A stretch of DNA of 46,689 bases. Origin: a virus. A program made the position numbers and the translations under genes. The stretch is from the IMG/VR virus record IMGVR_UViG_3300045988_030912, positions 1 through 46,689 of that record; one strand, 5' to 3'. The stretch's first letter is position 1. The number at the start of each line of letters is the position of its first letter. Shown in pieces: positions 1 through 46,689 of the stretch. Under the pieces are notes generated by a model. That model did not search any database. It had not been told where the DNA came from and saw nothing but the letters and a program-made list of their open reading frames with translations.

Positions 1-55
1 TTCTGGCGCCAGCTCTCGCCGGTGAGGGTGATCCCTCTGCACATTTCCATGAGCC
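1..55. repeat. Terminal overlap copy 1, identical to 46635..46689 (signature of circular closure or terminal redundancy)
   Basis: Direct comparison of the window ends gives 55/55 identical nt (ttctggcgccagctctcgcc...catttccatgagcc). Confidence 0.95.
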
Positions 56-995
56 GGTCGATGGTGGCCCGCGCCGTGGTGTCGTCCCGCGTGTCCTTCG
101 TGGTCATGCGGGCGATCAGGGTGTCTGTGTCGTAGTTGGTGGTCACTATGGTCGGCAGGTATGCCTCATACCGGCCGTTGATGATGTTGTAGATCGTCGA
201 GATCGCCCACTCGGTCGGGGGCTCCTTGCCGATGTCGTCGATGACCAGCAGCGGCACGGTCTTGTAGAGCTTCAGGACGCTGCCCTCGTCGATGTCGCCC
301 CGGGAGTAGGTGCGCTTGATGCGCTCCAGCAGGTCGATCATGGTCATGCAGACGACCGGCCGGCCCTGACGGATCAGGTGATTGGCGATGGCGGCGGCGA
401 GGTGCGTCTTGCCGGTGCCGGGCGGGCCTGCGATAAAAAGGCCGTTGCGGCCGGGCTCCGGCTCGCCGCACTTTGGCAGCAGGGAGTCGAAGGCGTTGGC
501 GTATCTCGAGGCGACGGCTGCGGCCCGCTTGTTTTCCTCGGTGATCTCGAAGGTGTCGAAGGTGCGGCGCAGGAAGCGCTCGCCCATGCCCGACTCGCCG
601 ATGATCCTGCGGATCTTCTCGCGGAGCTTGTAGTCCTCCTCGGCCTTGCGGGCCGCTTCCTCCTTGGCCTTGCGCTCTGCTTCGGCCTTCTCGTAGGCTG
701 CCACGGCGTCAGGGCAGTCGCAGCGCTCGGGGCCGGTTGGCGGCCACACTATGCGATCGCCGAGCCTGAAGCCCTTGTAGTGGCGTATCTTCCCGCAATA
801 CTCGCAGGGGACGGGCTGAGGGGATCCGGGGATCCGGGCGATGTTCTCGTCCTCGGTGCTGACCCACTGGAAGCGGGCCTCCTCGTCGTCAGCTTTCGCC
901 GTCGAGGTCGTCGTCGGCTGCCTTGAAGCCCTTGCCCCAGTCTGTGCCGGATCCTCTCGGGCTGCCTGCATCAGGATCTCGCTGATCGCCTGCAT
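1..995 (-). CDS. DnaC/IstB-like AAA+ helicase-loader ATPase. The 3' end runs off the window start; the last codons and the TAG stop are at 46631..46689.
   Basis: Absent from the ORF track because it crosses the window edge. My translation gives GPPGTGKTHLAAAIANHL (Walker A, about 405-428), PLLVIDDIG (Walker B) and an N-terminal CxxC...CxC motif. ATG at 995 is preceded by AGGAGG (1005-1010) with a 9-nt spacer. Confidence 0.8.
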   Translation of the reverse strand, partial: MQAISEILMQAAREDPAQTGARASRQPTTTSTAKADDEEARFQWVSTEDENIARIPGSPQPVPCEYCGKIRHYKGFRLGDRIVWPPTGPERCDCPDAVAAYEKAEAERKAKEEAARKAEEDYKLREKIRRIIGESGMGERFLRRTFDTFEITEENKRAAAVASRYANAFDSLLPKCGEPEPGRNGLFIAGPPGTGKTHLAAAIANHLIRQGRPVVCMTMIDLLERIKRTYSRGDIDEGSVLKLYKTVPLLVIDDIGKEPPTEWAISTIYNIINGRYEAYLPTIVTTNYDTDTLIARMTTKDTRDDTTARATIDRLMEMCRGITLTGESWRQ

Positions 996-1770
996 CGGTT
1001 GTCACCTCCTCGTTATCCCAGTAGCCGCCGTTGAGCCATGTGGCCGGGTTGGGTATGTACCGGCCCTTGTCCCGGCACCACTGCTCGCCGCGCTTCTGCG
1101 CGTCGATGGCTGCCATGATCTTCTCGTGGAGGGCTGCGTCAGGGCTGATGCGCTTCCACGCCTTGAGTGCGTACTGCTTGCCGACCTTTTTCGGGTACTC
1201 GCTCCAAAACTCGGCAAATCTGACCTCGATGATCGACGTCCTCGCCGTCCCGCCCCCCTCGCCAGAGGGGGAGGGGGGTGTATCATCTTCTCTGGTGTTG
1301 TCTACTCTACTCTGGTCTACTCTGCCTCCGGCTTTTCCTTGGCCGTCCTGCGGACGACCGGCGGGCGTTTTCTGGTCGTCGGACGGCTCGCCCGAGGCTG
1401 CGGCCGCGGCCGCCCGGCGGCGCTGTGAGCGCTCCTTCTCGGCCTGCCGCTGGTCGATCAGCTTGCCGGCGTACTCGTACCAGTCGTGGATCTCGAGGGC
1501 TCCGTCGGCCTTTTCATCCAGCCAGCCGGCCCGGATCAGGGCTCCCGTGAGCTTTTCGGCCGGCCCTTCGTACTGAGCGGCCCGGGAGATCATGCGCGGC
1601 GTGATGCCGTCGAGCTGTCCGCTCGGGGCGTTGTCGAGGGCCCACAGCCAGAAGGAGATCAGCAGGCCCATCATGTGCGGCGGGGTGATCTCGAGCTCGT
1701 CAGCGGCGTCGAATAGCTTGCGGTGGTCTTTGAGGGTTTGATGCACTTGGATCCATGCCACGGTCGTCAC
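889..1770 (-). CDS. Phage replication initiator / replisome organiser (DnaD-like), followed by a conserved C-terminal FAEFWSEYPKK...W domain
   Basis: 293-aa ORF sitting upstream of the DnaC-like loader. Its sequence pattern is typical of Firmicutes-phage replication proteins. Confidence 0.65.
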   Translation of the reverse strand: MTTVAWIQVHQTLKDHRKLFDAADELEITPPHMMGLLISFWLWALDNAPSGQLDGITPRMISRAAQYEGPAEKLTGALIRAGWLDEKADGALEIHDWYEYAGKLIDQRQAEKERSQRRRAAAAAASGEPSDDQKTPAGRPQDGQGKAGGRVDQSRVDNTREDDTPPSPSGEGGGTARTSIIEVRFAEFWSEYPKKVGKQYALKAWKRISPDAALHEKIMAAIDAQKRGEQWCRDKGRYIPNPATWLNGGYWDNEEVTTDAGDQRDPDAGSPRGSGTDWGKGFKAADDDLDGES

Positions 1771-1835
1771 CTCCTTTTTGTGGCTGCGTGTGCGTGGCTG
1801 CTATTTGGTCAGCCGCCGGTCGTCCGGCGGCCGCG

Positions 1836-2273
1836 TCAGAAGGGCAGGTCGCCATTGTCGTCCACCTCCACGAAGCCGTCGGGATCTGCGAAGCTGCCGC
1901 CCGGGTCGGCGAAGTCGCCGCCGTCTGACTGCTGCCCGGCGCTCTGGCCGTCCCTCTTGCTGTCGCTGAAGTGGATGCTCCTGACGGTGATCTCGGTGGC
2001 CTTGCGCCGGTTGCCCTCCTTGTCCTCATAGGTGCGGCTGGTGAGCTCGCCCTCCACGATGACGAGGCGGCCCTTGCTGAGGTACTTGCAGGCGAACTCG
2101 GCCGTAGAGCGCCACGCGACGCAGTCGATGAAGTTGGTGATCTTGTTGCCGTTCTTATCCTTGCGGCCGGTATCGCTGGCGAGGGTGAAGCTGGTGATCG
2201 CTGTACCCTGCCCGGTGCGTCTTAGCTCAGGGGTGGCCGTGAGCCGCCCCTGAAGCCCTGATTGGTTATACAT
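1836..2273 (-). CDS. ssb: Single-stranded DNA-binding protein
   Basis: OB-fold N-terminus (GRLTATPELRRT...), a Gly/Asp-rich linker and an acidic C-terminal tip DDNGDLPF. AGGAGG lies 9 nt upstream of the ATG. Confidence 0.9.
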   Translation of the reverse strand: MYNQSGLQGRLTATPELRRTGQGTAITSFTLASDTGRKDKNGNKITNFIDCVAWRSTAEFACKYLSKGRLVIVEGELTSRTYEDKEGNRRKATEITVRSIHFSDSKRDGQSAGQQSDGGDFADPGGSFADPDGFVEVDDNGDLPF

Positions 2274-2278
2274 CAGGC

Positions 2279-3088
2279 TTATCCTCCTTGCTGGTTATGC
2301 TGAGCCGCTGCGGCGTCGAGCGAGGTGCAGATCTCGTCGTACTCCTGACGGGTCAGGGTGGCCGGATCCTGCTTTTTGTACTTCTCGAGGATCCGGGCGT
2401 CGGTGCGTTCCTTGGTCATGCCGGCGGCCTCTGCTTTCTTATAGAGACGGTTGAGCTGCGCGTCGCTGAGACGACCGGAGCTCTGGCCCTGCTGGCGCTG
2501 CTGCCCCTGTTGGCCCTGTCTGGAGCCGCTGGAGCCTTTGCCTTGTGCGCTGAAGTCGCTGTTGTCGGGGTCGTCCTCGCCTTGGTCGACGGTGAACTTC
2601 TCGAAAAGGTAGTATTTCAGCGCGTAGGTGTGGGCGGCGCCCTTGGCCTTGGCCGGGTCATCGTTCCAGCCGAGGGCGTGGATCGTGGCCTCGATGGTCT
2701 CGTCGTCGTTGTCGAGGTTAGTCCAGCGGATCGTGAGGTCGGCCTCGTAGAGGAACATGAGCTTGTCGCCGTTGCGGGTCTTGGTCTGCATGGTGATCCA
2801 GTAGAGGGGGTCGCCGTTGTCTGAGTGCTTGGTGGCCTCCTCCCGGATGACGTCGAAGTCGACGCCGAGCTCGTTCATGATGGGGGTGATCTTCTCCCAT
2901 ACGTCGTAGATCTTGGCGTACTTGTAGCTGACGCCGTCGCTGTGCTGCTTCTTCACGATCTCCGGGCAGGCTTTTCGCATTTCTACGAGCTTCTGCCGGA
3001 GGGTCAGGCAGCTCGCCACGGCCGGCAGTGTGGCGGCCTCGGGGGCCTGCGCTGCGCCTTCGGCGGGCGCGGTGTTGCTGTTTGCCAT
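2279..3088 (-). CDS. Erf-family single-strand annealing recombinase (putative)
   Basis: The segment GVSYKYAKIYDVWEKITPIMNELG resembles the ERF core. It has a Gln/Gly-rich linker and sits between Gam-like and SSB genes. The RBS is AAAGGAGG. Confidence 0.6.
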   Translation of the reverse strand: MANSNTAPAEGAAQAPEAATLPAVASCLTLRQKLVEMRKACPEIVKKQHSDGVSYKYAKIYDVWEKITPIMNELGVDFDVIREEATKHSDNGDPLYWITMQTKTRNGDKLMFLYEADLTIRWTNLDNDDETIEATIHALGWNDDPAKAKGAAHTYALKYYLFEKFTVDQGEDDPDNSDFSAQGKGSSGSRQGQQGQQRQQGQSSGRLSDAQLNRLYKKAEAAGMTKERTDARILEKYKKQDPATLTRQEYDEICTSLDAAAAQHNQQGG

Positions 3089-3100
3089 GTCCGTCCTCCT

Positions 3101-3733
3101 TTACGCCTCGACCTTGAAGGTGTCGGGGGTCTCCGTGATGGTGATGCCCTCGACGATCTCTCCGGTCTCCTCGATGGTGGCGACGCTGCCGACGAAGGCG
3201 AGCTTCTTCTTCAGCTCGCCCCACTTGGCCGACTCCTCGACCTTCACGAAGTCGGCGAAGCCGTTGGCCCGCAGCCACGGCACCAGCTTGGCGTCGTCGG
3301 TGGTGGCCTTCGGGGCGCCCTTCTTCAGGGTCAGGGTGCCGGAGAGGAGGCGGTACTTCTCGGTCGTCTTGGTTTTCTTGTGCGGCACGGTCTGGAAGAA
3401 GTCGGCGAGGCAGGAGGTCAGGAAGCCGGTGCCGTTCTCATACCGGCGCTTGGCTGCCTCGATCTTCTCGGTGATGGCGGCGATCTGCTGCTCGCCGAGC
3501 TCCTTCAGGCGCTCGTACTCGGCCCGCTCCTCGTTGATCTTGCGGACGGCCCAGTCTGCGCAGCGGTCGTCGGTGATCCTGAAGGGCGGGCGCTCCTCCT
3601 GCACGATGGCGCCGAGGTCGAACTGCTCCAGCTCCTCGAGGGTGGCAGCCGGCAGGATCTCGGCCGGCGTGACGGGCTCAGTGACGTCGAGGCCCTGCTC
3701 TGCGGCGATGGCCGCGGTGGTCTTATCGCTCAT
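3101..3733 (-). CDS. Mu Gam-like host-nuclease inhibitor (putative)
   Basis: Coiled-coil N-terminus (ADWAVRKINEERAEYERLKELGEQQIAAITEKIE) followed by a beta-rich C-terminus. Located in the recombination module. Confidence 0.5.
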   Translation of the reverse strand: MSDKTTAAIAAEQGLDVTEPVTPAEILPAATLEELEQFDLGAIVQEERPPFRITDDRCADWAVRKINEERAEYERLKELGEQQIAAITEKIEAAKRRYENGTGFLTSCLADFFQTVPHKKTKTTEKYRLLSGTLTLKKGAPKATTDDAKLVPWLRANGFADFVKVEESAKWGELKKKLAFVGSVATIEETGEIVEGITITETPDTFKVEA

Positions 3734-4412
3734 GATGCGGTTGCTCCTTTCTGGTGTTCTGCGGCCCTGTCGGCCGCGATCTGGCTGTATTTGGGATCGA
3801 GCTCGATCCCGATGTACTGGCGCCCCGTCTTGGCCGCTGCGGCCAGCGTGGAGCCGCTGCCGGCGAAGGGGTCGAGGATCAGGGCGCCGGGCTCGGTGGT
3901 GGCCTCGATCAGCCTCTCGAGCAGCGCCACGGGCTTCTCGTTGGGGTGGATCAGGGCGGCGTTGCCGACCTTCGGGCAGGCGATGACGTTGTCCGGCCGC
4001 TTGCCCGGGAACTCGAAGCGCCCCTTCACGGCGAAGATGATGACGTCATAGCGCGGGGCGAAGGACGCCTTCAGATCTCCCATGCCGTGCGCCTGCCGAT
4101 CCCATACGATGACCGACTTCACGGTCAGGCCGGCGAGCTCGAGGGCGTCAACAAAAACCTGCTGAACATCCCATCGGGCAAAACAGAGTACCCCCCCCGC
4201 GACTTCACGACTCTGGCGGCGTCGTAGATCCACCAGATGAACGGGGCCTTGTCGTTGCTGATTTTGGCGAGCCGGCGATCCTTCTCCTTGCGGTTGCTCT
4301 GGTAGTCGATGCCGTAGGGCGGGTCGGTGATGACCATGTCGACGCTCTCGGCCTCCATGCTGCGCAGGATCGTCAGGCTGTCGCCGGTGATGACGGTGTT
4401 GTGTTGGATCAT
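3730..4412 (-). pseudogene. N4/N6 DNA methyltransferase (DPPY type) split by a frameshift in a G8 tract (C8 on the + strand, 4191..4198)
   Basis: The N-terminal part (start 4412, MIQHNTVITGDSL...VDMVITDPPYGIDY...KSRGG) and the C-terminal part (...VFVDALELAGL...ILDPFAGSGSTLAAA...YIGIELD) lie in different frames. Inserting one G (G9) joins them as ...KSRGGVLCFARWD... Confidence 0.85.
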
Positions 4413-5119
4413 TATTCCGGGCTCCTTTCTGCGAAAAATCGGTGCCCGCCCACTTCGATGACGAAGATCTGACTCTCGTGGAAGCTGCTGCTCACGATGG
4501 CGGGGTTGTAGAAGTAGAGGATGGGCTCGTCGGTGACGGTCTCCCCGTCGTCGAATACGGCCGCCACGGCGTCCCTGACGCTTTGTGTGGGCTCGGGCCG
4601 GCGTGTGGTGTACTTGTACGCCACGACGGCCTCCGAAGGCGCTGTACCGCTTTTCTCGGCGGCATTGAGTATGCACTGCGCGACGAGCATCTGGCCCTCG
4701 AAGGACTCGCCGCCGGCTTCGGCCATGACCACGCGCTCGACCACGTCGCGCTCGGCGTCGGTCAGGGCGTAGCGGGGAGTGGGGGGCTCCTCGACTGCCG
4801 GGGCGGTCTGCTGCGTCTGCGTCACGATCGTCGGGAAGTAGCCAGCCGGCCACTGCGACGCGAGTGGCTCGGTGATGGTCGTGTTTTGGTCGACCGTCGG
4901 CTGGTCTGCGGTCACTGCCGTGACCACGATGTAGACGAGGGCGAAGATCAGAGTCAGCAGGATCAGCAGCGCCGTGAGCCTGCGGCGGCGGTACTTGGCG
5001 CGGCGCTTTTTTCGTGCTATAATACGGTCGCGGGATCCGTTGGCGGGCTGGCCGTCGGTATTCCTCGCAGGGGTCGCTCGGGCGTAACGGGCGGCCCCAT
5101 CTTTTGTTAATGCCTCCAT
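4412..5119 (-). CDS. Membrane-anchored SleB/CwlJ-like cell-wall hydrolase domain protein
   Basis: Basic N-terminus, one TM helix (LTALLILLTLIFALVYIVVTAV), and a C-terminal LTDAERDVVERVVMAEAGGESFEGQMLVAQCILN motif. The RBS is AAAGGAG. Confidence 0.65.
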   Translation of the reverse strand: MEALTKDGAARYARATPARNTDGQPANGSRDRIIARKKRRAKYRRRRLTALLILLTLIFALVYIVVTAVTADQPTVDQNTTITEPLASQWPAGYFPTIVTQTQQTAPAVEEPPTPRYALTDAERDVVERVVMAEAGGESFEGQMLVAQCILNAAEKSGTAPSEAVVAYKYTTRRPEPTQSVRDAVAAVFDDGETVTDEPILYFYNPAIVSSSFHESQIFVIEVGGHRFFAERSPE

Positions 5120-5132
5120 GAGGATGCTCCTT

Positions 5133-5408
5133 TCAGCTCGTAGCCCGGGCTGCCATCTTCAGCACACAGTCGGCGGCGGTGAAGTCGCTGAACTCCATCT
5201 CCCTGACGGTGTCGGCGGTCAGCAGCACGAGGTACTCGTTGTCGTAGTGGTCGATCTCGGGGTAGCGCTCGCGGTAGAGGTTGAGCTTGTGCCGGGCGTA
5301 GGGCTCGCTGCGGATCCAGACGCACTCGGGAATCCAGCGGCCGAGGTAGTCCTCGACGCGGTCGCGCAGCTCTGCGCTGGTGATGGTGATCGGGGTGCTG
5401 CGGCTCAC
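5133..5408 (-). CDS. Hypothetical protein (alternative GTG start at 5417)
   Basis: ORF-track 94-aa frame. GTG at 5408 has GGAGG 8 nt upstream. Confidence 0.55.
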   Translation of the reverse strand: MSRSTPITITSAELRDRVEDYLGRWIPECVWIRSEPYARHKLNLYRERYPEIDHYDNEYLVLLTADTVREMEFSDFTAADCVLKMAARATS

Positions 5409-5413
5409 TGGCG

Positions 5414-6124
5414 TCACCTCCGGGCCACGCGGGCCGGAAGGGTGCGCTCCGGGCGCGTCATGGTTTTGCTGAAGTCCTGCGCCTCGTATCTGACGCCGGT
5501 GATCCTGCGGCCGCTGACGCCGTACTTCGGGTTGTAGCCGAACAGGTTGACGTAGGTGCCGAGGTCGTCGCGCTCGTCGTCCATCGCCTTCAGCACCTCG
5601 AACAGGGCCAGCACGTCGTCGATGGCGCGGTGGCTGTTCTGCACCTTGTCCTCGAGGCCGTAGGCGATGATCGCGTTGGCGAGCTTGTGCGGGTAGGGTC
5701 TGCGGTCTTTGTAGACCGTCAGACTGTCGAGCCAGTCGATCCGGCCGACCTTGCTGCCGCGCAGCAGCTCCCGCAGGAAGCAGGCGTCAAACTGCGCATT
5801 GTGGGCGATCATCAGGATCGGGCCGGGCTGCATGAGCTTGGCGATCTGGCTGGCGGCCTTGGCAGGCTGCACGCCCTCGCTCTGGAGGATCCTGTCGGTG
5901 ATGCCGGTGAGGGTGACGATGTTCTCGGGGAGCGTCTCGCCCTCGGGCAGCTTGATGAAGGTGTCCATCTTGCCGGCGATCCGCAGGGCTCCGGCCGGGG
6001 TGCGCTCCACGCGCAGGGCGGCCAGCTCGATGATCTGGTGCTTGTCCGGCTCGAGGCCGCTGGTCTCCGTGTCGAAGATGACGAGGGCCTTGTAGCGATC
6101 CAGCAGGCTGCTCAGGTTACTCAT
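5414..6124 (-). CDS. DnaQ/epsilon-like DEDDh 3'-5' exonuclease
   Basis: Motifs VIFDTETSGL, AHNAQFDACFL and HRAIDDVLA. ATG at 6124 has AGGAGG upstream. It overlaps the stop of the preceding gene. Confidence 0.85.
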   Translation of the reverse strand: MSNLSSLLDRYKALVIFDTETSGLEPDKHQIIELAALRVERTPAGALRIAGKMDTFIKLPEGETLPENIVTLTGITDRILQSEGVQPAKAASQIAKLMQPGPILMIAHNAQFDACFLRELLRGSKVGRIDWLDSLTVYKDRRPYPHKLANAIIAYGLEDKVQNSHRAIDDVLALFEVLKAMDDERDDLGTYVNLFGYNPKYGVSGRRITGVRYEAQDFSKTMTRPERTLPARVARR

Positions 6125-6809
6125 GCGCCACCTCCTGCTCACGGGCGGCCCGCAGCGTGCCGAGCATGAAGGCGGCCGCGGCCTTGAACTGCTCCTCGGT
6201 GGCGAAACTGCTGCCGAAGCCCTCGATCAGATCCCTGACGATCTCGCCGGCGGTCTCTGCGTCGACGTCGGCCTCCTCGATGGAGATCAGGAGATCGGAG
6301 TCCAGATAACAAGCGGGGCGCAGGCCGTGGCTGCCGTAGCAGGCGAGGTGGTTGTTCAGCGAGCCGTCAGAGTAGACGAGGCGGGCGCTATGCTCGTACC
6401 CATTGGCGGCCGTACTGAAGGCCGTGCCCAGCCACCACCAGTCCGAAGCGTTGGGGATGACGTCGCGGTTGCGCCGGTACTGGTCGACGTTCAGCAGGAA
6501 GATGATGGCCTTGCAGGTGCCGTAGTCCTTCAGGCCGTCGTCGGTCGTCAGATCCACGTCGACCTCGTCGAATGCTTCGGAGCTCCCGGCCTTGTCGATC
6601 AGGGTGTCGAGGTAGGGGCCGTTCAGGTAGGTGCGGCTCGTGCTCTTGCTCCAGTCGTTGCAGTTGCCCTCGTCGAATGCTCGCAGCTCGGTGATGTCCT
6701 CAGCCAGACAGAGGGTGCGGCCTTCAGGGTCGTGCTCCAGTGCGATCCAGCGCTGGCCCGCGTAGGCGAAGGCGGCGCCGCGGTCGAGGGTCTTGAGTGC
6801 TTTCTTCAT
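6117..6809 (-). CDS. Remote DGR target protein (230 aa) carrying variable repeat VR2; paralogous to the N-terminal domain of the 569-aa target
   Basis: ATG at 6809 with AAAGGAG upstream (the ORF-track start at 6974 is an over-extension). Contains ...WWWLGTAF...SARLVYSDGSLNNHLACYGSHGLRPACYLDSDLLIS, homologous to TR and VR1. Confidence 0.85.
   Translation of the reverse strand: MKKALKTLDRGAAFAYAGQRWIALEHDPEGRTLCLAEDITELRAFDEGNCNDWSKSTSRTYLNGPYLDTLIDKAGSSEAFDEVDVDLTTDDGLKDYGTCKAIIFLLNVDQYRRNRDVIPNASDWWWLGTAFSTAANGYEHSARLVYSDGSLNNHLACYGSHGLRPACYLDSDLLISIEEADVDAETAGEIVRDLIEGFGSSFATEEQFKAAAAFMLGTLRAAREQEVAHE
6311..6389 (-). repeat. DGR variable repeat 2 (VR2)
   Basis: 79-nt alignment to TR 19813..19891. 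There are 14 mismatches, all at + strand T (template A). Homology breaks down beyond about 6389-6392. Confidence 0.85.
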
Positions 6810-6985
6810 GGTTTCGCTCCTTTCAATCGTTGCGGCCGGCCCTCCGGGCTGGCCTGTTTTTGTTTCAGTGGCTCGCCGGCGCGGAGCCGGCTGGCGCAGT
6901 GGGGGCAGATGTAGCCGGTGGGCGGGATCGGCTGGTATATGCTCACATTCCAGACGAGGCCGCAGCCGACGCACTTGGCGGTCAT
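6806..6985 (-). CDS. Small zinc-ribbon protein (59 aa), translationally coupled (ATGA) to the remote DGR target
   Basis: My translation is MTAKCVGCGLVWNVSIYQPIPPTGYICPHCASRLRAGEPLKQKQ...KP*, with CxxC...CxxC. Its TGA overlaps the ATG at 6809. A weak GAGAGG RBS is present. Below the ORF-track length cutoff. Confidence 0.5.
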   Translation of the reverse strand: MTAKCVGCGLVWNVSIYQPIPPTGYICPHCASRLRAGEPLKQKQASPEGRPQRLKGAKP

Positions 6986-7052
6986 GTGGGTGCCTCTCTG
7001 TTTTTCAGCAGCCTCTCGGCGAGTTGTCCGTAAAAGTCCCGATTTGTGATAC

Positions 7053-7631
7053 TTAGGCCGTTGGCGATGCGCTCGTCAGCTCTTTCAGGTTTTTGGCGGC
7101 ACAGCAGGAGCAACTCACACGGTCGAGCTTTTCGTAAAGCCCCTCCCAGTCGTAGCCTGCGGCATAGCATCCGGCGAGGCACTCTGCTTCAGTGATCCCC
7201 CACTCTGCGAGAGGGAACGCTTTGCCCGGCGCCCGCTCTTTAGCGAGACGCTCTGGCTCGTCGGCTGCTATGCCTATGAGGACGACGTTGCCCTTGTTGT
7301 ATTTGTCGAGTGCCTTGGTCTTTTCCGTTGTGCCCCATCGGACTCCTCGGGCTCCGCACCACGAGTAACCGCAGTGTGTGCCGCCGCCCTTTTCGTTGAC
7401 CGGCTTCTCGAACATGAGGTAGTCGAAACTGACGGCGGGGTGGAGCGTTGTGAACTGGATGCCGTTTTTCTTGCATAATTGGCGCAGTTGTTCCATGTGG
7501 CGATACATTTGCGGGAACTCCCACCCAGTGTCAAAAAATACGCACTCGTCCGGCGGTGTCCCTCTGCGGATTTCCTCGAGCAGCAGGAAGGTTGAGTCCT
7601 TGCCGCCAGACAGTGAGAGCGTTGTTTTCAT
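7053..7631 (-). CDS. PAPS-reductase / PP-loop ATPase family protein
   Basis: N-terminal SLSGGKDS PP-loop and a C-terminal Cys cluster (CSCCAAKN). The RBS is AAAGGAGG. Confidence 0.75.
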   Translation of the reverse strand: MKTTLSLSGGKDSTFLLLEEIRRGTPPDECVFFDTGWEFPQMYRHMEQLRQLCKKNGIQFTTLHPAVSFDYLMFEKPVNEKGGGTHCGYSWCGARGVRWGTTEKTKALDKYNKGNVVLIGIAADEPERLAKERAPGKAFPLAEWGITEAECLAGCYAAGYDWEGLYEKLDRVSCSCCAAKNLKELTSASPTA

Positions 7632-7888
7632 GTGGGTGCCTCCTTTCTCGAGATCCTGACGACGGTGACGAGGTCGTCGATCTCGTGTCTGGTGATGTAG
7701 GTGTCAGCCTCCTCGAGGCCGAGGTGCTGGAGCAGGCCCTCGGGCCCGTCCAGCGTGAAGCTCACGACGGCTGCGGCGTTGAGCCGGTAGATCGTGGCCT
7801 CGACGATGCAGGTGCCGCCGGCCTCCAGCTCAGCGGGGAAGGATCCACGGCAGAGGAGCGTCGCTCCATACCTGAAGGCGTCACTCAC
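7628..7888 (-). CDS. Hypothetical protein (GTG start)
   Basis: 86-aa ORF. GGAAGGAGG lies 8 nt upstream. ATGA overlap with the downstream gene. Confidence 0.6.
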   Translation of the reverse strand: MSDAFRYGATLLCRGSFPAELEAGGTCIVEATIYRLNAAAVVSFTLDGPEGLLQHLGLEEADTYITRHEIDDLVTVVRISRKEAPT

Positions 7889-8228
7889 AGCCGTCGCCTC
7901 CTTCCTTGAGGGTCGGCGACTTGCCGGTGGTGAGCCACGCCAGCCAGCAGGCCCGGCAGCTCACCTCGTCGCAGTGGACGACGCTGAAGCCGTCAGGGAA
8001 GGGCGGGCAGCAGCCCGAGAGCAGGTCGGTCAGCTCGCCGGCAGTGATGTCCGTCCGTTTGATGATCTCGATACCCGGGATGGGGCCGGCCGTCTGGCGC
8101 TCGCCGGAGGTGATGACCTCCTCGGCGATCCGCTCCATCGCCCGGGTGAACGCTTTGCGCGGGATCGAATTGCGGTACTTGTCGAGGGTCTCGCTGGTGA
8201 TCCGCGTGATGGTGTTGATCTTGCTCAT
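7881..8228 (-). CDS. Hypothetical protein (115 aa)
   Basis: Internal ATG at 8228 (MSKINTITRI...) preceded by AAAGGAG. The longer ORF-track N-terminus is Pro/Ser/Thr-rich junk that overlaps the upstream gene. Confidence 0.6.
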   Translation of the reverse strand: MSKINTITRITSETLDKYRNSIPRKAFTRAMERIAEEVITSGERQTAGPIPGIEIIKRTDITAGELTDLLSGCCPPFPDGFSVVHCDEVSCRACWLAWLTTGKSPTLKEGGDGCE

Positions 8229-8292
8229 GTATGTACTCCTTTCACCTTGGCCCGGCGGGGTGCCGGGGATCTTGGCTGCTTCGGGTGGGGCT

Positions 8293-8575
8293 TTATGTTT
8301 GGGCTGCTGCGTGGCGCTTGCCCCTGCGTCTGAGCCCCTCTTGTACTCGTTGCTGTGCGACGGTCGCGCTGTACGTCTGGCGGCCGTTGGCGTCGATGGC
8401 GGGCTCGCCGTACTCGTCGAGGACGACGCCACGAGCGAGCTCAGCGTAGGCCGTCCCCGTGTGAATACCCACGAGCGCGGCGATGTCGGCCACTCGGGCG
8501 CCGGCAGCGTACTCACGCTCAAAAACTTCGCGATCTCGCAGGCTCAAATACTTGTAGGGTTTCATGGTCTCGCCT
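8293..8575 (-). CDS. Small helix-turn-helix DNA-binding protein, first gene downstream of the early promoter
   Basis: ATG at 8575 (MKPYKYLSLRDREVFEREYAAGARVADIAALVGIHTGTAYAEL) with AAAGGAGG upstream. Confidence 0.65.
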
Positions 8576-8643
8576 CCTTTCCGGGGATTGCCCTGTTTTT
8601 GCATAAAAAAATTGCGTCGAAAGCGAGCCCCGAGGGGTTTCGT

Positions 8644-8705
8644 CTTTCTTCGCAATAATTGTATTACTCCGCGCCCGCTTTGTCAAGTAGTTATTGCGAA
8701 AAAAG
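8644..8705. repeat. Imperfect 17-bp inverted repeat (15/17) bracketing the early promoter; candidate operator or recombination site
   Basis: ctttcttcgcaataatt (8644-8660) matches the reverse complement of agttattgcgaaaaaag (8689-8705). The core TTCGCAATAA / TTATTGCGAA is perfect. Confidence 0.7.
8658..8686 (-). promoter_or_regulatory. Sigma-70-type promoter (TTGACA - 17 nt - TACAAT) reading into the early genes
   Basis: On the minus strand: TTGACAaagcgggcgcggagtaaTACAAT. It lies in an AT-rich intergenic region. Confidence 0.7.
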
Positions 8706-8717
8706 TCAAAAATATTT

Positions 8718-9758
8718 TTAGGCGGCGGCCATGATGGTCTCCAGATGCCCCTCAAACCGGGCCGCAGCGGTCTCGAAGTCGAAGATCTCGCGGGGGTAGT
8801 TGTTGAGCCATGCCTCGATCCGGGCGACCTCCTCCTTGCTGACGCTGGCGAAGCTGGTGCCCTTCGGGAGCCAGCGCCGGATCATGCGGTTTTGGTTTTC
8901 GTTGCTGCCGCGCTCGTATGAGCTGTACGGGTGGCAGTAGTAGACCTTCGTGCGCTTACCCTTGCCCCGGCGCTTCTTCTCGATGCCTTCGCAGTCGGAG
9001 AACTCGACGCCGTTGTCGCAGGTGATGGTCTTGAAGATCTCGGGGAAGTGTTTGCCGAACTTCCACTCGATGCGGTTGAGGGCCTTCACGACGCTGGCCG
9101 TGGTGCGGTCAGGCATGAGGAGCATGAACTCGTAGCGGGTGAGCCGCTCGGTCAGCACCAGCAGCGTCTCCTTGGCGTGGCCGGCGCTGACGATGGTGTC
9201 CATCTCCCAGTGTCCGAAGGTGTCGCGGGTGTCGACCTCGTCCGGCCGGTTTTCGATGCTCTCGCCGGCGGGCGGGCGCGTGACTCTGACCTTGCGCTTG
9301 GTGTTCTTCTTTTTCGGCTTCTCGGGGAGATCCTCGATGGTGATCCGACCAAAGACGCCGAGCTCGATGTAGCGGTAGAGGGTGGGCTTGCTGATGGTGA
9401 CGGAGAACTCGAGGCCGAGCCGCTTGATCTCGCCGAGGACTGCGCCCGGGCTGTATCGCTCGTCGGCGATCTTGGTCTCGATATAGTCGGCGAGGGCGTA
9501 GTCGTTGCCGAGCTTGATCGGGGCGCCCTTGGCCTTCAGGTTATCCCGGTAGCGCTCGTCGGCGATGTCCGGGCTGTATCTGATCTCGGTTGTGTAGTCG
9601 CTGTTCAGGTGCTCATAGGTGCCGCGCTTCAGCTCCCGGTAGACGGTGCTAACGTGGAAGCCGAGCTCGTCGGCGGCCTGCTGCTTGCTCTTGCCGGCCT
9701 TGATCTTTTCCTCCAGCCGGATGCGGTCGGTCATGGTCAGATGTCTGAATTTTCCCAT
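8718..9758 (-). CDS. IS30-family DDE transposase/integrase (346 aa)
   Basis: N-terminal HTH (SKQQAADELGFHVSTVYRELKRG). DDE triad context: HWEMDTIV, ITCDNGVEF, YSSYERGSNENQN. The RBS is GAGGAGG. Confidence 0.9.
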   Translation of the reverse strand: MGKFRHLTMTDRIRLEEKIKAGKSKQQAADELGFHVSTVYRELKRGTYEHLNSDYTTEIRYSPDIADERYRDNLKAKGAPIKLGNDYALADYIETKIADERYSPGAVLGEIKRLGLEFSVTISKPTLYRYIELGVFGRITIEDLPEKPKKKNTKRKVRVTRPPAGESIENRPDEVDTRDTFGHWEMDTIVSAGHAKETLLVLTERLTRYEFMLLMPDRTTASVVKALNRIEWKFGKHFPEIFKTITCDNGVEFSDCEGIEKKRRGKGKRTKVYYCHPYSSYERGSNENQNRMIRRWLPKGTSFASVSKEEVARIEAWLNNYPREIFDFETAAARFEGHLETIMAAA

Positions 9759-9782
9759 TTGAAGATCCTCCTCGATGAATAG

Positions 9783-9811
9783 AAAAAGGGGACGGCCGCC
9801 GGCCGCCCCCT
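9783..9811 (-). terminator. Intrinsic terminator between the XRE gene and the IS30-like gene
   Basis: On the minus strand: gggggcggccggcggccgtcccc followed by TTTTTCT. Confidence 0.6.
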
Positions 9812-9824
9812 CGTCTGCTTGGTT

Positions 9825-10088
9825 TTATCGGTTGTCGTAGCTTCCGAGCTGCTCCAGTGTCTCCTCGTCGGTGACGATGTCGGCCAGCTTGCACTCCAGC
9901 GCGTTGCACAGCTTCAGGAGCGTGACCAGCTTGGCCCCGTTCAGATCCCTGACGCCCTGCTCGTAATTCTGGAGCACGCGGGTGCTGATGTCTGCCGCGG
10001 CAGCGAGCTGAGACTGCGAGAGGCCGCGATCCTCGCGCAGCGCTTTCAGCCTCTCGTTTTTGTAGGTCACATCGATCTTGATCTCCAT
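9825..10088 (-). CDS. XRE-family HTH transcriptional regulator (87 aa)
   Basis: LKALREDRGLSQSQLAAAADISTRVLQNYEQG is a classic HTH_3 pattern. Confidence 0.85.
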   Translation of the reverse strand: MEIKIDVTYKNERLKALREDRGLSQSQLAAAADISTRVLQNYEQGVRDLNGAKLVTLLKLCNALECKLADIVTDEETLEQLGSYDNR

Positions 10089-10103
10089 GTCATGCCCTCC
10101 CGC

Positions 10104-10133
10104 TTGACTTTGCCGTGGTTTTGGTTATATAAT
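10104..10133 (+). promoter_or_regulatory. Plus-strand sigma-70-type promoter (TTGACT - 18 nt - TATAAT), divergent from XRE 9825..10088 and convergent with promoter 10356..10384
   Basis: cgcTTGACTttgccgtggttttggttaTATAATaaagg. Confidence 0.55.
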
Positions 10134-10164
10134 AAAGGCGGTGGGTGGGATTTCCCCACCGCCT
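10127..10164 (-). terminator. Intrinsic terminator after the 38-aa ORF
   Basis: 10-bp stem aggcggtggg / cccaccgcct. On the minus strand it is followed by TTTATTATAT. Confidence 0.6.
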
Positions 10165-10168
10165 CGGC

Positions 10169-10285
10169 TTACTGCTTGGGTTTCTGGTTGGGCTTTATCG
10201 TGATTGTAATGGTTGCCACATTCTCGCACGTTAGAGCCTTTTCCAGCAGCTCGAGCAGTTTTTTTATCTGCTCATTGTTGTCCAC
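10169..10285 (-). CDS. Small ORF (38 aa, GTG start), predicted helical and non-hydrophobic
   Basis: AAAGGAGG lies 7 nt upstream of the GTG. Translation: VDNNEQIKKLLELLEKALTCENVATITITIKPNQKPKQ*. Flanked by a consensus promoter and a terminator. Confidence 0.5.
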   Translation of the reverse strand: MDNNEQIKKLLELLEKALTCENVATITITIKPNQKPKQ

Positions 10286-10355
10286 GGCGTTGCCTCCTTT
10301 CTGCGGTTTTGGTCTCCTTTCTTCGTTTACTCGGCTATCCCTTGCCTGTGATTAT

Positions 10356-10384
10356 ATTATACATCAAATGATGGATAATGTCAA
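10356..10384 (-). promoter_or_regulatory. Perfect-consensus sigma-70 promoter (TTGACA - 17 nt - TATAAT)
   Basis: On the minus strand: ctcTTGACAttatccatcatttgatgTATAATataatc. Confidence 0.75.
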
Positions 10385-10410
10385 GAGAAAAAGGGCATTT
10401 TTTCGTGATT

Positions 10411-10451
10411 TTTCAAGAAGAAAAGCAGCAGGAGCGCGGCCCCTGCTGCTT
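10411..10451 (-). terminator. Intrinsic terminator after XRE 10451..10696
   Basis: Stem aagcagcagg / cctgctgctt overlaps the stop codon. On the minus strand it is followed by TTCTTCTTG. Confidence 0.6.
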
Positions 10452-10696
10452 CATTCTTCGATGCTCAAAAGGTGGTAGACGGTGACGCCGAGGGCGTCGG
10501 CCAAATATTGCAGCTCGTAGTCAGCGACGACCCGGTCGCCGGTCTCGATCCTGCTGATCGCCTTCTGTGTGATGCTCAGACCTGCGAGCTGGATCTTGGC
10601 GGCGAGCTGCTCCTGAGACAGTCCAGCCCGCTCCCGCGCCGCCCTGACCTTTTCGCCCGATGCGTTGCACCGACCGTCCGGCCGGTAGATTTTCAC
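10451..10696 (-). CDS. XRE-family HTH regulator (81 aa, GTG start), candidate prophage repressor
   Basis: VRAARERAGLSQEQLAAKIQLAGLSITQKAISRIETG. GAGGAGG lies 7 nt upstream. It is divergent from the only plus-strand gene. Confidence 0.85.
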   Translation of the reverse strand: MKIYRPDGRCNASGEKVRAARERAGLSQEQLAAKIQLAGLSITQKAISRIETGDRVVADYELQYLADALGVTVYHLLSIEE

Positions 10697-10719
10697 AGCT
10701 TCGCCTCCTCTCTTTCTCC

Positions 10720-10789
10720 TATTATCCCAAAGATGGGTAGATCATATTGACGGTACCACGCTTTTCGTGATAATATTATCCCAAAGATG
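10720..10789. repeat. Two copies of a 16-bp direct repeat, tattatcccaaagatg (10720-10735 and 10774-10789); candidate operators
   Basis: The two copies are exact and spaced 54 bp apart, start to start. The second overlaps the -10 region of the plus-strand promoter. Confidence 0.7.
10747..10776 (+). promoter_or_regulatory. Sigma-70-type promoter for the plus-strand gene (TTGACG - 17/18 nt - ATAATA/TAATAT)
   Basis: tatTTGACGgtaccacgcttttcgtgATAATAtt. Confidence 0.55.
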
Positions 10790-10835
10790 ACTAAAGGCGA
10801 AAAAGCGGCAGAGTCATCGGGAAGGAGGTGTTCAG

Positions 10836-11582
10836 ATGGGAGCACGTTTCAGAAAAAGCAAGAAGGTCGCGCCCGGTGTGCATCTGAATATCAACAAAAA
10901 CAGCGCGAGCGTCAGCTTCGGCCCGAAGGGCCTGAAGCATACGGTCAGCACCACGGGCAAAAGCCACACGACGGTCGGGATCCCGGGGACGGGCCTGTCC
11001 TATACCGCCGGATCCGGCAGCCAGTCGGGGAGCATCCCCTCGGCGCAGCGGCCGACCTCGCCGAAAAGCAAGGGGGTCGCGCTGGCGCTGTGCATCTTCC
11101 TCGGGATGTTCGGAGTGCATCGGTACTATGTCGGGAAGATCGGCACAGGCGTGATCTGGACGTTTACGGCCGGCTGCTTCGGTATCGGCTGGATCGTTGA
11201 CATCTTCACGATCATCGGCGGCGGGTTTTACGACTCGACCGGGCGCGTGCTGCGCTTCAGCCCGACCGAGGACGAGTTGGAGCAGGCGCAGATCATCGCC
11301 GACTATGAGGCAACCAGCGCGGCCGAGCTGTGGGCCCGGTGGGGCGACCACTTGCAGTACAAGCCGCAGCAGGATCGGCGTGACCGCGCCCTCAACGGCG
11401 ACCTGATGCCCGACGTGGTGGATCTGGAGAAGAAGTGCGCCACGTTCCTCGGTGGCAGCGGCAAAAAGTACGCCACGACGCTGATCGGCTGCACCTGCCC
11501 CGACTTCGAGGAGCGGGAGAAGCCCTGCAAACACATTTACTGGCTGGCCCATGAGCTCGGCCTTGACGTCGGCGAAGAATAG
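10836..11582 (+). CDS. DUF4236-like N-terminus, TM2 two-helix membrane domain and C-terminal SWIM zinc finger fused in one protein (moron; only + strand gene)
   Basis: MGARFRKSKKVAPGVHLNINKNSASVSFGPKG...GIPGTGLSY, then FGVHRYYVGKIGTGVIWTFTAGCFGIGWIVD, then CTCPDFEEREKPCKHIYWL. The RBS is GGAAGGAGG. Confidence 0.8.
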   Translation: MGARFRKSKKVAPGVHLNINKNSASVSFGPKGLKHTVSTTGKSHTTVGIPGTGLSYTAGSGSQSGSIPSAQRPTSPKSKGVALALCIFLGMFGVHRYYVGKIGTGVIWTFTAGCFGIGWIVDIFTIIGGGFYDSTGRVLRFSPTEDELEQAQIIADYEATSAAELWARWGDHLQYKPQQDRRDRALNGDLMPDVVDLEKKCATFLGGSGKKYATTLIGCTCPDFEEREKPCKHIYWLAHELGLDVGEE

Positions 11583-11592
11583 GCCAGAACGC

Positions 11593-11634
11593 AAAAAAAG
11601 CCCGCCCGGGATCACTCCCGAGCGGGTTTTCTTT
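11593..11634. terminator. Bidirectional intrinsic terminator between the convergent moron and endolysin genes
   Basis: AAAAAAA, then stem cccgcccggga / tcccgagcggg, then TTTT. Confidence 0.7.
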
Positions 11635-13009
11635 ATGCCTTCTTTTCGGTGTAGTCGAGCGAGATCCAGCCGGCTCCGCTCTTGAGCTTGCCCCACTTGG
11701 AGGCGCCGGTGCCGGCAGACTCGGCGACGATGGTATAGACGCCGCCGTCCCGGATCTGGCCGGTCGTGGCGTAGTTGGTGCCGGGCCCCTTGCGGATGTT
11801 CAGCACGTCGGCTGTGATCCTCACGAGGTAGGGCAGGGCCGCAGCGGGCTGGCCGCCGGTCTGCTTGCCGCCATACTTCTTCAGGAAGGTCTCGCCGTAC
11901 TGCGCCCGCTTCTGCTGGACGCTCTCGCCCTGATTGGCCGGGCGCTCGTAATTCAGCAGGACGGCGTCAGACGCCTCCCTGACGGTCTGCGCGTGCTTCA
12001 GCGTCCGAAGGACAGAGGGATAGCTCTCGCTGAGCTCCTTCCAGAGGAAGCCGAGCTGCATCTCGAGGTCGCCGATGGACGCCTTGCAGCTCTTGGCGTA
12101 CTGCTGGAGGGCCTGCTTGCGGCTCCAGTATGTCCACTGGGCCAGACCGTAGCCGGCCGAGTCGCGCACGAAGTTGGTATAGGTGCCGGCGTCGACCGCT
12201 GCCGTGTATTCGGCGTCGGTCATGCCGAGCCTTTTCTCGTAGGTGTTTTGCAGGTTGGTCGGGCGCAGGGCGCTCTCGGCTTGCAGGTTTCCCATCAGGC
12301 CGGCAGCGCCGCACTCGCTCAGGCCCTTGCCGATCAGGAACTTCCAGATCGCCGCAGCAGTGTCCGTGGTGCCGGTGCTCGGCGCAGGGGTGGAGGGCTG
12401 GACGGTGGGCGCGGTGGTGCCGAGCTCAGCCGCCACGGCCTTCCTGAAGGTATCCATGCTGAGGCCGTGCTTCGGCCACCAGTGCATGACGTCGCCGTGA
12501 TTGCTGGCGATGCCGCGCTTGTGGCCCTCGCTGTGGCAGATCAGCACGCCATCCTTCAGGGGGTCGAGGTTGTACTTTTTGCAGAGGAAGGCACACAGCT
12601 CGACCGCCTCGGTGTAGACCTTCTTCAGGTAGCTGGCGTCAGTCAGGCCGTCCTCGCAGATCTCGAAGCCGATATAGCCGTTGTTGTTGGCGTTGGCTGC
12701 GCTGCCCTTGGAGCCGCTGCCGCTGTGCCATCCGACCATATCCCACGGGAGCGTCTGATAGGTGGCGATGCTGCCGTCCTTCAGCTTCCCGATGAAGGCG
12801 TGGACGCAGACGCTCCGGCCGCCGGGCTTGTTCGTGTTCCAGTGGTTTCCGTACTGATTGACGCCGAGCCGGCCGTCGTCGGGGCCGACGTAGCGCTTCA
12901 GGGTAGGGTTGTTGGCGCCGGTGCTGTGTACCATGATGCCCCTCGGGGTCATCTTCTTGCCCGACTTATAACAGGCGTTTTCTGTCAAAAGCAGGGTATA
13001 TAGTTTCAT
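11633..13009 (-). CDS. Multidomain endolysin: N-acetylmuramoyl-L-alanine amidase, phage-tail-lysozyme-like domain and SH3
   Basis: PRGIMVHSTGANNP... (amidase_2/PGRP-like). GAAGLMGNLQAESALRP...GYGLAQWTYWSRK (lysozyme-like). C-terminal LNIRKGPGTNYATTGQI...WGKL (SH3-like). Confidence 0.85.
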   Translation of the reverse strand: MKLYTLLLTENACYKSGKKMTPRGIMVHSTGANNPTLKRYVGPDDGRLGVNQYGNHWNTNKPGGRSVCVHAFIGKLKDGSIATYQTLPWDMVGWHSGSGSKGSAANANNNGYIGFEICEDGLTDASYLKKVYTEAVELCAFLCKKYNLDPLKDGVLICHSEGHKRGIASNHGDVMHWWPKHGLSMDTFRKAVAAELGTTAPTVQPSTPAPSTGTTDTAAAIWKFLIGKGLSECGAAGLMGNLQAESALRPTNLQNTYEKRLGMTDAEYTAAVDAGTYTNFVRDSAGYGLAQWTYWSRKQALQQYAKSCKASIGDLEMQLGFLWKELSESYPSVLRTLKHAQTVREASDAVLLNYERPANQGESVQQKRAQYGETFLKKYGGKQTGGQPAAALPYLVRITADVLNIRKGPGTNYATTGQIRDGGVYTIVAESAGTGASKWGKLKSGAGWISLDYTEKKA

Positions 13010-13067
13010 GCTGCACCTCCTTGATGCTGTGAAAAAGGGGCGGGCCTCTCGGCTCGCCCCTTGCGCG

Positions 13068-13382
13068 TTATTCGATCGTCAGGCCCTCGGTGTTGAGCTG
13101 CTTGACGGCCGCCTCGATGGCTGCGTCCACGCTGGCCTCGTTGATGGTGAAGCCCTTATCCTTCAGGAAGTCGAGGACGTACTGCTTCTTTTCCTCGCCG
13201 CGCCCAGCGCCGGTGTAGAGCTGCTCAGCGGCAGCGACGCCGATCTTGGCCCATGCAACCAGCTCACTGCGCTGCTGCGCGGTGGTCTTGCTCTTGATCC
13301 ACGGGATCAGGAAAACGCTGACCGCTGCGGCGATCAGGGCGATGCCTGCGTTGATGATAGGGGTGATGTCGATGGTGTTCAT
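13068..13382 (-). CDS. LL-H-family holin
   Basis: N-terminal TM helix (PIINAGIALIAAAVSVFLIPWI), then ...GEEKKQYVLDFLKDKGF...IEAAV. It lies adjacent to the endolysin. Confidence 0.75.
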   Translation of the reverse strand: MNTIDITPIINAGIALIAAAVSVFLIPWIKSKTTAQQRSELVAWAKIGVAAAEQLYTGAGRGEEKKQYVLDFLKDKGFTINEASVDAAIEAAVKQLNTEGLTIE

Positions 13383-13696
13383 CCTTTTGCCTCCTCGTCG
13401 TTGGTGATCGTGGCCCCTTCAGGGGCGTGGTGTGGGTTGCCGTCGGCGTCGAGCCCGTGGCGATTGCGGGAGATCTTCTCGCCGAGACTCTTGCCGGCGT
13501 AGGTTATCAGGTAGCCGATGCAGGCCATGAAGATGGTGCTCGTCAGCTCGCTGACGGGGTTGAGGCTGAATGCCGCGAGAATGTAGGACGCGGCAGCGCT
13601 GACCGTCGCCACGACGGCCGCCCATCGGGCGAGCAGCTTGCTGGTCTCGACCTTTTTCTTCTTTGTCCTGCGCCGGCGCTTGCGCTTGGCCGCCAT
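13379..13696 (-). CDS. Two-TM membrane protein (holin-like) with a poly-basic N-terminus
   Basis: MAAKRKRRRRTKKKK followed by two hydrophobic helices. ATGA coupling to the holin gene. Confidence 0.6.
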   Translation of the reverse strand: MAAKRKRRRRTKKKKVETSKLLARWAAVVATVSAAASYILAAFSLNPVSELTSTIFMACIGYLITYAGKSLGEKISRNRHGLDADGNPHHAPEGATITNDEEAKG

Positions 13697-13710
13697 GCGG
13701 ATCCCGCCCT

Positions 13711-14109
13711 TCAGTCGAGCAGCGCGTGGATCCCCTGCTTGGCGAGGAAGTCCTTCTGCGCGTGCTTGACCTTGGCCGCATAGGCGAGGGCGTCGTGCAT
13801 ATCGCCGTTGCAGTGGGCGTCAGGGATCCGCTGGACGGCCCGGGCCGTGGCTTCGGCGAGGGCGATGGCCGCCCCGGTGCTCTGGACGATCATCACCTCG
13901 AGCTCCTCCCGGGCCCGCTCCCGCTCCTCGGCGTCGTGTCTGCGCTCCTCTGCCGCTTTTTCGGCCGCCTTGCGGCGTGCCTCCTCCTGCTGGTCTCGCT
14001 GCTTCTCCCGGCGCTGGATCCTGTGTTCTACCAGCCAGAAGCAGAAGCCGGTGATCGCCGAGGGGATCCCCATGAGGGCGGCGAGCTGAGCGATGTCGAT
14101 CTCGATCAT
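13711..14109 (-). CDS. N-terminally membrane-anchored coiled-coil protein in the lysis cassette
   Basis: Start at 14109 (MIEIDIAQLAALMGIPSAITGFCFWLV...) with AAGGAG 8 nt upstream. Followed by a charged coiled coil. Confidence 0.6.
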   Translation of the reverse strand: MIEIDIAQLAALMGIPSAITGFCFWLVEHRIQRREKQRDQQEEARRKAAEKAAEERRHDAEERERAREELEVMIVQSTGAAIALAEATARAVQRIPDAHCNGDMHDALAYAAKVKHAQKDFLAKQGIHALLD

Positions 14110-14218
14110 GTGCATCTCTCCTTTCGTGTGGTTTTTGAAATAGCGAGCCCCTCGACCGGGTAGGCCGAGGGGCTTGCGCTCTGGCGGGGCTGCTGCGTTC
14201 ATCCTCCATATTGATTTT

Positions 14219-15940
14219 TTAGGCCACGGGGTAAGTAAAGGCAACCATATAGCTGTTGCCCGTAAAGCCATTATTGGCCGTCATTCTCCCATCTGCGGTC
14301 ACTGAAATTCTAAGCGGTTCATTACTTTCGCTGCTTCCGCCTGTTCCGTAGGGAGAAAAGCCATAATAAAGTTGTTTGCCCGATGCTGGCTTTGGAAGCC
14401 CCGAAAAAATGACAGTATAGCCGGATGCTTTTTCTCTCACGGTTATATAGGCGTTAAACTGACACACTCCATTCTTGACGCAATAATAATTATCCGCTGC
14501 GCCAAGCGTGTAATTTGTGCCGCCTCCAAGAATTGAAGTGATTTCATTTACAGTATCCGCAACGCCGTTTGTAATTCTTTCCTCAATCTGCTTGCTACTC
14601 CATGTGCTGTCCTCGCTCACGGCGGCGTCGTCGATGGCGGCCCCGTCTTTCCCCGGCTGCCCCTGCGGGATGCCGAGGTTGACCTTGTACTGCCCGGGGA
14701 CGTCGGGATCGGGGACGACCTCAGACGCGGCAGGCTCGTCAGGGCCGAGGGTCGTGGTGGCGCCGCCGATCAGCGTGGGCGTGGTGCCTGCGGGGCCTTG
14801 CGGGCCCTGTTCTCCCTGTGGGCCTGCGGGGCCTGCCGGGCCTTCAGCTCCGGGCTCACCTTGCGGCCCTGCGGGGCCTTGCTCGCCCTGCGGCCCCTGC
14901 GGGCCTGCGGGGCCGGCGTTGCCGGCGGGGCCCTGTTCTCCGGCGGGGCCTTGCTCGCCCTGCGGGCCTGCGGGGCCTGCCGGGCCGGTAGCTCCGGGCT
15001 CGCCCTGCTCACCTTGCGGCCCCTGTTCGCCTGCCGGGCCTGCCGGGCCCTGCTGACCTTCGGGGCCGGTGGCTCCAGCGGGGCCCTCGGGGCCCTGCGG
15101 GCCTTGGATGCCCTGCGGCCCCTGCGCACCACGGAGGGCGAGGAGCTGCCAGAAGGGATCGTCGGAGAGGCCGGTGGTGGGCGCCTCGTTGGTGGGGTTG
15201 TCTTGCTTGCAGGCGTAGGAATTGCCGTCGGTGTGGGTGATGTAGTCGTTTTTGGTGTAGGGAGGATCCGCGGCCACGTCGTAGTCGCCGCGGGGGTTGA
15301 TGGCCGAGACGGCGCTCTCGCCGGGCTCGCCCTGTGGCCCCTGTGGGCCTTCGGGGCCTTGGATGCCCTGCTCGCCCTGTGGGCCGCGCTCTCCCTGCGG
15401 GCCCTTCTCTCCGGCGGGGCCCTGTGGGCCTTGGATGCCCTGCGGGCCCTGTTCTCCCTGCGGGCCGGCCTCCCCGGGATCGCCCTGCGGCCCCTGCGGG
15501 CCGGCAGGGCCTTGGAGCCCTTGCTCGCCTTGCGGGCCGGTGCCGCCGGGGTTGCCCTGCGGCCCCTGCGGGCCGGCGGGGCCTTGGATCCCCTGCGGGC
15601 CTTCGGGCCCGGTCGCTCCGGCGGGGCCGGCAGGCCCCTGAGCACCTTCAGCGCCCTGCGCCCCGGTGGGGCCCTGTGGGCCGGTGGCACCCGGAGGGCC
15701 TTGGATGCCCTGCTGCCCGGCGGGGCCCTGAGCGCCTTCGGGGCCCTGCGGGCCGTCCATGACGGTGAGGGTCTGCGTCTTTGTGGTGCCGTCGTCCAGC
15801 GTCCACGCAAAGACGACCTCGCTGCCGCCGGCCACGGGATTGATCGACTGGATGGTGCAGTTTTTTCCCTTCAGGGCGCCGCCGCCGATGACAGTCTCCT
15901 CGGTGTACTTCTTAGCCAGTACCAGTGCCAAAAGATCCAT
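14219..15940 (-). CDS. Collagen-like (Gly-X-Y) tail fibre with a globular C-terminal domain
   Basis: Two long GXY blocks ([13 protein letters not shown]...) are separated by a globular insert of about 60 aa. The last ~125 aa are beta-rich. The RBS is AAGGAGG. Confidence 0.85.
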
Positions 15941-15952
15941 GTCTGCACCTCC

Positions 15953-16120
15953 TTACTGCGGCAGCCAGCGCTTGCCGTCCTCGTCGAACATGAAAAGCGT
16001 CCCGGTATCCATCTCGTAGCACGTCGAGGTGTTGGTCATGCCGTCGATGGGCTTGGTGTCCGTGCTCAGGCAGTAGACCTCGTAGGTGTTTTCGCTGTGG
16101 TTTTTCTTGATCGTTACCAT
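15953..16120 (-). CDS. Small hypothetical protein (55 aa)
   Basis: My translation is MVTIKKNHSENTYEVYCLSTDTKPIDGMTNTSTCYEMDTGTLFMFDEDGKRWLPQ*. GAAGGAGG lies upstream. Below the ORF-track cutoff. Confidence 0.6.
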   Translation of the reverse strand: MVTIKKNHSENTYEVYCLSTDTKPIDGMTNTSTCYEMDTGTLFMFDEDGKRWLPQ

Positions 16121-16142
16121 GTGAGTGCCTCCTTCTCTGGTG

Positions 16143-16595
16143 TTACTCCACGTCCTCCCATCCCGCGGGGTAGGCTTCAGGGCTGTGCGCGTTGTTGTCG
16201 ATGGTCGAGCGCTTGACCTTGCCGTCCGTCCAGACGCAGCACTCGCCCTTCATGTAGGTGTCGTGGGCGCCGGTGGGCTGGATGAAGGGCTTGGCCTTCG
16301 CGGGGTCGGTGGTGTGGTAGGGAGCCCACTGCGCAGGGCTCTTGCCCGGCTCGATGTCCGGGTTGTTGTTGCAGTTGTGGGCCTGACAGCAGCGCCACGC
16401 CTGCCCGGCGTGGGTGCAGGGCTCGCCGATCTCGTGGCTGCCGTCGCCCTTCGGGCCTTCCTTCGTCCACGGGGGCAGCAGCTCCTCGCAGGCGATGACG
16501 TCGGTGCCGGTGCGCTCGCCGGCGGCGATCTCGTTGATGGTGCTCAGGCGTGCGCTGCGGATGGTGGCCTCGAGGCCGCTGTATTTGCCGGTCAT
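16143..16595 (-). CDS. Cys-rich hypothetical protein with a CBM5/12-like AW...H...W.P signature (tail-module accessory)
   Basis: GQAWRCCQAHNCNNNPDIEPGKSPAQWAPY. ATGA coupling to the upstream small ORF. Confidence 0.55.
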   Translation of the reverse strand: MTGKYSGLEATIRSARLSTINEIAAGERTGTDVIACEELLPPWTKEGPKGDGSHEIGEPCTHAGQAWRCCQAHNCNNNPDIEPGKSPAQWAPYHTTDPAKAKPFIQPTGAHDTYMKGECCVWTDGKVKRSTIDNNAHSPEAYPAGWEDVE

Positions 16596-16756
16596 ACCGT
16601 CAGCCCCCTTTCGATGGCGTCAGTCAGCTCGGCCATCTCCTCCTCGAGGGAGGCGATGCGCTGCTTGTCCTCGGCAGAGGTGCCGCCGCCGCCCTGAGCG
16701 GCGGCCTGCTCCTTCTCGTGGATCTCTTTGATGCTGTGCTCTTTGAAGTAGATCAC
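16592..16756 (-). CDS. Small coiled-coil protein (54 aa, GTG start)
   Basis: AAAGGAGG lies 6 nt upstream of the GTG. Translation: VIYFKEHSIKEIHEKEQAAAQGGGGTSAEDKQRIASLEEEMAELTDAIERGLTV*. Confidence 0.55.
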   Translation of the reverse strand: MIYFKEHSIKEIHEKEQAAAQGGGGTSAEDKQRIASLEEEMAELTDAIERGLTV

Positions 16757-16773
16757 GGTGCTCCTCCTTTCGT

Positions 16774-18483
16774 TTATGCGAAGTTGCCGCCGATGCTCTG
16801 GATGTAGCAGGTCTCGGTCGCGGAGCCGCGCAGGAGCTTCGCCTTGACCTTCACGCCCCACGCATCCGCGGTCTTGGTCGTGTTGGTGAACAGGTGCTTG
16901 GTGCCGTTGAGGACTTTGGTGCTGATGTCCTCCCATGTGGGCGCTGCGTCGTTGCCGTTGTTGCAGATCCAGACGCTCAGGGTGCAGCCGGCCGGGAAGT
17001 GGCCCTGAATGTTGACGAGGGCCTTGGTCGGCATATCGTCGGCAGCCATCGCGAGAGTCTGCTCGAACTCGATGACGGTCACGGCCTTGGTGAAGGTCAG
17101 CGTCCGGGTGGCACTGTCGCCCATCGCGTCGGTCGCCGTGACGGTCAGGGTGTGCCCGCCGTTGACGAGCTTCAGCCATGCGTCGGCGTCGAGGCTCAGG
17201 GTGTTGGTATTGCCGAGGGTGGCCGTGAAGCTCCTCAGCGTGGCGCCGTCCAGCTTCTCCACGACGGTGACGGCGTGGTTGTCCGCGTCGGTGACGGTGT
17301 ACTCGAAGCTCGGGCCGGTGGCGCTGAAGCTGCCGAGATCCTTGTCGGTGCCGCTGATGACCGGCGACCGGTTGTTGGTCACTGTGCGGCTCGGCCCCGT
17401 GGTATAGGCAGACTCCGCGCCCACGGCGTCGTATGCCTTGACGCGGTACTGCACGGTCGACCAGCCGAAGGTCACGGCCGCGGTGTAGGAGCGGTTGGCG
17501 CCCTTGTAGATCTGCGTCCATGTGCCGTCGTTGGCCTTCTGCTCCAGAATGTAGCCGGCGAGGGCTCCTTCGGGGTCGGTGGAGGCGCCCCATGTGATCG
17601 TCGCGCTCTGGCCGCCGTACACGGTGGCCGGCACGTTGATGGAGGCCGGGGCAGTCGGGGCCTCGTTGTAGATCAGGGTGTAGCAGCCGTCCGCGTCGGT
17701 GGAGTCGGAGATCAGGAGATCGGAGGACAGATTACAAGCGGGGCGCAGGCCGCTGAGGCCGCCGTAGGCGCTGCCGTAGCTCAGCGTGCCGACAGGGCGG
17801 ACGAGGCGGGCGTAGTCGGCCGACCCGGCATAGGCGTCCCGCAGCCAGTAGTACCACGCAGCATTGGCGGCCGGGTTGCTGGAGTAGTTGGAATTGGCGA
17901 CGCAGGCCGCGGTCACGGTGGCGATGCGGCTGGCGTTGTCGCTGAACATGGCGATCTTGCTGCCGCAGGTGTGGTCGCCGGTCAGGCCGACCTCAGTGCA
18001 GGACAGGAGGAATACCTTGTCGACGCAGGTCTCCGTCCCGCCGCCGTCTGTGGAGCTCTTGCCGACGGTGAGGGTGGTCTCCAGCAGGGCGGCCCGCTCC
18101 TCGGCCGTGAAGGCGCTCAGGAAGCCGGCGATGGTGTCGTAGGCGTTGGTATTGCTCCAGACGTTTGCCGTGGAGGGAGGGGCGTCAGCGCTGTGCTGCG
18201 CGGTGTACCACGATCCAGCCGCCGCCGGGCTGTTGAGCCACTGCCGGATGTTGGAGTAGATATAGCGGTTATTGCCGTAGCTGACGCGGTTGCTGTCGCC
18301 GTTGCTCGCCTCCTTCGCGTCGAAGCACAGGAGCTTGATGATCTGCTCGGCGACGAGGGTGACGCTGCCCGACGGGTAGCCGGTGTGATTTATGTCGGCG
18401 ATCTTCCAGATGATCGGGGCGCTGTGAAGGCTGCCGAACTTAACCTTTGCCCCGGTTGCGAGGCTGCTCAGTTTTTGGGCCAT
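16774..18483 (-). CDS. DGR target protein 1 (569 aa): N-terminal variable ligand-binding domain carrying VR1, followed by Ig/FN3-like repeats
   Basis: VR1 covers aa ~219-249 (AGSADYARLVRPVGTLSYGSAYGGLSGLRPA). The C-terminal ~310 aa are beta-rich repeats (ITWGASTDPEGALAGYILEQ..., YRVKAYD...). An AAAGGAG RBS lies inside the RT 3' end. Confidence 0.9.
   Translation of the reverse strand: MAQKLSSLATGAKVKFGSLHSAPIIWKIADINHTGYPSGSVTLVAEQIIKLLCFDAKEASNGDSNRVSYGNNRYIYSNIRQWLNSPAAAGSWYTAQHSADAPPSTANVWSNTNAYDTIAGFLSAFTAEERAALLETTLTVGKSSTDGGGTETCVDKVFLLSCTEVGLTGDHTCGSKIAMFSDNASRIATVTAACVANSNYSSNPAANAAWYYWLRDAYAGSADYARLVRPVGTLSYGSAYGGLSGLRPACNLSSDLLISDSTDADGCYTLIYNEAPTAPASINVPATVYGGQSATITWGASTDPEGALAGYILEQKANDGTWTQIYKGANRSYTAAVTFGWSTVQYRVKAYDAVGAESAYTTGPSRTVTNNRSPVISGTDKDLGSFSATGPSFEYTVTDADNHAVTVVEKLDGATLRSFTATLGNTNTLSLDADAWLKLVNGGHTLTVTATDAMGDSATRTLTFTKAVTVIEFEQTLAMAADDMPTKALVNIQGHFPAGCTLSVWICNNGNDAAPTWEDISTKVLNGTKHLFTNTTKTADAWGVKVKAKLLRGSATETCYIQSIGGNFA
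17736..17830 (-). repeat. DGR variable repeat 1 (VR1)
   Basis: 95-nt alignment to TR 19813..19907. There are 18 mismatches, all at + strand T (coding-strand A of TR). Confidence 0.9.
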
Positions 18484-19618
18484 GTGTGTCGTCTCCTTTC
18501 GGGTTTTGAGGTTTCAGCTCCGGGAAATAACCGAAGAAGTAGGAGTCCATGCTCTGCCGCAGGTGGTAGGTGTTGCCGTGTGAGATATGGCCGCACCAGC
18601 TCGCGTAGGAGTGCAGGACGCTCTCGTGGGTCATCTTGCCGGCGTCCACCAGCCAGTGGTATTTGCGGATCTTCCGCTTCATGTTGTCGATGCTCTTGGC
18701 CCGCACCTTCCTGACCACCTTGCCGGTGTGCGTGAGGTAGGTGTGGAAGCCGAGGAAGTCGATGCCGTTCTTCAGCGGGAAGATCTGCGTCTTTTTGTTC
18801 AGCCGCAGGCCGAGGGGCTCGATGTACGCCTCGATCTTCTTCAGGATCCGACGGAGCAGCAGCTTGTCGTTGCTGATGATGTAGAAGTCGTCCATGTATC
18901 TGCCATAGACGAGGCCGAGGCCGTCCCGCAGCCAGTGGTCGAAGTCGTCGAGGTAGAGCAGCGCGAGGAGCTGGCTGCTCTGGTTGCCGATCGGGATGCC
19001 CGGATCCGGCGTGCTGTCGATGACCAGCCACAGGAGCCACTCGACGAAGTCGCGCAGCTCCTCGTCGTCGATGACTGCGAGGGCCTTCTTCGCCTTCTCG
19101 TAGCACACAGCATGGAGAAGGGTGTAAAAGAACTTTGAAAAATCTCCCTTGAGCACCCACCCGTCGGCGTAGTCCCACTCCTCCATCGGCCGGTATGGCA
19201 GGCCGGCAGCCCGGCGGGCTGCTTCGTCCGCTGCCTTGCGGCTGAAGAAGTAGTGGCGCATGGCCTTGGCGAGTCGGTCGAGGCCGAAGTGGGTGCCCTT
19301 GCCGACCTGCCCCGCATAGTTGTCCCGGATCAGACGCCGGGAGAAGCAGGGCTCGAGGACGTTGTCGCATAGGGAGTGCTGCACGACCTTCCCCTCGAAG
19401 TCGATGGCGAGCACGAGGCGCTCCTTGGGCTCGTACACCTTGAAGGGGTAGTACGGGCCGAAGGTGTACTCGCGCCGCTGGAGCCTTCGGGCGAGGTCGT
19501 CGGTGCGCTCCACGGCCTCCATGCGGTAGCGCATGGCCGTGGGGTTGTCGCGCTTGCCGCAGCGGGTTTTCCTATATGCGGCATACAGCGCGGTGAAGCT
19601 GTTGACGATGTTCTCCAT
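18440..19618 (-). CDS. DGR reverse transcriptase (alternative GTG start at 19654)
   Basis: YGRYMDDFYII (YxDD catalytic box) and IGNQSSQLLALLYL ([I/V/L]GxxxSQ, a DGR-clade hallmark). It lies next to TR and Avd. Confidence 0.9.
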   Translation of the reverse strand: MENIVNSFTALYAAYRKTRCGKRDNPTAMRYRMEAVERTDDLARRLQRREYTFGPYYPFKVYEPKERLVLAIDFEGKVVQHSLCDNVLEPCFSRRLIRDNYAGQVGKGTHFGLDRLAKAMRHYFFSRKAADEAARRAAGLPYRPMEEWDYADGWVLKGDFSKFFYTLLHAVCYEKAKKALAVIDDEELRDFVEWLLWLVIDSTPDPGIPIGNQSSQLLALLYLDDFDHWLRDGLGLVYGRYMDDFYIISNDKLLLRRILKKIEAYIEPLGLRLNKKTQIFPLKNGIDFLGFHTYLTHTGKVVRKVRAKSIDNMKRKIRKYHWLVDAGKMTHESVLHSYASWCGHISHGNTYHLRQSMDSYFFGYFPELKPQNPKGDDTHGPKTEQPRNRGKG

Positions 19619-19812
19619 GATTAAAAAATCCCTGCCGTGGATAGCTCCGGCCACGCTTTGCGTGCGCCGCCGGGAGCATCAGCAGTCCTGTGTTTACCCA
19701 TGACCGCGCCGGTCAGACGGCGCAGGCTGCGGGAGGGATACGCCTTCCTTGGATGATGGTGCATTGTGTTCGCCGCCCTCCGCGGGCGGGTAATAAGTCG
19801 AGCGATCCATCG

Positions 19813-19907
19813 AAGCGGGGCGCAGGCCGTTGTTGCCGTTGTAGGCGTTGTTGTTGTTCAGCGTGCCGTCAGTGTTGACGTTGCGGGCGTTGTTGGCCGA
19901 CCCGGCA
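19813..19907 (-). repeat. DGR template repeat (TR). It is separated from the RT gene by a spacer: 158 nt to the GTG at 19654 (spacer 19655..19812), or 194 nt to the ATG at 19618.
   Basis: The coding-sense TR reads gcc ggg tcg gcc AAC AAC gcc cgc AAC gtc AAC ACT gac ggc ACG ctg AAC AAC AAC AAC gcc TAC AAC ggc AAC AAC ggc ctg cgc ccc gct. That is 11 AAC codons and 26 adenines. Confidence 0.9.
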
Positions 19908-19941
19908 CGAAAAATACAAGGCGTACCCCACGGGGCCGCTG

Positions 19942-20331
19942 TTAGGTCTTTCTGACCATCTTGGCAGCCCTCTCCTTATCCGTTTTGTACCATTTGGCGG
20001 TCTGGTTTTTTACGCCGGCCGCCATCCTCGCCCAGTAGGCGAAGGCGTCATCGCCGAGCCCGCCGAGGATCTCGTGGGCGAGCTCGATGTGGTGGATCAG
20101 CTTGCGGCAGTTGCGCAGGGCTGACCGCTGCGCCCGGAAGCGCAGCTCCCGCTCCTCCGGGTCGGCGAGGAGCAGGTCGTTGGCCTCCATGAGGTCAGCG
20201 ACCAGATCGCTCGCTTCATTCATCATCCGTTGAGCGAGGCCGAGCCTCTCCTTCTTCGGGAAGATGTTGGCGTTGCGGGTCTTGATGTAGGTGTGCTTCT
20301 CGAGCTCCTTGGCGTCGGTGATGACCTGCAT
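19942..20331 (-). CDS. avd: Avd-like accessory variability determinant (four-helix-bundle, basic, 129 aa)
   Basis: Its size, helical pattern and basic C-terminus fit Avd, and it sits immediately upstream of TR. The sequence resembles the 23S-rRNA-IVS/Avd family. Confidence 0.7.
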   Translation of the reverse strand: MQVITDAKELEKHTYIKTRNANIFPKKERLGLAQRMMNEASDLVADLMEANDLLLADPEERELRFRAQRSALRNCRKLIHHIELAHEILGGLGDDAFAYWARMAAGVKNQTAKWYKTDKERAAKMVRKT

Positions 20332-20344
20332 CTCCGGGAGCTTC

Positions 20345-20599
20345 TCACGGCCGAAGGGCGGGCGGCCTACATTTTCCTGCCCTGATGGCCTCGAGTGTGT
20401 GCTGTTTGCCGTAGTACCTCACCTCCTCGCCTTTGATGGTGATCCTCGCGCCGCCGCCGTCGTAGGTGGTGCCCTGAATGACGATCAGGCCGTCATCCCG
20501 CTCGCAGCGGGAGCAGGGCAGCGCCAGCTCGACGAACAGGTGCGCGATGATGCAGGACGCCTCGGGCAGCGGGATCGGGGTGTACCCGCGGCCGTTCAC
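20345..20599 (-). CDS. Hypothetical protein (84 aa, GTG start)
   Basis: The ORF starts 3 nt after the fibre-gene stop (possible coupling). No clear SD. Confidence 0.4.
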   Translation of the reverse strand: MNGRGYTPIPLPEASCIIAHLFVELALPCSRCERDDGLIVIQGTTYDGGGARITIKGEEVRYYGKQHTLEAIRAGKCRPPALRP

Positions 20600-20602
20600 G
20601 GC

Positions 20603-21352
20603 TTAGCACTCGAGGCGCTGGAGCGTAGCGTTCCAGACGCCGGAGGTCAGGGTGATGCCATCCAGATCCACGAAGGTGATCTGGAAGGGGTTGGTCGTGA
20701 TGTCGCTGAATACGGCGTCCCACAGGGTCACGATCTTGCTGGTGTTCTGCGTCACGATCTTGGTCAGCTCGGTGATGTCGAGCCGCGCCGCGTTTATGAG
20801 CTCGATGGCCTGCTTGGCAAGGGCGAGGGCCTCGTCGCCGGTGCCCTGCGCCTTCAGGGCGAGAGCTCTGACGCCCTCGATGTCCTCCTGTCTGGCGAAG
20901 GCGTCGGGGGCGATGTAGGCGGTCACGTTGGTGGCCGCGCCGATCACGGTGATGATGTCGATGGTTTTCTCGACGACCGTGGCGCCGCCGGTGGGCGGGA
21001 TCCACTCAGCGAGGTCGCCGCTGTTGCCGTAGCAGTAGAGCACCTCGCCGACCGCAGGATCAGGATCCTCGGCGTAGAGGGCCAGCTCGCGGTAGTGGAA
21101 GCCCTCGGTCGTCTGGTCGTTCTGGAAGATGCCGCCGACGGTGACGGTGCCGTCTCCGTTGACGGAGAGCTTCGTGATGTTCACGGTCGCCTTCGGGCTG
21201 ATGACGTCGGTGAGGGTGCGGGGCGTCTGACCCTCCCCGAGGTAGCCGTCGCCGAGGACGATCCGCGTGTAGTTGATTTTTTCGCCGGCTGCGCCCTTAG
21301 CGAGGACGATCAGGCCGGCCGCGGTGATGTCGTTGTTGATAAATGCAGCCAT
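20603..21352 (-). CDS. Tail fibre protein with a P2 gpH-like tail-collar N-terminal domain
   Basis: ITAAGLIVLAKGAAGEKINYTRIVLGDGYLGEGQTPRTLTDVISPK... It lies downstream of the gpI/gpJ homologues. Confidence 0.75.
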   Translation of the reverse strand: MAAFINNDITAAGLIVLAKGAAGEKINYTRIVLGDGYLGEGQTPRTLTDVISPKATVNITKLSVNGDGTVTVGGIFQNDQTTEGFHYRELALYAEDPDPAVGEVLYCYGNSGDLAEWIPPTGGATVVEKTIDIITVIGAATNVTAYIAPDAFARQEDIEGVRALALKAQGTGDEALALAKQAIELINAARLDITELTKIVTQNTSKIVTLWDAVFSDITTNPFQITFVDLDGITLTSGVWNATLQRLEC

Positions 21353-21370
21353 GCGTATCTCCTTTCCGTG

Positions 21371-22021
21371 TTATTCGATCGCTGCGAGCGCACTGGTGCC
21401 GATGGTGACAGTCTCGACGCTTCGGTCGTAGACGGCCGCGCCGTGGTAGAGGTGGATCTCGTCGCTGCCGAAAACGTGGCGCTCATAGGTGTGCTCCTGC
21501 GTTGCCATCCCGAAAAAGACGTACATCTCGCCGGTCAGGCAGATCAGGATCGTGTCGAGCCACGAGCTGCGGCGCTTCACGACGCTGAGCAGCTTCATGA
21601 AAAGCTCATAGTTTTCGTTGACGAGCTCGGGCTTGTCGCTGAGCACCTTGAAGTGATGCGGCTGCCCGCCGTACTCATACCACTCGCGGATCTCGCCGCC
21701 GCCGAAGTAGTCGGCCACGATCTGCTCGACCGCGTAGCGGGTGCCGAGCTTGGCATAGACGCGGTCGCTGTTGCGGATGACGGCCCGCTTCGTCTCGATG
21801 CTGGCCGTGCTGTCGTACCACTTGATGTTGAGCTCCCATGCCAGCTCGTCGAGCTCTGCCTCGGTGAGCTGGTCGATCTTGTCCCATCGGGTGAGCAGCT
21901 TCAGGCGTGCCGCGATGCTGCGGGTGACTTCGTCGCTGCCGGCCGCGAGCCCCTTGATGGCGCCGTCCTCCCTCATCCATGCGGGGAGCAGCTTCAGGAT
22001 CTCGGCCTCGTTCAGTTTCAT
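21371..22021 (-). CDS. Baseplate/tail protein I (P2 gpI-like)
   Basis: LLPAWMRED...LDELAWELNIKWYDSTASIETKRAVIRNSDRVYAKLGTRYAVEQ. Confidence 0.8.
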   Translation of the reverse strand: MKLNEAEILKLLPAWMREDGAIKGLAAGSDEVTRSIAARLKLLTRWDKIDQLTEAELDELAWELNIKWYDSTASIETKRAVIRNSDRVYAKLGTRYAVEQIVADYFGGGEIREWYEYGGQPHHFKVLSDKPELVNENYELFMKLLSVVKRRSSWLDTILICLTGEMYVFFGMATQEHTYERHVFGSDEIHLYHGAAVYDRSVETVTIGTSALAAIE

Positions 22022-23410
22022 CAGATCACCTCCGTCACGACCTTGTGGCTGACCTTCAGGCTGCCGCTGAACTTGGCGACCTGCGTGTCCGCGACTGAGG
22101 TGTGCGCAGGCTGCACCACGTCCACGCGGATCGCGCCGGTGAGGTTTTCAGCCCATGCCGGGGCGAGGATCAGCTTGCGGAGCTGGTCAGGGTTGATGTC
22201 CCGGCCGAGCGCCGTGGTCTGCCACTCGTTGTAGCGGTGGATGGCGCCATCAGTGCCTTCCACGTTGGCGATCACTTCGGCCTCCGTCTCGGGCGTGGTG
22301 TAGTAGACCAGCTCGACGTCGTAGGTCAGAGTCTCGGGTGCCGCCGCGCTGACCTTGTCGGTGAGCGGTCGGATGTCCTTTGCGCTGCATACCTCCACGA
22401 CCTTCTCGAGCATGGCCTCGTCGGGGATCCCGCCGCCCTCCAGAAGGGGGACGAGCTTGACGCAGCCCTCGAGGGTGCGGGCGATGCTGATGATGATCTC
22501 GTCGGCGTCGGCCAGCGCCCCGCCGACTGAGATGGTCAGCAGGTCGTCGGCGTAGCGGGCCGAGTAGTCGGAGCCCTTGACCGCCGGCGTGCCGTCGGCC
22601 GCCTTGACCATCAGGGTCGCCGGCAGCAGCGTGGCGCCGCCTTGGAAGGCGTGCCCGCCATAGACCGGCAGGGTGCGGGTGATGGTCTCGGTCTCGCTGA
22701 TGGCCTTGACGTCGGCGATGGAGCTGTCGGCCGTCATGGCCCAGTAGATATAGGCCAGCTCAGGGCCGGCCGTGGATCTCTTTGCCGGGGCCAGTCGGAT
22801 GCGCTCGCGGTAGCGGTCGTCGCCTTCCTTGGTGTAGGGCTCGCCGTCGTCGCCCCCGGTCGTCTCGGTCAGGTTGGTGACGTTCTCGATGTAGGGGATC
22901 AGGTCGACGAGGGTGGTGATGCTGCCGGCCGCGTAGCCGTTGTACTTGTTGCCGTAGCTGACGGCTGACGCCTCCACCTCGACGGAGTAGGTGCCGGCTT
23001 GCAGCACGGCGATCTCGTCGGTGGCGAAGTAGTTGGTGCCGTCCGGCGTCACCTTCGTCCACCTCGGGATGATGATGTTGGTGGCCCTCGGGGCACTCAC
23101 GGAGAAGCGCATGGTCGTGGCGGCCTTGTTGCCCTCCAGACGCGGAGTGTCGAGGCGCTCGCCGATGGCGTCCAGCACCTCGCCCCGGGCATAGCGGAGA
23201 AGGGTCTGCCGGCCGACGTCGTCGAGCGTGTTGTAGAGTGCCACGAAAACGGCCACGAGGGCCTCGCCGTAGATCCTGCGCTCGTCGCCCGGGTAGAGGG
23301 GCTCGCCTGCGCCCTTCTCCAGCTCGGAGATCAGGGTGTTGTAGATGGTGGCGGCGTCGATCGTGGTGAGGTGGATATCCTCGCCGTAGATGTTGGTCTC
23401 GTCGCTCATG
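22021..23410 (-). CDS. Baseplate J-like protein
   Basis: 463 aa. ATG at 23410 with AAGGAGG 7 nt upstream. Its position between the W-like and I-like genes matches P2. Confidence 0.8.
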
Positions 23411-23423
23411 GTTTCCACCTCCT

Positions 23424-23696
23424 TCATGTGATGTTGTCAATGCTGGCCGCGATCTGGTAGCCGCCGGTCTTGGCGGCCAGCGCAGCCAGCTCGGCGCTGC
23501 TGAGCTTCACGCGGGGCTCGTAGGTTTCCACGACGAACTCCACGTCGCCGACCAGCTCGGGGCCGGCCAGCTCGCTCGGCTTGTCGATCAGAGTGCGGTC
23601 GATCCCCTTGATACGCTCATAGGGCACCTCGCCGCGGATGGTTTTGAGAAGGTTTTGCACGCAGGTCTGTGGCGTGCCGTTGCCGGTCGCTTTCAT
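23424..23696 (-). CDS. Baseplate wedge protein W / gp25-like
   Basis: 90 aa. NLLKTIRGEVPYERIKGIDRTLIDKP... resembles the GPW_gp25 pattern. Confidence 0.7.
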   Translation of the reverse strand: MKATGNGTPQTCVQNLLKTIRGEVPYERIKGIDRTLIDKPSELAGPELVGDVEFVVETYEPRVKLSSAELAALAAKTGGYQIAASIDNIT

Positions 23697-23709
23697 GGGA
23701 TCACCTCGC

Positions 23710-24258
23710 TCAGTTGACCGTCAGTTGGGTGTTGTTTGGTTTGTGGGCTGCCTTGTCGTTGCTGGATGCGCCGACGTCGATGGCGCTGAGCCTCGGGCCG
23801 GTGCCGGTGGAGACTCCGGCGGCGCTGCTGCCGGATCCGCTGGCGCTGGCCTTCTTGCCGCTGGCCTCCTCGGCGTATTCCGTGAGGGTGATGGCGATCT
23901 TCCCCTTCAGGATCCTGCCGAAGTCGTCCAGCGTGGTGTCGCTGAGCTTCACGGCCGTGAGCTGAAGGTTGGCCGGGCCGAAGCGCCGGCCGGCGAGGAA
24001 GAAGGGGGCATACTCCCCGACGAGGGCAGTCCATGACTCGTACTCTGCGCGGACGTCGCAGCCGGCGACGATCGCGAGGTCGAAGTCGAAGTTGAAAGTC
24101 TGAAGTTTCAGGGCCTTGGTCTTTGTGGAGGGAGATCCGGCCTTGTCGTCGCTGTTCTCGGTGTCGAGCTCGACGCCGGCCGAGACGCCGTTGAGCGCCG
24201 CGACCATCCGGCTGGAGACTCCCCACGACTTGCCGCCCCATGATGCCATTACGGCCAT
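23710..24258 (-). CDS. Hypothetical baseplate-module protein
   Basis: 182-aa ORF with an AAGGAGG RBS, lying between the V-like and W-like genes. Confidence 0.6.
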   Translation of the reverse strand: MAVMASWGGKSWGVSSRMVAALNGVSAGVELDTENSDDKAGSPSTKTKALKLQTFNFDFDLAIVAGCDVRAEYESWTALVGEYAPFFLAGRRFGPANLQLTAVKLSDTTLDDFGRILKGKIAITLTEYAEEASGKKASASGSGSSAAGVSTGTGPRLSAIDVGASSNDKAAHKPNNTQLTVN

Positions 24259-24273
24259 ACAGGTCTCGCCTCC

Positions 24274-24681
24274 TTAGTGCGGGCCGCTGGTTTCTCCGTG
24301 GACGCCGGTGTGGGTGTGTGTATTCAGGGTGACGCTGCCGGTCTTGACGTCGCCGGCGGGAGTGCTGACGTCGCCCTCTGTCACGGCGACGCTGCCCTTG
24401 ATGACGGTGACGTCGCCCGGGACGGTGCCGTCCCACTCCCCGTCCATGCGGGCGAGGATGATGCCGGTGCCGTCCTCAAACATGGCATAGGCGACCTCGA
24501 CGTCGGGTGTGAGGTTTCCCATCTTGCCACGCAGCCACCACGGGATCACGAGGGGGCGCGTGACCATGCCGTCGGCCGTGCTCGGGAGCACCCGGGCCGT
24601 GGTCTTGTCGCCGTTGCGGTCGGTCTTTCCTTCCACGGAGGAGATCGTGCCCTTCTGGATCATTTGGTTGTTGCTGTTCAT
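24274..24681 (-). CDS. Baseplate assembly protein V / spike (gpV-like)
   Basis: Start at 24681 (MNSNNQMIQKGTISSVEG...ARVLP...) overlaps the upstream stop (TGATG). OB-fold-like N-terminus and a C-terminal beta-helix-like tip. Confidence 0.7.
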   Translation of the reverse strand: MNSNNQMIQKGTISSVEGKTDRNGDKTTARVLPSTADGMVTRPLVIPWWLRGKMGNLTPDVEVAYAMFEDGTGIILARMDGEWDGTVPGDVTVIKGSVAVTEGDVSTPAGDVKTGSVTLNTHTHTGVHGETSGPH

Positions 24682-25601
24682 CAGTAGCCCTCCAGTGGTT
24701 TGCGGAGGTACAGCTTGCTCCGCGTCTTGACGTAGTCGTGCCGGATCCGGCTGATGAAGGCCGGGCCGTCCCACGACTTCACGCCCTCGGTCGCCAGAGT
24801 GACGACGGAGCCCGCTGCATAATTGCGCAGCAGCGCACCCGTCCAGAGGGTGCCGACCGTCGCGCCTTTGTTGGCGTCCCGGAGGAGCCCCTTGGCGAAG
24901 CGGTCGGCCTCTGACTGGTCGCTCATGCGCAGCGGGAGGATCTTGCGGAGCAGCTTGTCGCCGCCGGCCGGCGCCGCGAAGGTGCCGGTCAGCCCTCCGT
25001 TGACCGCCTCGGCCGATCCGTAGGCGTTGGCACCTTCGTCCCGGTACTCGAAGTTGCTGGCGGGCGTGATGGTGATGGTGTCAGCCGGCGCCTGACCTTC
25101 CATGTGGGCCTCGTCGTAGATCACCAGCTTGCCGTCATATACCAAAAACGCCGCGCCCTCGAGGGTGCAGCGGTTTTGGAAGAAGGCGAAGTCGGGGAGG
25201 TTGTTCTGCTCGACGTAGTCATAGGTCTGGTCGGTGACGCCGTAGGTCTCGAGGGTGAGGCCGTGCCGGCCGGCGATCTCCTGCGCCAGTTGCAGGAACT
25301 TGACCTTCTCCCACGCCTTGCTCCGCTTTTCCTTCACGGATTGCGGCATGGAATAGGCCCGCAGGGTGACGATGCCGGACTCGGGCACGACGCTCTCCAC
25401 GAACATTTTGCCGGTCTTGGCGGCCCCGTCCTCGACCGCTATGGTGTCGCCCTTCTTCGGGCTCCAGACGTCCCATAGCTGCCGGGTGTCGTTGAGCTTG
25501 AGAAGGAGCTCGTCGCTCTGCTTCTCGGCGTACATATCGTGGAAGCAGCGGTGGACGCTGATCTCCGGGTAGATGTCGACGCCTTCATATAGGATTTTCA
25601 C
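24681..25601 (-). CDS. Late control gene D-like baseplate hub protein (alternative GTG start at 25619)
   Basis: VKILYEGVDIYPEISVHRCFHDMYAEKQSDELLLKL...FLQLAQEIAGRHGL resembles the gpD pattern. GGAGGAGG lies 8 nt upstream of GTG 25601. Confidence 0.75.
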   Translation of the reverse strand: MKILYEGVDIYPEISVHRCFHDMYAEKQSDELLLKLNDTRQLWDVWSPKKGDTIAVEDGAAKTGKMFVESVVPESGIVTLRAYSMPQSVKEKRSKAWEKVKFLQLAQEIAGRHGLTLETYGVTDQTYDYVEQNNLPDFAFFQNRCTLEGAAFLVYDGKLVIYDEAHMEGQAPADTITITPASNFEYRDEGANAYGSAEAVNGGLTGTFAAPAGGDKLLRKILPLRMSDQSEADRFAKGLLRDANKGATVGTLWTGALLRNYAAGSVVTLATEGVKSWDGPAFISRIRHDYVKTRSKLYLRKPLEGY

Positions 25602-25606
25602 GGGGC

Positions 25607-25831
25607 TCACCTCCTCCACGGGGGCAGCGTGTCGGATGTGGTGACAGACTCCACGATCGGGATCTGCACCAGCTCGCCGCCCTCAAAAATAAGGACGTCG
25701 CAGAGGGTGGGGTTGGCTTGGATGATGGTGGTCGCCATCCGCTCCTCGTTGTAGGCGGCCAGCGCGATGCTGTCAAAAGTGTCGCCGCCTTGCGCGGTGT
25801 ACTCAATATAGCCGACTGTCCGCTGTGACAT
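25607..25831 (-). CDS. Tail protein X (LysM-like, P2 gpX-like)
   Basis: YTAQGGDTFDSIALAAYNEERMATTIIQANP is a LysM-like motif. Confidence 0.75.
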   Translation of the reverse strand: MSQRTVGYIEYTAQGGDTFDSIALAAYNEERMATTIIQANPTLCDVLIFEGGELVQIPIVESVTTSDTLPPWRR

Positions 25832-28046
25832 AGGTGCCGCCCTCCCTTCTGCTGAGCGCTTCGAGGACGAAGTCGACGAACTCCGGCTCCAGCTCGCGCA
25901 GCTTGCGGATCAGGGCGTCCTCGTCGGTGTCGCCCTCGATCTTGATCTGCGGGGAGAAGGAGAGGCCGCTGAGGTCATAGACCACAGACGTGCCGGAGCC
26001 GCCACTGAGCAGCTCGTAGTCGCTCTCTGTTGATGCGCCGAGCATCTGCCCGGCCCTCGCCCAGTAGGCGAGGTTTTCGCTGCGGTACGCAGGGTTGAAG
26101 CTGATGACCGCCTCCATCGGGTAGCGAGGATCCTCGCCGGCGAGGGAGGGGCCGCTGGTGAAGCCGCCGGTCGCGTAGCCCGAAGGGGCTGAGCCGCCGC
26201 CGGTGAACAGGCCGACGATCCACCCGAGGCCGTCCGCGACCCATCCGACCACCTTGGAAATGAAGCCCACGATCGTGCCGAGCACGTTGGCGATGGGCTG
26301 GAGGACGCTCAGGATCGGCGTCAGGACGGGCAGGATCGCATTGAGCAGCGAGAGGATCGGAGGCAGCAGCGCCTCGACCAGTTGGATGATCGGGGGCATG
26401 AGAGGCATGACCACGTCGTTGACGAGCTGGAGCGCCATGTCGAGGATCGGCATGATGATCGGGATCAGCGTCTGGAGCAGGGTCATGATGGGGGGTAGCA
26501 GGGCCTCCATGATCTGCGTGAGCATCGGCAGCAGCGGCATAATGACCGCGTTGACCAGTTGCAGGGCCATATCCAGCAGCGGGGTGATGACCGGCAGCAG
26601 ACCGGCGATGAGCTGCGTCAGTACCGGCAGCACGGCCGCTATAATTTGGGTCAGCATCGGCAGGATTGCCGAGAGGATGCTGGCGATCGGCGGTAGGATG
26701 GCCTGCACGATCTGGATCAGAGGCGGGAGGAGCTGCTCGACCAGATCCAGAATAGGCGGGAGCAGTGTGCTCATGAGCTCCGTCAGGATTGGCAGCAGGC
26801 TCGACGCCAGATTTGCGATCAGGGGCAGCACCTTTTTCAGCACGTCGCCCATCCCCTTGAGGAAGTCCTGCACAAACGGCATACAGTCGTCGAGGGTTTG
26901 GGTGATGACCGGCTGGATGGCCTCGAAGGTCTCGGTCAGGATCGGGGCCAGCGCGGTCAGGGCGTTGGCGATTGTGGAGGCCATCGGCAGCAGCGTCACC
27001 TCTGCGGAGCGCTTGATCTGCTCGAGGGCACTGCCGAGGTCGTTGTACTTGACGTCGTTGATGTGCTGGAGCGCGTCGGCGCCGTCATAGGCAGCCGTCT
27101 CGATGTCGGCCAGCACGGGCAGGACGCCCGCCTCCAGATCCTCGAACTGCGAGCCGAACAGGGCGACGCCGATCTGGTTTTTCAGGAGTGGATCTTCCAG
27201 CGCGTTGAGCGCTTCCACGGTGTCAAAAAATGCCGCCTCTGCGGACTCGCCGCCGGCGGCAAAAGCCTCGAACATTCGGTCAGCGTTTAGGCCGAGGCCC
27301 TCGAAGGCTTCCCGGCTGCTGTCGCTGCCATCTTTTGCGCGGATGTTGAACTCCTTCACGGCGTCGCCGATCTTGTCGATGCTGAACAGGCCAGCGTCGG
27401 CGCCTTCGATCAGGGAGCCCATGAACTGATCCGCGCTCAGGCCGAGGGCTGCGTATTGGGCGCTGTACTCGTTGAGGGTGTCGAGCAGGTCGCCGTTTTT
27501 GTCTGCGCCGTTTTGGGCGCCGGTTGCGATCAGGCCGTAGGCTTCCTCCGCGGTGAGCCCGAAGTTTTTCATCAGGGCAGCGGCCGCCCGGCTGCTTTCC
27601 CCGATCTCATACTCGAAGGTGTCCCGCAGCACGAAGGCCGAAGCGGTTGCCGCCTCCAGCTCCTCACCCACGAGTCCGCTGTTTTGCTTCACCACGGCCA
27701 GACCGTCGGCCACGTCCTTGAAGTCGTCGCCGAGGCCCTTGGCATAGACGCCCTTGACGGCTTCGCCGAGGGCTTCCAGCTCTGCGCCGGTCGCACCCGT
27801 AGACGCCGAGAGGTCGTTCATCGTGGTGTTCCAGTCGTCCCCGAGATCCGCGAGGTACTTCCCGGCCTCGACGACCGCCTTGCCCGTTGCGATTGCGACG
27901 CCGCCCATCGCGGCGCCGACGGCTGCGGCCTTCCAGTTGACCTTGTCGAGGTGGCCGGCGACGTCGTCCAGCGCCTTCCCGAGCGACGGGTCGATGGTGC
28001 CGGCGAAGCTCACGACGGCCTGAAGCATTTTATTTTTCCCGGCCAT
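25803..28046 (-). CDS. Tail tape measure protein
   Basis: 747 aa. TP901-type core (AKGLGDDFKDVADGLAVVKQNSGL...LIATGAQNGADKNGDLLDTLNEY) and a long LLPxL-periodic helical region. ATG at 28046 with AGGAGG 8 nt upstream. Confidence 0.9.
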   Translation of the reverse strand: MAGKNKMLQAVVSFAGTIDPSLGKALDDVAGHLDKVNWKAAAVGAAMGGVAIATGKAVVEAGKYLADLGDDWNTTMNDLSASTGATGAELEALGEAVKGVYAKGLGDDFKDVADGLAVVKQNSGLVGEELEAATASAFVLRDTFEYEIGESSRAAAALMKNFGLTAEEAYGLIATGAQNGADKNGDLLDTLNEYSAQYAALGLSADQFMGSLIEGADAGLFSIDKIGDAVKEFNIRAKDGSDSSREAFEGLGLNADRMFEAFAAGGESAEAAFFDTVEALNALEDPLLKNQIGVALFGSQFEDLEAGVLPVLADIETAAYDGADALQHINDVKYNDLGSALEQIKRSAEVTLLPMASTIANALTALAPILTETFEAIQPVITQTLDDCMPFVQDFLKGMGDVLKKVLPLIANLASSLLPILTELMSTLLPPILDLVEQLLPPLIQIVQAILPPIASILSAILPMLTQIIAAVLPVLTQLIAGLLPVITPLLDMALQLVNAVIMPLLPMLTQIMEALLPPIMTLLQTLIPIIMPILDMALQLVNDVVMPLMPPIIQLVEALLPPILSLLNAILPVLTPILSVLQPIANVLGTIVGFISKVVGWVADGLGWIVGLFTGGGSAPSGYATGGFTSGPSLAGEDPRYPMEAVISFNPAYRSENLAYWARAGQMLGASTESDYELLSGGSGTSVVYDLSGLSFSPQIKIEGDTDEDALIRKLRELEPEFVDFVLEALSRREGGTYVTADSRLY

Positions 28047-28051
28047 GTGCG

Positions 28052-28575
28052 TCACCTCCTTCGGATCTTCCGGCCTTTATAGGGCGGGACGGGGATCTTC
28101 TTGGCCGCCTTGGCTCGTTCTTCCTTGGCGTCCTCGATGGCCTCCCCGTACTCCGTCAGGAAGTCGGTCAGCCGTTTTCCTTCGAGGTCTCGGCGGGAGG
28201 TGTGGAAGGCTCGGCCGTAGTCCCGGAGGGCTCGTCGGAGCTGTTTTCCTCGGAGGCTGCCGCCGACCTCGAAGTAGTAAAATTTCTCCCGACCCTCATG
28301 AGCGCAGTGACGTCGGGGCCGGAGAGGCGCTCGAGGTCGGTGACGTCGATCTCGCCGTTGACGGCGATGACCGCCATCATGCCGAGGTAGACGTGCAGCG
28401 TGTAGTCCAGCTCGAAGGCGCCGGCGCTGCCGCCTCCCTTCGCCGTGGTGGCCTTCAGCTTGCGGGCCTCAGCCTCGGCGAACATTCCCACGGTGATCGC
28501 GTTGGTGTCGTAGGTCAGCTCCTTGACGGTCTTGTCGTTGATCTTGATGGGGTTGCTGAGTGTCAGCTTTTCCAT
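28052..28575 (-). CDS. Tail assembly chaperone, -1 frameshift fusion product (gpE+E'/GT-like)
   Basis: After the slip at AAATTTT, the -1 frame stays open for 75 codons. It ends at TGA 28052-28054, just upstream of the tape-measure ATG. Confidence 0.65.
28168..28575 (-). CDS. Tail assembly chaperone (gpE/gpG-like), zero-frame product
   Basis: 135-aa ORF between the tube and tape-measure genes. Confidence 0.8.
   Translation of the reverse strand: MEKLTLSNPIKINDKTVKELTYDTNAITVGMFAEAEARKLKATTAKGGGSAGAFELDYTLHVYLGMMAVIAVNGEIDVTDLERLSGPDVTALMRVGRNFTTSRSAAASEENSSDEPSGTTAEPSTPPAETSKENG
28279..28285 (-). promoter_or_regulatory. Candidate -1 programmed ribosomal frameshift heptamer A_AAT_TTT
   Basis: The zero frame reads ggg aga aat ttt act, which fits the X_XXY_YYZ pattern. 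Confidence 0.6.
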
Positions 28576-28636
28576 GTGTGTCGTCTCCTTTCTGAAAATA
28601 GAAGCGCCGCCCCGGTCTGGAGCGGCGCCTCAGTGT

Positions 28637-29149
28637 TTAGAGCAGGCTGCGGATGTTCTTGCAGTAGTCCACGCCGCCGATGCGCATGATCTGGTTGAGC
28701 TGGTCGATCAGCCAGTATTCGGAGCCATCGACGAAAAGCTGGTAGCGGCTCACGGCGAAGGTGAGCTCGTTCTCGCTGGAGCTGCCGGGATCCACGGACA
28801 GGCCGGGGATCGTCTTGGGGGTGGCGCGGAGAAACGCCTTGCAGCCTTCGGTCTTGGTGGAGCCGTCGGAGGTTTTCACGTCCTGCACCCACCTGAACTC
28901 GAGCGTCTGCGCCTCCAGCTTCACGAGGCTGCGCAGGCCGAGGTCGATGCCGATCTTGGTGATCGCGGCTTCCATCGCCTCGATCTGGCCGAGGATCGGC
29001 ATGGTCAGCGTGCCCATCGCCCTGAAGTCCGCGGTCACAGGGGTGACGGCGGGCAGGGTGACGGTCACGTCTTTGGCGACGAGCTTGCCGCCGGTGTAGA
29101 CGGTATTGGCAAGGATCGGGCCCTTGAGGTCAAGCCACTTCTGCGACAT
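28637..29149 (-). CDS. Contractile tail tube protein (P2 FII-like)
   Basis: 170 aa, lying downstream of the sheath gene. ...LEFRWVQDVKTSDGST...YQLFVDGSEYWLID resembles the tube-family pattern. Confidence 0.8.
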   Translation of the reverse strand: MSQKWLDLKGPILANTVYTGGKLVAKDVTVTLPAVTPVTADFRAMGTLTMPILGQIEAMEAAITKIGIDLGLRSLVKLEAQTLEFRWVQDVKTSDGSTKTEGCKAFLRATPKTIPGLSVDPGSSSENELTFAVSRYQLFVDGSEYWLIDQLNQIMRIGGVDYCKNIRSLL

Positions 29150-30696
29150 TATGCGTCACCTCCTTCGTAGTAGACAGAGAAGCCGGCGTCGGTGTATGCG
29201 ACGTAGACGCTGGCGCTCTTGAGGGGCGGGGTCGGCGTGACTGCGATGTCCCACCTGAAGTCGCCGTTCATGATGTCCGTGGTGCTGTTCTCAGACTCGA
29301 GGAACAGGATCACGGGGTCGCCGATCAGGGCGCCCATGCTGACGTAGCCGTCGAGCTTCTCCTGCTCGCGGTTGATGATCCGATCCTTCAGGGCCCGGGT
29401 CATGGGCTCGTCGATCTCGGGGCTCCACTCGCGCTGGAAGCTGTTGGTGATGTGCATGAGCATACGCATGGAGACGTCGAAGATGGCGCGGGGATCCACC
29501 TCGGCGCCGTAGGTGTAGGCGGCCGTGTGGTCGCCCCACAGCACCCACTCGCCGGCCCATGCCACGACGGTGCTGATGCCCTTCTGCGTCAGCTCCTTGC
29601 CGGTCTGCTGGTCGAAGCCGCGGTTGGTGGCGTTGGCTCCGAAATACTGCTTGATGACCGGCACGGCCTTATTGCCGCAGGTCTCCATCGGGACGCTGTT
29701 GTGGCTGAAGTCGGCCCGCATGAGCTCGACCACGGCCAGCGTGCTCAGGTGGTAGACGTTGCCGAGGTTGTCGATCGCCTGCGGCCAGAATACCTTCGAG
29801 CGCTCGCTGTTGAAGGCGTTGGCCTGCTTCCACGCGATCGCCTTCTCGATGGTGTCGACCGCAGCGGCCTCGGCGTCCACCAGAGGCAGGTCGGCGACGA
29901 CGAAGGCGTCCCAGTGGCCGTTGATCTTCTGGCCGGCCGAGATCATGGCGTTGTAGACCGCAGGGCTGTGGCTCCAGCCGGGCGCCGCGATCAGGTTGGC
30001 GACCGCAAACTGCTCAGGGTAGAGCAGCGCGATGGAGCTCAGGCCGCTGTACTCGCCGGCCGCGGTGACGCCGCCGACGATGTCCTCGTCCACGATGGTG
30101 CTGTCGTCGACGTCGTAGTAGGTGCCGGTCACGGTGCCGGTGAGCTTCGCGTCCTCCTTCAGGCTGGTGATGATGACCGTGCCCTTGGTGAAGTTGTAGT
30201 CCACGGCGTAGTCGACGCCCTCGGTGTAGGTGACGGTCTCAGTGGTGGGCTGGCCGTCGTCGCCGGTGACTTCCTCCTCCTTGGTGAGGACGAGGGTGTC
30301 GAGGATGATGGTGGCGCTGGCGAACTCAGCCCGGCCGCCGGTGAAGTTGAGGGACGCGGTCGTCGCGTCGGCCTTGCGGTGCTTCCCGTCGGACGGATCC
30401 AGCACGTTGATGACGTAGATCGGGCCGATGTTGCCGAGGGTGTTGTTGAAGTGCGCGTTCATGACTTCGCAGAGGGTGAAGGTGCCCCAGTCGGCAGCGA
30501 AGCCGAGCTTCTTCTGCGCGTCGATCATGTTGCTCAGCTTTACGGGCTCATTGATGATGCCGGCGTCGCCGAAGCCGCGCACGAGGTTGACGGGCGCGGT
30601 GCCGACGTAGATCGGCGTGGTGCCCGCCTGCACGGCGCTCTGTGCCACGGTCTCGCCGATGTGGCCGTATGCGCCGTAGAGGTACTCGTTTGCCAT
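29149..30696 (-). CDS. Contractile tail sheath protein
   Basis: 515 aa. N-terminal YGAYGHIGETVAQSAV...PIYVGTAP. Its position upstream of the tube gene fits. Confidence 0.85.
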   Translation of the reverse strand: MANEYLYGAYGHIGETVAQSAVQAGTTPIYVGTAPVNLVRGFGDAGIINEPVKLSNMIDAQKKLGFAADWGTFTLCEVMNAHFNNTLGNIGPIYVINVLDPSDGKHRKADATTASLNFTGGRAEFASATIILDTLVLTKEEEVTGDDGQPTTETVTYTEGVDYAVDYNFTKGTVIITSLKEDAKLTGTVTGTYYDVDDSTIVDEDIVGGVTAAGEYSGLSSIALLYPEQFAVANLIAAPGWSHSPAVYNAMISAGQKINGHWDAFVVADLPLVDAEAAAVDTIEKAIAWKQANAFNSERSKVFWPQAIDNLGNVYHLSTLAVVELMRADFSHNSVPMETCGNKAVPVIKQYFGANATNRGFDQQTGKELTQKGISTVVAWAGEWVLWGDHTAAYTYGAEVDPRAIFDVSMRMLMHITNSFQREWSPEIDEPMTRALKDRIINREQEKLDGYVSMGALIGDPVILFLESENSTTDIMNGDFRWDIAVTPTPPLKSASVYVAYTDAGFSVYYEGGDA

Positions 30697-30746
30697 GTGC
30701 TTTTTCCTCCTTTGTCAAAAAATTAGAGCGGCCTCAGCGGTCGCCC

Positions 30747-31364
30747 TTAAAGCAGATGGTTGTAGGTTTTGGGGTTGCGCGTCGTCGCCTCCTCGATGGA
30801 GAGCTCAGCCCACGCAAACCAGTACGGGTAGAAGTCCGGGACGGCGTCCTGCTCAGTGACGGGGCCGAAGGTGATGCCCTGCTCCTTGATGACTCGCAGG
30901 CCGTTCATGTACTCGGCGTTTTCGATCTCTCTGAGGGCCGTGTCCACGAAGCTCCATGCGTCGCGCCAGCCTTCTCCGTTTTTCTCGAAGTAGGCGGTCG
31001 CCTCCTCGTTGTACTGCTGGATGTAGGTGCCGCTGCCATCGCCCCGGGGCTTGAAGATGTCGGGCCCGTGGTAGCCGGGATCCCATGCCGAAAAGCACAG
31101 CCGGATCCTGATGCCTCGGGTGTGTGCGATCATGTCGTCCTCACCTTGAACGATCTGCACGCAGACCGACGGGATCGGTGCGGCGATCTTCGAGGGTGTT
31201 CTGTCCTTCGAGGGGACGAACAGGGAGAAGGCGGCCGGGTTTACCAGCTTGTAGGGGTAGGAGGCGTCGGTGGCGTTGTCGTCGGGGAGCTTCAGCTTCA
31301 CCAGCGGGCAGACGTTCTCCGTCAGCCAGTCCCGGACGAGCTCGATGCTGTTGACTATGGACAT
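30747..31364 (-). CDS. Hypothetical neck / tail-completion protein
   Basis: 205-aa ORF with an AGGAGG RBS, between the head and tail modules. Confidence 0.6.
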   Translation of the reverse strand: MSIVNSIELVRDWLTENVCPLVKLKLPDDNATDASYPYKLVNPAAFSLFVPSKDRTPSKIAAPIPSVCVQIVQGEDDMIAHTRGIRIRLCFSAWDPGYHGPDIFKPRGDGSGTYIQQYNEEATAYFEKNGEGWRDAWSFVDTALREIENAEYMNGLRVIKEQGITFGPVTEQDAVPDFYPYWFAWAELSIEEATTRNPKTYNHLL

Positions 31365-31377
31365 CGGCCGTCACCTC

Positions 31378-31701
31378 CTACATGGTCACAGTCTGGCCGA
31401 GGGCGATGGTGGCGATCCCCATGTCCTCGCTCCAGTCGTTGATGATGTACTCGCGGCCGTCGACGTTGAGCCCTTCACCCGCCGGGCGCCGAGCAGGCAG
31501 ATCCTCGACTGCTGCATAGAGCAGCAGCGAGGACTCTGCGACGCTCAGCTCTTGCCCCCCTTGGCGCTCCTTCAGGGCGTTTTCGTCCACAACCGCCGTG
31601 ATGGTCTGGCCCTCGACCCTGTGCTCCTCACCGAACTCCTCGAGGTTGAGGAAGGTGCTGCGCACGTCGTTGGCGACCATCTCCTTGAAGCTGAAGGCCA
31701 T
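31378..31701 (-). CDS. Hypothetical head-tail connector protein
   Basis: 107-aa ORF. Assigned from its position only. Confidence 0.55.
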   Translation of the reverse strand: MAFSFKEMVANDVRSTFLNLEEFGEEHRVEGQTITAVVDENALKERQGGQELSVAESSLLLYAAVEDLPARRPAGEGLNVDGREYIINDWSEDMGIATIALGQTVTM

Positions 31702-32138
31702 CAGATGGGATCGGCGACGCCGGGCTGAGGGGGCGCCTCGTCCTCGGTGTCATCTCCCTGTTTTGCAGCCTCGATGGCGGCGATGACGTCGTCCTTCTTG
31801 CGCATGGCAGAGGCGTCGACGCCATAGGCTGCGGCGATCTCCTTCAGCTCGTCGAGCTTCATGTCCTTGTCGTACTCAGGCAGCTCGTCGGGAGTGTCGG
31901 GATCTCCCTCGGGTGCGCTGCCGGCGGGGTCGGGATCCTGCGGCGCGGGTGCGCCGGCCGGGTCGGTGCTTTCAGGCTCCTCGGCCTCGGGCGCGGGCTC
32001 GACGAACTTGGCGACGCCCTGCTTGACGAGACGGGCCTCCAGCTCGGGGTCGAACTTCTGAGGCCCGTCGGCTTCGGTGATGGGGATCACCTTGCGGCCG
32101 TTATAGTAGCCGAAGGTGCCAGCGATGATCTGGATCAT
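31701..32138 (-). CDS. Hypothetical protein with an acidic Pro-rich linker and a Rho-N/SAP-like helix-extended-helix motif
   Basis: MKLDELKEIAAAYGVDASAMRKKDDVIAAIEAA. Confidence 0.55.
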   Translation of the reverse strand: MIQIIAGTFGYYNGRKVIPITEADGPQKFDPELEARLVKQGVAKFVEPAPEAEEPESTDPAGAPAPQDPDPAGSAPEGDPDTPDELPEYDKDMKLDELKEIAAAYGVDASAMRKKDDVIAAIEAAKQGDDTEDEAPPQPGVADPI

Positions 32139-32160
32139 GGTCTGCTCCTTTCTACTGCGC

Positions 32161-33231
32161 TTATACCGTCAGCACGTCGGCGACGATAAAGGGGTTTTTG
32201 TTGTTGGGGATCATCAGGGGACGGCTGGAGATGGTCAGGCTGCGGGTGTTGCCCTCGGCGTTGGAGAGGTACTTCGGCACCCGGCGGCCGGTGTAGGTGT
32301 GGAACTCGCCGTCAGACTGCTCCACCTGAGTGACCGCGCCGTACAGAGTGCGGCCCGCCGCGGGAGCGGTGAGGACGCACTTGCCGGAGGGGATGTAGAG
32401 CTGATCCGCGCCGGCGTCGTCGGTGTAGGTCTCGTCGTAGGAGATCACGCTGATGATGCGGCCGCCGATATTCAGGCGGGCCATGACGGCAGCGCCGGCA
32501 GGCAGCAGCTCGGGCTCGACGTTGCCGAGCTCGTAGCGGCGCAGGTCGAGCAGCTCCTTGATGGCCGCGTTGTTGACCACGGCCTCGGCCACGTCGGGGG
32601 AGCATACCAGCTCAGAGGCGCGGAGGCCCTTGCTGGTCAGCATACGGATCATGGCGCCCAGATCGGGCAGGATGTTGGCGCCGGCCGCGTCCCACTTGAT
32701 CGCAGGGGTGTACTGCGCGGGGTTGGCGTCGCCGGAGTAGAAGCGGATCTCCATCTCGTCGGCCTCGTCGATGTCGTCGGCGATGTGGCGCATGACGCAG
32801 CCGTTGGTCAGCATGGTCTCGGCAGCCATCGCCTCCTCGCGGCGGGTGATAAACTCGCCCATCTCGTCGGCGTCCTTCAGGATGAGGGCCTGCTGACGCT
32901 GCTCAGGGGTGAGCTGAGTGAACAGGGCTTCGCCGAAGCCGCGCTTCTTCAGGTCGTCGATGCTGAGGGCACGCTTGGGCGCCACGAAGGGAGGCGTGAA
33001 GCGCTCCATGTGGTAGCCGTTGCGCAGGATGGTGACGCCGCCCTTGCGGGGAGCGACGAAGGGCGCGAGCTTCTTGGTGCCGTCGCGGTACTCGACCAGC
33101 ACGTCATCGGTGGAGAAGATGTCGCTCGCGGCGTTGGTGGGGAAGTACCGATCACGCAGGAAGCTCGGGGCAGGGGTGAGCTGCTCCACAGCCATCAGCA
33201 GCGTGTGGGTCTCGTAGAAGTTAAAAGGCAT
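32161..33231 (-). CDS. Major capsid protein, lambda gpE family
   Basis: MPFNFYETHTLLMAVEQLTPAPSFLRDRYFP...DDVLVEYRDGTKKLAPFVAPRKGG is a signature of the capsid protein E family. Confidence 0.85.
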   Translation of the reverse strand: MPFNFYETHTLLMAVEQLTPAPSFLRDRYFPTNAASDIFSTDDVLVEYRDGTKKLAPFVAPRKGGVTILRNGYHMERFTPPFVAPKRALSIDDLKKRGFGEALFTQLTPEQRQQALILKDADEMGEFITRREEAMAAETMLTNGCVMRHIADDIDEADEMEIRFYSGDANPAQYTPAIKWDAAGANILPDLGAMIRMLTSKGLRASELVCSPDVAEAVVNNAAIKELLDLRRYELGNVEPELLPAGAAVMARLNIGGRIISVISYDETYTDDAGADQLYIPSGKCVLTAPAAGRTLYGAVTQVEQSDGEFHTYTGRRVPKYLSNAEGNTRSLTISSRPLMIPNNKNPFIVADVLTV

Positions 33232-33249
33232 TTTGTTGTCCTCCTTCTC

Positions 33250-33621
33250 TTAGTATTCGATCGCGTCGGAGAGCAGGATGCCGGCGTTGCGCAGGATCTC
33301 CTCGTCCGCAGCGGTCAGGGCGTAGGTGCCGTCGGTGGTCAGCTTGTTGCGGGCGAAGTGCCCGGTGCGGTAGGCAGTGGCCACGGTGGCCTCGGTGATG
33401 TCGGTGTCGTCGGTCAGGACGAAGGTGCCGTTGGTGGCGACCAGCGCAGCGGCCGCAGGGGCCAGCTCAGCGTCGGCGGCGCCGGTGACGACGGTGCCGC
33501 GCTTCAGGACGCCGGTGCCGGCGGCCAGCTTCACGGTCACGACGTCGGCGACGGGCACGTTGGAGACGATCAGGCCGTCATATTCCACAGTGCCGATGTT
33601 CTCGTCGAGTCTCTTGCTCAT
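33250..33621 (-). CDS. Head decoration protein (lambda gpD-like)
   Basis: 123 aa, lying between the protease/scaffold and capsid genes. ...AYRTGHFARNKL... Confidence 0.7.
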   Translation of the reverse strand: MSKRLDENIGTVEYDGLIVSNVPVADVVTVKLAAGTGVLKRGTVVTGAADAELAPAAAALVATNGTFVLTDDTDITEATVATAYRTGHFARNKLTTDGTYALTAADEEILRNAGILLSDAIEY

Positions 33622-33634
33622 GTTTTTTACCTCC

Positions 33635-34864
33635 TTAGTTGGTCTTGGTGGCCTTGTAAAGGTTGACGATGGCGTCGACCCGGGCCTTGTCGTCGTTCTC
33701 GCTGCCGGCTTCGCCGCCGTTGGGGGCAGCGCCCACGTCAGCGGCGCCGGATCCGGCGTTGTCAGCCTTCACGTCGGCGAGGTGCTTGGTGCCGAGGGCG
33801 GCCTGCTTCTGCATGGCCTTGAGGGCGAGCTGCTCAGCGGTGCAGGGGTTTTCGCCGTACTTGGCGTCGCGGACGAGCTGAGCGTCGCCCACGCTGGCCT
33901 CGATGCTCTCGATGGCCTGAAGGCGCTCACGCTCCTGCGCAATAGCCTCCGTTCTGGCGGTCTCAGCAGCTTCGCGCTCGATCTGAGCCACGAGCTCGGG
34001 GTGCTGAGCCTTGAGCTGTTCCATGTTCATGATGCTTTCCTCCTTTGCAGTTTTGGCCGGAGTGCCGGCCTTTTTGGTTTTATCTCCGGCCGCAGGAGCG
34101 GCGGCGATACTGTGATTGACCGGGATCGTCCCGGGGATGCACCTGAAGGCTGCGGCGTCGTGCCGGATGCCGGCGACGAGGAGCACCTTCTTGTCGGCGC
34201 TGACGGAGGCGGCGGGGCCTTCGTCCTCGAGCAGGGTGTTGGCGAAGCCGTTGTCGACTGCTTCCTGCCCGACCATCCACGTCTCGCGGGTCATCATGCC
34301 GCGGAGCTGGTCGACCGCGATGCCGGTCTTGGCGTGGTAGATCTCCGCGATGGCCCGCTCGCTGGCGTCGAAGTCCTTCTGGAGCTTCTTCAGGTCTTGC
34401 AGGTTGTAGTAGTCGAACAGGAGCCCGCTGACTCCGTGGATCATGACCATGCTGCCGGGGTAGACCCGCACGTCGTCGCCGGCGCACATGATGACGCTGG
34501 CCGCGCTGGCCGCGATGCCTTCCACGATGACGGTCTTGGTGCCGCCGAGGCCCTTGATCGCGTTGTGGATGGCGATGCCGGTGTAGAGGTCGCCGCCGCA
34601 GCTATTGATCTTGATGGTGATGCTGCCCTTGTCCTTCACGGCAGCCAGATCCTCGAGGAAGCCCTCGGGGGTGATGTAGAGGCCGGGCTCAGGCTCGCCC
34701 GTCCACCAGTCGACCGGCTGCCTGCTCATGACGTCGCCGTAGAGCAGGATCTCGCCCGTGTCGTCCCCGGTGCTGGCGATGTTCCAGAACTTCGTGACCT
34801 GACCGCCAGCGGGAGAGACGGGCGCGGGCCCGGCGTAGAGCCGGGGTGCGTTATTTGTTCTCAT
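33635..34864 (-). CDS. ClpP/S49-type head maturation protease fused to a scaffold-like C-terminus
   Basis: ATG at 34864 with GGAAGGAG upstream. INSCGGDLYTGIAIHNAIK...GIAASAASVIMCAG...MIHG (Ser/His protease pattern). The C-terminus is a coiled coil. Confidence 0.8.
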   Translation of the reverse strand: MRTNNAPRLYAGPAPVSPAGGQVTKFWNIASTGDDTGEILLYGDVMSRQPVDWWTGEPEPGLYITPEGFLEDLAAVKDKGSITIKINSCGGDLYTGIAIHNAIKGLGGTKTVIVEGIAASAASVIMCAGDDVRVYPGSMVMIHGVSGLLFDYYNLQDLKKLQKDFDASERAIAEIYHAKTGIAVDQLRGMMTRETWMVGQEAVDNGFANTLLEDEGPAASVSADKKVLLVAGIRHDAAAFRCIPGTIPVNHSIAAAPAAGDKTKKAGTPAKTAKEESIMNMEQLKAQHPELVAQIEREAAETARTEAIAQERERLQAIESIEASVGDAQLVRDAKYGENPCTAEQLALKAMQKQAALGTKHLADVKADNAGSGAADVGAAPNGGEAGSENDDKARVDAIVNLYKATKTN

Positions 34865-36491
34865 GCTGTTCTCCTTCCTTGATACTCTTGACCACCTCGG
34901 CGATGACCGCAGCGCGGAGCTCTGCCGAGAAGGCCGGGGCGGGTGCGGATCCGTCGTCGGTCTGCCCCTGCGCCTCTTTGAGCTTGATGTTTTCCCGGGC
35001 GATCTGCTCGACGTTGGCGTCCCACTGGCCGCCGTTGAGCCTGACGGTGGCCTGCTCTCTGGTCGTGATCGCTTCGCCGATGGCGAGGATCTCGGCCGTG
35101 ATCTCCTTTGTCGGGTCGAGCTGCCCCTGCGACGGGCCGATCCATTCGGCGTCGAGGTATGCGGCGCGGATCGCCGGGTCGCTGAAGAAGCCCGGGGCGA
35201 TGATACGGCCGCGGGCCACGGCCTCGGCCATCCAGATCTCGTAGACCGGGGCGCAGAAGTCGGCCACAAACCACTCGCGGCGCATTTTGAACGCTTTCCA
35301 CGCTTCCAGCAGCGCGGCGCGGCTGGCGCTGTACGAGCTGTTGAAGGACTTCAGCAGCAGGTCGGCCGGGATCTCCAGCGCTGCGCCCACCTGCTCGCAG
35401 ATGGCACGCATGAAGGCGTCAAAGCCTGACGCGGGCCGCTTAGGATCTGCGAAAGTGACGTCCTCGCCGGGCTCCATGATGTTGATCTGGCCGGGGCCCA
35501 TCTCGTACTCGTTGGGGTCGCGGCTGACCTCCGGCAGCGAGCTCCCCACCTCATTGAAGGGGTTGTCGCCGGCGCCGGCTTCAGTCTTGATGAAGGCCGT
35601 GAAGAACGACTCGACCACGGCAGCAGTCAGCTCGCTCTCGGTATAGCGACGGAGCTGGAGCAGCGGCTCGATGGCCTGCGCCAGATAGCTGACGCCGCGG
35701 TACTGATCCGGGCGCTCGCTCTCCATGATGTGCAGAATGTTCGGGAGGCCGGTGCGCTCCCCGTATGCCTTCACGCGGGCCCACTTGGTCGACGCTGCGC
35801 CGAGCTCGAGGGGGTAGGTGCTGCGGATGTGGTACGCCTCGATCATGCCGTCGGCATTGACCTCGACGCCGTCGAAGATGGTGTTGCCGTTGGCGGCCTT
35901 GCCGGTGGTCAGCAGCGGCAGCGTGACGATACCGGAGTCGGTCGGGGTTGCCACGCGGTCAGCCTCGACGAGGTGGATGCGCAGCGAGTAGGGCATGAGG
36001 TCGGTCGGCTCGTACTGCTTCACGACGGCAAAGACGTCGCCGCTGACCAGCCACGAGGCGAGGGCGAGCTGCTGCATGGCGTAGAAGTTGTTCACGCCGG
36101 TGGCGTCGCAGGCTGCTTTCCTGTTGGCCCACAGGGAGAACTCCCGCTCGGTCTTGGCCTGCCATGCGTCCGCAGCGGCCTGATCCATGCCGAGCACCTC
36201 GCGGTCGATCCTGCTCTTGAGCTGAAGGCCGACGCCGATGACGTTGGTGCGGTTGGTCTTGACGGCCGAGGTGGCGATCGGGGCGGCCATGTAGAGCATC
36301 CTCGAGCGCTGCCGCAGCGTCCCGTTGTGGGCGTCGATGTCCTCCTTCGGGCTGCCGCTCATGGCGTTGAAGCCCTTGGTCGCCTTCTTATGCCAGCTCG
36401 CGCCGGCGTCGCCGTAGCCCTTATTCACAGGGCGCGGCCGCTGCCCGCCTTGAGGGCGGCTTCTCTTTTTCCTTTTGCTGATGGTGCTCAC
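34851..36491 (-). CDS. Portal protein, lambda family (GTG start)
   Basis: 546 aa. N-terminal NKGYGDAGASW...SPKEDID... Its position between the gpW-like and protease genes fits. Confidence 0.85.
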   Translation of the reverse strand: MSTISKRKKRSRPQGGQRPRPVNKGYGDAGASWHKKATKGFNAMSGSPKEDIDAHNGTLRQRSRMLYMAAPIATSAVKTNRTNVIGVGLQLKSRIDREVLGMDQAAADAWQAKTEREFSLWANRKAACDATGVNNFYAMQQLALASWLVSGDVFAVVKQYEPTDLMPYSLRIHLVEADRVATPTDSGIVTLPLLTTGKAANGNTIFDGVEVNADGMIEAYHIRSTYPLELGAASTKWARVKAYGERTGLPNILHIMESERPDQYRGVSYLAQAIEPLLQLRRYTESELTAAVVESFFTAFIKTEAGAGDNPFNEVGSSLPEVSRDPNEYEMGPGQINIMEPGEDVTFADPKRPASGFDAFMRAICEQVGAALEIPADLLLKSFNSSYSASRAALLEAWKAFKMRREWFVADFCAPVYEIWMAEAVARGRIIAPGFFSDPAIRAAYLDAEWIGPSQGQLDPTKEITAEILAIGEAITTREQATVRLNGGQWDANVEQIARENIKLKEAQGQTDDGSAPAPAFSAELRAAVIAEVVKSIKEGEQHENK

Positions 36492-36589
36492 CTCCTTTCA
36501 GGAAGATGGCGAGCCTCGGGAGTAAAGGAGCGAAAACTCCCGGCGGCTCACCTATGAAAAAAGCCCCCGGGAGGAGCTTCTTTCCGTGT

Positions 36590-36853
36590 TTACCAGTCCC
36601 GAGGGACGACGCCGATGGCCTTGCGGGGGCGCTGACCGTTCAGCGCTCCCTCGAGGGCGGCGATCTCGTCCTCGAGCTGCTTGATGGCGGCCCGGATCGT
36701 GCCGAGGTCGGTGTTGTAGCGGGCCAGATTGCGGGAGCCGATGCCGTAGCTCTGGACGCCTCCGTCCAGCATCTCGGCCTCCCGCTTCAGATATAGGGCG
36801 AGCCGATCCCGCTTTGCGGTCAGCTCGATCTCGATGGTCTTGCGTGTTTTCAT
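36590..36853 (-). CDS. Head-tail joining protein (lambda gpW-like)
   Basis: 87 aa, between terL and the portal gene. LTAKRDRLALYLKREAEMLDGGVQSY... Confidence 0.65.
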   Translation of the reverse strand: MKTRKTIEIELTAKRDRLALYLKREAEMLDGGVQSYGIGSRNLARYNTDLGTIRAAIKQLEDEIAALEGALNGQRPRKAIGVVPRDW

Positions 36854-36865
36854 GGTCTTTCCTCC

Positions 36866-38788
36866 TTACCAGTCGTCGAAGGCGCTGGCCGCCTTGCTTC
36901 GTCGTGTGCGTGCTCTCGGCTGCGGCTGCGGCCGCTTTTCCTCGAGCCCCTTGAGCCTGCGCTCGACCGCGTCCATGTCGGGGTTGATGATCTTCAGGCC
37001 GGCCATCGCGTAGTCGCGGCAGTCGAGGGGCTCGTTGCGGGTGTGTCCGGGGATCTTCACCCACGCCCACTGGTCGCCGCGCTTGGTGCGGGTGAGCTCC
37101 AGCTTTTCGCTGAGCAGGCCGTTGAAGTAGTGCAGATCGTATCCGGCGTCCGGGTGCCGGTTGAAATGGCAGAAGCCCGGGCCGGGCTCCTGTACTTTGA
37201 TATTTGCCATGATGGCAGCCTTGCCGGCGTCGACGCCGATGGTGTAAAGCCAGCAGGTGACCTTTTTGTTGTCGCGGATGGCGACCTTGGAAGGCGGCGA
37301 GACGAAGGGGATCCCGTCGCCGCCCTTGCCCTTGATGGCAAAGACGCGCTTGCCCTGCCGCGCCCGGCAGGCTTCATAGACTTCCTGCGTGAAGTGGCCG
37401 CCCGAGTCGACGCAGGTGATGGAGATCTTCAGGCCGCGCCCGCTCTTGAAGGTGTAGACGTGGTCGACGACGTCGTCGAGCCGCTGCCAGACCTCGGGGG
37501 TGTCTGGCCGGCCCATGATGACGCCCTTGACGATGCCCCACGTCTCGCCATAGTGGCCGTGACCGACCACCTCGTACTCGAGCCGGTTGTCCTGCGTATC
37601 GACGCCGCAGGTGAGCACCAGCACGCCGTCGGGCACCTCCACGGGTGCGCCGTCCTGCCGGGTGCCGTAGTCCTCGCGCCGGGCGAGCATGGTGTCCTCG
37701 TCGGCGAGGTCGCCGCGATCTTCCCATAGCTGGCCGAGCAGGGTGTTGTAGACGACCTTGAGGCGCTGCGGGTCGTCCTTCGCTTCGAGGAACTTCAGGA
37801 CGATCTTGCTCCACGGCGTCCACGGACTCGAGAAGGCGTTGAGCCAGAAGGAGCGCACGCCCTTGGCGTAGGCGTCGGGGTTGTCTGCGATCCACTTGGC
37901 CGGCTGCCGGCGCATGGTCTCCTCGGGGATCACGCAGCCGCAGGCGGGGCAGATCCATGAGACGCCGCCCTTCAGCTTCCACGACTTTTTGCCGCGGATC
38001 CTCTTGGCTTCGGGCTCGAAGCGGATGTCGTCGAAGTTGATCTCGTTGTGCTCGCCGCACTCAGGGCAGCGGTGGCACCAGCGCTCCTGCGTGCCTTCGC
38101 CGAAGCTGGTCTCGATGTTGCTGGCACCCTTGATGGTCGGGGTGGAGACCTCGACCGCCTTGGCGTTGTAGAATGTGGCCTGACGTGCCTCGGCCAGCGC
38201 CCACGGGTCGCCCTCAGTGCCGGCGCTCGCAGCCCATCGGTCGCGCTCGTCGCCGATGATGTAGCGGGCCGGGGTGGAGGCCAGCGCCGAGGCGCTGTTC
38301 GAGCCGGTCAGGGTGAGCATACCGCCCGGAAAAGACTTCTGGAGGATGGTGTTGCCGCTGTCCTTCGCCTTGACGTCGCTGACCTTGGCCTTCAGGCGCT
38401 TGCTGTCGCGTATCATAGGGGCGACGCGCAGGCGGCTGAACTTCCTCGCGTCGTCGATCGTGGGGTGGACATAGAGGATGCTGCCGGGGTCTTGGTCGAT
38501 AATGTAGCCGATGATATTGAGCTCGAGCTCAGACTTGCCGACCTGCGACGCTGCGACCATGACGATCTTGCGCACCTTCGGATCCGTGAAGGCCCTCATG
38601 GGCTCCTCGAGGTACGGGGTGCGCTTGGTGCGCCACGGGCCGGCCTCGGCCGAGCTTTCTGGCGAGAGGCGGCGGTATCTGTCAGCCCACTCGTCCACGG
38701 TCAAGCTCTCGGGCGGCCTGAAGTTTTTCAGGGCTCCCGAGATCGCTGCGTTCAGTCTGGCGGCGGCTTTTTTAGTCGTCCTCGCCAT
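36866..38788 (-). CDS. terL: Terminase large subunit, lambda GpA family
   Basis: 640 aa. VMVAASQVGKSE (Walker A-like) and the zinc-ribbon-like CHRCPECGEHNEI...CPACGCVIPE, typical of GpA. Confidence 0.9.
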   Translation of the reverse strand: MARTTKKAAARLNAAISGALKNFRPPESLTVDEWADRYRRLSPESSAEAGPWRTKRTPYLEEPMRAFTDPKVRKIVMVAASQVGKSELELNIIGYIIDQDPGSILYVHPTIDDARKFSRLRVAPMIRDSKRLKAKVSDVKAKDSGNTILQKSFPGGMLTLTGSNSASALASTPARYIIGDERDRWAASAGTEGDPWALAEARQATFYNAKAVEVSTPTIKGASNIETSFGEGTQERWCHRCPECGEHNEINFDDIRFEPEAKRIRGKKSWKLKGGVSWICPACGCVIPEETMRRQPAKWIADNPDAYAKGVRSFWLNAFSSPWTPWSKIVLKFLEAKDDPQRLKVVYNTLLGQLWEDRGDLADEDTMLARREDYGTRQDGAPVEVPDGVLVLTCGVDTQDNRLEYEVVGHGHYGETWGIVKGVIMGRPDTPEVWQRLDDVVDHVYTFKSGRGLKISITCVDSGGHFTQEVYEACRARQGKRVFAIKGKGGDGIPFVSPPSKVAIRDNKKVTCWLYTIGVDAGKAAIMANIKVQEPGPGFCHFNRHPDAGYDLHYFNGLLSEKLELTRTKRGDQWAWVKIPGHTRNEPLDCRDYAMAGLKIINPDMDAVERRLKGLEEKRPQPQPRARTRRSKAASAFDDW

Positions 38789-39353
38789 CGGAGAGGTCGC
38801 TCCAGCCTTCCCGATCCCTTACCCGCCGCGCATATTCTTCGGGATCGTATTTATAGCCGGCCAGCTCCTCGAGGATCTTGTAGACCTCGGCCCGGATGAT
38901 CTCGGACGCCTCTGCGGCTGACGCGGCGGTCGTGACGTCGACGGCCAGACGCCCGGGCAGGGCCATGAGCATCGAGCGGATCGTGTAGACGATGTCGGTC
39001 ATGACTGCCTCGACGTCCTCGCTGCGGTGCATCTTGCCCTCGAGCTCCTTGAGCTGGAGCGCAGCCATGTCGGCCTTGCTGCGCTTCAGGTCGGCCTCGG
39101 CCTCCAGTTTCCTGCCCTCGATCTCGGTGTCCTTCTTTGAGGGCTCGCGGCCGTTGGCCTTCTCCGTCAGGTATCTGATGTACTTCTGGATCGTGGCGAG
39201 CAGGTCGTAGCGGTTGGCGTTGCCCTGCTTGGTGGCGTTGATGATGCCCTCCTGCGTGAGCTGCTGCACCCGGCGGGTAGTCACGCCGAACAGAGCCGCG
39301 ATGGTCTTGCTGTCGACGAGCTTGGCGCCGGGGGTGGTGTTGGTGTTCGGCAT
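38772..39353 (-). CDS. terS: Terminase small subunit (Nu1-like wHTH N-terminus)
   Basis: VDSKTIAALFGVTTRRVQQLTQEGI followed by a coiled coil. It lies upstream of and overlaps terL. Confidence 0.75.
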   Translation of the reverse strand: MPNTNTTPGAKLVDSKTIAALFGVTTRRVQQLTQEGIINATKQGNANRYDLLATIQKYIRYLTEKANGREPSKKDTEIEGRKLEAEADLKRSKADMAALQLKELEGKMHRSEDVEAVMTDIVYTIRSMLMALPGRLAVDVTTAASAAEASEIIRAEVYKILEELAGYKYDPEEYARRVRDREGWSDLSDGEDD

Positions 39354-39481
39354 GGCCTTCCTCCTTTCTGATGTGCTGCCGGCGGGCCCTGAGCGAAACG
39401 AAACGGCCGGAAAAAAGTTTTTCCAGTCTGCGCGTTTTTTGGGCTCGCCAGCACCGCAGGCGTCAGGGGTGCGTCACAGTA

Positions 39482-39612
39482 CCTTCGGCGGCGCTGGTGG
39501 GCCGTGGCGGGGCTGTGGGCGCGTCTGCGGCGCGTTTTGGCTCGTGGTGGTGCTGGGCGTTGGCTGGCGCGGCGCGTGGCGTGTGCGGCCTTGTGGTGCC
39601 CGTGGCGGGGCT
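39482..39612. other. 131-nt tract with no adenine on the + strand (G/T/C only), within the terS-upstream intergenic region
   Basis: Read base by base: A at 39481, and the next A at 39613. It contains a 13-bp direct repeat ccgtggcggggct at 39502-39514 and 39600-39612. Confidence 0.9.
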
Positions 39613-40270
39613 ATTTCCCGAGGGCCCTGCTGAGGTGATGGTCGAGGCGCTTGGATGTCTCCTCGGTGAGCTTGGTCATGATGGCGTCATGTGTGCGCTC
39701 ACTCGTCACCATCTGAGGGACTGAGATGGTGGTGAACTTCTCGATGTTGGTGCGCACTGGGCTCATGCGCTGGAAGGGGATCCAGTTGGTGCCGTCTGCT
39801 TTGGCGTTGCCTGTCCCCATGAGGATATTGTGCGAGCGCTTGGAGAAGGGGCCGCCCGGGGTGCGGGTATTCTTATAGCGGCCGATCACCTGCTTCTTCC
39901 CCTTGATGACCTGCATCTTCAGGGTGTAGCTCTTGCCCTGCGGCGGGGCCTTCGGTGTCATGCCGAAGTGGACAGGGGTGAGCAGCCTGCCCTCATAGGT
40001 GAAGGCCAGCTCCTCGAAGGTCTCGCCGGTGATCCTGACGGTGCCGGCCATCTTCTTCGGCTTGGCCCCCTTGCCACTGGAGGGGGTGATCTCGCCCTTC
40101 TTTATGTTGTAGACCTGCACGACCTCGCTGGCGATCCAGCCCGGTGCTCTGGCCTTGACGTCCTTCAGGGTGTTGGTGATGGCCTTCTTCCCGGCGTCCT
40201 CGATGGCCCTGACGTCAGCGAGAAGCTGCTGGAAGTTTTCAACCTGCATGGTGATGGTGCTGCGTGGCAA
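39611..40270 (-). CDS. Hypothetical protein (219 aa, TTG start)
   Basis: AAAGGAGG lies 8 nt upstream of the TTG at 40270. The ORF-track N-terminal extension is unlikely. Confidence 0.6.
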   Translation of the reverse strand: MPRSTITMQVENFQQLLADVRAIEDAGKKAITNTLKDVKARAPGWIASEVVQVYNIKKGEITPSSGKGAKPKKMAGTVRITGETFEELAFTYEGRLLTPVHFGMTPKAPPQGKSYTLKMQVIKGKKQVIGRYKNTRTPGGPFSKRSHNILMGTGNAKADGTNWIPFQRMSPVRTNIEKFTTISVPQMVTSERTHDAIMTKLTEETSKRLDHHLSRALGK

Positions 40271-40474
40271 GGGTTTCGCCTCCTTTCTCAGAGCATGGAA
40301 AAGCCGCCGGGCGCTGTGTGCGCTCGACGGCTCGGTTGCCTTGCGGCTGGTATGTGGTTGTGATTTGGTTATCCTCCGGGCGTTGCTCCCGTGTTGGTCG
40401 GGTGTCCGGCGGTCTTTTGCAGGATATAGAATAACACAGGTTGCGGGTGACATTCACTGTCACTGACTCCGTTT

Positions 40475-40969
40475 CTATACCATTTTACTGTCATTCACTT
40501 CGCTCGCCTCCAGTATGTCGGCCAGTCTCAGCAGGGCCCGGCCGTGGATCCTATACGTCCTGCGCTGGTATGCGTCCAGCTTCTCGATGTAGTCGGGGCG
40601 GCTCCCGAACAGGGCCGCGTTGATGCCATCCCACTCGGCTCGGTCGAAGTAGCGCAGCCGGATGACGGCGCGCTCGTCGGGGTCGTCGAGGTGCTGGAGC
40701 ATGGCCTCGATGGCAGCGTTTTCCCTGCGCTCGTCGGCGTTGAGCTTGGCGATGCGCTCCTCGAGCTCCATCTTTTTCAGGACGAAGGCGCTGACCGGGT
40801 TGGAGACGGTGCCCTTCGGCCGGGGCATACCCGTCAGGTTGGGGCCGGTGTTGCCGCCCGTCAGCTCCATGCGGTCGAGGCGCTCGGTCTCGTTGTCTAT
40901 TTCCCGCAGCAGTTTCAGGTAGGCGCCGAGGCGCTCCTTGATCTTCTTGGTTTTGGGTTGCTCGTTCAT
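40475..40969 (-). CDS. Late-gene transcriptional regulator, sigma-70 region-4-like (DUF1492/ArpU/RinA-type)
   Basis: ERAVIRLRYFDRAEWDGINAALFGS...YRIHGRALLRLADIL. Its position upstream of the packaging genes fits. Confidence 0.6.
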   Translation of the reverse strand: MNEQPKTKKIKERLGAYLKLLREIDNETERLDRMELTGGNTGPNLTGMPRPKGTVSNPVSAFVLKKMELEERIAKLNADERRENAAIEAMLQHLDDPDERAVIRLRYFDRAEWDGINAALFGSRPDYIEKLDAYQRRTYRIHGRALLRLADILEASEVNDSKMV

Positions 40970-40981
40970 TCTGTCAGGGCG

Positions 40982-42364
40982 TCACTCCTGCTCACCTCCT
41001 TCATCGTCTGGCTCGAAGATCTCGGCGATGGCCTCCCTCGGGAGCTCCTTGCCTTGACGGACGCAGCGGACGTCAGTTTTGCCCGTGGTGCGGATGTAGC
41101 GCTTCACGATCACGTCGGTGAAGGCCGGCGTCAGCTCCATCAGGTAGGACGGCTGGCCCATCTTCTCGCAGGCGATCAGGGTGGTGCCGGATCCTCCGAA
41201 CAGGTCGACGACGCCGTGGGCCCACTCTGTATTGTCGAGCAGCTTCTCAATGATCTCGACCGGCTTCTGCGTGGGGTGCAGCTCGTTCCCTGTTCTGGTA
41301 CACTCGAGCACGTTGCCGTAGCCCTTGTGGTTGTCGAACTTCGGCTTCGTGCGGTGTGCGAACATGACGAGCTCGTGCTGTGTCCTCCAGCCGACGCCCA
41401 TGCCCGGGCTTTTCTTATTCCATACGATCATATTTTTCACGCCGAGGCCGTTGCTCTCCACGATGTCGAACAGGTAGACCCACATTCGCCAGTCGGTGAA
41501 GATGTAGGCCACGAGGATCGGCAGGTCTTGGATCATCGCCTTCATGAGCGCCTGATACCCGCGGGTGCTGAGCGTGTCGTTGGCGATGGTCGGCAGGTTT
41601 CCGTCGACCCGGTCGGTGCCGATGCTTCCCGCGCTGCGCCCGCTTTCTTGGAAGCCGCCGGAGCAGTAGGGTGGATCGGTTACGAGGATCTCCGGCGTGG
41701 CGCCGTTCAGCAGCAGCGCCCGGTCGTTTGCGTTGGTGCAGTCGCCGCACACGACGCGGTGCTTGCCGAGGATCCACAGATCCCCGCGCTGCGTCACGGG
41801 TGCGGCCGGTGGCTCGATGACCGCGTCGGGCTCAGCGAGCTCCTGCCGGTGGATGGCTTCAGAGAGGGCCGTCACGATGTTGCCGTATTCCTCCTCGGTA
41901 TAGCCGGAGAGCAGGAAGGGGATCTCGCCGGTGTCGATGTCGGCAAATACTTCGGCGAGCAGCTTGTTGTCGGTGGTGGCGAGCTCGGCGATGCGGTTGT
42001 CGGCGGTCAGGTCGGCCAGCTCCTCGGCCTCGCTGGCATAGTTTTGGTAGTCGACCGGCACCTCGGTCAGATCTTCGAGCTCGGCGGCCATGAGACGGCC
42101 GTGGCCCTTCACGATCAGGCCCGAGCGGGTGCTGACGGTGATCGGCCCGCGCCAGCCGGTTGCCCGGATGATGGCGCCGAGGGCCTTGATCTGCTCCGGC
42201 GGGTGCTGGTTTGGGTTTTTGGGGTTGGGCTGGAGGTCTTTGGTCGGGACGATGGCGTCGTGAGCACAGAACACAGGGACGCCTCCGGCCTGCGCCTTCG
42301 GCGTTGCTGTCGTTGTGTACTCGGCCAGCCCGGGGCCTCCCTGCGGCTGCTTATCTCTTGCCAT
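40982..42364 (-). CDS. ParB-like nuclease domain fused to an N4/N6 DNA methyltransferase
   Basis: N-terminal LQPNPKNPNQHPPEQIKALGAIIRATGWRGPI...KGHGRLMAA (ParB/Srx). C-terminal ILVTDPPYCSG and VVDLFGGSGTTLIACEKMG. Confidence 0.85.
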   Translation of the reverse strand: MARDKQPQGGPGLAEYTTTATPKAQAGGVPVFCAHDAIVPTKDLQPNPKNPNQHPPEQIKALGAIIRATGWRGPITVSTRSGLIVKGHGRLMAAELEDLTEVPVDYQNYASEAEELADLTADNRIAELATTDNKLLAEVFADIDTGEIPFLLSGYTEEEYGNIVTALSEAIHRQELAEPDAVIEPPAAPVTQRGDLWILGKHRVVCGDCTNANDRALLLNGATPEILVTDPPYCSGGFQESGRSAGSIGTDRVDGNLPTIANDTLSTRGYQALMKAMIQDLPILVAYIFTDWRMWVYLFDIVESNGLGVKNMIVWNKKSPGMGVGWRTQHELVMFAHRTKPKFDNHKGYGNVLECTRTGNELHPTQKPVEIIEKLLDNTEWAHGVVDLFGGSGTTLIACEKMGQPSYLMELTPAFTDVIVKRYIRTTGKTDVRCVRQGKELPREAIAEIFEPDDEGGEQE

Positions 42365-42620
42365 CTGCTCGACCTCCTCTCTTGAAGTTTCCGGCCTGCG
42401 GGCAGGTGGCCCAGTGCGGCCGGTATCCTGCGTCGGTGGCGTCTGCCCCGGCGACGATCTCGCAGCTTATGACCTCGCCCCGGAGGGTGACGATCTTCTC
42501 CTTGCCTCCGGGCGCGGGCTTGTAGTAGACCGGCGAGGGATCGCAGGGCATGGCCTTCCCGGTCGGCGTCTTTATCCATACGATCGGGGCTCCACAGCCC
42601 CGGCAGGTTGCTTTATTCAC
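42351..42620 (-). CDS. Small zinc-ribbon protein (89 aa, GTG start)
   Basis: GGAAGGAGG lies 8 nt upstream. Translation begins NKATCRGCGAPIVWIKTPTGKAMPCDP...HWATCPQ. Confidence 0.6.
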   Translation of the reverse strand: MNKATCRGCGAPIVWIKTPTGKAMPCDPSPVYYKPAPGGKEKIVTLRGEVISCEIVAGADATDAGYRPHWATCPQAGNFKRGGRADGKR

Positions 42621-42925
42621 AGCGGGCCCCTCCTTCCTGCCATCATGAGGCGGGACTCCAGCCGCCTGAGCTTGGCGTCCTCGACGTCGGCGCCGGTCTG
42701 ACCGAGCATAATGCGGAGCTGGTCGAGCATGATCTGGACGTCGGCGACTTCCTCGACCGCGTTCTCGATGGCAGCGGCCAGCTCCGGGCCTGCCTGCGCC
42801 CTCTTGACCTTGCACAGGGCCTTGGTGAGCTCGGCCATCTCCTCGACGGCCATGTCGATTTGAGCGGGCTCGCCCCACGTCTTGATCGCCGTCGCGAGGA
42901 TCTCCTGTCGTTGTTCTCTGGTCAC
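42617..42925 (-). CDS. MazG-like nucleotide pyrophosphohydrolase (putative; GTG start)
   Basis: EExxE/EExxD motifs (AVEEMAELTKA, VEEVADVQIML). GTGA overlap with the upstream gene. Confidence 0.55.
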   Translation of the reverse strand: MTREQRQEILATAIKTWGEPAQIDMAVEEMAELTKALCKVKRAQAGPELAAAIENAVEEVADVQIMLDQLRIMLGQTGADVEDAKLRRLESRLMMAGRRGPL

Positions 42926-43281
42926 TGGTGTCTGGCCCTCCTCTCGGCTTGTTTGAAGAAGGCGATCCGGCGCTTCAGGTCGACGTTGCTCTCGCCGGGC
43001 TGGCGCTCGATGCCATACTTGGCGGCCTCGGCGTCGATGCCGGCGGCGTGGGCTGCCGCCTTCTGGTTGCGCTGCACCTGCTCGCTGGTGGCCTTCACCA
43101 GCACCACGACGAGGGTGAGCAGCAGGATCACGAGCACGATGGCGGCGGGGATCCAGATCGGGGCCAGTACCCACAGCCAGCTCCACTCGATGACGCCGGT
43201 GAGCTTCAGAACTATAAAGGCCACGGCCAGCAGGCTCAGGAAAATGTTGCCGCCGGCGGCGCTGTTTTTGTTGTCTTTCAT
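42922..43281 (-). CDS. Membrane protein (3 TM) with a basic C-terminal tail
   Basis: IFLSLLAVAFIVLKL, WLWVLAPIWIPAAIVLVILLLTLVVVLV. Confidence 0.65.
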   Translation of the reverse strand: MKDNKNSAAGGNIFLSLLAVAFIVLKLTGVIEWSWLWVLAPIWIPAAIVLVILLLTLVVVLVKATSEQVQRNQKAAAHAAGIDAEAAKYGIERQPGESNVDLKRRIAFFKQAERRARHQ

Positions 43282-43338
43282 GGTCGTTTCCTCCTTCCAC
43301 GAATGGCCGAGCGGGGATGGCCCGCCCGGCCTTTTCGG

Positions 43339-44052
43339 TTACTGCATGACGACGACCTTGCCGGCCTCGATCAGGTCGGCCAGTTGCGTCTCGAAGTATT
43401 TGGCGATGTTTCTCTTGGCTTCCAGCTTCCAGATGCCGCCGTCTGCCTCGAAGAAGCCGATGCCCTCCTCGGCGTCCACGCGGATCAGGAACTCGCTCTC
43501 GGGCTGCTCCACCTCGAGGAAGGTGCGGAAGGGCCGGAGCATGACGCGGGGCTTGACGTCGACCATCACATTGAGGCTGACGCCCTGCTTGGCTTCCACC
43601 TGCTGCGTGACGCCGTTGTCCCGGGTGGTGACGCTGTTCTCGTCCGTCATCCGGCTGAGCAGGTCGAGCAGGTACGCGGTGCCCTCACCCGGGATGAACA
43701 GGCTGCGCAGCTCGATCAGGGCGACCTCACGGCCCCTGAAGCCGGTGCGCAGGCCGGGCGCGTCCGCTCTGGCCCGGTAGAGCATATTGCGGGAGAAGTC
43801 CGGCTGGTAGGTGGTCATGACCTCGACCTCGTTGTGGGCCTTGGCCTGCACCATGACGACGGTGTCGAGCTTGGCGAGCTCGGTGCGGATCAGCTTGCAG
43901 ATGCCGTCCAGACCGCTGACCTCGATGCAGGCGGGGCGGTCGACGTGGGGCGGGATCCGGGTGAGGGCGGCGTCGGCGTAGGTCTGGCCGCCGATCTCGA
44001 AGGTCTTGGTCTCCTTCAGGCTGACGATCTTGTCAATCATTTTTGCGAGCAT
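43339..44052 (-). CDS. Hypothetical protein (237 aa)
   Basis: Clean ORF with typical composition. No motif recognised. Confidence 0.65.
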   Translation of the reverse strand: MLAKMIDKIVSLKETKTFEIGGQTYADAALTRIPPHVDRPACIEVSGLDGICKLIRTELAKLDTVVMVQAKAHNEVEVMTTYQPDFSRNMLYRARADAPGLRTGFRGREVALIELRSLFIPGEGTAYLLDLLSRMTDENSVTTRDNGVTQQVEAKQGVSLNVMVDVKPRVMLRPFRTFLEVEQPESEFLIRVDAEEGIGFFEADGGIWKLEAKRNIAKYFETQLADLIEAGKVVVMQ

Positions 44053-44074
44053 TGTGCGTTCCTCCTTGTATTTG

Positions 44075-44440
44075 TTAGCTGGTGGCGAGCAGCTTCAGGA
44101 TCTTCGGCTGCTCCTGCTGTGTGCCGTCCATCTTCATCTGTCCGGGGATCTGCGGCACCATCTCGGCGACGATCATCTCTCCGTTTCCGTCGCTGGTGAT
44201 GCAGAGGGAAGTCGCGACGGGGTTGGTGGCGGCGAGGGTCGACTTGGCCGTCACGGCGACTTGGATGCGCTGGCGCTCGTCGTCCGGCGTCAGCTCAATG
44301 GTGAGGGTGATCTTGCGCTTCGCGGTGGCCTTGGTGTTACGGTCGAGGATGTTGTCGATCACGCGGGTCATCTCGTAGTCGACGCGCTCCTCGAAGGCGC
44401 CCTTCGCCATCTGGAGGATGCTGTTGCGGGTTTCGTTCAT
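44075..44440 (-). CDS. Hypothetical protein (121 aa)
   Basis: Clean ORF. No motif recognised. Confidence 0.6.
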   Translation of the reverse strand: MNETRNSILQMAKGAFEERVDYEMTRVIDNILDRNTKATAKRKITLTIELTPDDERQRIQVAVTAKSTLAATNPVATSLCITSDGNGEMIVAEMVPQIPGQMKMDGTQQEQPKILKLLATS

Positions 44441-44443
44441 GGT

Positions 44444-44728
44444 CTACTCCTTTCTGGCCCATACGGCCTCGGTTGCGTCCGATCGGGTGGCCTTCCTGCG
44501 GCCGACCGTCACGAGGACGCCGATGTCCTTCAGCTCGGTGAGCCTCGGGGCGACATAGTTGCGGTTGAAGTACGGGATCTTTCCGGCTGCGACCAGCTCC
44601 TCGGTGATCTCGCTGGCCGTCATCTGACGGCTGCCGAGGGTCTCGAGGATCAGGCGGCAGCGCTTCCCGCGCTTCGGGAGTATGGCGTCATAGCTCTGGC
44701 GCCGGGTTGCTCTGGTGGTGCTGTCCAT
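44444..44728 (-). CDS. Winged-helix (MarR/ArsR-like) DNA-binding protein
   Basis: RLILETLGSRQMTASEITEELVAAGKIPYFNRNYVAPRLTELKDIGVL. Confidence 0.6.
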   Translation of the reverse strand: MDSTTRATRRQSYDAILPKRGKRCRLILETLGSRQMTASEITEELVAAGKIPYFNRNYVAPRLTELKDIGVLVTVGRRKATRSDATEAVWARKE

Positions 44729-45305
44729 CGTTGGCCTCCTTTCCGATTTCTGCGGCCGGATCCGGCACCTCGTTTCCCCACGAGTCCCATCCGGGCGCGG
44801 TCTCTCTGGCGAAAAGCTCGATCCGGGGCAGGTCGCCCATGAGCTCGACGATCCTGTCGCGGGTCTCGTCCGGCTTGCGGCTGTGCTGCTGGAGCGGGCT
44901 GAGGATGACGCTGTGGACGCCGGCGCTCACGCGCTTCGGTTTGCCCTTGACGGCCAGCAGGCAGATCTCTGAATTGCTGCGCGTCCAGTTGCCGAGGCCC
45001 ATAAACAGGCCGGCGCCGCTTTTGTTCTGCTTCACCCAGTTGAAGGCGACGGTCTTGTAGGTGAAGCCCCACGCCTCGATGACCTCGAGGGCCTCCTTCA
45101 GCATGGGGAAGGTCGCCCACATAAAGAGGGCGCAGTCATCGTCGGCAATACCCCCCCCCGCAGCTCCGACGGCCATTTTCTTGATGTCCTCGACCGTCAT
45201 GACGTCGTAGTGCTTCGATGCTGCTGCGCGGGTGCCCCTGTTCTGGTAGCCCCACGGGGGATCTGCGTAGATGACGCTGTACTTCTTCTCGGGGAGCGGG
45301 ATCAT
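44688..45305 (-). CDS. MT-A70-family N6-adenine DNA methyltransferase (contains an in-frame G9 tract)
   Basis: ATG at 45305 with AAGGAGG upstream. YSVIYADPPWGY (DPPW) and ...HSRKPDE... The C9 run at 45151-45159 encodes AAGGGI. Confidence 0.85.
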   Translation of the reverse strand: MIPLPEKKYSVIYADPPWGYQNRGTRAAASKHYDVMTVEDIKKMAVGAAGGGIADDDCALFMWATFPMLKEALEVIEAWGFTYKTVAFNWVKQNKSGAGLFMGLGNWTRSNSEICLLAVKGKPKRVSAGVHSVILSPLQQHSRKPDETRDRIVELMGDLPRIELFARETAPGWDSWGNEVPDPAAEIGKEANDGQHHQSNPAPEL

Positions 45306-45499
45306 GGCGCACCTCCTTGCTCTATCCTGAGCTCCTTCTTCGCCTTGGAGATCAGCCACGCCCTGATGCACTTCTCGCAGGTGTCCTCGCCGACGTAGAC
45401 GCGCCGGCAGCTCGTGACCGACTCATAGCGGCACAGGCCGGCGGCCTGCATGACCTTGGCGGCGATCTTCAGCGCTCTGGTCTCGACGGTGTCCTTCAC
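45302..45499 (-). CDS. Small Cys-containing protein (65 aa, GTG start)
   Basis: GAGGAGG lies 7 nt upstream. GTGA overlap with the RecU-like gene. ...CRYESVTSCRRVYVGEDTCEKC... Confidence 0.5.
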   Translation of the reverse strand: MKDTVETRALKIAAKVMQAAGLCRYESVTSCRRVYVGEDTCEKCIRAWLISKAKKELRIEQGGAP

Positions 45500-46095
45500 A
45501 GCGTCACCTCCTCGATGCCGTGCAGCAGCTTGATGTAGCCGGCCACGGCGGGCACCTCGTAGGGCTCGAGGTCGACCGGCCTGACGTACTTGCGGCCGAA
45601 GGTGTCGGCCATGTCGCGCCAGACGGGCCACGGCACCCGGTAGAAGTCGCACAGGCTGAAGCTGACGAGGACGAAGGCGAGGGCGCCGAGCCTGTGATGG
45701 GCTTCGAGGTCGTCCTGCTGCTCCTTGGTGAGGCGGCGCTGCTCGATGCGGTCGTCGTCGGTGTGCTTGGCCTCGAAGTAGATGCTCCGGCCGCCCTTCA
45801 GGGTGCCGCCATAGTCCGGCTGCGCCTGTTTGGTGTAGCAGGCGAGGAACTGGCCCTTCTTGTTTTTCGCCCCGAGGGGCTTCATGGGCTCGGGCGTCTT
45901 TTCGATCTTGGCGAGCCCGCGGTCGCGGTAGTAGTCGCAAGCGGCCGAGATCATGTTCTCGAAGTGCTCGCCGGCGACCTTGGCCCTGCGGCCGGCGATC
46001 TGCGCCCTCATGCGGCGCTCGGCCTCGTAGGGTGTCGGGTCGTTGTAGCCCTCGGCGTTTTTGCGGGGGTTGTAGTTATTAGCCACTGACGTCAC
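45496..46095 (-). CDS. RecU-like Holliday-junction resolvase
   Basis: QPDYGGTLKGGRSIYFEAKHTDDDRI...LEAHHRLGALAFVLV resembles the RecU catalytic-core pattern. Confidence 0.7.
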   Translation of the reverse strand: MTSVANNYNPRKNAEGYNDPTPYEAERRMRAQIAGRRAKVAGEHFENMISAACDYYRDRGLAKIEKTPEPMKPLGAKNKKGQFLACYTKQAQPDYGGTLKGGRSIYFEAKHTDDDRIEQRRLTKEQQDDLEAHHRLGALAFVLVSFSLCDFYRVPWPVWRDMADTFGRKYVRPVDLEPYEVPAVAGYIKLLHGIEEVTL

Positions 46096-46621
46096 CTCCC
46101 GGGCCGACCTCGAAGTGAGTCCCGGGATCCATTCTCAGGCGGTCGGCGAGGTCGAGGATGATGCTGCCGTCCAGCTCGATGCTGAGCGGGCCGTGGTCGA
46201 GGTGCTGATTGCAGACCGCCATCGCCCTGAAGGCAGGGATGTGGATGGTCACGCTGCCGACCTCGGCCGGCTCCTCGTCAGGCTCGGGATCGGGTGCGCC
46301 GATCTCGGTGATAGCCCTGAAGCCATTGACCACAGGGATCCCGGCCGCCTTGGCGACCTCGATCTCCGCAGCCATGCCGGCAGAGGGGTGGTCGAGCCCG
46401 AAGGCCCACAGCTCGGAGCACATGAGCACCAGCTCGCGGCCCATGCTCAGGGCCAGCTCGCGCTCGGCCGGGATGGTGTCGTCCATGAACTGCGTGAGGA
46501 AGATGTGCGGGGTGATCGGGATGCAGCCCCTCATAGCTGCGGCCCTGCTGTACTCCTTGGCCCGCTGGATGTTGTTCTCGTAGTCCCCGCGGCAGGGGGA
46601 GCAGATATAAACCTTCTTCAT
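46079..46621 (-). CDS. DUF4406 / nucleoside 2-deoxyribosyltransferase-like protein with a C-terminal extension
   Basis: MKKVYICSPCRGDYENNIQRAKEYSRAAAMRGCIPITPHIF...ELWAFG...SAGMAAEIEVAKAAGIPV. Confidence 0.6.
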   Translation of the reverse strand: MKKVYICSPCRGDYENNIQRAKEYSRAAAMRGCIPITPHIFLTQFMDDTIPAERELALSMGRELVLMCSELWAFGLDHPSAGMAAEIEVAKAAGIPVVNGFRAITEIGAPDPEPDEEPAEVGSVTIHIPAFRAMAVCNQHLDHGPLSIELDGSIILDLADRLRMDPGTHFEVGPGGDVSG

Positions 46622-46630
46622 GTCGTCCTC

Positions 46631-46689
46631 CTATTTCTGGCGCCAGCTCTCGCCGGTGAGGGTGATCCCTCTGCACATTTCCATGAGCC
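46631..46689 (-). CDS. 3' end (including the TAG stop) of the DnaC-like gene that continues at window position 56 onward across the circular junction
   Basis: ...LMEMCRGITLTGESWRQK* reads through the 55-nt overlap. The TAG is at 46631-46633. Confidence 0.8.
   Translation of the reverse strand, partial: LMEMCRGITLTGESWRQK
46635..46689. repeat. Terminal overlap copy 2, identical to 1..55
   Basis: 55/55 identity with the window start. Confidence 0.95.

Follow-up and report, generated by a model that had tools for sequence, protein, structure and literature searches.

A phage DGR with a remote second variable repeat in an early-operon DUF6273 protein

The window analysed here, a 46,689-nucleotide stretch of virus DNA (IMG/VR virus record IMGVR_UViG_3300045988_030912, positions 1 to 46,689), carries a single DGR that almost certainly has a genuine and remote second target, namely a variable repeat (VR2) inside a 230-aa DUF6273 protein, here called target 2. 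We lean towards the view that target 2 is a non-virion protein and serves as a diversified binder within the infected cell, not as a virion receptor binder. Nearly everything understood about phage DGRs concerns tropism switching by tail fibres; an early-encoded, conserved target that has no virion anchor, and is fused to nucleotide-metabolism enzymes in its relatives, would, if so, imply that DGRs also tune intracellular interactions. For the window the outcome is confirmatory, extending by one member a two-target architecture already in the literature, and what is new is only the evidence that target 2 probably works inside the cell.

Results

The cassette and its two targets

Avd, RT, TR and VR1 are all intact in the window (Table 1), and TR is situated between avd and the RT gene. 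The RT contains the motifs YMDD and IGNQSSQ (IGxxxSQ type), and its start is likely to be at 19618, a relative having a 392-aa gene call. Target 1, encoded in the tail region, combines an N-terminal DUF6273 domain, which bears VR1, with Ig-like domains; by these features it is a tentaclin and target 2, which has no Ig domain, is not. Outside the variable repeat and its flank the two proteins are approximately 30% identical. Target 2 resembles the phrog_9958/nd4_tgt2-type proteins instead in its length (~200-235 aa for the type), in the position of its variable repeat at the end of the domain and in its distance from the cassette, and it is the orthologue of nd4_tgt2 (WRQ08026), with 64.7% identity and the same synteny.

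Table 1. Positions in the window of the DGR, its targets and the neighbours of target 2
Feature	Position	Strand	Evidence or remark
Hydrolase_2-like (cell-wall hydrolase) protein	5119..4412		early operon member
DnaQ/RNase_T-like 3'-5' exonuclease	5414..6124	-	Pfam RNase_T 4e-20, phrog_192 3.9e-37
Target 2, stand-alone DUF6273 protein, 230 aa	6117..6809	-	Pfam DUF6273 3.1e-11, phrog_9958 1.3e-64
VR2 3' flank	6282..6310	-	GT(T/A)ATCTG(G/T)(A/C)CTCCGATCTCCTGATCTCC; candidate target-recognition sequence
VR2, second DGR variable repeat	6311..6389	-	encodes SARLVYSDGSLNNHLACYGSHGLRPA
CxxC...CxxC zinc-ribbon ORF, 59 aa	6806..6985	-	phrog_6107 7.3e-17
PAPS-reductase-like gene, upstream in target 2 operon	7053..7631	-	Pfam PAPS_reduct 1.7e-7, phrog_424 7.1e-26
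Sigma-70-like promoter match, head of early operon	8658..8686	-	TTGACA-17-TACAAT, 11/12; consensus scan, pattern match only
Target 1 (tentaclin)	16774..18483	-	Pfam DUF6273 2.9e-35, phrog_10993 1.2e-232
VR1 3' flank	17707..17735
VR1	17736..17829
DGR reverse transcriptase (RT)	18440..19654	-	Pfam RVT_1 8.3e-13, phrog_1423 1.2e-115
TR, template repeat	19813..19906	-	stretch copied into VR2 = 19813..19891
avd accessory gene	19942..20331	-	phrog_3206 'Avd protein of DGR' 5.5e-25

VR2 differs from the template only at adenines

Ungapped comparison of VR2 with the corresponding stretch of TR gives 66/79 identities and 13 mismatches, all 13 of which fall on TR adenines (T on the plus strand being A on the coding minus strand). 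With A at 24 of its 79 nt, the TR stretch would collect 13 of 13 mismatches on A by chance with a probability of 9.5e-9, and there is no non-A mismatch across the 79 nt. The original prediction had counted 14 mismatches, all on adenines; the count has to be lowered to 13, a figure that its own peptide strings also give, while the adenine restriction stands when VR2 is aligned with TR and the substitutions are sorted by template base. Its quoted TR and VR2 peptides are correct on translation, and the distance that it gave between VR2 and TR, about 13.4 kb, is likewise right (19813 minus 6389).

On its 5' side VR2 loses homology with TR around 6389-6391, the following mismatch being non-A, and on its 3' side just after GGCCTGCGCCCCGCTT (6311); the VR1 match to TR extends some 15 nt further 5' than that of VR2. 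GGCCTGCGCCCCGCTT is the A-free, G+C-rich 3' end common to TR, VR1 and VR2, beyond which TR departs from both variable repeats. In the three-way alignment, the 3' flank of VR2 is shared with that of VR1, at about 90% identity, and is missing from TR; nd4 carries the same flank. We found no convincing BPP-1-style hairpin or cruciform 3' of VR2 or VR1, folding energies being no better than those of shuffles and the one possible stem being a 4-bp GATC. Entropy at gene positions 484-512 is zero by construction, since loci were picked with that 29-nt pattern; conservation of the flank is therefore independent only for the 14 nt beyond the pattern, and positions 484-512 were not counted as evidence for a cis-element.

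Variation at VR2 among related phages

Within the VR2-matching stretch, the TR of the window and that of nd4 show five non-A differences, each of which has been copied into both variable repeats of the respective genome. Across 81 IMG/VR contigs plus the window, a comparison of related viral contigs rather than of reads from one strain, nucleotide entropy in VR2 is 1.43 bits at the 24 positions where TR has A and 0.064 bits at the other 55. Protein entropy among 116 homologues peaks at the VR codons only, and the same peak is seen in the Toutatis-like and Brigit-like clades. Homing into VR2 has thus been active, judged across relatives rather than within this strain.

Target 2 is an early-operon gene

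Target 2 starts with an ATG at 6809, preceded by an AAGGAG ribosome-binding site. This ATG overlaps the stop codon of the zinc-ribbon ORF in ATGA, an arrangement that points to translational coupling, and the target 2 stop overlaps the start of the exonuclease gene (6124) in ATGAGTAA; both the upstream coupling and the downstream overlap had been predicted, and both are seen. The Pfam match of the zinc-ribbon ORF, to a treble-clef domain, is weak and below threshold. No minus-strand terminator-like site was found from the promoter match at the head of the operon down to ~450, and no promoter-like site of its own was found for target 2, which is internal to the early operon. The operon also includes the Hydrolase_2-like protein, so this context is no guarantee of a cytoplasmic role.

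The protein, by its sequence a soluble module, has a pI of 4.5 and neither a signal peptide nor a transmembrane segment; it has no hydrophobic 19-aa window (maximum Kyte-Doolittle value 0.63), and an N-terminal hydrophobic segment occurs in 0/149 diverse representatives of the family. The hydropathy and the gene context together bear out the earlier description of a protein without signal peptide or transmembrane helix, sitting amid replication and DNA-modification genes. AlphaFold2 (AF2) models it as a single domain followed by two C-terminal helices, with a pLDDT of 81 when a three-clade alignment was combined with the tentaclin domain of the window and of 50 with a shallow one of 51 sequences that shared no less than 63% identity. 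In this model, the variable residues are predicted to lie on a strand-turn-strand hairpin (residues 142-157) that precedes the two helices. Foldseek searches of the model against PDB and BFVD returned DUF6273 proteins only, with no match to Mtd, and neither reproduced the C-type-lectin assignment nor showed on which face the VR residues lie; the C-terminal tail and helices have no PHROG match.

Placement and fusions across the family

Members of the target 2 family occur in the early or DNA-metabolism region of at least five phage backbones. Examples are the window and its own strain, nd4, nd12, Toutatis and Lelie; the Brigit target lies directly after cI/cro-like genes and before exonucleases and RecT, and further early placements were seen in a backbone with RtcB and TGT and in a rumen MAG. 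No case in or beside the structural module was found among the backbones examined.

Most of the 149 representatives consist of DUF6273 alone. Fusion of phrog_9958 to a MazG-like NTP pyrophosphohydrolase is present in five of them and in L104, the MazG-like tail being detected by PHROGs and missed by Pfam and by PDB sequence search. A DUF3310 / 'nucleotide kinase' fusion is carried by nd12_tgt2 and P0498, DUF3310 being the domain found in T7 gp1.7 and in SaV, an early and toxic protein, and in the relatives P0014 and P0016 the zinc ribbon and target 2 form a single in-frame fusion. These fusions belong to relatives and not to the window protein. Partners encountered in single cases (LysM/CW_7/CHAP, HTH, IstB, LPD15 and others) were set aside, as they may be gene-call fusions with neighbours. 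Elsewhere, DUF6273 occurs in the tentaclin paralogue of the window genome and at the N terminus of an IgA peptidase that is secreted and anchored to the wall, where it has no assigned function and offers no functional lead.

Among Oscillospiraceae phages of the human gut the family is very frequent; it comprises 1173 clusters at 50% identity, and some of its 90% clusters contain thousands of VR variants each. A scan of species-representative genomes returned two distant relatives only, and no host for the window lineage. Cultured hosts exist in the family, namely Faecalibacterium for Lelie, Toutatis and Brigit, and Flavonifractor plautii with an nd4-like prophage, so the question of what target 2 does is directly testable.

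Discussion

Following the established DGR mechanism, RT-Avd would reverse-transcribe TR RNA, misincorporating opposite A, and the resulting cDNA would replace VR2, guided by the A-free, G+C-rich GGCCTGCGCCCCGCTT and probably also by the ~30-nt flank common to VR1 and VR2. With moderate confidence, target 2 would be made from the early operon, alongside DNA-modification, exonuclease and recombination genes.

It is very improbable that VR2 is a decayed relic that receives no further input from TR. The exact VR2 allele of the window strain is identical on 8 contigs and the match of VR2 to TR is shorter than that of VR1, two points in favour of a relic; yet the VR1 allele is equally fixed, the VR1 and VR2 alleles each recurring on 7-8 contigs from the same samples, so that neither repeat varies within this strain's assemblies. 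Decay is further opposed by the purity of the mismatches, by the lineage-specific TR changes present in VR2 and by the A-only hypervariability among relatives. Still less credible is an origin of the TR-VR2 similarity in common ancestry or gene conversion of paralogous DUF6273 genes, without retrohoming. VR1 and VR2 do lie in homologous domains with similar 3' flanks, but TR is non-coding and sits inside the cassette, the two genes are widely diverged outside the repeat and flank, and the variation is directional, with differences strictly at adenines, a restriction that contradicts conversion. That VR2 is a true remote second variable repeat, as the original prediction proposed, and not a relic, is supported by the A-only mismatches, the co-variation of TR and variable repeats with nd4 and the A-only entropy in relatives.

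The role of the diversified protein is less secure. All three papers on the family (Baykov et al. 2023; Gulyaeva 2024; Egorov and Atkinson 2024) propose receptor binding, which for target 2 would mean an Mtd-like receptor-binding or adhesion protein, carried on the virion or released, that binds host-surface or gut ligands and through its variation shifts tropism or adherence. We consider this possible but the less probable reading. It draws on the C-type-lectin-like fold with a surface VR hairpin reported for the family (Baykov et al. 2023; Egorov and Atkinson 2024), on paralogy with the N-terminal domain of tentaclin, diversified from the same TR, and on the DUF6273 domain of the secreted IgA peptidase; the C-terminal helices could serve docking, and virion proteins likewise have no signal peptides. 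Against it, target 2 was never seen in or beside the structural module among the backbones examined, it has neither the beta-prism or beta-sandwich nor an Ig anchor and no Foldseek match to Mtd, among relatives it is joined to modules for nucleotide metabolism or to zinc ribbons, and the residues of VR1 and VR2 are uncorrelated within a genome (Baykov et al. 2023, PMC10743442). The same study records tgt2 as absent from 15/54 nd4-like genomes, a dispensability which argues against an essential receptor binder. A different non-virion role, in lysogen or prophage competition (as an exclusion factor or a sensor of incoming phage proteins) or extracellularly after release by lysis, seems unlikely. 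The phage is temperate, as relatives adjoin host genes, lysogens produce tentaclins and export them, and in Toutatisvirus the small target is a core gene (98.8%), present also in members that lack the DGR (Egorov and Atkinson 2024); set against this, the target 2 gene is internal to an early lytic operon, lacks a separate promoter-like site and is translationally coupled to its neighbours.

Non-virion action inside the infected cell, towards which we lean, gains support from the early placement in at least five backbones and from the MazG-like, DUF3310 and zinc-ribbon fusions, which are of an intracellular type. The non-structural interpretation offered in the original prediction is strengthened to this extent and weakened by the occurrence of DUF6273 in secreted and virion-displayed proteins also. 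That target 2 works within the cell is plausible; a part in anti-defence or host takeover is unproven, the binding of a host or defence component having indirect support from the fusions of relatives. We tentatively suggest, as a possibility of lesser strength, that the protein may be a phage-side 'antibody', in which the DGR diversifies an early intracellular binder whose hairpin would be shaped by selection against host factors that vary, defence proteins or nucleotide-linked targets among them. If true, target 2 would offer the first tractable example of adaptive diversification directed into the host cytoplasm and not at the cell surface.

Comparison with known systems

Mtd of Bordetella phage BPP-1 has a DGR-diversified binding domain with the variable repeat near its C terminus and AAC-rich codons in TR; it forms the trimeric tip of the tail fibre, has an N-terminal beta-prism and beta-sandwich, and is encoded beside the cassette. 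Target 2 differs in having no beta-prism, beta-sandwich or tail-module location, and in sitting in an early operon. Cytoplasmic DGR targets are known from cyanobacteria and other multicellular bacteria, in which C-lec domains are fused to STAND NTPases, kinases or proteases. An example is described in PMC7517822. Such proteins set a precedent for intracellular diversified binders, but they are cellular rather than phage-encoded, have another architecture and are likened to target 2 by kind only.

The original prediction rated the VR2 protein as the most novel-looking element of the window, a rating that cannot be kept, since earlier papers describe nd4_tgt2 and the DUF6273 small targets of Lelie, CP11 and Toutatis. 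The closest of these, nd4_tgt2 of phage nd4 (OR777945), was described by Baykov et al. (2023, Int J Mol Sci 24:17324, PMC10743442), who proposed an Mtd-like receptor binder and did not discuss the early-region context. It has 234 aa against 230 in the window and is likewise found among a PAPS-reductase-like gene, a 59-aa zinc ribbon and an exonuclease; both phages have the cassette order avd-TR-RT-tentaclin, and of their two variable repeats VR2 is the shorter. nd4 is nevertheless a separate phage: 67% of the first 25 kb aligns, at ~81% nucleotide identity. The 'small DGR target proteins' of the Faecalibacterium phages Lelie, CP11 and Toutatis (gp24) (Gulyaeva 2024, PMC11792537; Egorov and Atkinson 2024, bioRxiv 10.1101/2024.10.15.618418) are also phrog_9958/DUF6273 proteins, 32-33% identical to target 2, with the variable repeat at the C-terminal end of the domain; they too are early genes, encoded far from the cassette (at 17.5 kb in Toutatis) and paired with a large target of tentaclin type. 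They belong to other phage genera, have other upstream neighbours and end in a shorter tail of a single helix, and the gene that is core in Toutatisvirus is optional in nd4-like phages.

The distal DGR target of Quimbyvirus, near counter-defence genes, was argued by Benler et al. (2021, Microbiome 9:78, PMC8008677) to be non-structural and to take part in phage-host conflict. Quimbyvirus differs in belonging to a Bacteroides phage family and in its frameshifted RT, and its target is likened to target 2 by published description only; the idea of a non-structural phage DGR target nonetheless has its precedent there.

Genome organization

The window is a tailed-phage genome of 46.7 kb with a G+C content of 64%, and its minus strand holds nearly all genes. 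Modules were assigned from Pfam and PHROGs matches together with a pattern scan for promoters and terminators. The closest deposited genome is that of phage nd4 (OR777945), with 80.7% nucleotide identity across 67% of the first 25 kb.

Features of the phage genome, with modules listed in the direction of transcription
Feature	Position	Strand	Description
DNA-metabolism module	46.6-40.5 kb		DNA-metabolism genes and late-regulator-like gene
Second small zinc-ribbon-like protein	42351..42878	-	CxxC...C; phrog_5984; precedes the ParB-methyltransferase fusion
ParB-methyltransferase fusion	40982..42364	-	460 aa; ParB-like N-terminal domain; phrog_498 1.6e-111
Structural module	39.4-20.6 kb		terminase, portal, protease, capsid, sheath, tape measure, baseplate, tail-fibre gene
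DGR cassette	after structural/tail module		order avd-TR-RT-target1
TR	19813..19891		template repeat, stretch aligned to VR2
VR1	17736..17829		variable repeat of target 1
Fibre and lysis module	after DGR cassette, to 11.6 kb		collagen-like fibre, holins, endolysin
Tail-fibre-like protein	14219..15940	-	573 aa; collagen-like G-X-Y blocks at about 14.78-15.14 and 15.31-15.76 kb
Membrane protein gene	10836..11582	+	248 aa
Switch region	about 10.1-10.8 kb		pair of HTH genes with sigma-70-like promoter matches in divergent orientation
Small HTH genes	10696..10451 and 10088..9825		flanked by the promoter matches
Near-consensus promoter matches	10104..10774 and 10356..10384	+ and -	12/12 and 11/12
IS30-like DDE recombinase	8718..9758	-	HTH_38 and rve; phrog_4646 9.4e-135
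Promoter match	8686..8658		sigma-70-like, 11/12; pattern match only
Early operon	about 8.6 to 0.4 kb		long operon
Zinc-ribbon ORF	6806..6985	-	59 aa; CxxC...CxxC
Target 2	6117..6809	-	230 aa
VR2	6311..6389		variable repeat of target 2
Hydrolase_2-like protein	4412..5119	-	SleB-type cell-wall hydrolase-like

The divergent promoter matches, HTH genes and plus-strand membrane gene look like a lysis-lysogeny switch with an additional lysogen-expressed gene. Between this switch and the early operon lies the IS30-like recombinase; nd4 has a gene of equal size in the matching position (27130..28176) and nd12 an annotated IS30 transposase. In the integrated relatives L005 and L100 that prophage end holds only an 86-90-aa HTH_38 ORF adjoining host genes. 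The recombinase may be the phage integrase and not an inserted IS element. The two long G-X-Y blocks of the tail-fibre-like protein give rise to the largest families of direct repeats found here. In total, the window encodes at least four DNA methyltransferases.

A second, remote variable repeat

VR2 aligns to TR without gaps and with 13 mismatches, all 13 of which fall at coding-strand TR adenines (chance 9.5e-9, given 24 adenines among 79 positions). The original prediction had counted 14 mismatches, all on template adenine; the restriction to adenine stands, and the count is corrected to 13, the number implied by its own peptide strings. In a three-way alignment the TR match of VR1 reaches about 15 nt further 5' than that of VR2, and the A-free 3' end, GGCCTGCGCCCCGCTT, is common to all three repeats; past it, about 30 nt (GT[T/A]ATCTG...GATCTCCTGATCTCC) are shared by VR1 and VR2 and absent in TR. 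A BPP-1-type hairpin was sought 3' of both variable repeats and none was found. The cassette itself is intact, with Avd (phrog_3206, 5.5e-25) and an RT (phrog_1423, 1.2e-115) bearing YMDD and IGNQSSQ motifs.

Phage nd4 has the same three repeats, and its TR differs from that of the window at five non-adenine positions within the stretch matching VR2. At all five, both VRs of each genome match the base of their own TR, so VR2 has received TR information after the two lineages diverged. Among 116 homologous proteins (63-100% identical), most adenine-containing TR codons show 2.2-3.4 bits of column entropy and 8-14 residue types, and the codons in between and the GLRPACYLDSDLLIS that follows hardly vary. 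Across 81 IMG/VR contigs chosen as carrying the VR2 3' junction, mean entropy at the 24 positions with a TR adenine was 1.43 bits; at the 55 remaining VR2 positions it was 0.064 bits, and outside VR2 in the same gene 0.22 bits. In the Toutatis-like and Brigit-like clades, too, the small target is hypervariable at this site. The exact target 2 and target 1 proteins of this strain each recur on 7-8 contigs from the same few samples. The nd4 comparison and the two entropy profiles say that VR2 is active and not a relic, the variation being that measured across relatives. The adenine-restricted mismatches, the co-variation of TR and VRs between the window and nd4 and the entropy at adenine positions bear out the second, remote repeat originally proposed, and VR2 is almost certainly a functional DGR target.

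The target 2 protein and its family

The target 2 ORF has an AAGGAG ribosome-binding site, starts in an ATGA overlap with the upstream zinc-ribbon ORF, and at its stop overlaps the downstream RNase_T/DnaQ-like exonuclease gene in ATGAGTAA. Its product has a pI of 4.5, and no hydrophobic segment was found in its 230 residues; the predicted anatomy was correct as to ORF, overlaps and hydrophobicity. It matches Pfam DUF6273 (3.1e-11) and phrog_9958 (no function assigned; 1.3e-64); target 1 is a tentaclin, with DUF6273 and Ig-like domains (phrog_10993). An AF2 model from a three-clade alignment (pLDDT 81, pTM 0.73) has a beta-rich domain spanning residues 1-176, where the VR makes up a strand (142-145), a turn and a second strand (151-157), followed by two C-terminal helices (184-198 and 205-228).

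The small-target family comprises 1173 clusters at 50% identity (E up to 1e-3). The best 149 representatives have a median length of 227 aa; Pfam DUF6273 is detected in 121, few match another family, and none has an N-terminal hydrophobic segment. Three kinds of fusion are seen. In P0396, P0432, P0398, P0414, P0440 and also in the rumen locus L104 (665..1543), a full phrog_9958 domain is followed at the C terminus by a MazG-like NTP-pyrophosphohydrolase (phrog_2245, E about 3e-18 to 7e-28; no Pfam detection). In nd12_tgt2 and P0498, DUF3310 forms the N-terminal part (Pfam 2.5e-16; phrog_236 'nucleotide kinase', 1e-31 and 2e-30); this domain also occurs in SaV, an early, toxic lactococcal phage protein tied to AbiV sensitivity, in T7 gp1.7 and in cytotoxic early mycobacteriophage proteins. 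The zinc ribbon, separate and overlapping in the window, shares one reading frame with target 2 in the nd4-like relatives P0014 (a 140-kb contig) and P0016, giving fused ORFs of 288-292 aa (L100 6001-6867); the two states differ by a single-base frame change right behind ...QASP(E/Q)G, which suggests that the two products act together. For all three partner modules, a cytoplasmic site of action is expected.

Toutatis gp24 (L002 6001-6648) and Brigit gp06 (L003 3948-4559), otherwise only about 30% identical, have short C-terminal tails with a common motif, P-x-D-D-L-L-x-E-I-x-x-R, a candidate docking helix for some conserved partner. Among small-target clusters at 90% identity (P0121, P0122, P0297, P0242, P0009, P0017), some hold thousands of distinct members, up to 9,787; the allele of the window is a cluster of one, and its lineage is thinly sampled relative to the Toutatis-like and Brigit-like lineages.

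Genomic context

In the window and same-strain contigs, a PAPS-reductase-like gene and then the zinc-ribbon ORF precede target 2. Downstream follow the exonuclease, a 91-aa ORF, the Hydrolase_2-like gene, two N6 methyltransferases, Gam, ERF, SSB, a DnaC-like loader, RecU and another methyltransferase. From the promoter match ahead of the operon, no terminator-like site was found on the minus strand until about position 450 (again by pattern match only). The Hydrolase_2-like gene, three genes downstream of target 2, is kept in relatives, an odd location for a wall-acting enzyme.

The nd4 homologue is placed as in the window, and that of nd12 lies late in the early block, behind an IS30-like gene. 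Those of Toutatis and Lelie have methyltransferases/prohibitin on one side and a replication initiator and antiterminator on the other; that of Brigit immediately follows cI/cro-like regulators and precedes two exonucleases, RecT and a replisome organiser. Another backbone has it near RtcB and TGT genes, and in a rumen MAG it adjoins a Dam-like methyltransferase. In none of these backbones is the small target beside structural genes; its tentaclin paralogue, by contrast, belongs to the cassette and immediately follows the RT gene (window, nd4, Toutatis).

Where target 2 acts

Judged from sequence and context, target 2 is somewhat more probably a non-virion protein working inside the infected cell than anything else. 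That it is virion-associated or extracellular is a less likely reading, and a lysogen-related or other role takes what probability remains. Counting against the intracellular reading are the occurrence of DUF6273 elsewhere in displayed or secreted proteins, the Hydrolase_2-like protein of the same operon, and the C-terminal helices, for which a PHROGs search gave no match. A hypothesis for target 2 as a host binder like Mtd (Baykov et al. 2023, PMC10743442) is not favoured by the anatomy of the protein, by the genomic context, by the fusion partners or by the fact that nd4-like phages can do without the gene. The anti-defence or host-takeover role first proposed remains a hypothesis, one that now has comparative support.

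Relation to known systems

The original prediction ranked target 2 as the most novel-looking element in the window, a view that published reports do not support: precedents for the element or for the general idea exist in nd4/nd12, CP11, Toutatisvirus and Quimbyvirus. Baykov et al. described two targets in the DGRs of nd4 and nd12, naming the first 'tentaclin', with A-to-N variation at 21/21 VR2 adenines among nd4-like genomes and both targets in 39 of 54 genomes (PMC10743442). Gulyaeva et al. found that both VRs vary among 37 CP11 cognates, and called the function 'not entirely clear' (PMC11792537). In Toutatisvirus the second VR gene lies 17,480 nt from TR and occurs in 98.8% of 173 genomes, the DGR in only 68%; receptor binding was suggested (Egorov and Atkinson 2024, bioRxiv 10.1101/2024.10.15.618418). 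None of these three reports, as far as we found, discusses the placement of the DUF6273 small target in the early region; 'early' and 'non-structural' are both absent from the text of Baykov et al., and 'non-structural' from that of Gulyaeva et al. Earlier still, Benler et al. (2021) reported a Quimbyvirus DGR that has a distal second target, located near genes for nuclease, methyltransferase and tRNA ligase, and argued for its role in phage-host conflict (PMC8008677). The target 2 locus is therefore not a new kind, and joins a published one.

Follow-up and report, generated by a model that had tools for sequence, protein, structure and literature searches.

The window, i.e. the whole stretch of 46,689 nt analysed here, represents the complete, ~46.6 kb genome of a temperate myovirus-like phage of the human gut; related prophages are carried by Oscillospirales isolates. 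Among the tail-fibre genes of the presumed late operon, the minus strand carries a cassette in the order avd, TR, a 194-nt spacer, the reverse transcriptase (RT) gene and target gene 1, with Baseplate_J, Tail_P2_I and tail-collar genes flanking it on one side and a collagen-like fibre gene on the other. The original prediction of a complete diversity-generating retroelement (DGR) in this region holds for every component it named but missed a second target, VR2 in target gene 2, 11.4 kb away. We found neither a sigma-70-like promoter nor an intrinsic terminator on the minus strand between 16 and 21 kb, which fits, without proving, co-transcription of the cassette with the late genes; the window as a whole returned no Rfam match at gathering thresholds and no tRNAs.

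Components of the cassette and the second target gene

The gene avd (accessory variability determinant; 19942..20331, minus strand) encodes a protein of 129 aa with a pI of 9.4, matching PHROG 3206 'Avd protein of DGR' with E = 5.5e-25. Its AF2 model (pLDDT 92.4) is all-helical and forms a four-helix bundle, for which Foldseek returned as top matches 2gsc and 2rld of the 23S rRNA IVS family and the Bordetella Avd 4dwl (TM 0.74-0.86); superposition onto 4dwl gave TM 0.74/0.85 and an rmsd of 2.2. The fold comparison alone found these proteins, as single-sequence and profile searches of the PDB returned no Avd or IVS protein. The basic helical Avd-like protein proposed earlier is thereby borne out, and the HMM check suggested for it succeeded in part: PHROG 3206 identified the family, but the match to NCBIfam DivGenRetAVD (0.0062) stayed below cutoff and Pfam gave no match.

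Downstream of avd follow TR (19813..19907, minus strand; 95 nt), which is noncoding and lies between avd and RT, and the noncoding spacer (19619..19812, minus strand). The spacer measures 194 nt and not ~158 nt as first estimated, a difference of 36 nt that follows from placing the RT start at the ATG at 19618. We consider this ATG the most likely start and prefer it to the GTG at 19654: the RT predicted by gene callers has 392 aa, and the stretch upstream of the ATG is noncoding, since it carries 1-, 2- and 4-nt indels among relatives.

The RT (18440..19618, minus strand; 392 aa) matches Pfam RVT_1 and PHROG 1423 (E = 1.9e-115). Its best match among solved structures is the Bordetella phage DGR RT (bRT, 8ub7) with E = 6.8e-36 and 127 bits, compared to E = 1.5e-10 and 44 bits for a group II intron RT and E = 7.5e-9 and 38 bits for a retron RT. 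The alignment to bRT runs end to end (residues 7-359), placing GIPIGNQSSQ opposite GIPIGSLTSQ and RYMDD opposite RYMDD, so that both motifs reported earlier, YMDD and IGNQSSQ, are found in the RT reading frame. These sequence comparisons support the assignment of the enzyme as a DGR-clade RT.

Target gene 1 (16774..18483, minus strand) overlaps with its start the end of the RT gene by 44 nt and encodes a tentaclin-type protein of 569 aa, in which an N-terminal DUF6273 domain (Pfam, residues 40-253, E = 2.9e-35) is followed by Ig/FN3-like domains. PHROG 10993 matches over the full length (E = 1.2e-232), weak matches were obtained to FN3 at 275-370 and to Big_9/Big_13 at 386-465, and the C-terminal ~100 residues are highly conserved in 26 homologues. 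This architecture fits the tentaclin layout, in which 1-4 Ig-like domains come after an N-terminal DUF6273/C-lec domain, and the protein is 74% identical to nd4_tgt1 over all 569 residues. A PDB profile search matched residues 13-262 to the N-terminal DUF6273 domain of an IgA protease (9qa6, E = 6.7e-16). For residues 1-280, AF2 worked from a shallow alignment of 70-90% identical sequences; the resulting model reached a pLDDT of 46.7 and was left out of the fold search. Models of the nd4 protein show a C-type-lectin-like (C-lec) fold with the variable segment as a surface beta-hairpin (PMC10743442), suggesting by analogy that the diversified domain of target 1 may adopt this fold, as reported for its 74%-identical nd4 counterpart.

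Target gene 2 (6117..6809, minus strand) encodes a protein of 230 aa with a single DUF6273 domain (Pfam, E = 3.1e-11; PHROG 9958, E = 1.3e-64) and no signal peptide visible by eye. It resides in the replication module, placed between the genes for a PAPS-reductase-like protein and a DnaQ-like exonuclease and with SSB and a replication initiator encoded nearby, 11.4 kb from the cassette and far from all virion genes.

Adenine-specific differences between TR and the two VRs

VR1 (17736..17830, minus strand; 95 nt) lies in frame within target gene 1, covering residues 218-248 at the C-terminal end of the DUF6273 domain. As predicted, TR and VR1 align over 95 nt without gaps on the minus strand, and all 18 mismatches (9 A>G, 5 A>T, 4 A>C) fall on adenines of TR; non-adenine mismatches, named beforehand as speaking against a DGR, are absent from the exact alignment. 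A recount confirmed 26 adenines in TR, 22 of which sit in 11 in-frame AAC codons, and the translations quoted for TR and VR1 proved exact. The probability of 18 randomly placed mismatches all landing on the 26 adenine positions is 1.4e-13, and the homology stops abruptly at both ends. A degenerate TR pattern, in which every A is replaced by N, matches three sites in the whole window with zero mismatches, i.e. TR, VR1 and VR2, with none being expected from shuffled sequences. VR2 (6311..6389, minus strand; 79 nt) corresponds to TR positions 17-95 and lies in frame in target gene 2; it differs from TR at 13 positions, every one an adenine of TR (P = 9e-9). Its 5' boundary is shorter than that of VR1, the first 16 aligned positions including non-A mismatches.

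At the 3' end, GGCCTGCGCCCCGC is common to TR, VR1 and VR2, and past its GCTT a 29-nt flank is present in both VRs only. This flank reads GTAATCTGTCCTCCGATCTCCTGATCTCC behind VR1 (17707..17735, minus strand) and GTTATCTGGACTCCGATCTCCTGATCTCC behind VR2 (6282..6310, minus strand), the latter being identical to the former at 26/29 positions. Each of the eight amino acids common to both flanks is encoded by the same codon in either, the rare TGT and GAT among them (P ~0.007). By sequence, a putative IMH with a GC-rich start is present at the 3' end of the VRs and can be distinguished from the IMH* in TR, and the 29-nt flank is a candidate for the VR-specific part of the IMH, which may act in cis. 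No GC-rich inverted repeat of at least 8 nt was found within ~130 nt downstream of VR1 or VR2; such repeats downstream of the IMH are present in only 34% of DGRs and hence not universal (PMC5758913).

The spacer is strongly conserved, with a mean column identity of 92% among 14 diverse relatives and with indels that are not multiples of three. Compared to nd4 it is 86% identical, whereas the third codon positions of avd and RT reach 67-74%. It probably forms the 3' part of the DGR RNA, which would recruit RT-Avd and prime cDNA synthesis. Support for a defined secondary structure is thin: the RNAalifold consensus contains 45 pairs with 99.4% of cells paired, of which only two pairs covary, and the single-sequence fold has a z-score of only -1.07.

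Signs of past activity and proposed mechanism of the element

Among 36 related loci, 544/563 mismatches between TR and VR1 are located on adenines; 11 TR alleles were seen across related loci. The TR of the window differs from that of nd4 by six substitutions, five of them at non-A positions, and in each phage both cognate VRs mirror all six. As the substitutions of the TR allele were copied into the cognate VRs, information must have flowed from TR to VR after the two phages diverged. A closer relative (L074; 97.2% identical) shares its TR with the window and has almost the same avd and RT genes, yet its VR1 is different: it deviates from TR at 13 A sites and one non-A site, and a codon is inserted within the (AAC)4 run. 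Judged from these sequence comparisons, the data indicate past activity of the DGR. The exact proteins of target 1 and target 2 are each encoded on six public contigs, VR1 is the same on 100%-identical contigs, and the source metagenomes include SRR6451819 and SRR6451820. A metagenome scan with a 72-nt stretch of the TR allele of the window gave no match, and a shorter pattern retrieved other lineages only. The end of one contig (L072), 13 nt past VR1, had been considered a sign of population heterogeneity; this was dropped, the VR1 of L072 being identical to that of the window.

Taken together, we conclude with a probability of about 90% that this phage carries a complete and intact Avd-type DGR with two targets. 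By homology to the Bordetella phage BPP-1, we propose a mechanism according to which a complex of RT and Avd would bind the TR-spacer RNA and prime cDNA from the spacer, TR would be copied from its GC-rich 3' end, and misincorporation would occur opposite template adenines. The cDNA would then replace VR1 in the tentaclin-type protein of 569 aa encoded immediately downstream of RT, within its N-terminal DUF6273 domain, and also the 79-nt VR2 in the 230-aa single-domain DUF6273 protein 11.4 kb away. The 3' limit of this transfer may be set by the common GC-rich segment together with the VR-only flank, and its 5' limit by the point at which homology ends. This could generate up to ~15^11 variants in the case of the VR1 segment and ~15^10 in that of VR2; in the published nd4 models the diversified segment is a surface beta-hairpin and presumably a ligand-binding face.

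That the RT stems from another class of retroelement (group II intron, retron or DRT/Abi defence RT), with the repeats being ordinary paralogous segments of two DUF6273 genes, has a negligible probability and is already contradicted by the present results. The best NCBIfam models for the RT are those of group II introns (TIGR04416; 78 bits against a cutoff of 300), Drt3a (49 against 200) and retrons (41 against 235), and no DGR RT model was returned from this collection; these scores are all far under cutoff, though, and the bit scores against solved structures clearly favour bRT, an Avd gene adjoins, and the third copy of the repeat, TR, is noncoding, lies beside the RT and differs from both VRs at its adenines only. 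A reading in which VR1 is the sole real target and VR2 a decayed or coincidental copy that is no longer written appears very improbable. It would account for the shortness of VR2, for the non-A mismatches among the first 16 aligned positions, and for the second target being present in only 39/54 nd4-like genomes (PMC10743442). Within its 79 nt, however, VR2 has the adenine-only mismatches given above, the non-A bases specific to the TR allele of its own phage recur in it, in the window as well as in nd4, its GC-rich 3' end and 29-nt flank are retained, and targets of one DGR with unequal 5' boundaries are on record (PMC5758913).

The identity of the VR1 and VR2 alleles on all six contigs encoding the exact proteins, and the lack of near-identical variants in the 90% clusters of target 1 and target 2, would also be compatible with a DGR that was formerly active and is now inactive in this lineage, its VRs being frozen records of earlier homing. 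We regard this as improbable: all parts are intact, the RT reading frame is full length with its catalytic motifs, Avd, TR and spacer are under purifying selection, and L074 combines the same TR with a different VR1; moreover, several of the six contigs may derive from related samples, as their adjacent run accessions suggest. An intact two-target DGR is thus the reading we retain. The location of target 2 in a replication/early module, far from the virion genes, leaves a small probability that it is not a receptor-binding virion protein as has been assumed. It is conceivable, albeit unlikely, that it acts as an intracellular, non-structural diversified binder, e.g. of variable host factors or defences; if true, one template of a single phage DGR would serve to diversify an adhesin of the virion as well as an effector inside the cell.

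Comparison with known systems

The prototype DGR of Bordetella phage BPP-1 (mtd-avd-TR-brt) shares with the window the homologous RT (8ub7), the Avd fold (4dwl), adenine-specific differences between TR and VR, an AAC-rich TR, a GC-rich 3' segment in both repeats and a TR-RT spacer. In BPP-1 the target lies upstream of RT and its VR at the C-terminus, whereas the window has two targets, target 1 being downstream of RT with its VR in the N-terminal domain. Once past the GC-rich segment, TR and VR of the window have unrelated flanks, while those of BPP-1 differ at a few bases; no inverted repeat comes after the VRs of the window, unlike in BPP-1, and its Avd has no detectable sequence similarity to Bordetella Avd. 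The sole solved structure with sequence similarity to the diversified domain is the DUF6273 domain at the N-terminus of ThomasA, an IgA protease of Thomasclavelia (PDB 9qa6; PMC12402451); this domain differs in being part of a cellular sortase-anchored protease without DGR diversification and is dispensable for catalysis (PMC12402451). The Faecalibacterium prophages Lelie and CP11 (PMC11792537) likewise use one DGR for a 'large' and a 'small' DUF6273 target, with the VR at the C-terminal end of DUF6273 and gut Oscillospirales as hosts; they are likened here by description, belong to other phage lineages and show only distant target similarity.

The DGR described here has been published before as the two-target DGR of the nd4-like ("tentaclin") phages (PMC10743442), a group described in 2023 of which the window phage is an ordinary further member. 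Phage nd4 (GenBank OR777945; Baykov et al. 2023, PMC10743442) has the same gene order avd-TR-RT-tgt1, genome size and synteny, a 569-aa target 1 with the VR at the end of the N-terminal DUF6273 domain and Ig-like domains thereafter, and a second small DUF6273 target ~11-12 kb away beside an exonuclease gene. The DGR regions are 82.7% identical at the DNA level, with protein identities of 92% for Avd, 84% for RT, 74% for tgt1 and 65% for tgt2. The two phages differ in their VR sequences and by an overall divergence of ~13-18%; the nd4 TR is 93.7% identical, with AAC-AGG-AAC-AAC and 25 A compared to (AAC)4 and 26 A in the window, and the window phage lies outside the identical-TR genome set analysed in PMC10743442. 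While the current understanding is unchanged by our results, they add an intact, well-delimited two-target DGR with a distinct TR allele in phages of gut Oscillospirales, and the private substitutions of the set of TR alleles, mirrored in both cognate VRs, clearly display TR-to-VR transfer. The two target genes, unrelated in other respects, have the 29-nt flank in common; it is a candidate target-recognition signal and could help in retargeting DGRs.

Template repeat, variable repeats and their targets

All features of the diversity-generating retroelement (DGR) are located on the minus strand of the window. The template repeat (TR, 19907..19813) and the first variable repeat (VR1, 17830..17736) give a gap-free alignment of 95 nt with 18 differences, every one of them at a TR adenine (9 A>G, 5 A>T, 4 A>C); for mismatches placed at random over the 95 positions, the probability that all 18 hit the 26 adenines is 1.4e-13. 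The adenines are concentrated in 11 in-frame AAC codons, which contain 22 of the 26, and the homology between both repeats ends abruptly on either side. Exact re-alignment and recounting agree with the original prediction in the repeat length, the mismatches and their restriction to adenines, the number of adenines and AAC codons, and the peptides read from TR and VR1.

A search of the entire window for repeats revealed a third copy of the repeat, VR2 (6389..6311, minus strand), matching TR positions 17-95, in which 13/13 mismatches are again on adenines (P = 9e-9). Replacing each A of TR by N yields a degenerate pattern that fits exactly three sites of the window without any mismatch, i.e. 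TR, VR1 and VR2, while none is expected by chance. VR2 lies in frame within an ORF of 230 aa (target 2; 6809..6117, minus strand) with matches to Pfam DUF6273 and PHROG 9958, a second target missed in the single-target picture proposed originally.

Target 1 (569 aa; 18483..16774, minus strand), the gene of which overlaps the end of the reverse transcriptase (RT) gene by 44 nt, matches PHROG 10993 along its entire length and carries a DUF6273 domain at residues 40-253 (Pfam, 2.9e-35), followed by weak Ig-like and FN3 signals. VR1 encodes residues 218-248, at the C-terminal end of the domain. Among solved structures, the closest sequence relative is an N-terminal DUF6273 domain, that of the ThomasA IgA protease (9qa6; 6.7e-16, residues 13-262), which is dispensable for catalysis and without assigned function. 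A lectin fold of target 1 could not be confirmed by AF2, the model reaching a pLDDT of 46.7 with too shallow an alignment.

TR, VR1 and VR2 have the 3' ending GGCCTGCGCCCCGCTT in common, beyond which VR1 and VR2 share a flank of 29 nt (26/29 identical), the TR sequence there being unrelated. The flank encodes the peptide C-x-L-x-S-D-L-L-I-S in both targets, and codon choice agrees at 8/8 residues in common, even for the rarely used TGT (12% of Cys codons) and GAT (13% of Asp codons), with a joint probability of ~0.007. This codon identity suggests either DNA-level constraint or gene conversion, and the flank is a candidate for the VR-specific part of the IMH, the signal at the 3' end of the VR. 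No inverted repeat was found downstream of VR1 or VR2; inverted repeats following the VR are present in only 34% of DGRs (PMC5758913). A related locus, L021 (IMGVR_UViG_3300014955_000038), contains a VR2-like copy 4026 nt upstream of the TR end, not ~11-13 kb downstream, and the 3' flank of this copy is exactly that of the VR1 type. Possible causes are a rearrangement, gene conversion involving both targets, or an assembly artefact.

Reverse transcriptase, Avd and the spacer

The RT (392 aa; ATG 19618 to 18440, minus strand) matches Pfam RVT_1 and PHROG 1423 (1.9e-115). Its closest solved structure is the DGR RT from Bordetella phage BPP-1 (bRT; 8ub7, 6.8e-36), compared to 1.5e-10 for a group II intron RT and 7.5e-9 for a retron RT, and all curated NCBIfam models of group II, retron, DRT and Abi RTs score far under threshold. 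The alignment with bRT spans residues 7-359 and places GIPIGNQSSQLLA opposite bRT GIPIGSLTSQLFA and RYMDD opposite RYMDD, in support of the DGR-type RT recognised in the original prediction.

Upstream of TR, avd (20331..19942, minus strand) encodes a protein of 129 aa with a pI of 9.4, which matches PHROG 3206 'Avd protein of DGR' (5.5e-25), has no Pfam match and matches the NCBIfam Avd model only below threshold. The AF2 model, based on 18 homologues, is confident (pLDDT 92.4) and shows four helices; the best Foldseek matches are 2gsc and 2rld of the 23S rRNA intervening-sequence family and Bordetella Avd 4dwl, the latter with TM 0.74/0.85 and an rmsd of 2.2. Family search and fold comparison both substantiate the Avd-like gene proposed earlier. 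NCBI and UniRef list a 91%-identical homologue from Flavonifractor plautii (P0024) as 'sugar ABC transporter ATP-binding protein', apparently a misannotation. Immediately upstream of avd, a conserved ORF of 84 aa (20345-20599, minus strand; PHROG 21058) is present in all relatives examined and may be part either of the DGR or of the tail-fibre gene set.

The spacer between TR and RT had been estimated at 158 nt with an RT start at GTG 19654. Gene callers and homologues place the start at ATG 19618, and the stretch between TR and this ATG shows indels of 1, 2 and 4 nt among relatives and is therefore noncoding, resulting in a corrected spacer of 194 nt. Mean column identity of the spacer is 92% among 14 diverse relatives. 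Compared to the gut phage nd4 (OR777945) it is 86% identical, with third codon positions at 67% in avd and 74% in RT, and the spacer is accordingly subject to purifying selection as noncoding sequence. The BPP-1 DGR RNA recruits RT-Avd and primes cDNA synthesis. By analogy, the conservation is as expected for a DGR RNA of this kind, suggesting a corresponding function of the spacer. The consensus fold comprises 45 pairs (99.4% paired), only two of which covary, the single-sequence fold has a z-score of -1.07, and a comparison of the spacer with Rfam returned no match; an RNA secondary structure is plausible from this modelling.

Evidence for activity from related loci

The cassette is ~82.7% identical to nd4 and MT835922 (Megablast); both contain TR and VR1, and nd4 additionally VR2. 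The TR alleles of the window and nd4 differ by six substitutions, five of them at non-A positions, mirrored in each phage's own VR1 and VR2. Judged from these alignments, such allele-specific TR bases in the cognate VRs are the mark left by TR-to-VR transfer since the lineages separated. A 37-nt query from the TR 3' segment retrieved 52 IMG/VR and 15 genome loci with 11 TR alleles, and in 36 TR/VR1 pairs 544/563 mismatches are on A.

The most telling relative for DGR activity is locus L074 (ENA ERZ28615665). Over 6.2 kb it matches the window at 97.2% identity; the TR is the same, and avd and RT hardly differ. Compared to this TR, the VR1 of L074 (ending at locus position 4751) is changed at 13 A sites and at a single non-A site and carries a 3-nt insertion within the (AAC)4 run (AAC AAC TTC TAC TAC versus four AAC in TR), resulting in a target of 570 aa. 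Counting against current activity, no variants of target 1 or target 2 were found in their 90% clusters, and VR1 is unchanged on contigs 100% identical to the window; the exact proteins of target 1 and target 2 are each present on 6 contigs. Taken together, the DGR is real and complete and apparently functional. Another related locus, L003 (IMGVR_UViG_3300018494_001016), has the TR allele of the window. In its VR1, located 2074 nt downstream from where the TR ends, three non-A positions differ (T>C, C>T, C>G) and match another TR allele of relatives; either recombination has exchanged the TR, or the latest copying into the VR was from an older TR.

Genome context and comparison with known systems

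Positions 1-55 of the window are repeated exactly at 46635-46689, an assembly overlap showing that the window represents an entire phage genome, circular (or terminally redundant), of ~46.6 kb, with a G+C content of 64%. Baseplate_J, Tail_P2_I and a tail-collar-like gene lie upstream of avd, and a CBM-like ORF, a collagen-repeat fibre, holin and endolysin downstream of target 1. The collagen-like protein (573 aa; 14219-15940, minus strand; Pfam Collagen 2e-40), with its long G-X-Y repeat blocks, is probably a tail fibre, and its gene accounts for the large families of tandem repeats that the repeat search detected. A DDE (rve) transposase-type protein with HTH_38 (346 aa; 8718-9758, minus strand; PHROG 4646 'transposase', 9.4e-135) is encoded next to HTH regulators, and the phage may integrate by this transposase-family enzyme rather than by a tyrosine or serine integrase. 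Isolates of Butyricicoccus pullicaecorum and of an Oscillospiraceae bacterium carry related prophages in their genomes, and close Avd and target homologues carry names from Flavonifractor plautii and Oscillibacter.

The target 2 gene (6117-6809) resides within a replication and nucleotide-metabolism module away from the virion genes, flanked upstream by a PAPS-reductase-like gene (7053-7631) and downstream by genes for a DnaQ-like exonuclease (5414-6142), SSB (1836-2273) and a replication initiator (889-1770). This position sits awkwardly with the published guess of the second DGR target being an Mtd-like receptor-binding protein. Because of this location a non-structural protein can be considered, the least conventional reading and one we regard as improbable.

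This exact DGR system was described for nd4 and 54 nd4-like genomes (Baykov et al. 2023, PMC10743442): it has two targets, the second of ~234 aa with a single C-lec domain, and in either target the variable residues make up a beta-hairpin on the surface. Pairs of large and small DUF6273 targets are also reported for Faecalibacterium prophages (PMC11792537), and non-adjacent targets within a phage, differing 5' target boundaries and indels opposite AAC are documented variations of DGRs (PMC5758913). The complete DGR of the original prediction stands in its components, while the spacer length and the number of targets had to be revised. With Avd 92%, RT 84%, target 1 74% and target 2 65% identical to the nd4 proteins, the DGR is a moderately divergent addition to the published group and not a new type of system.
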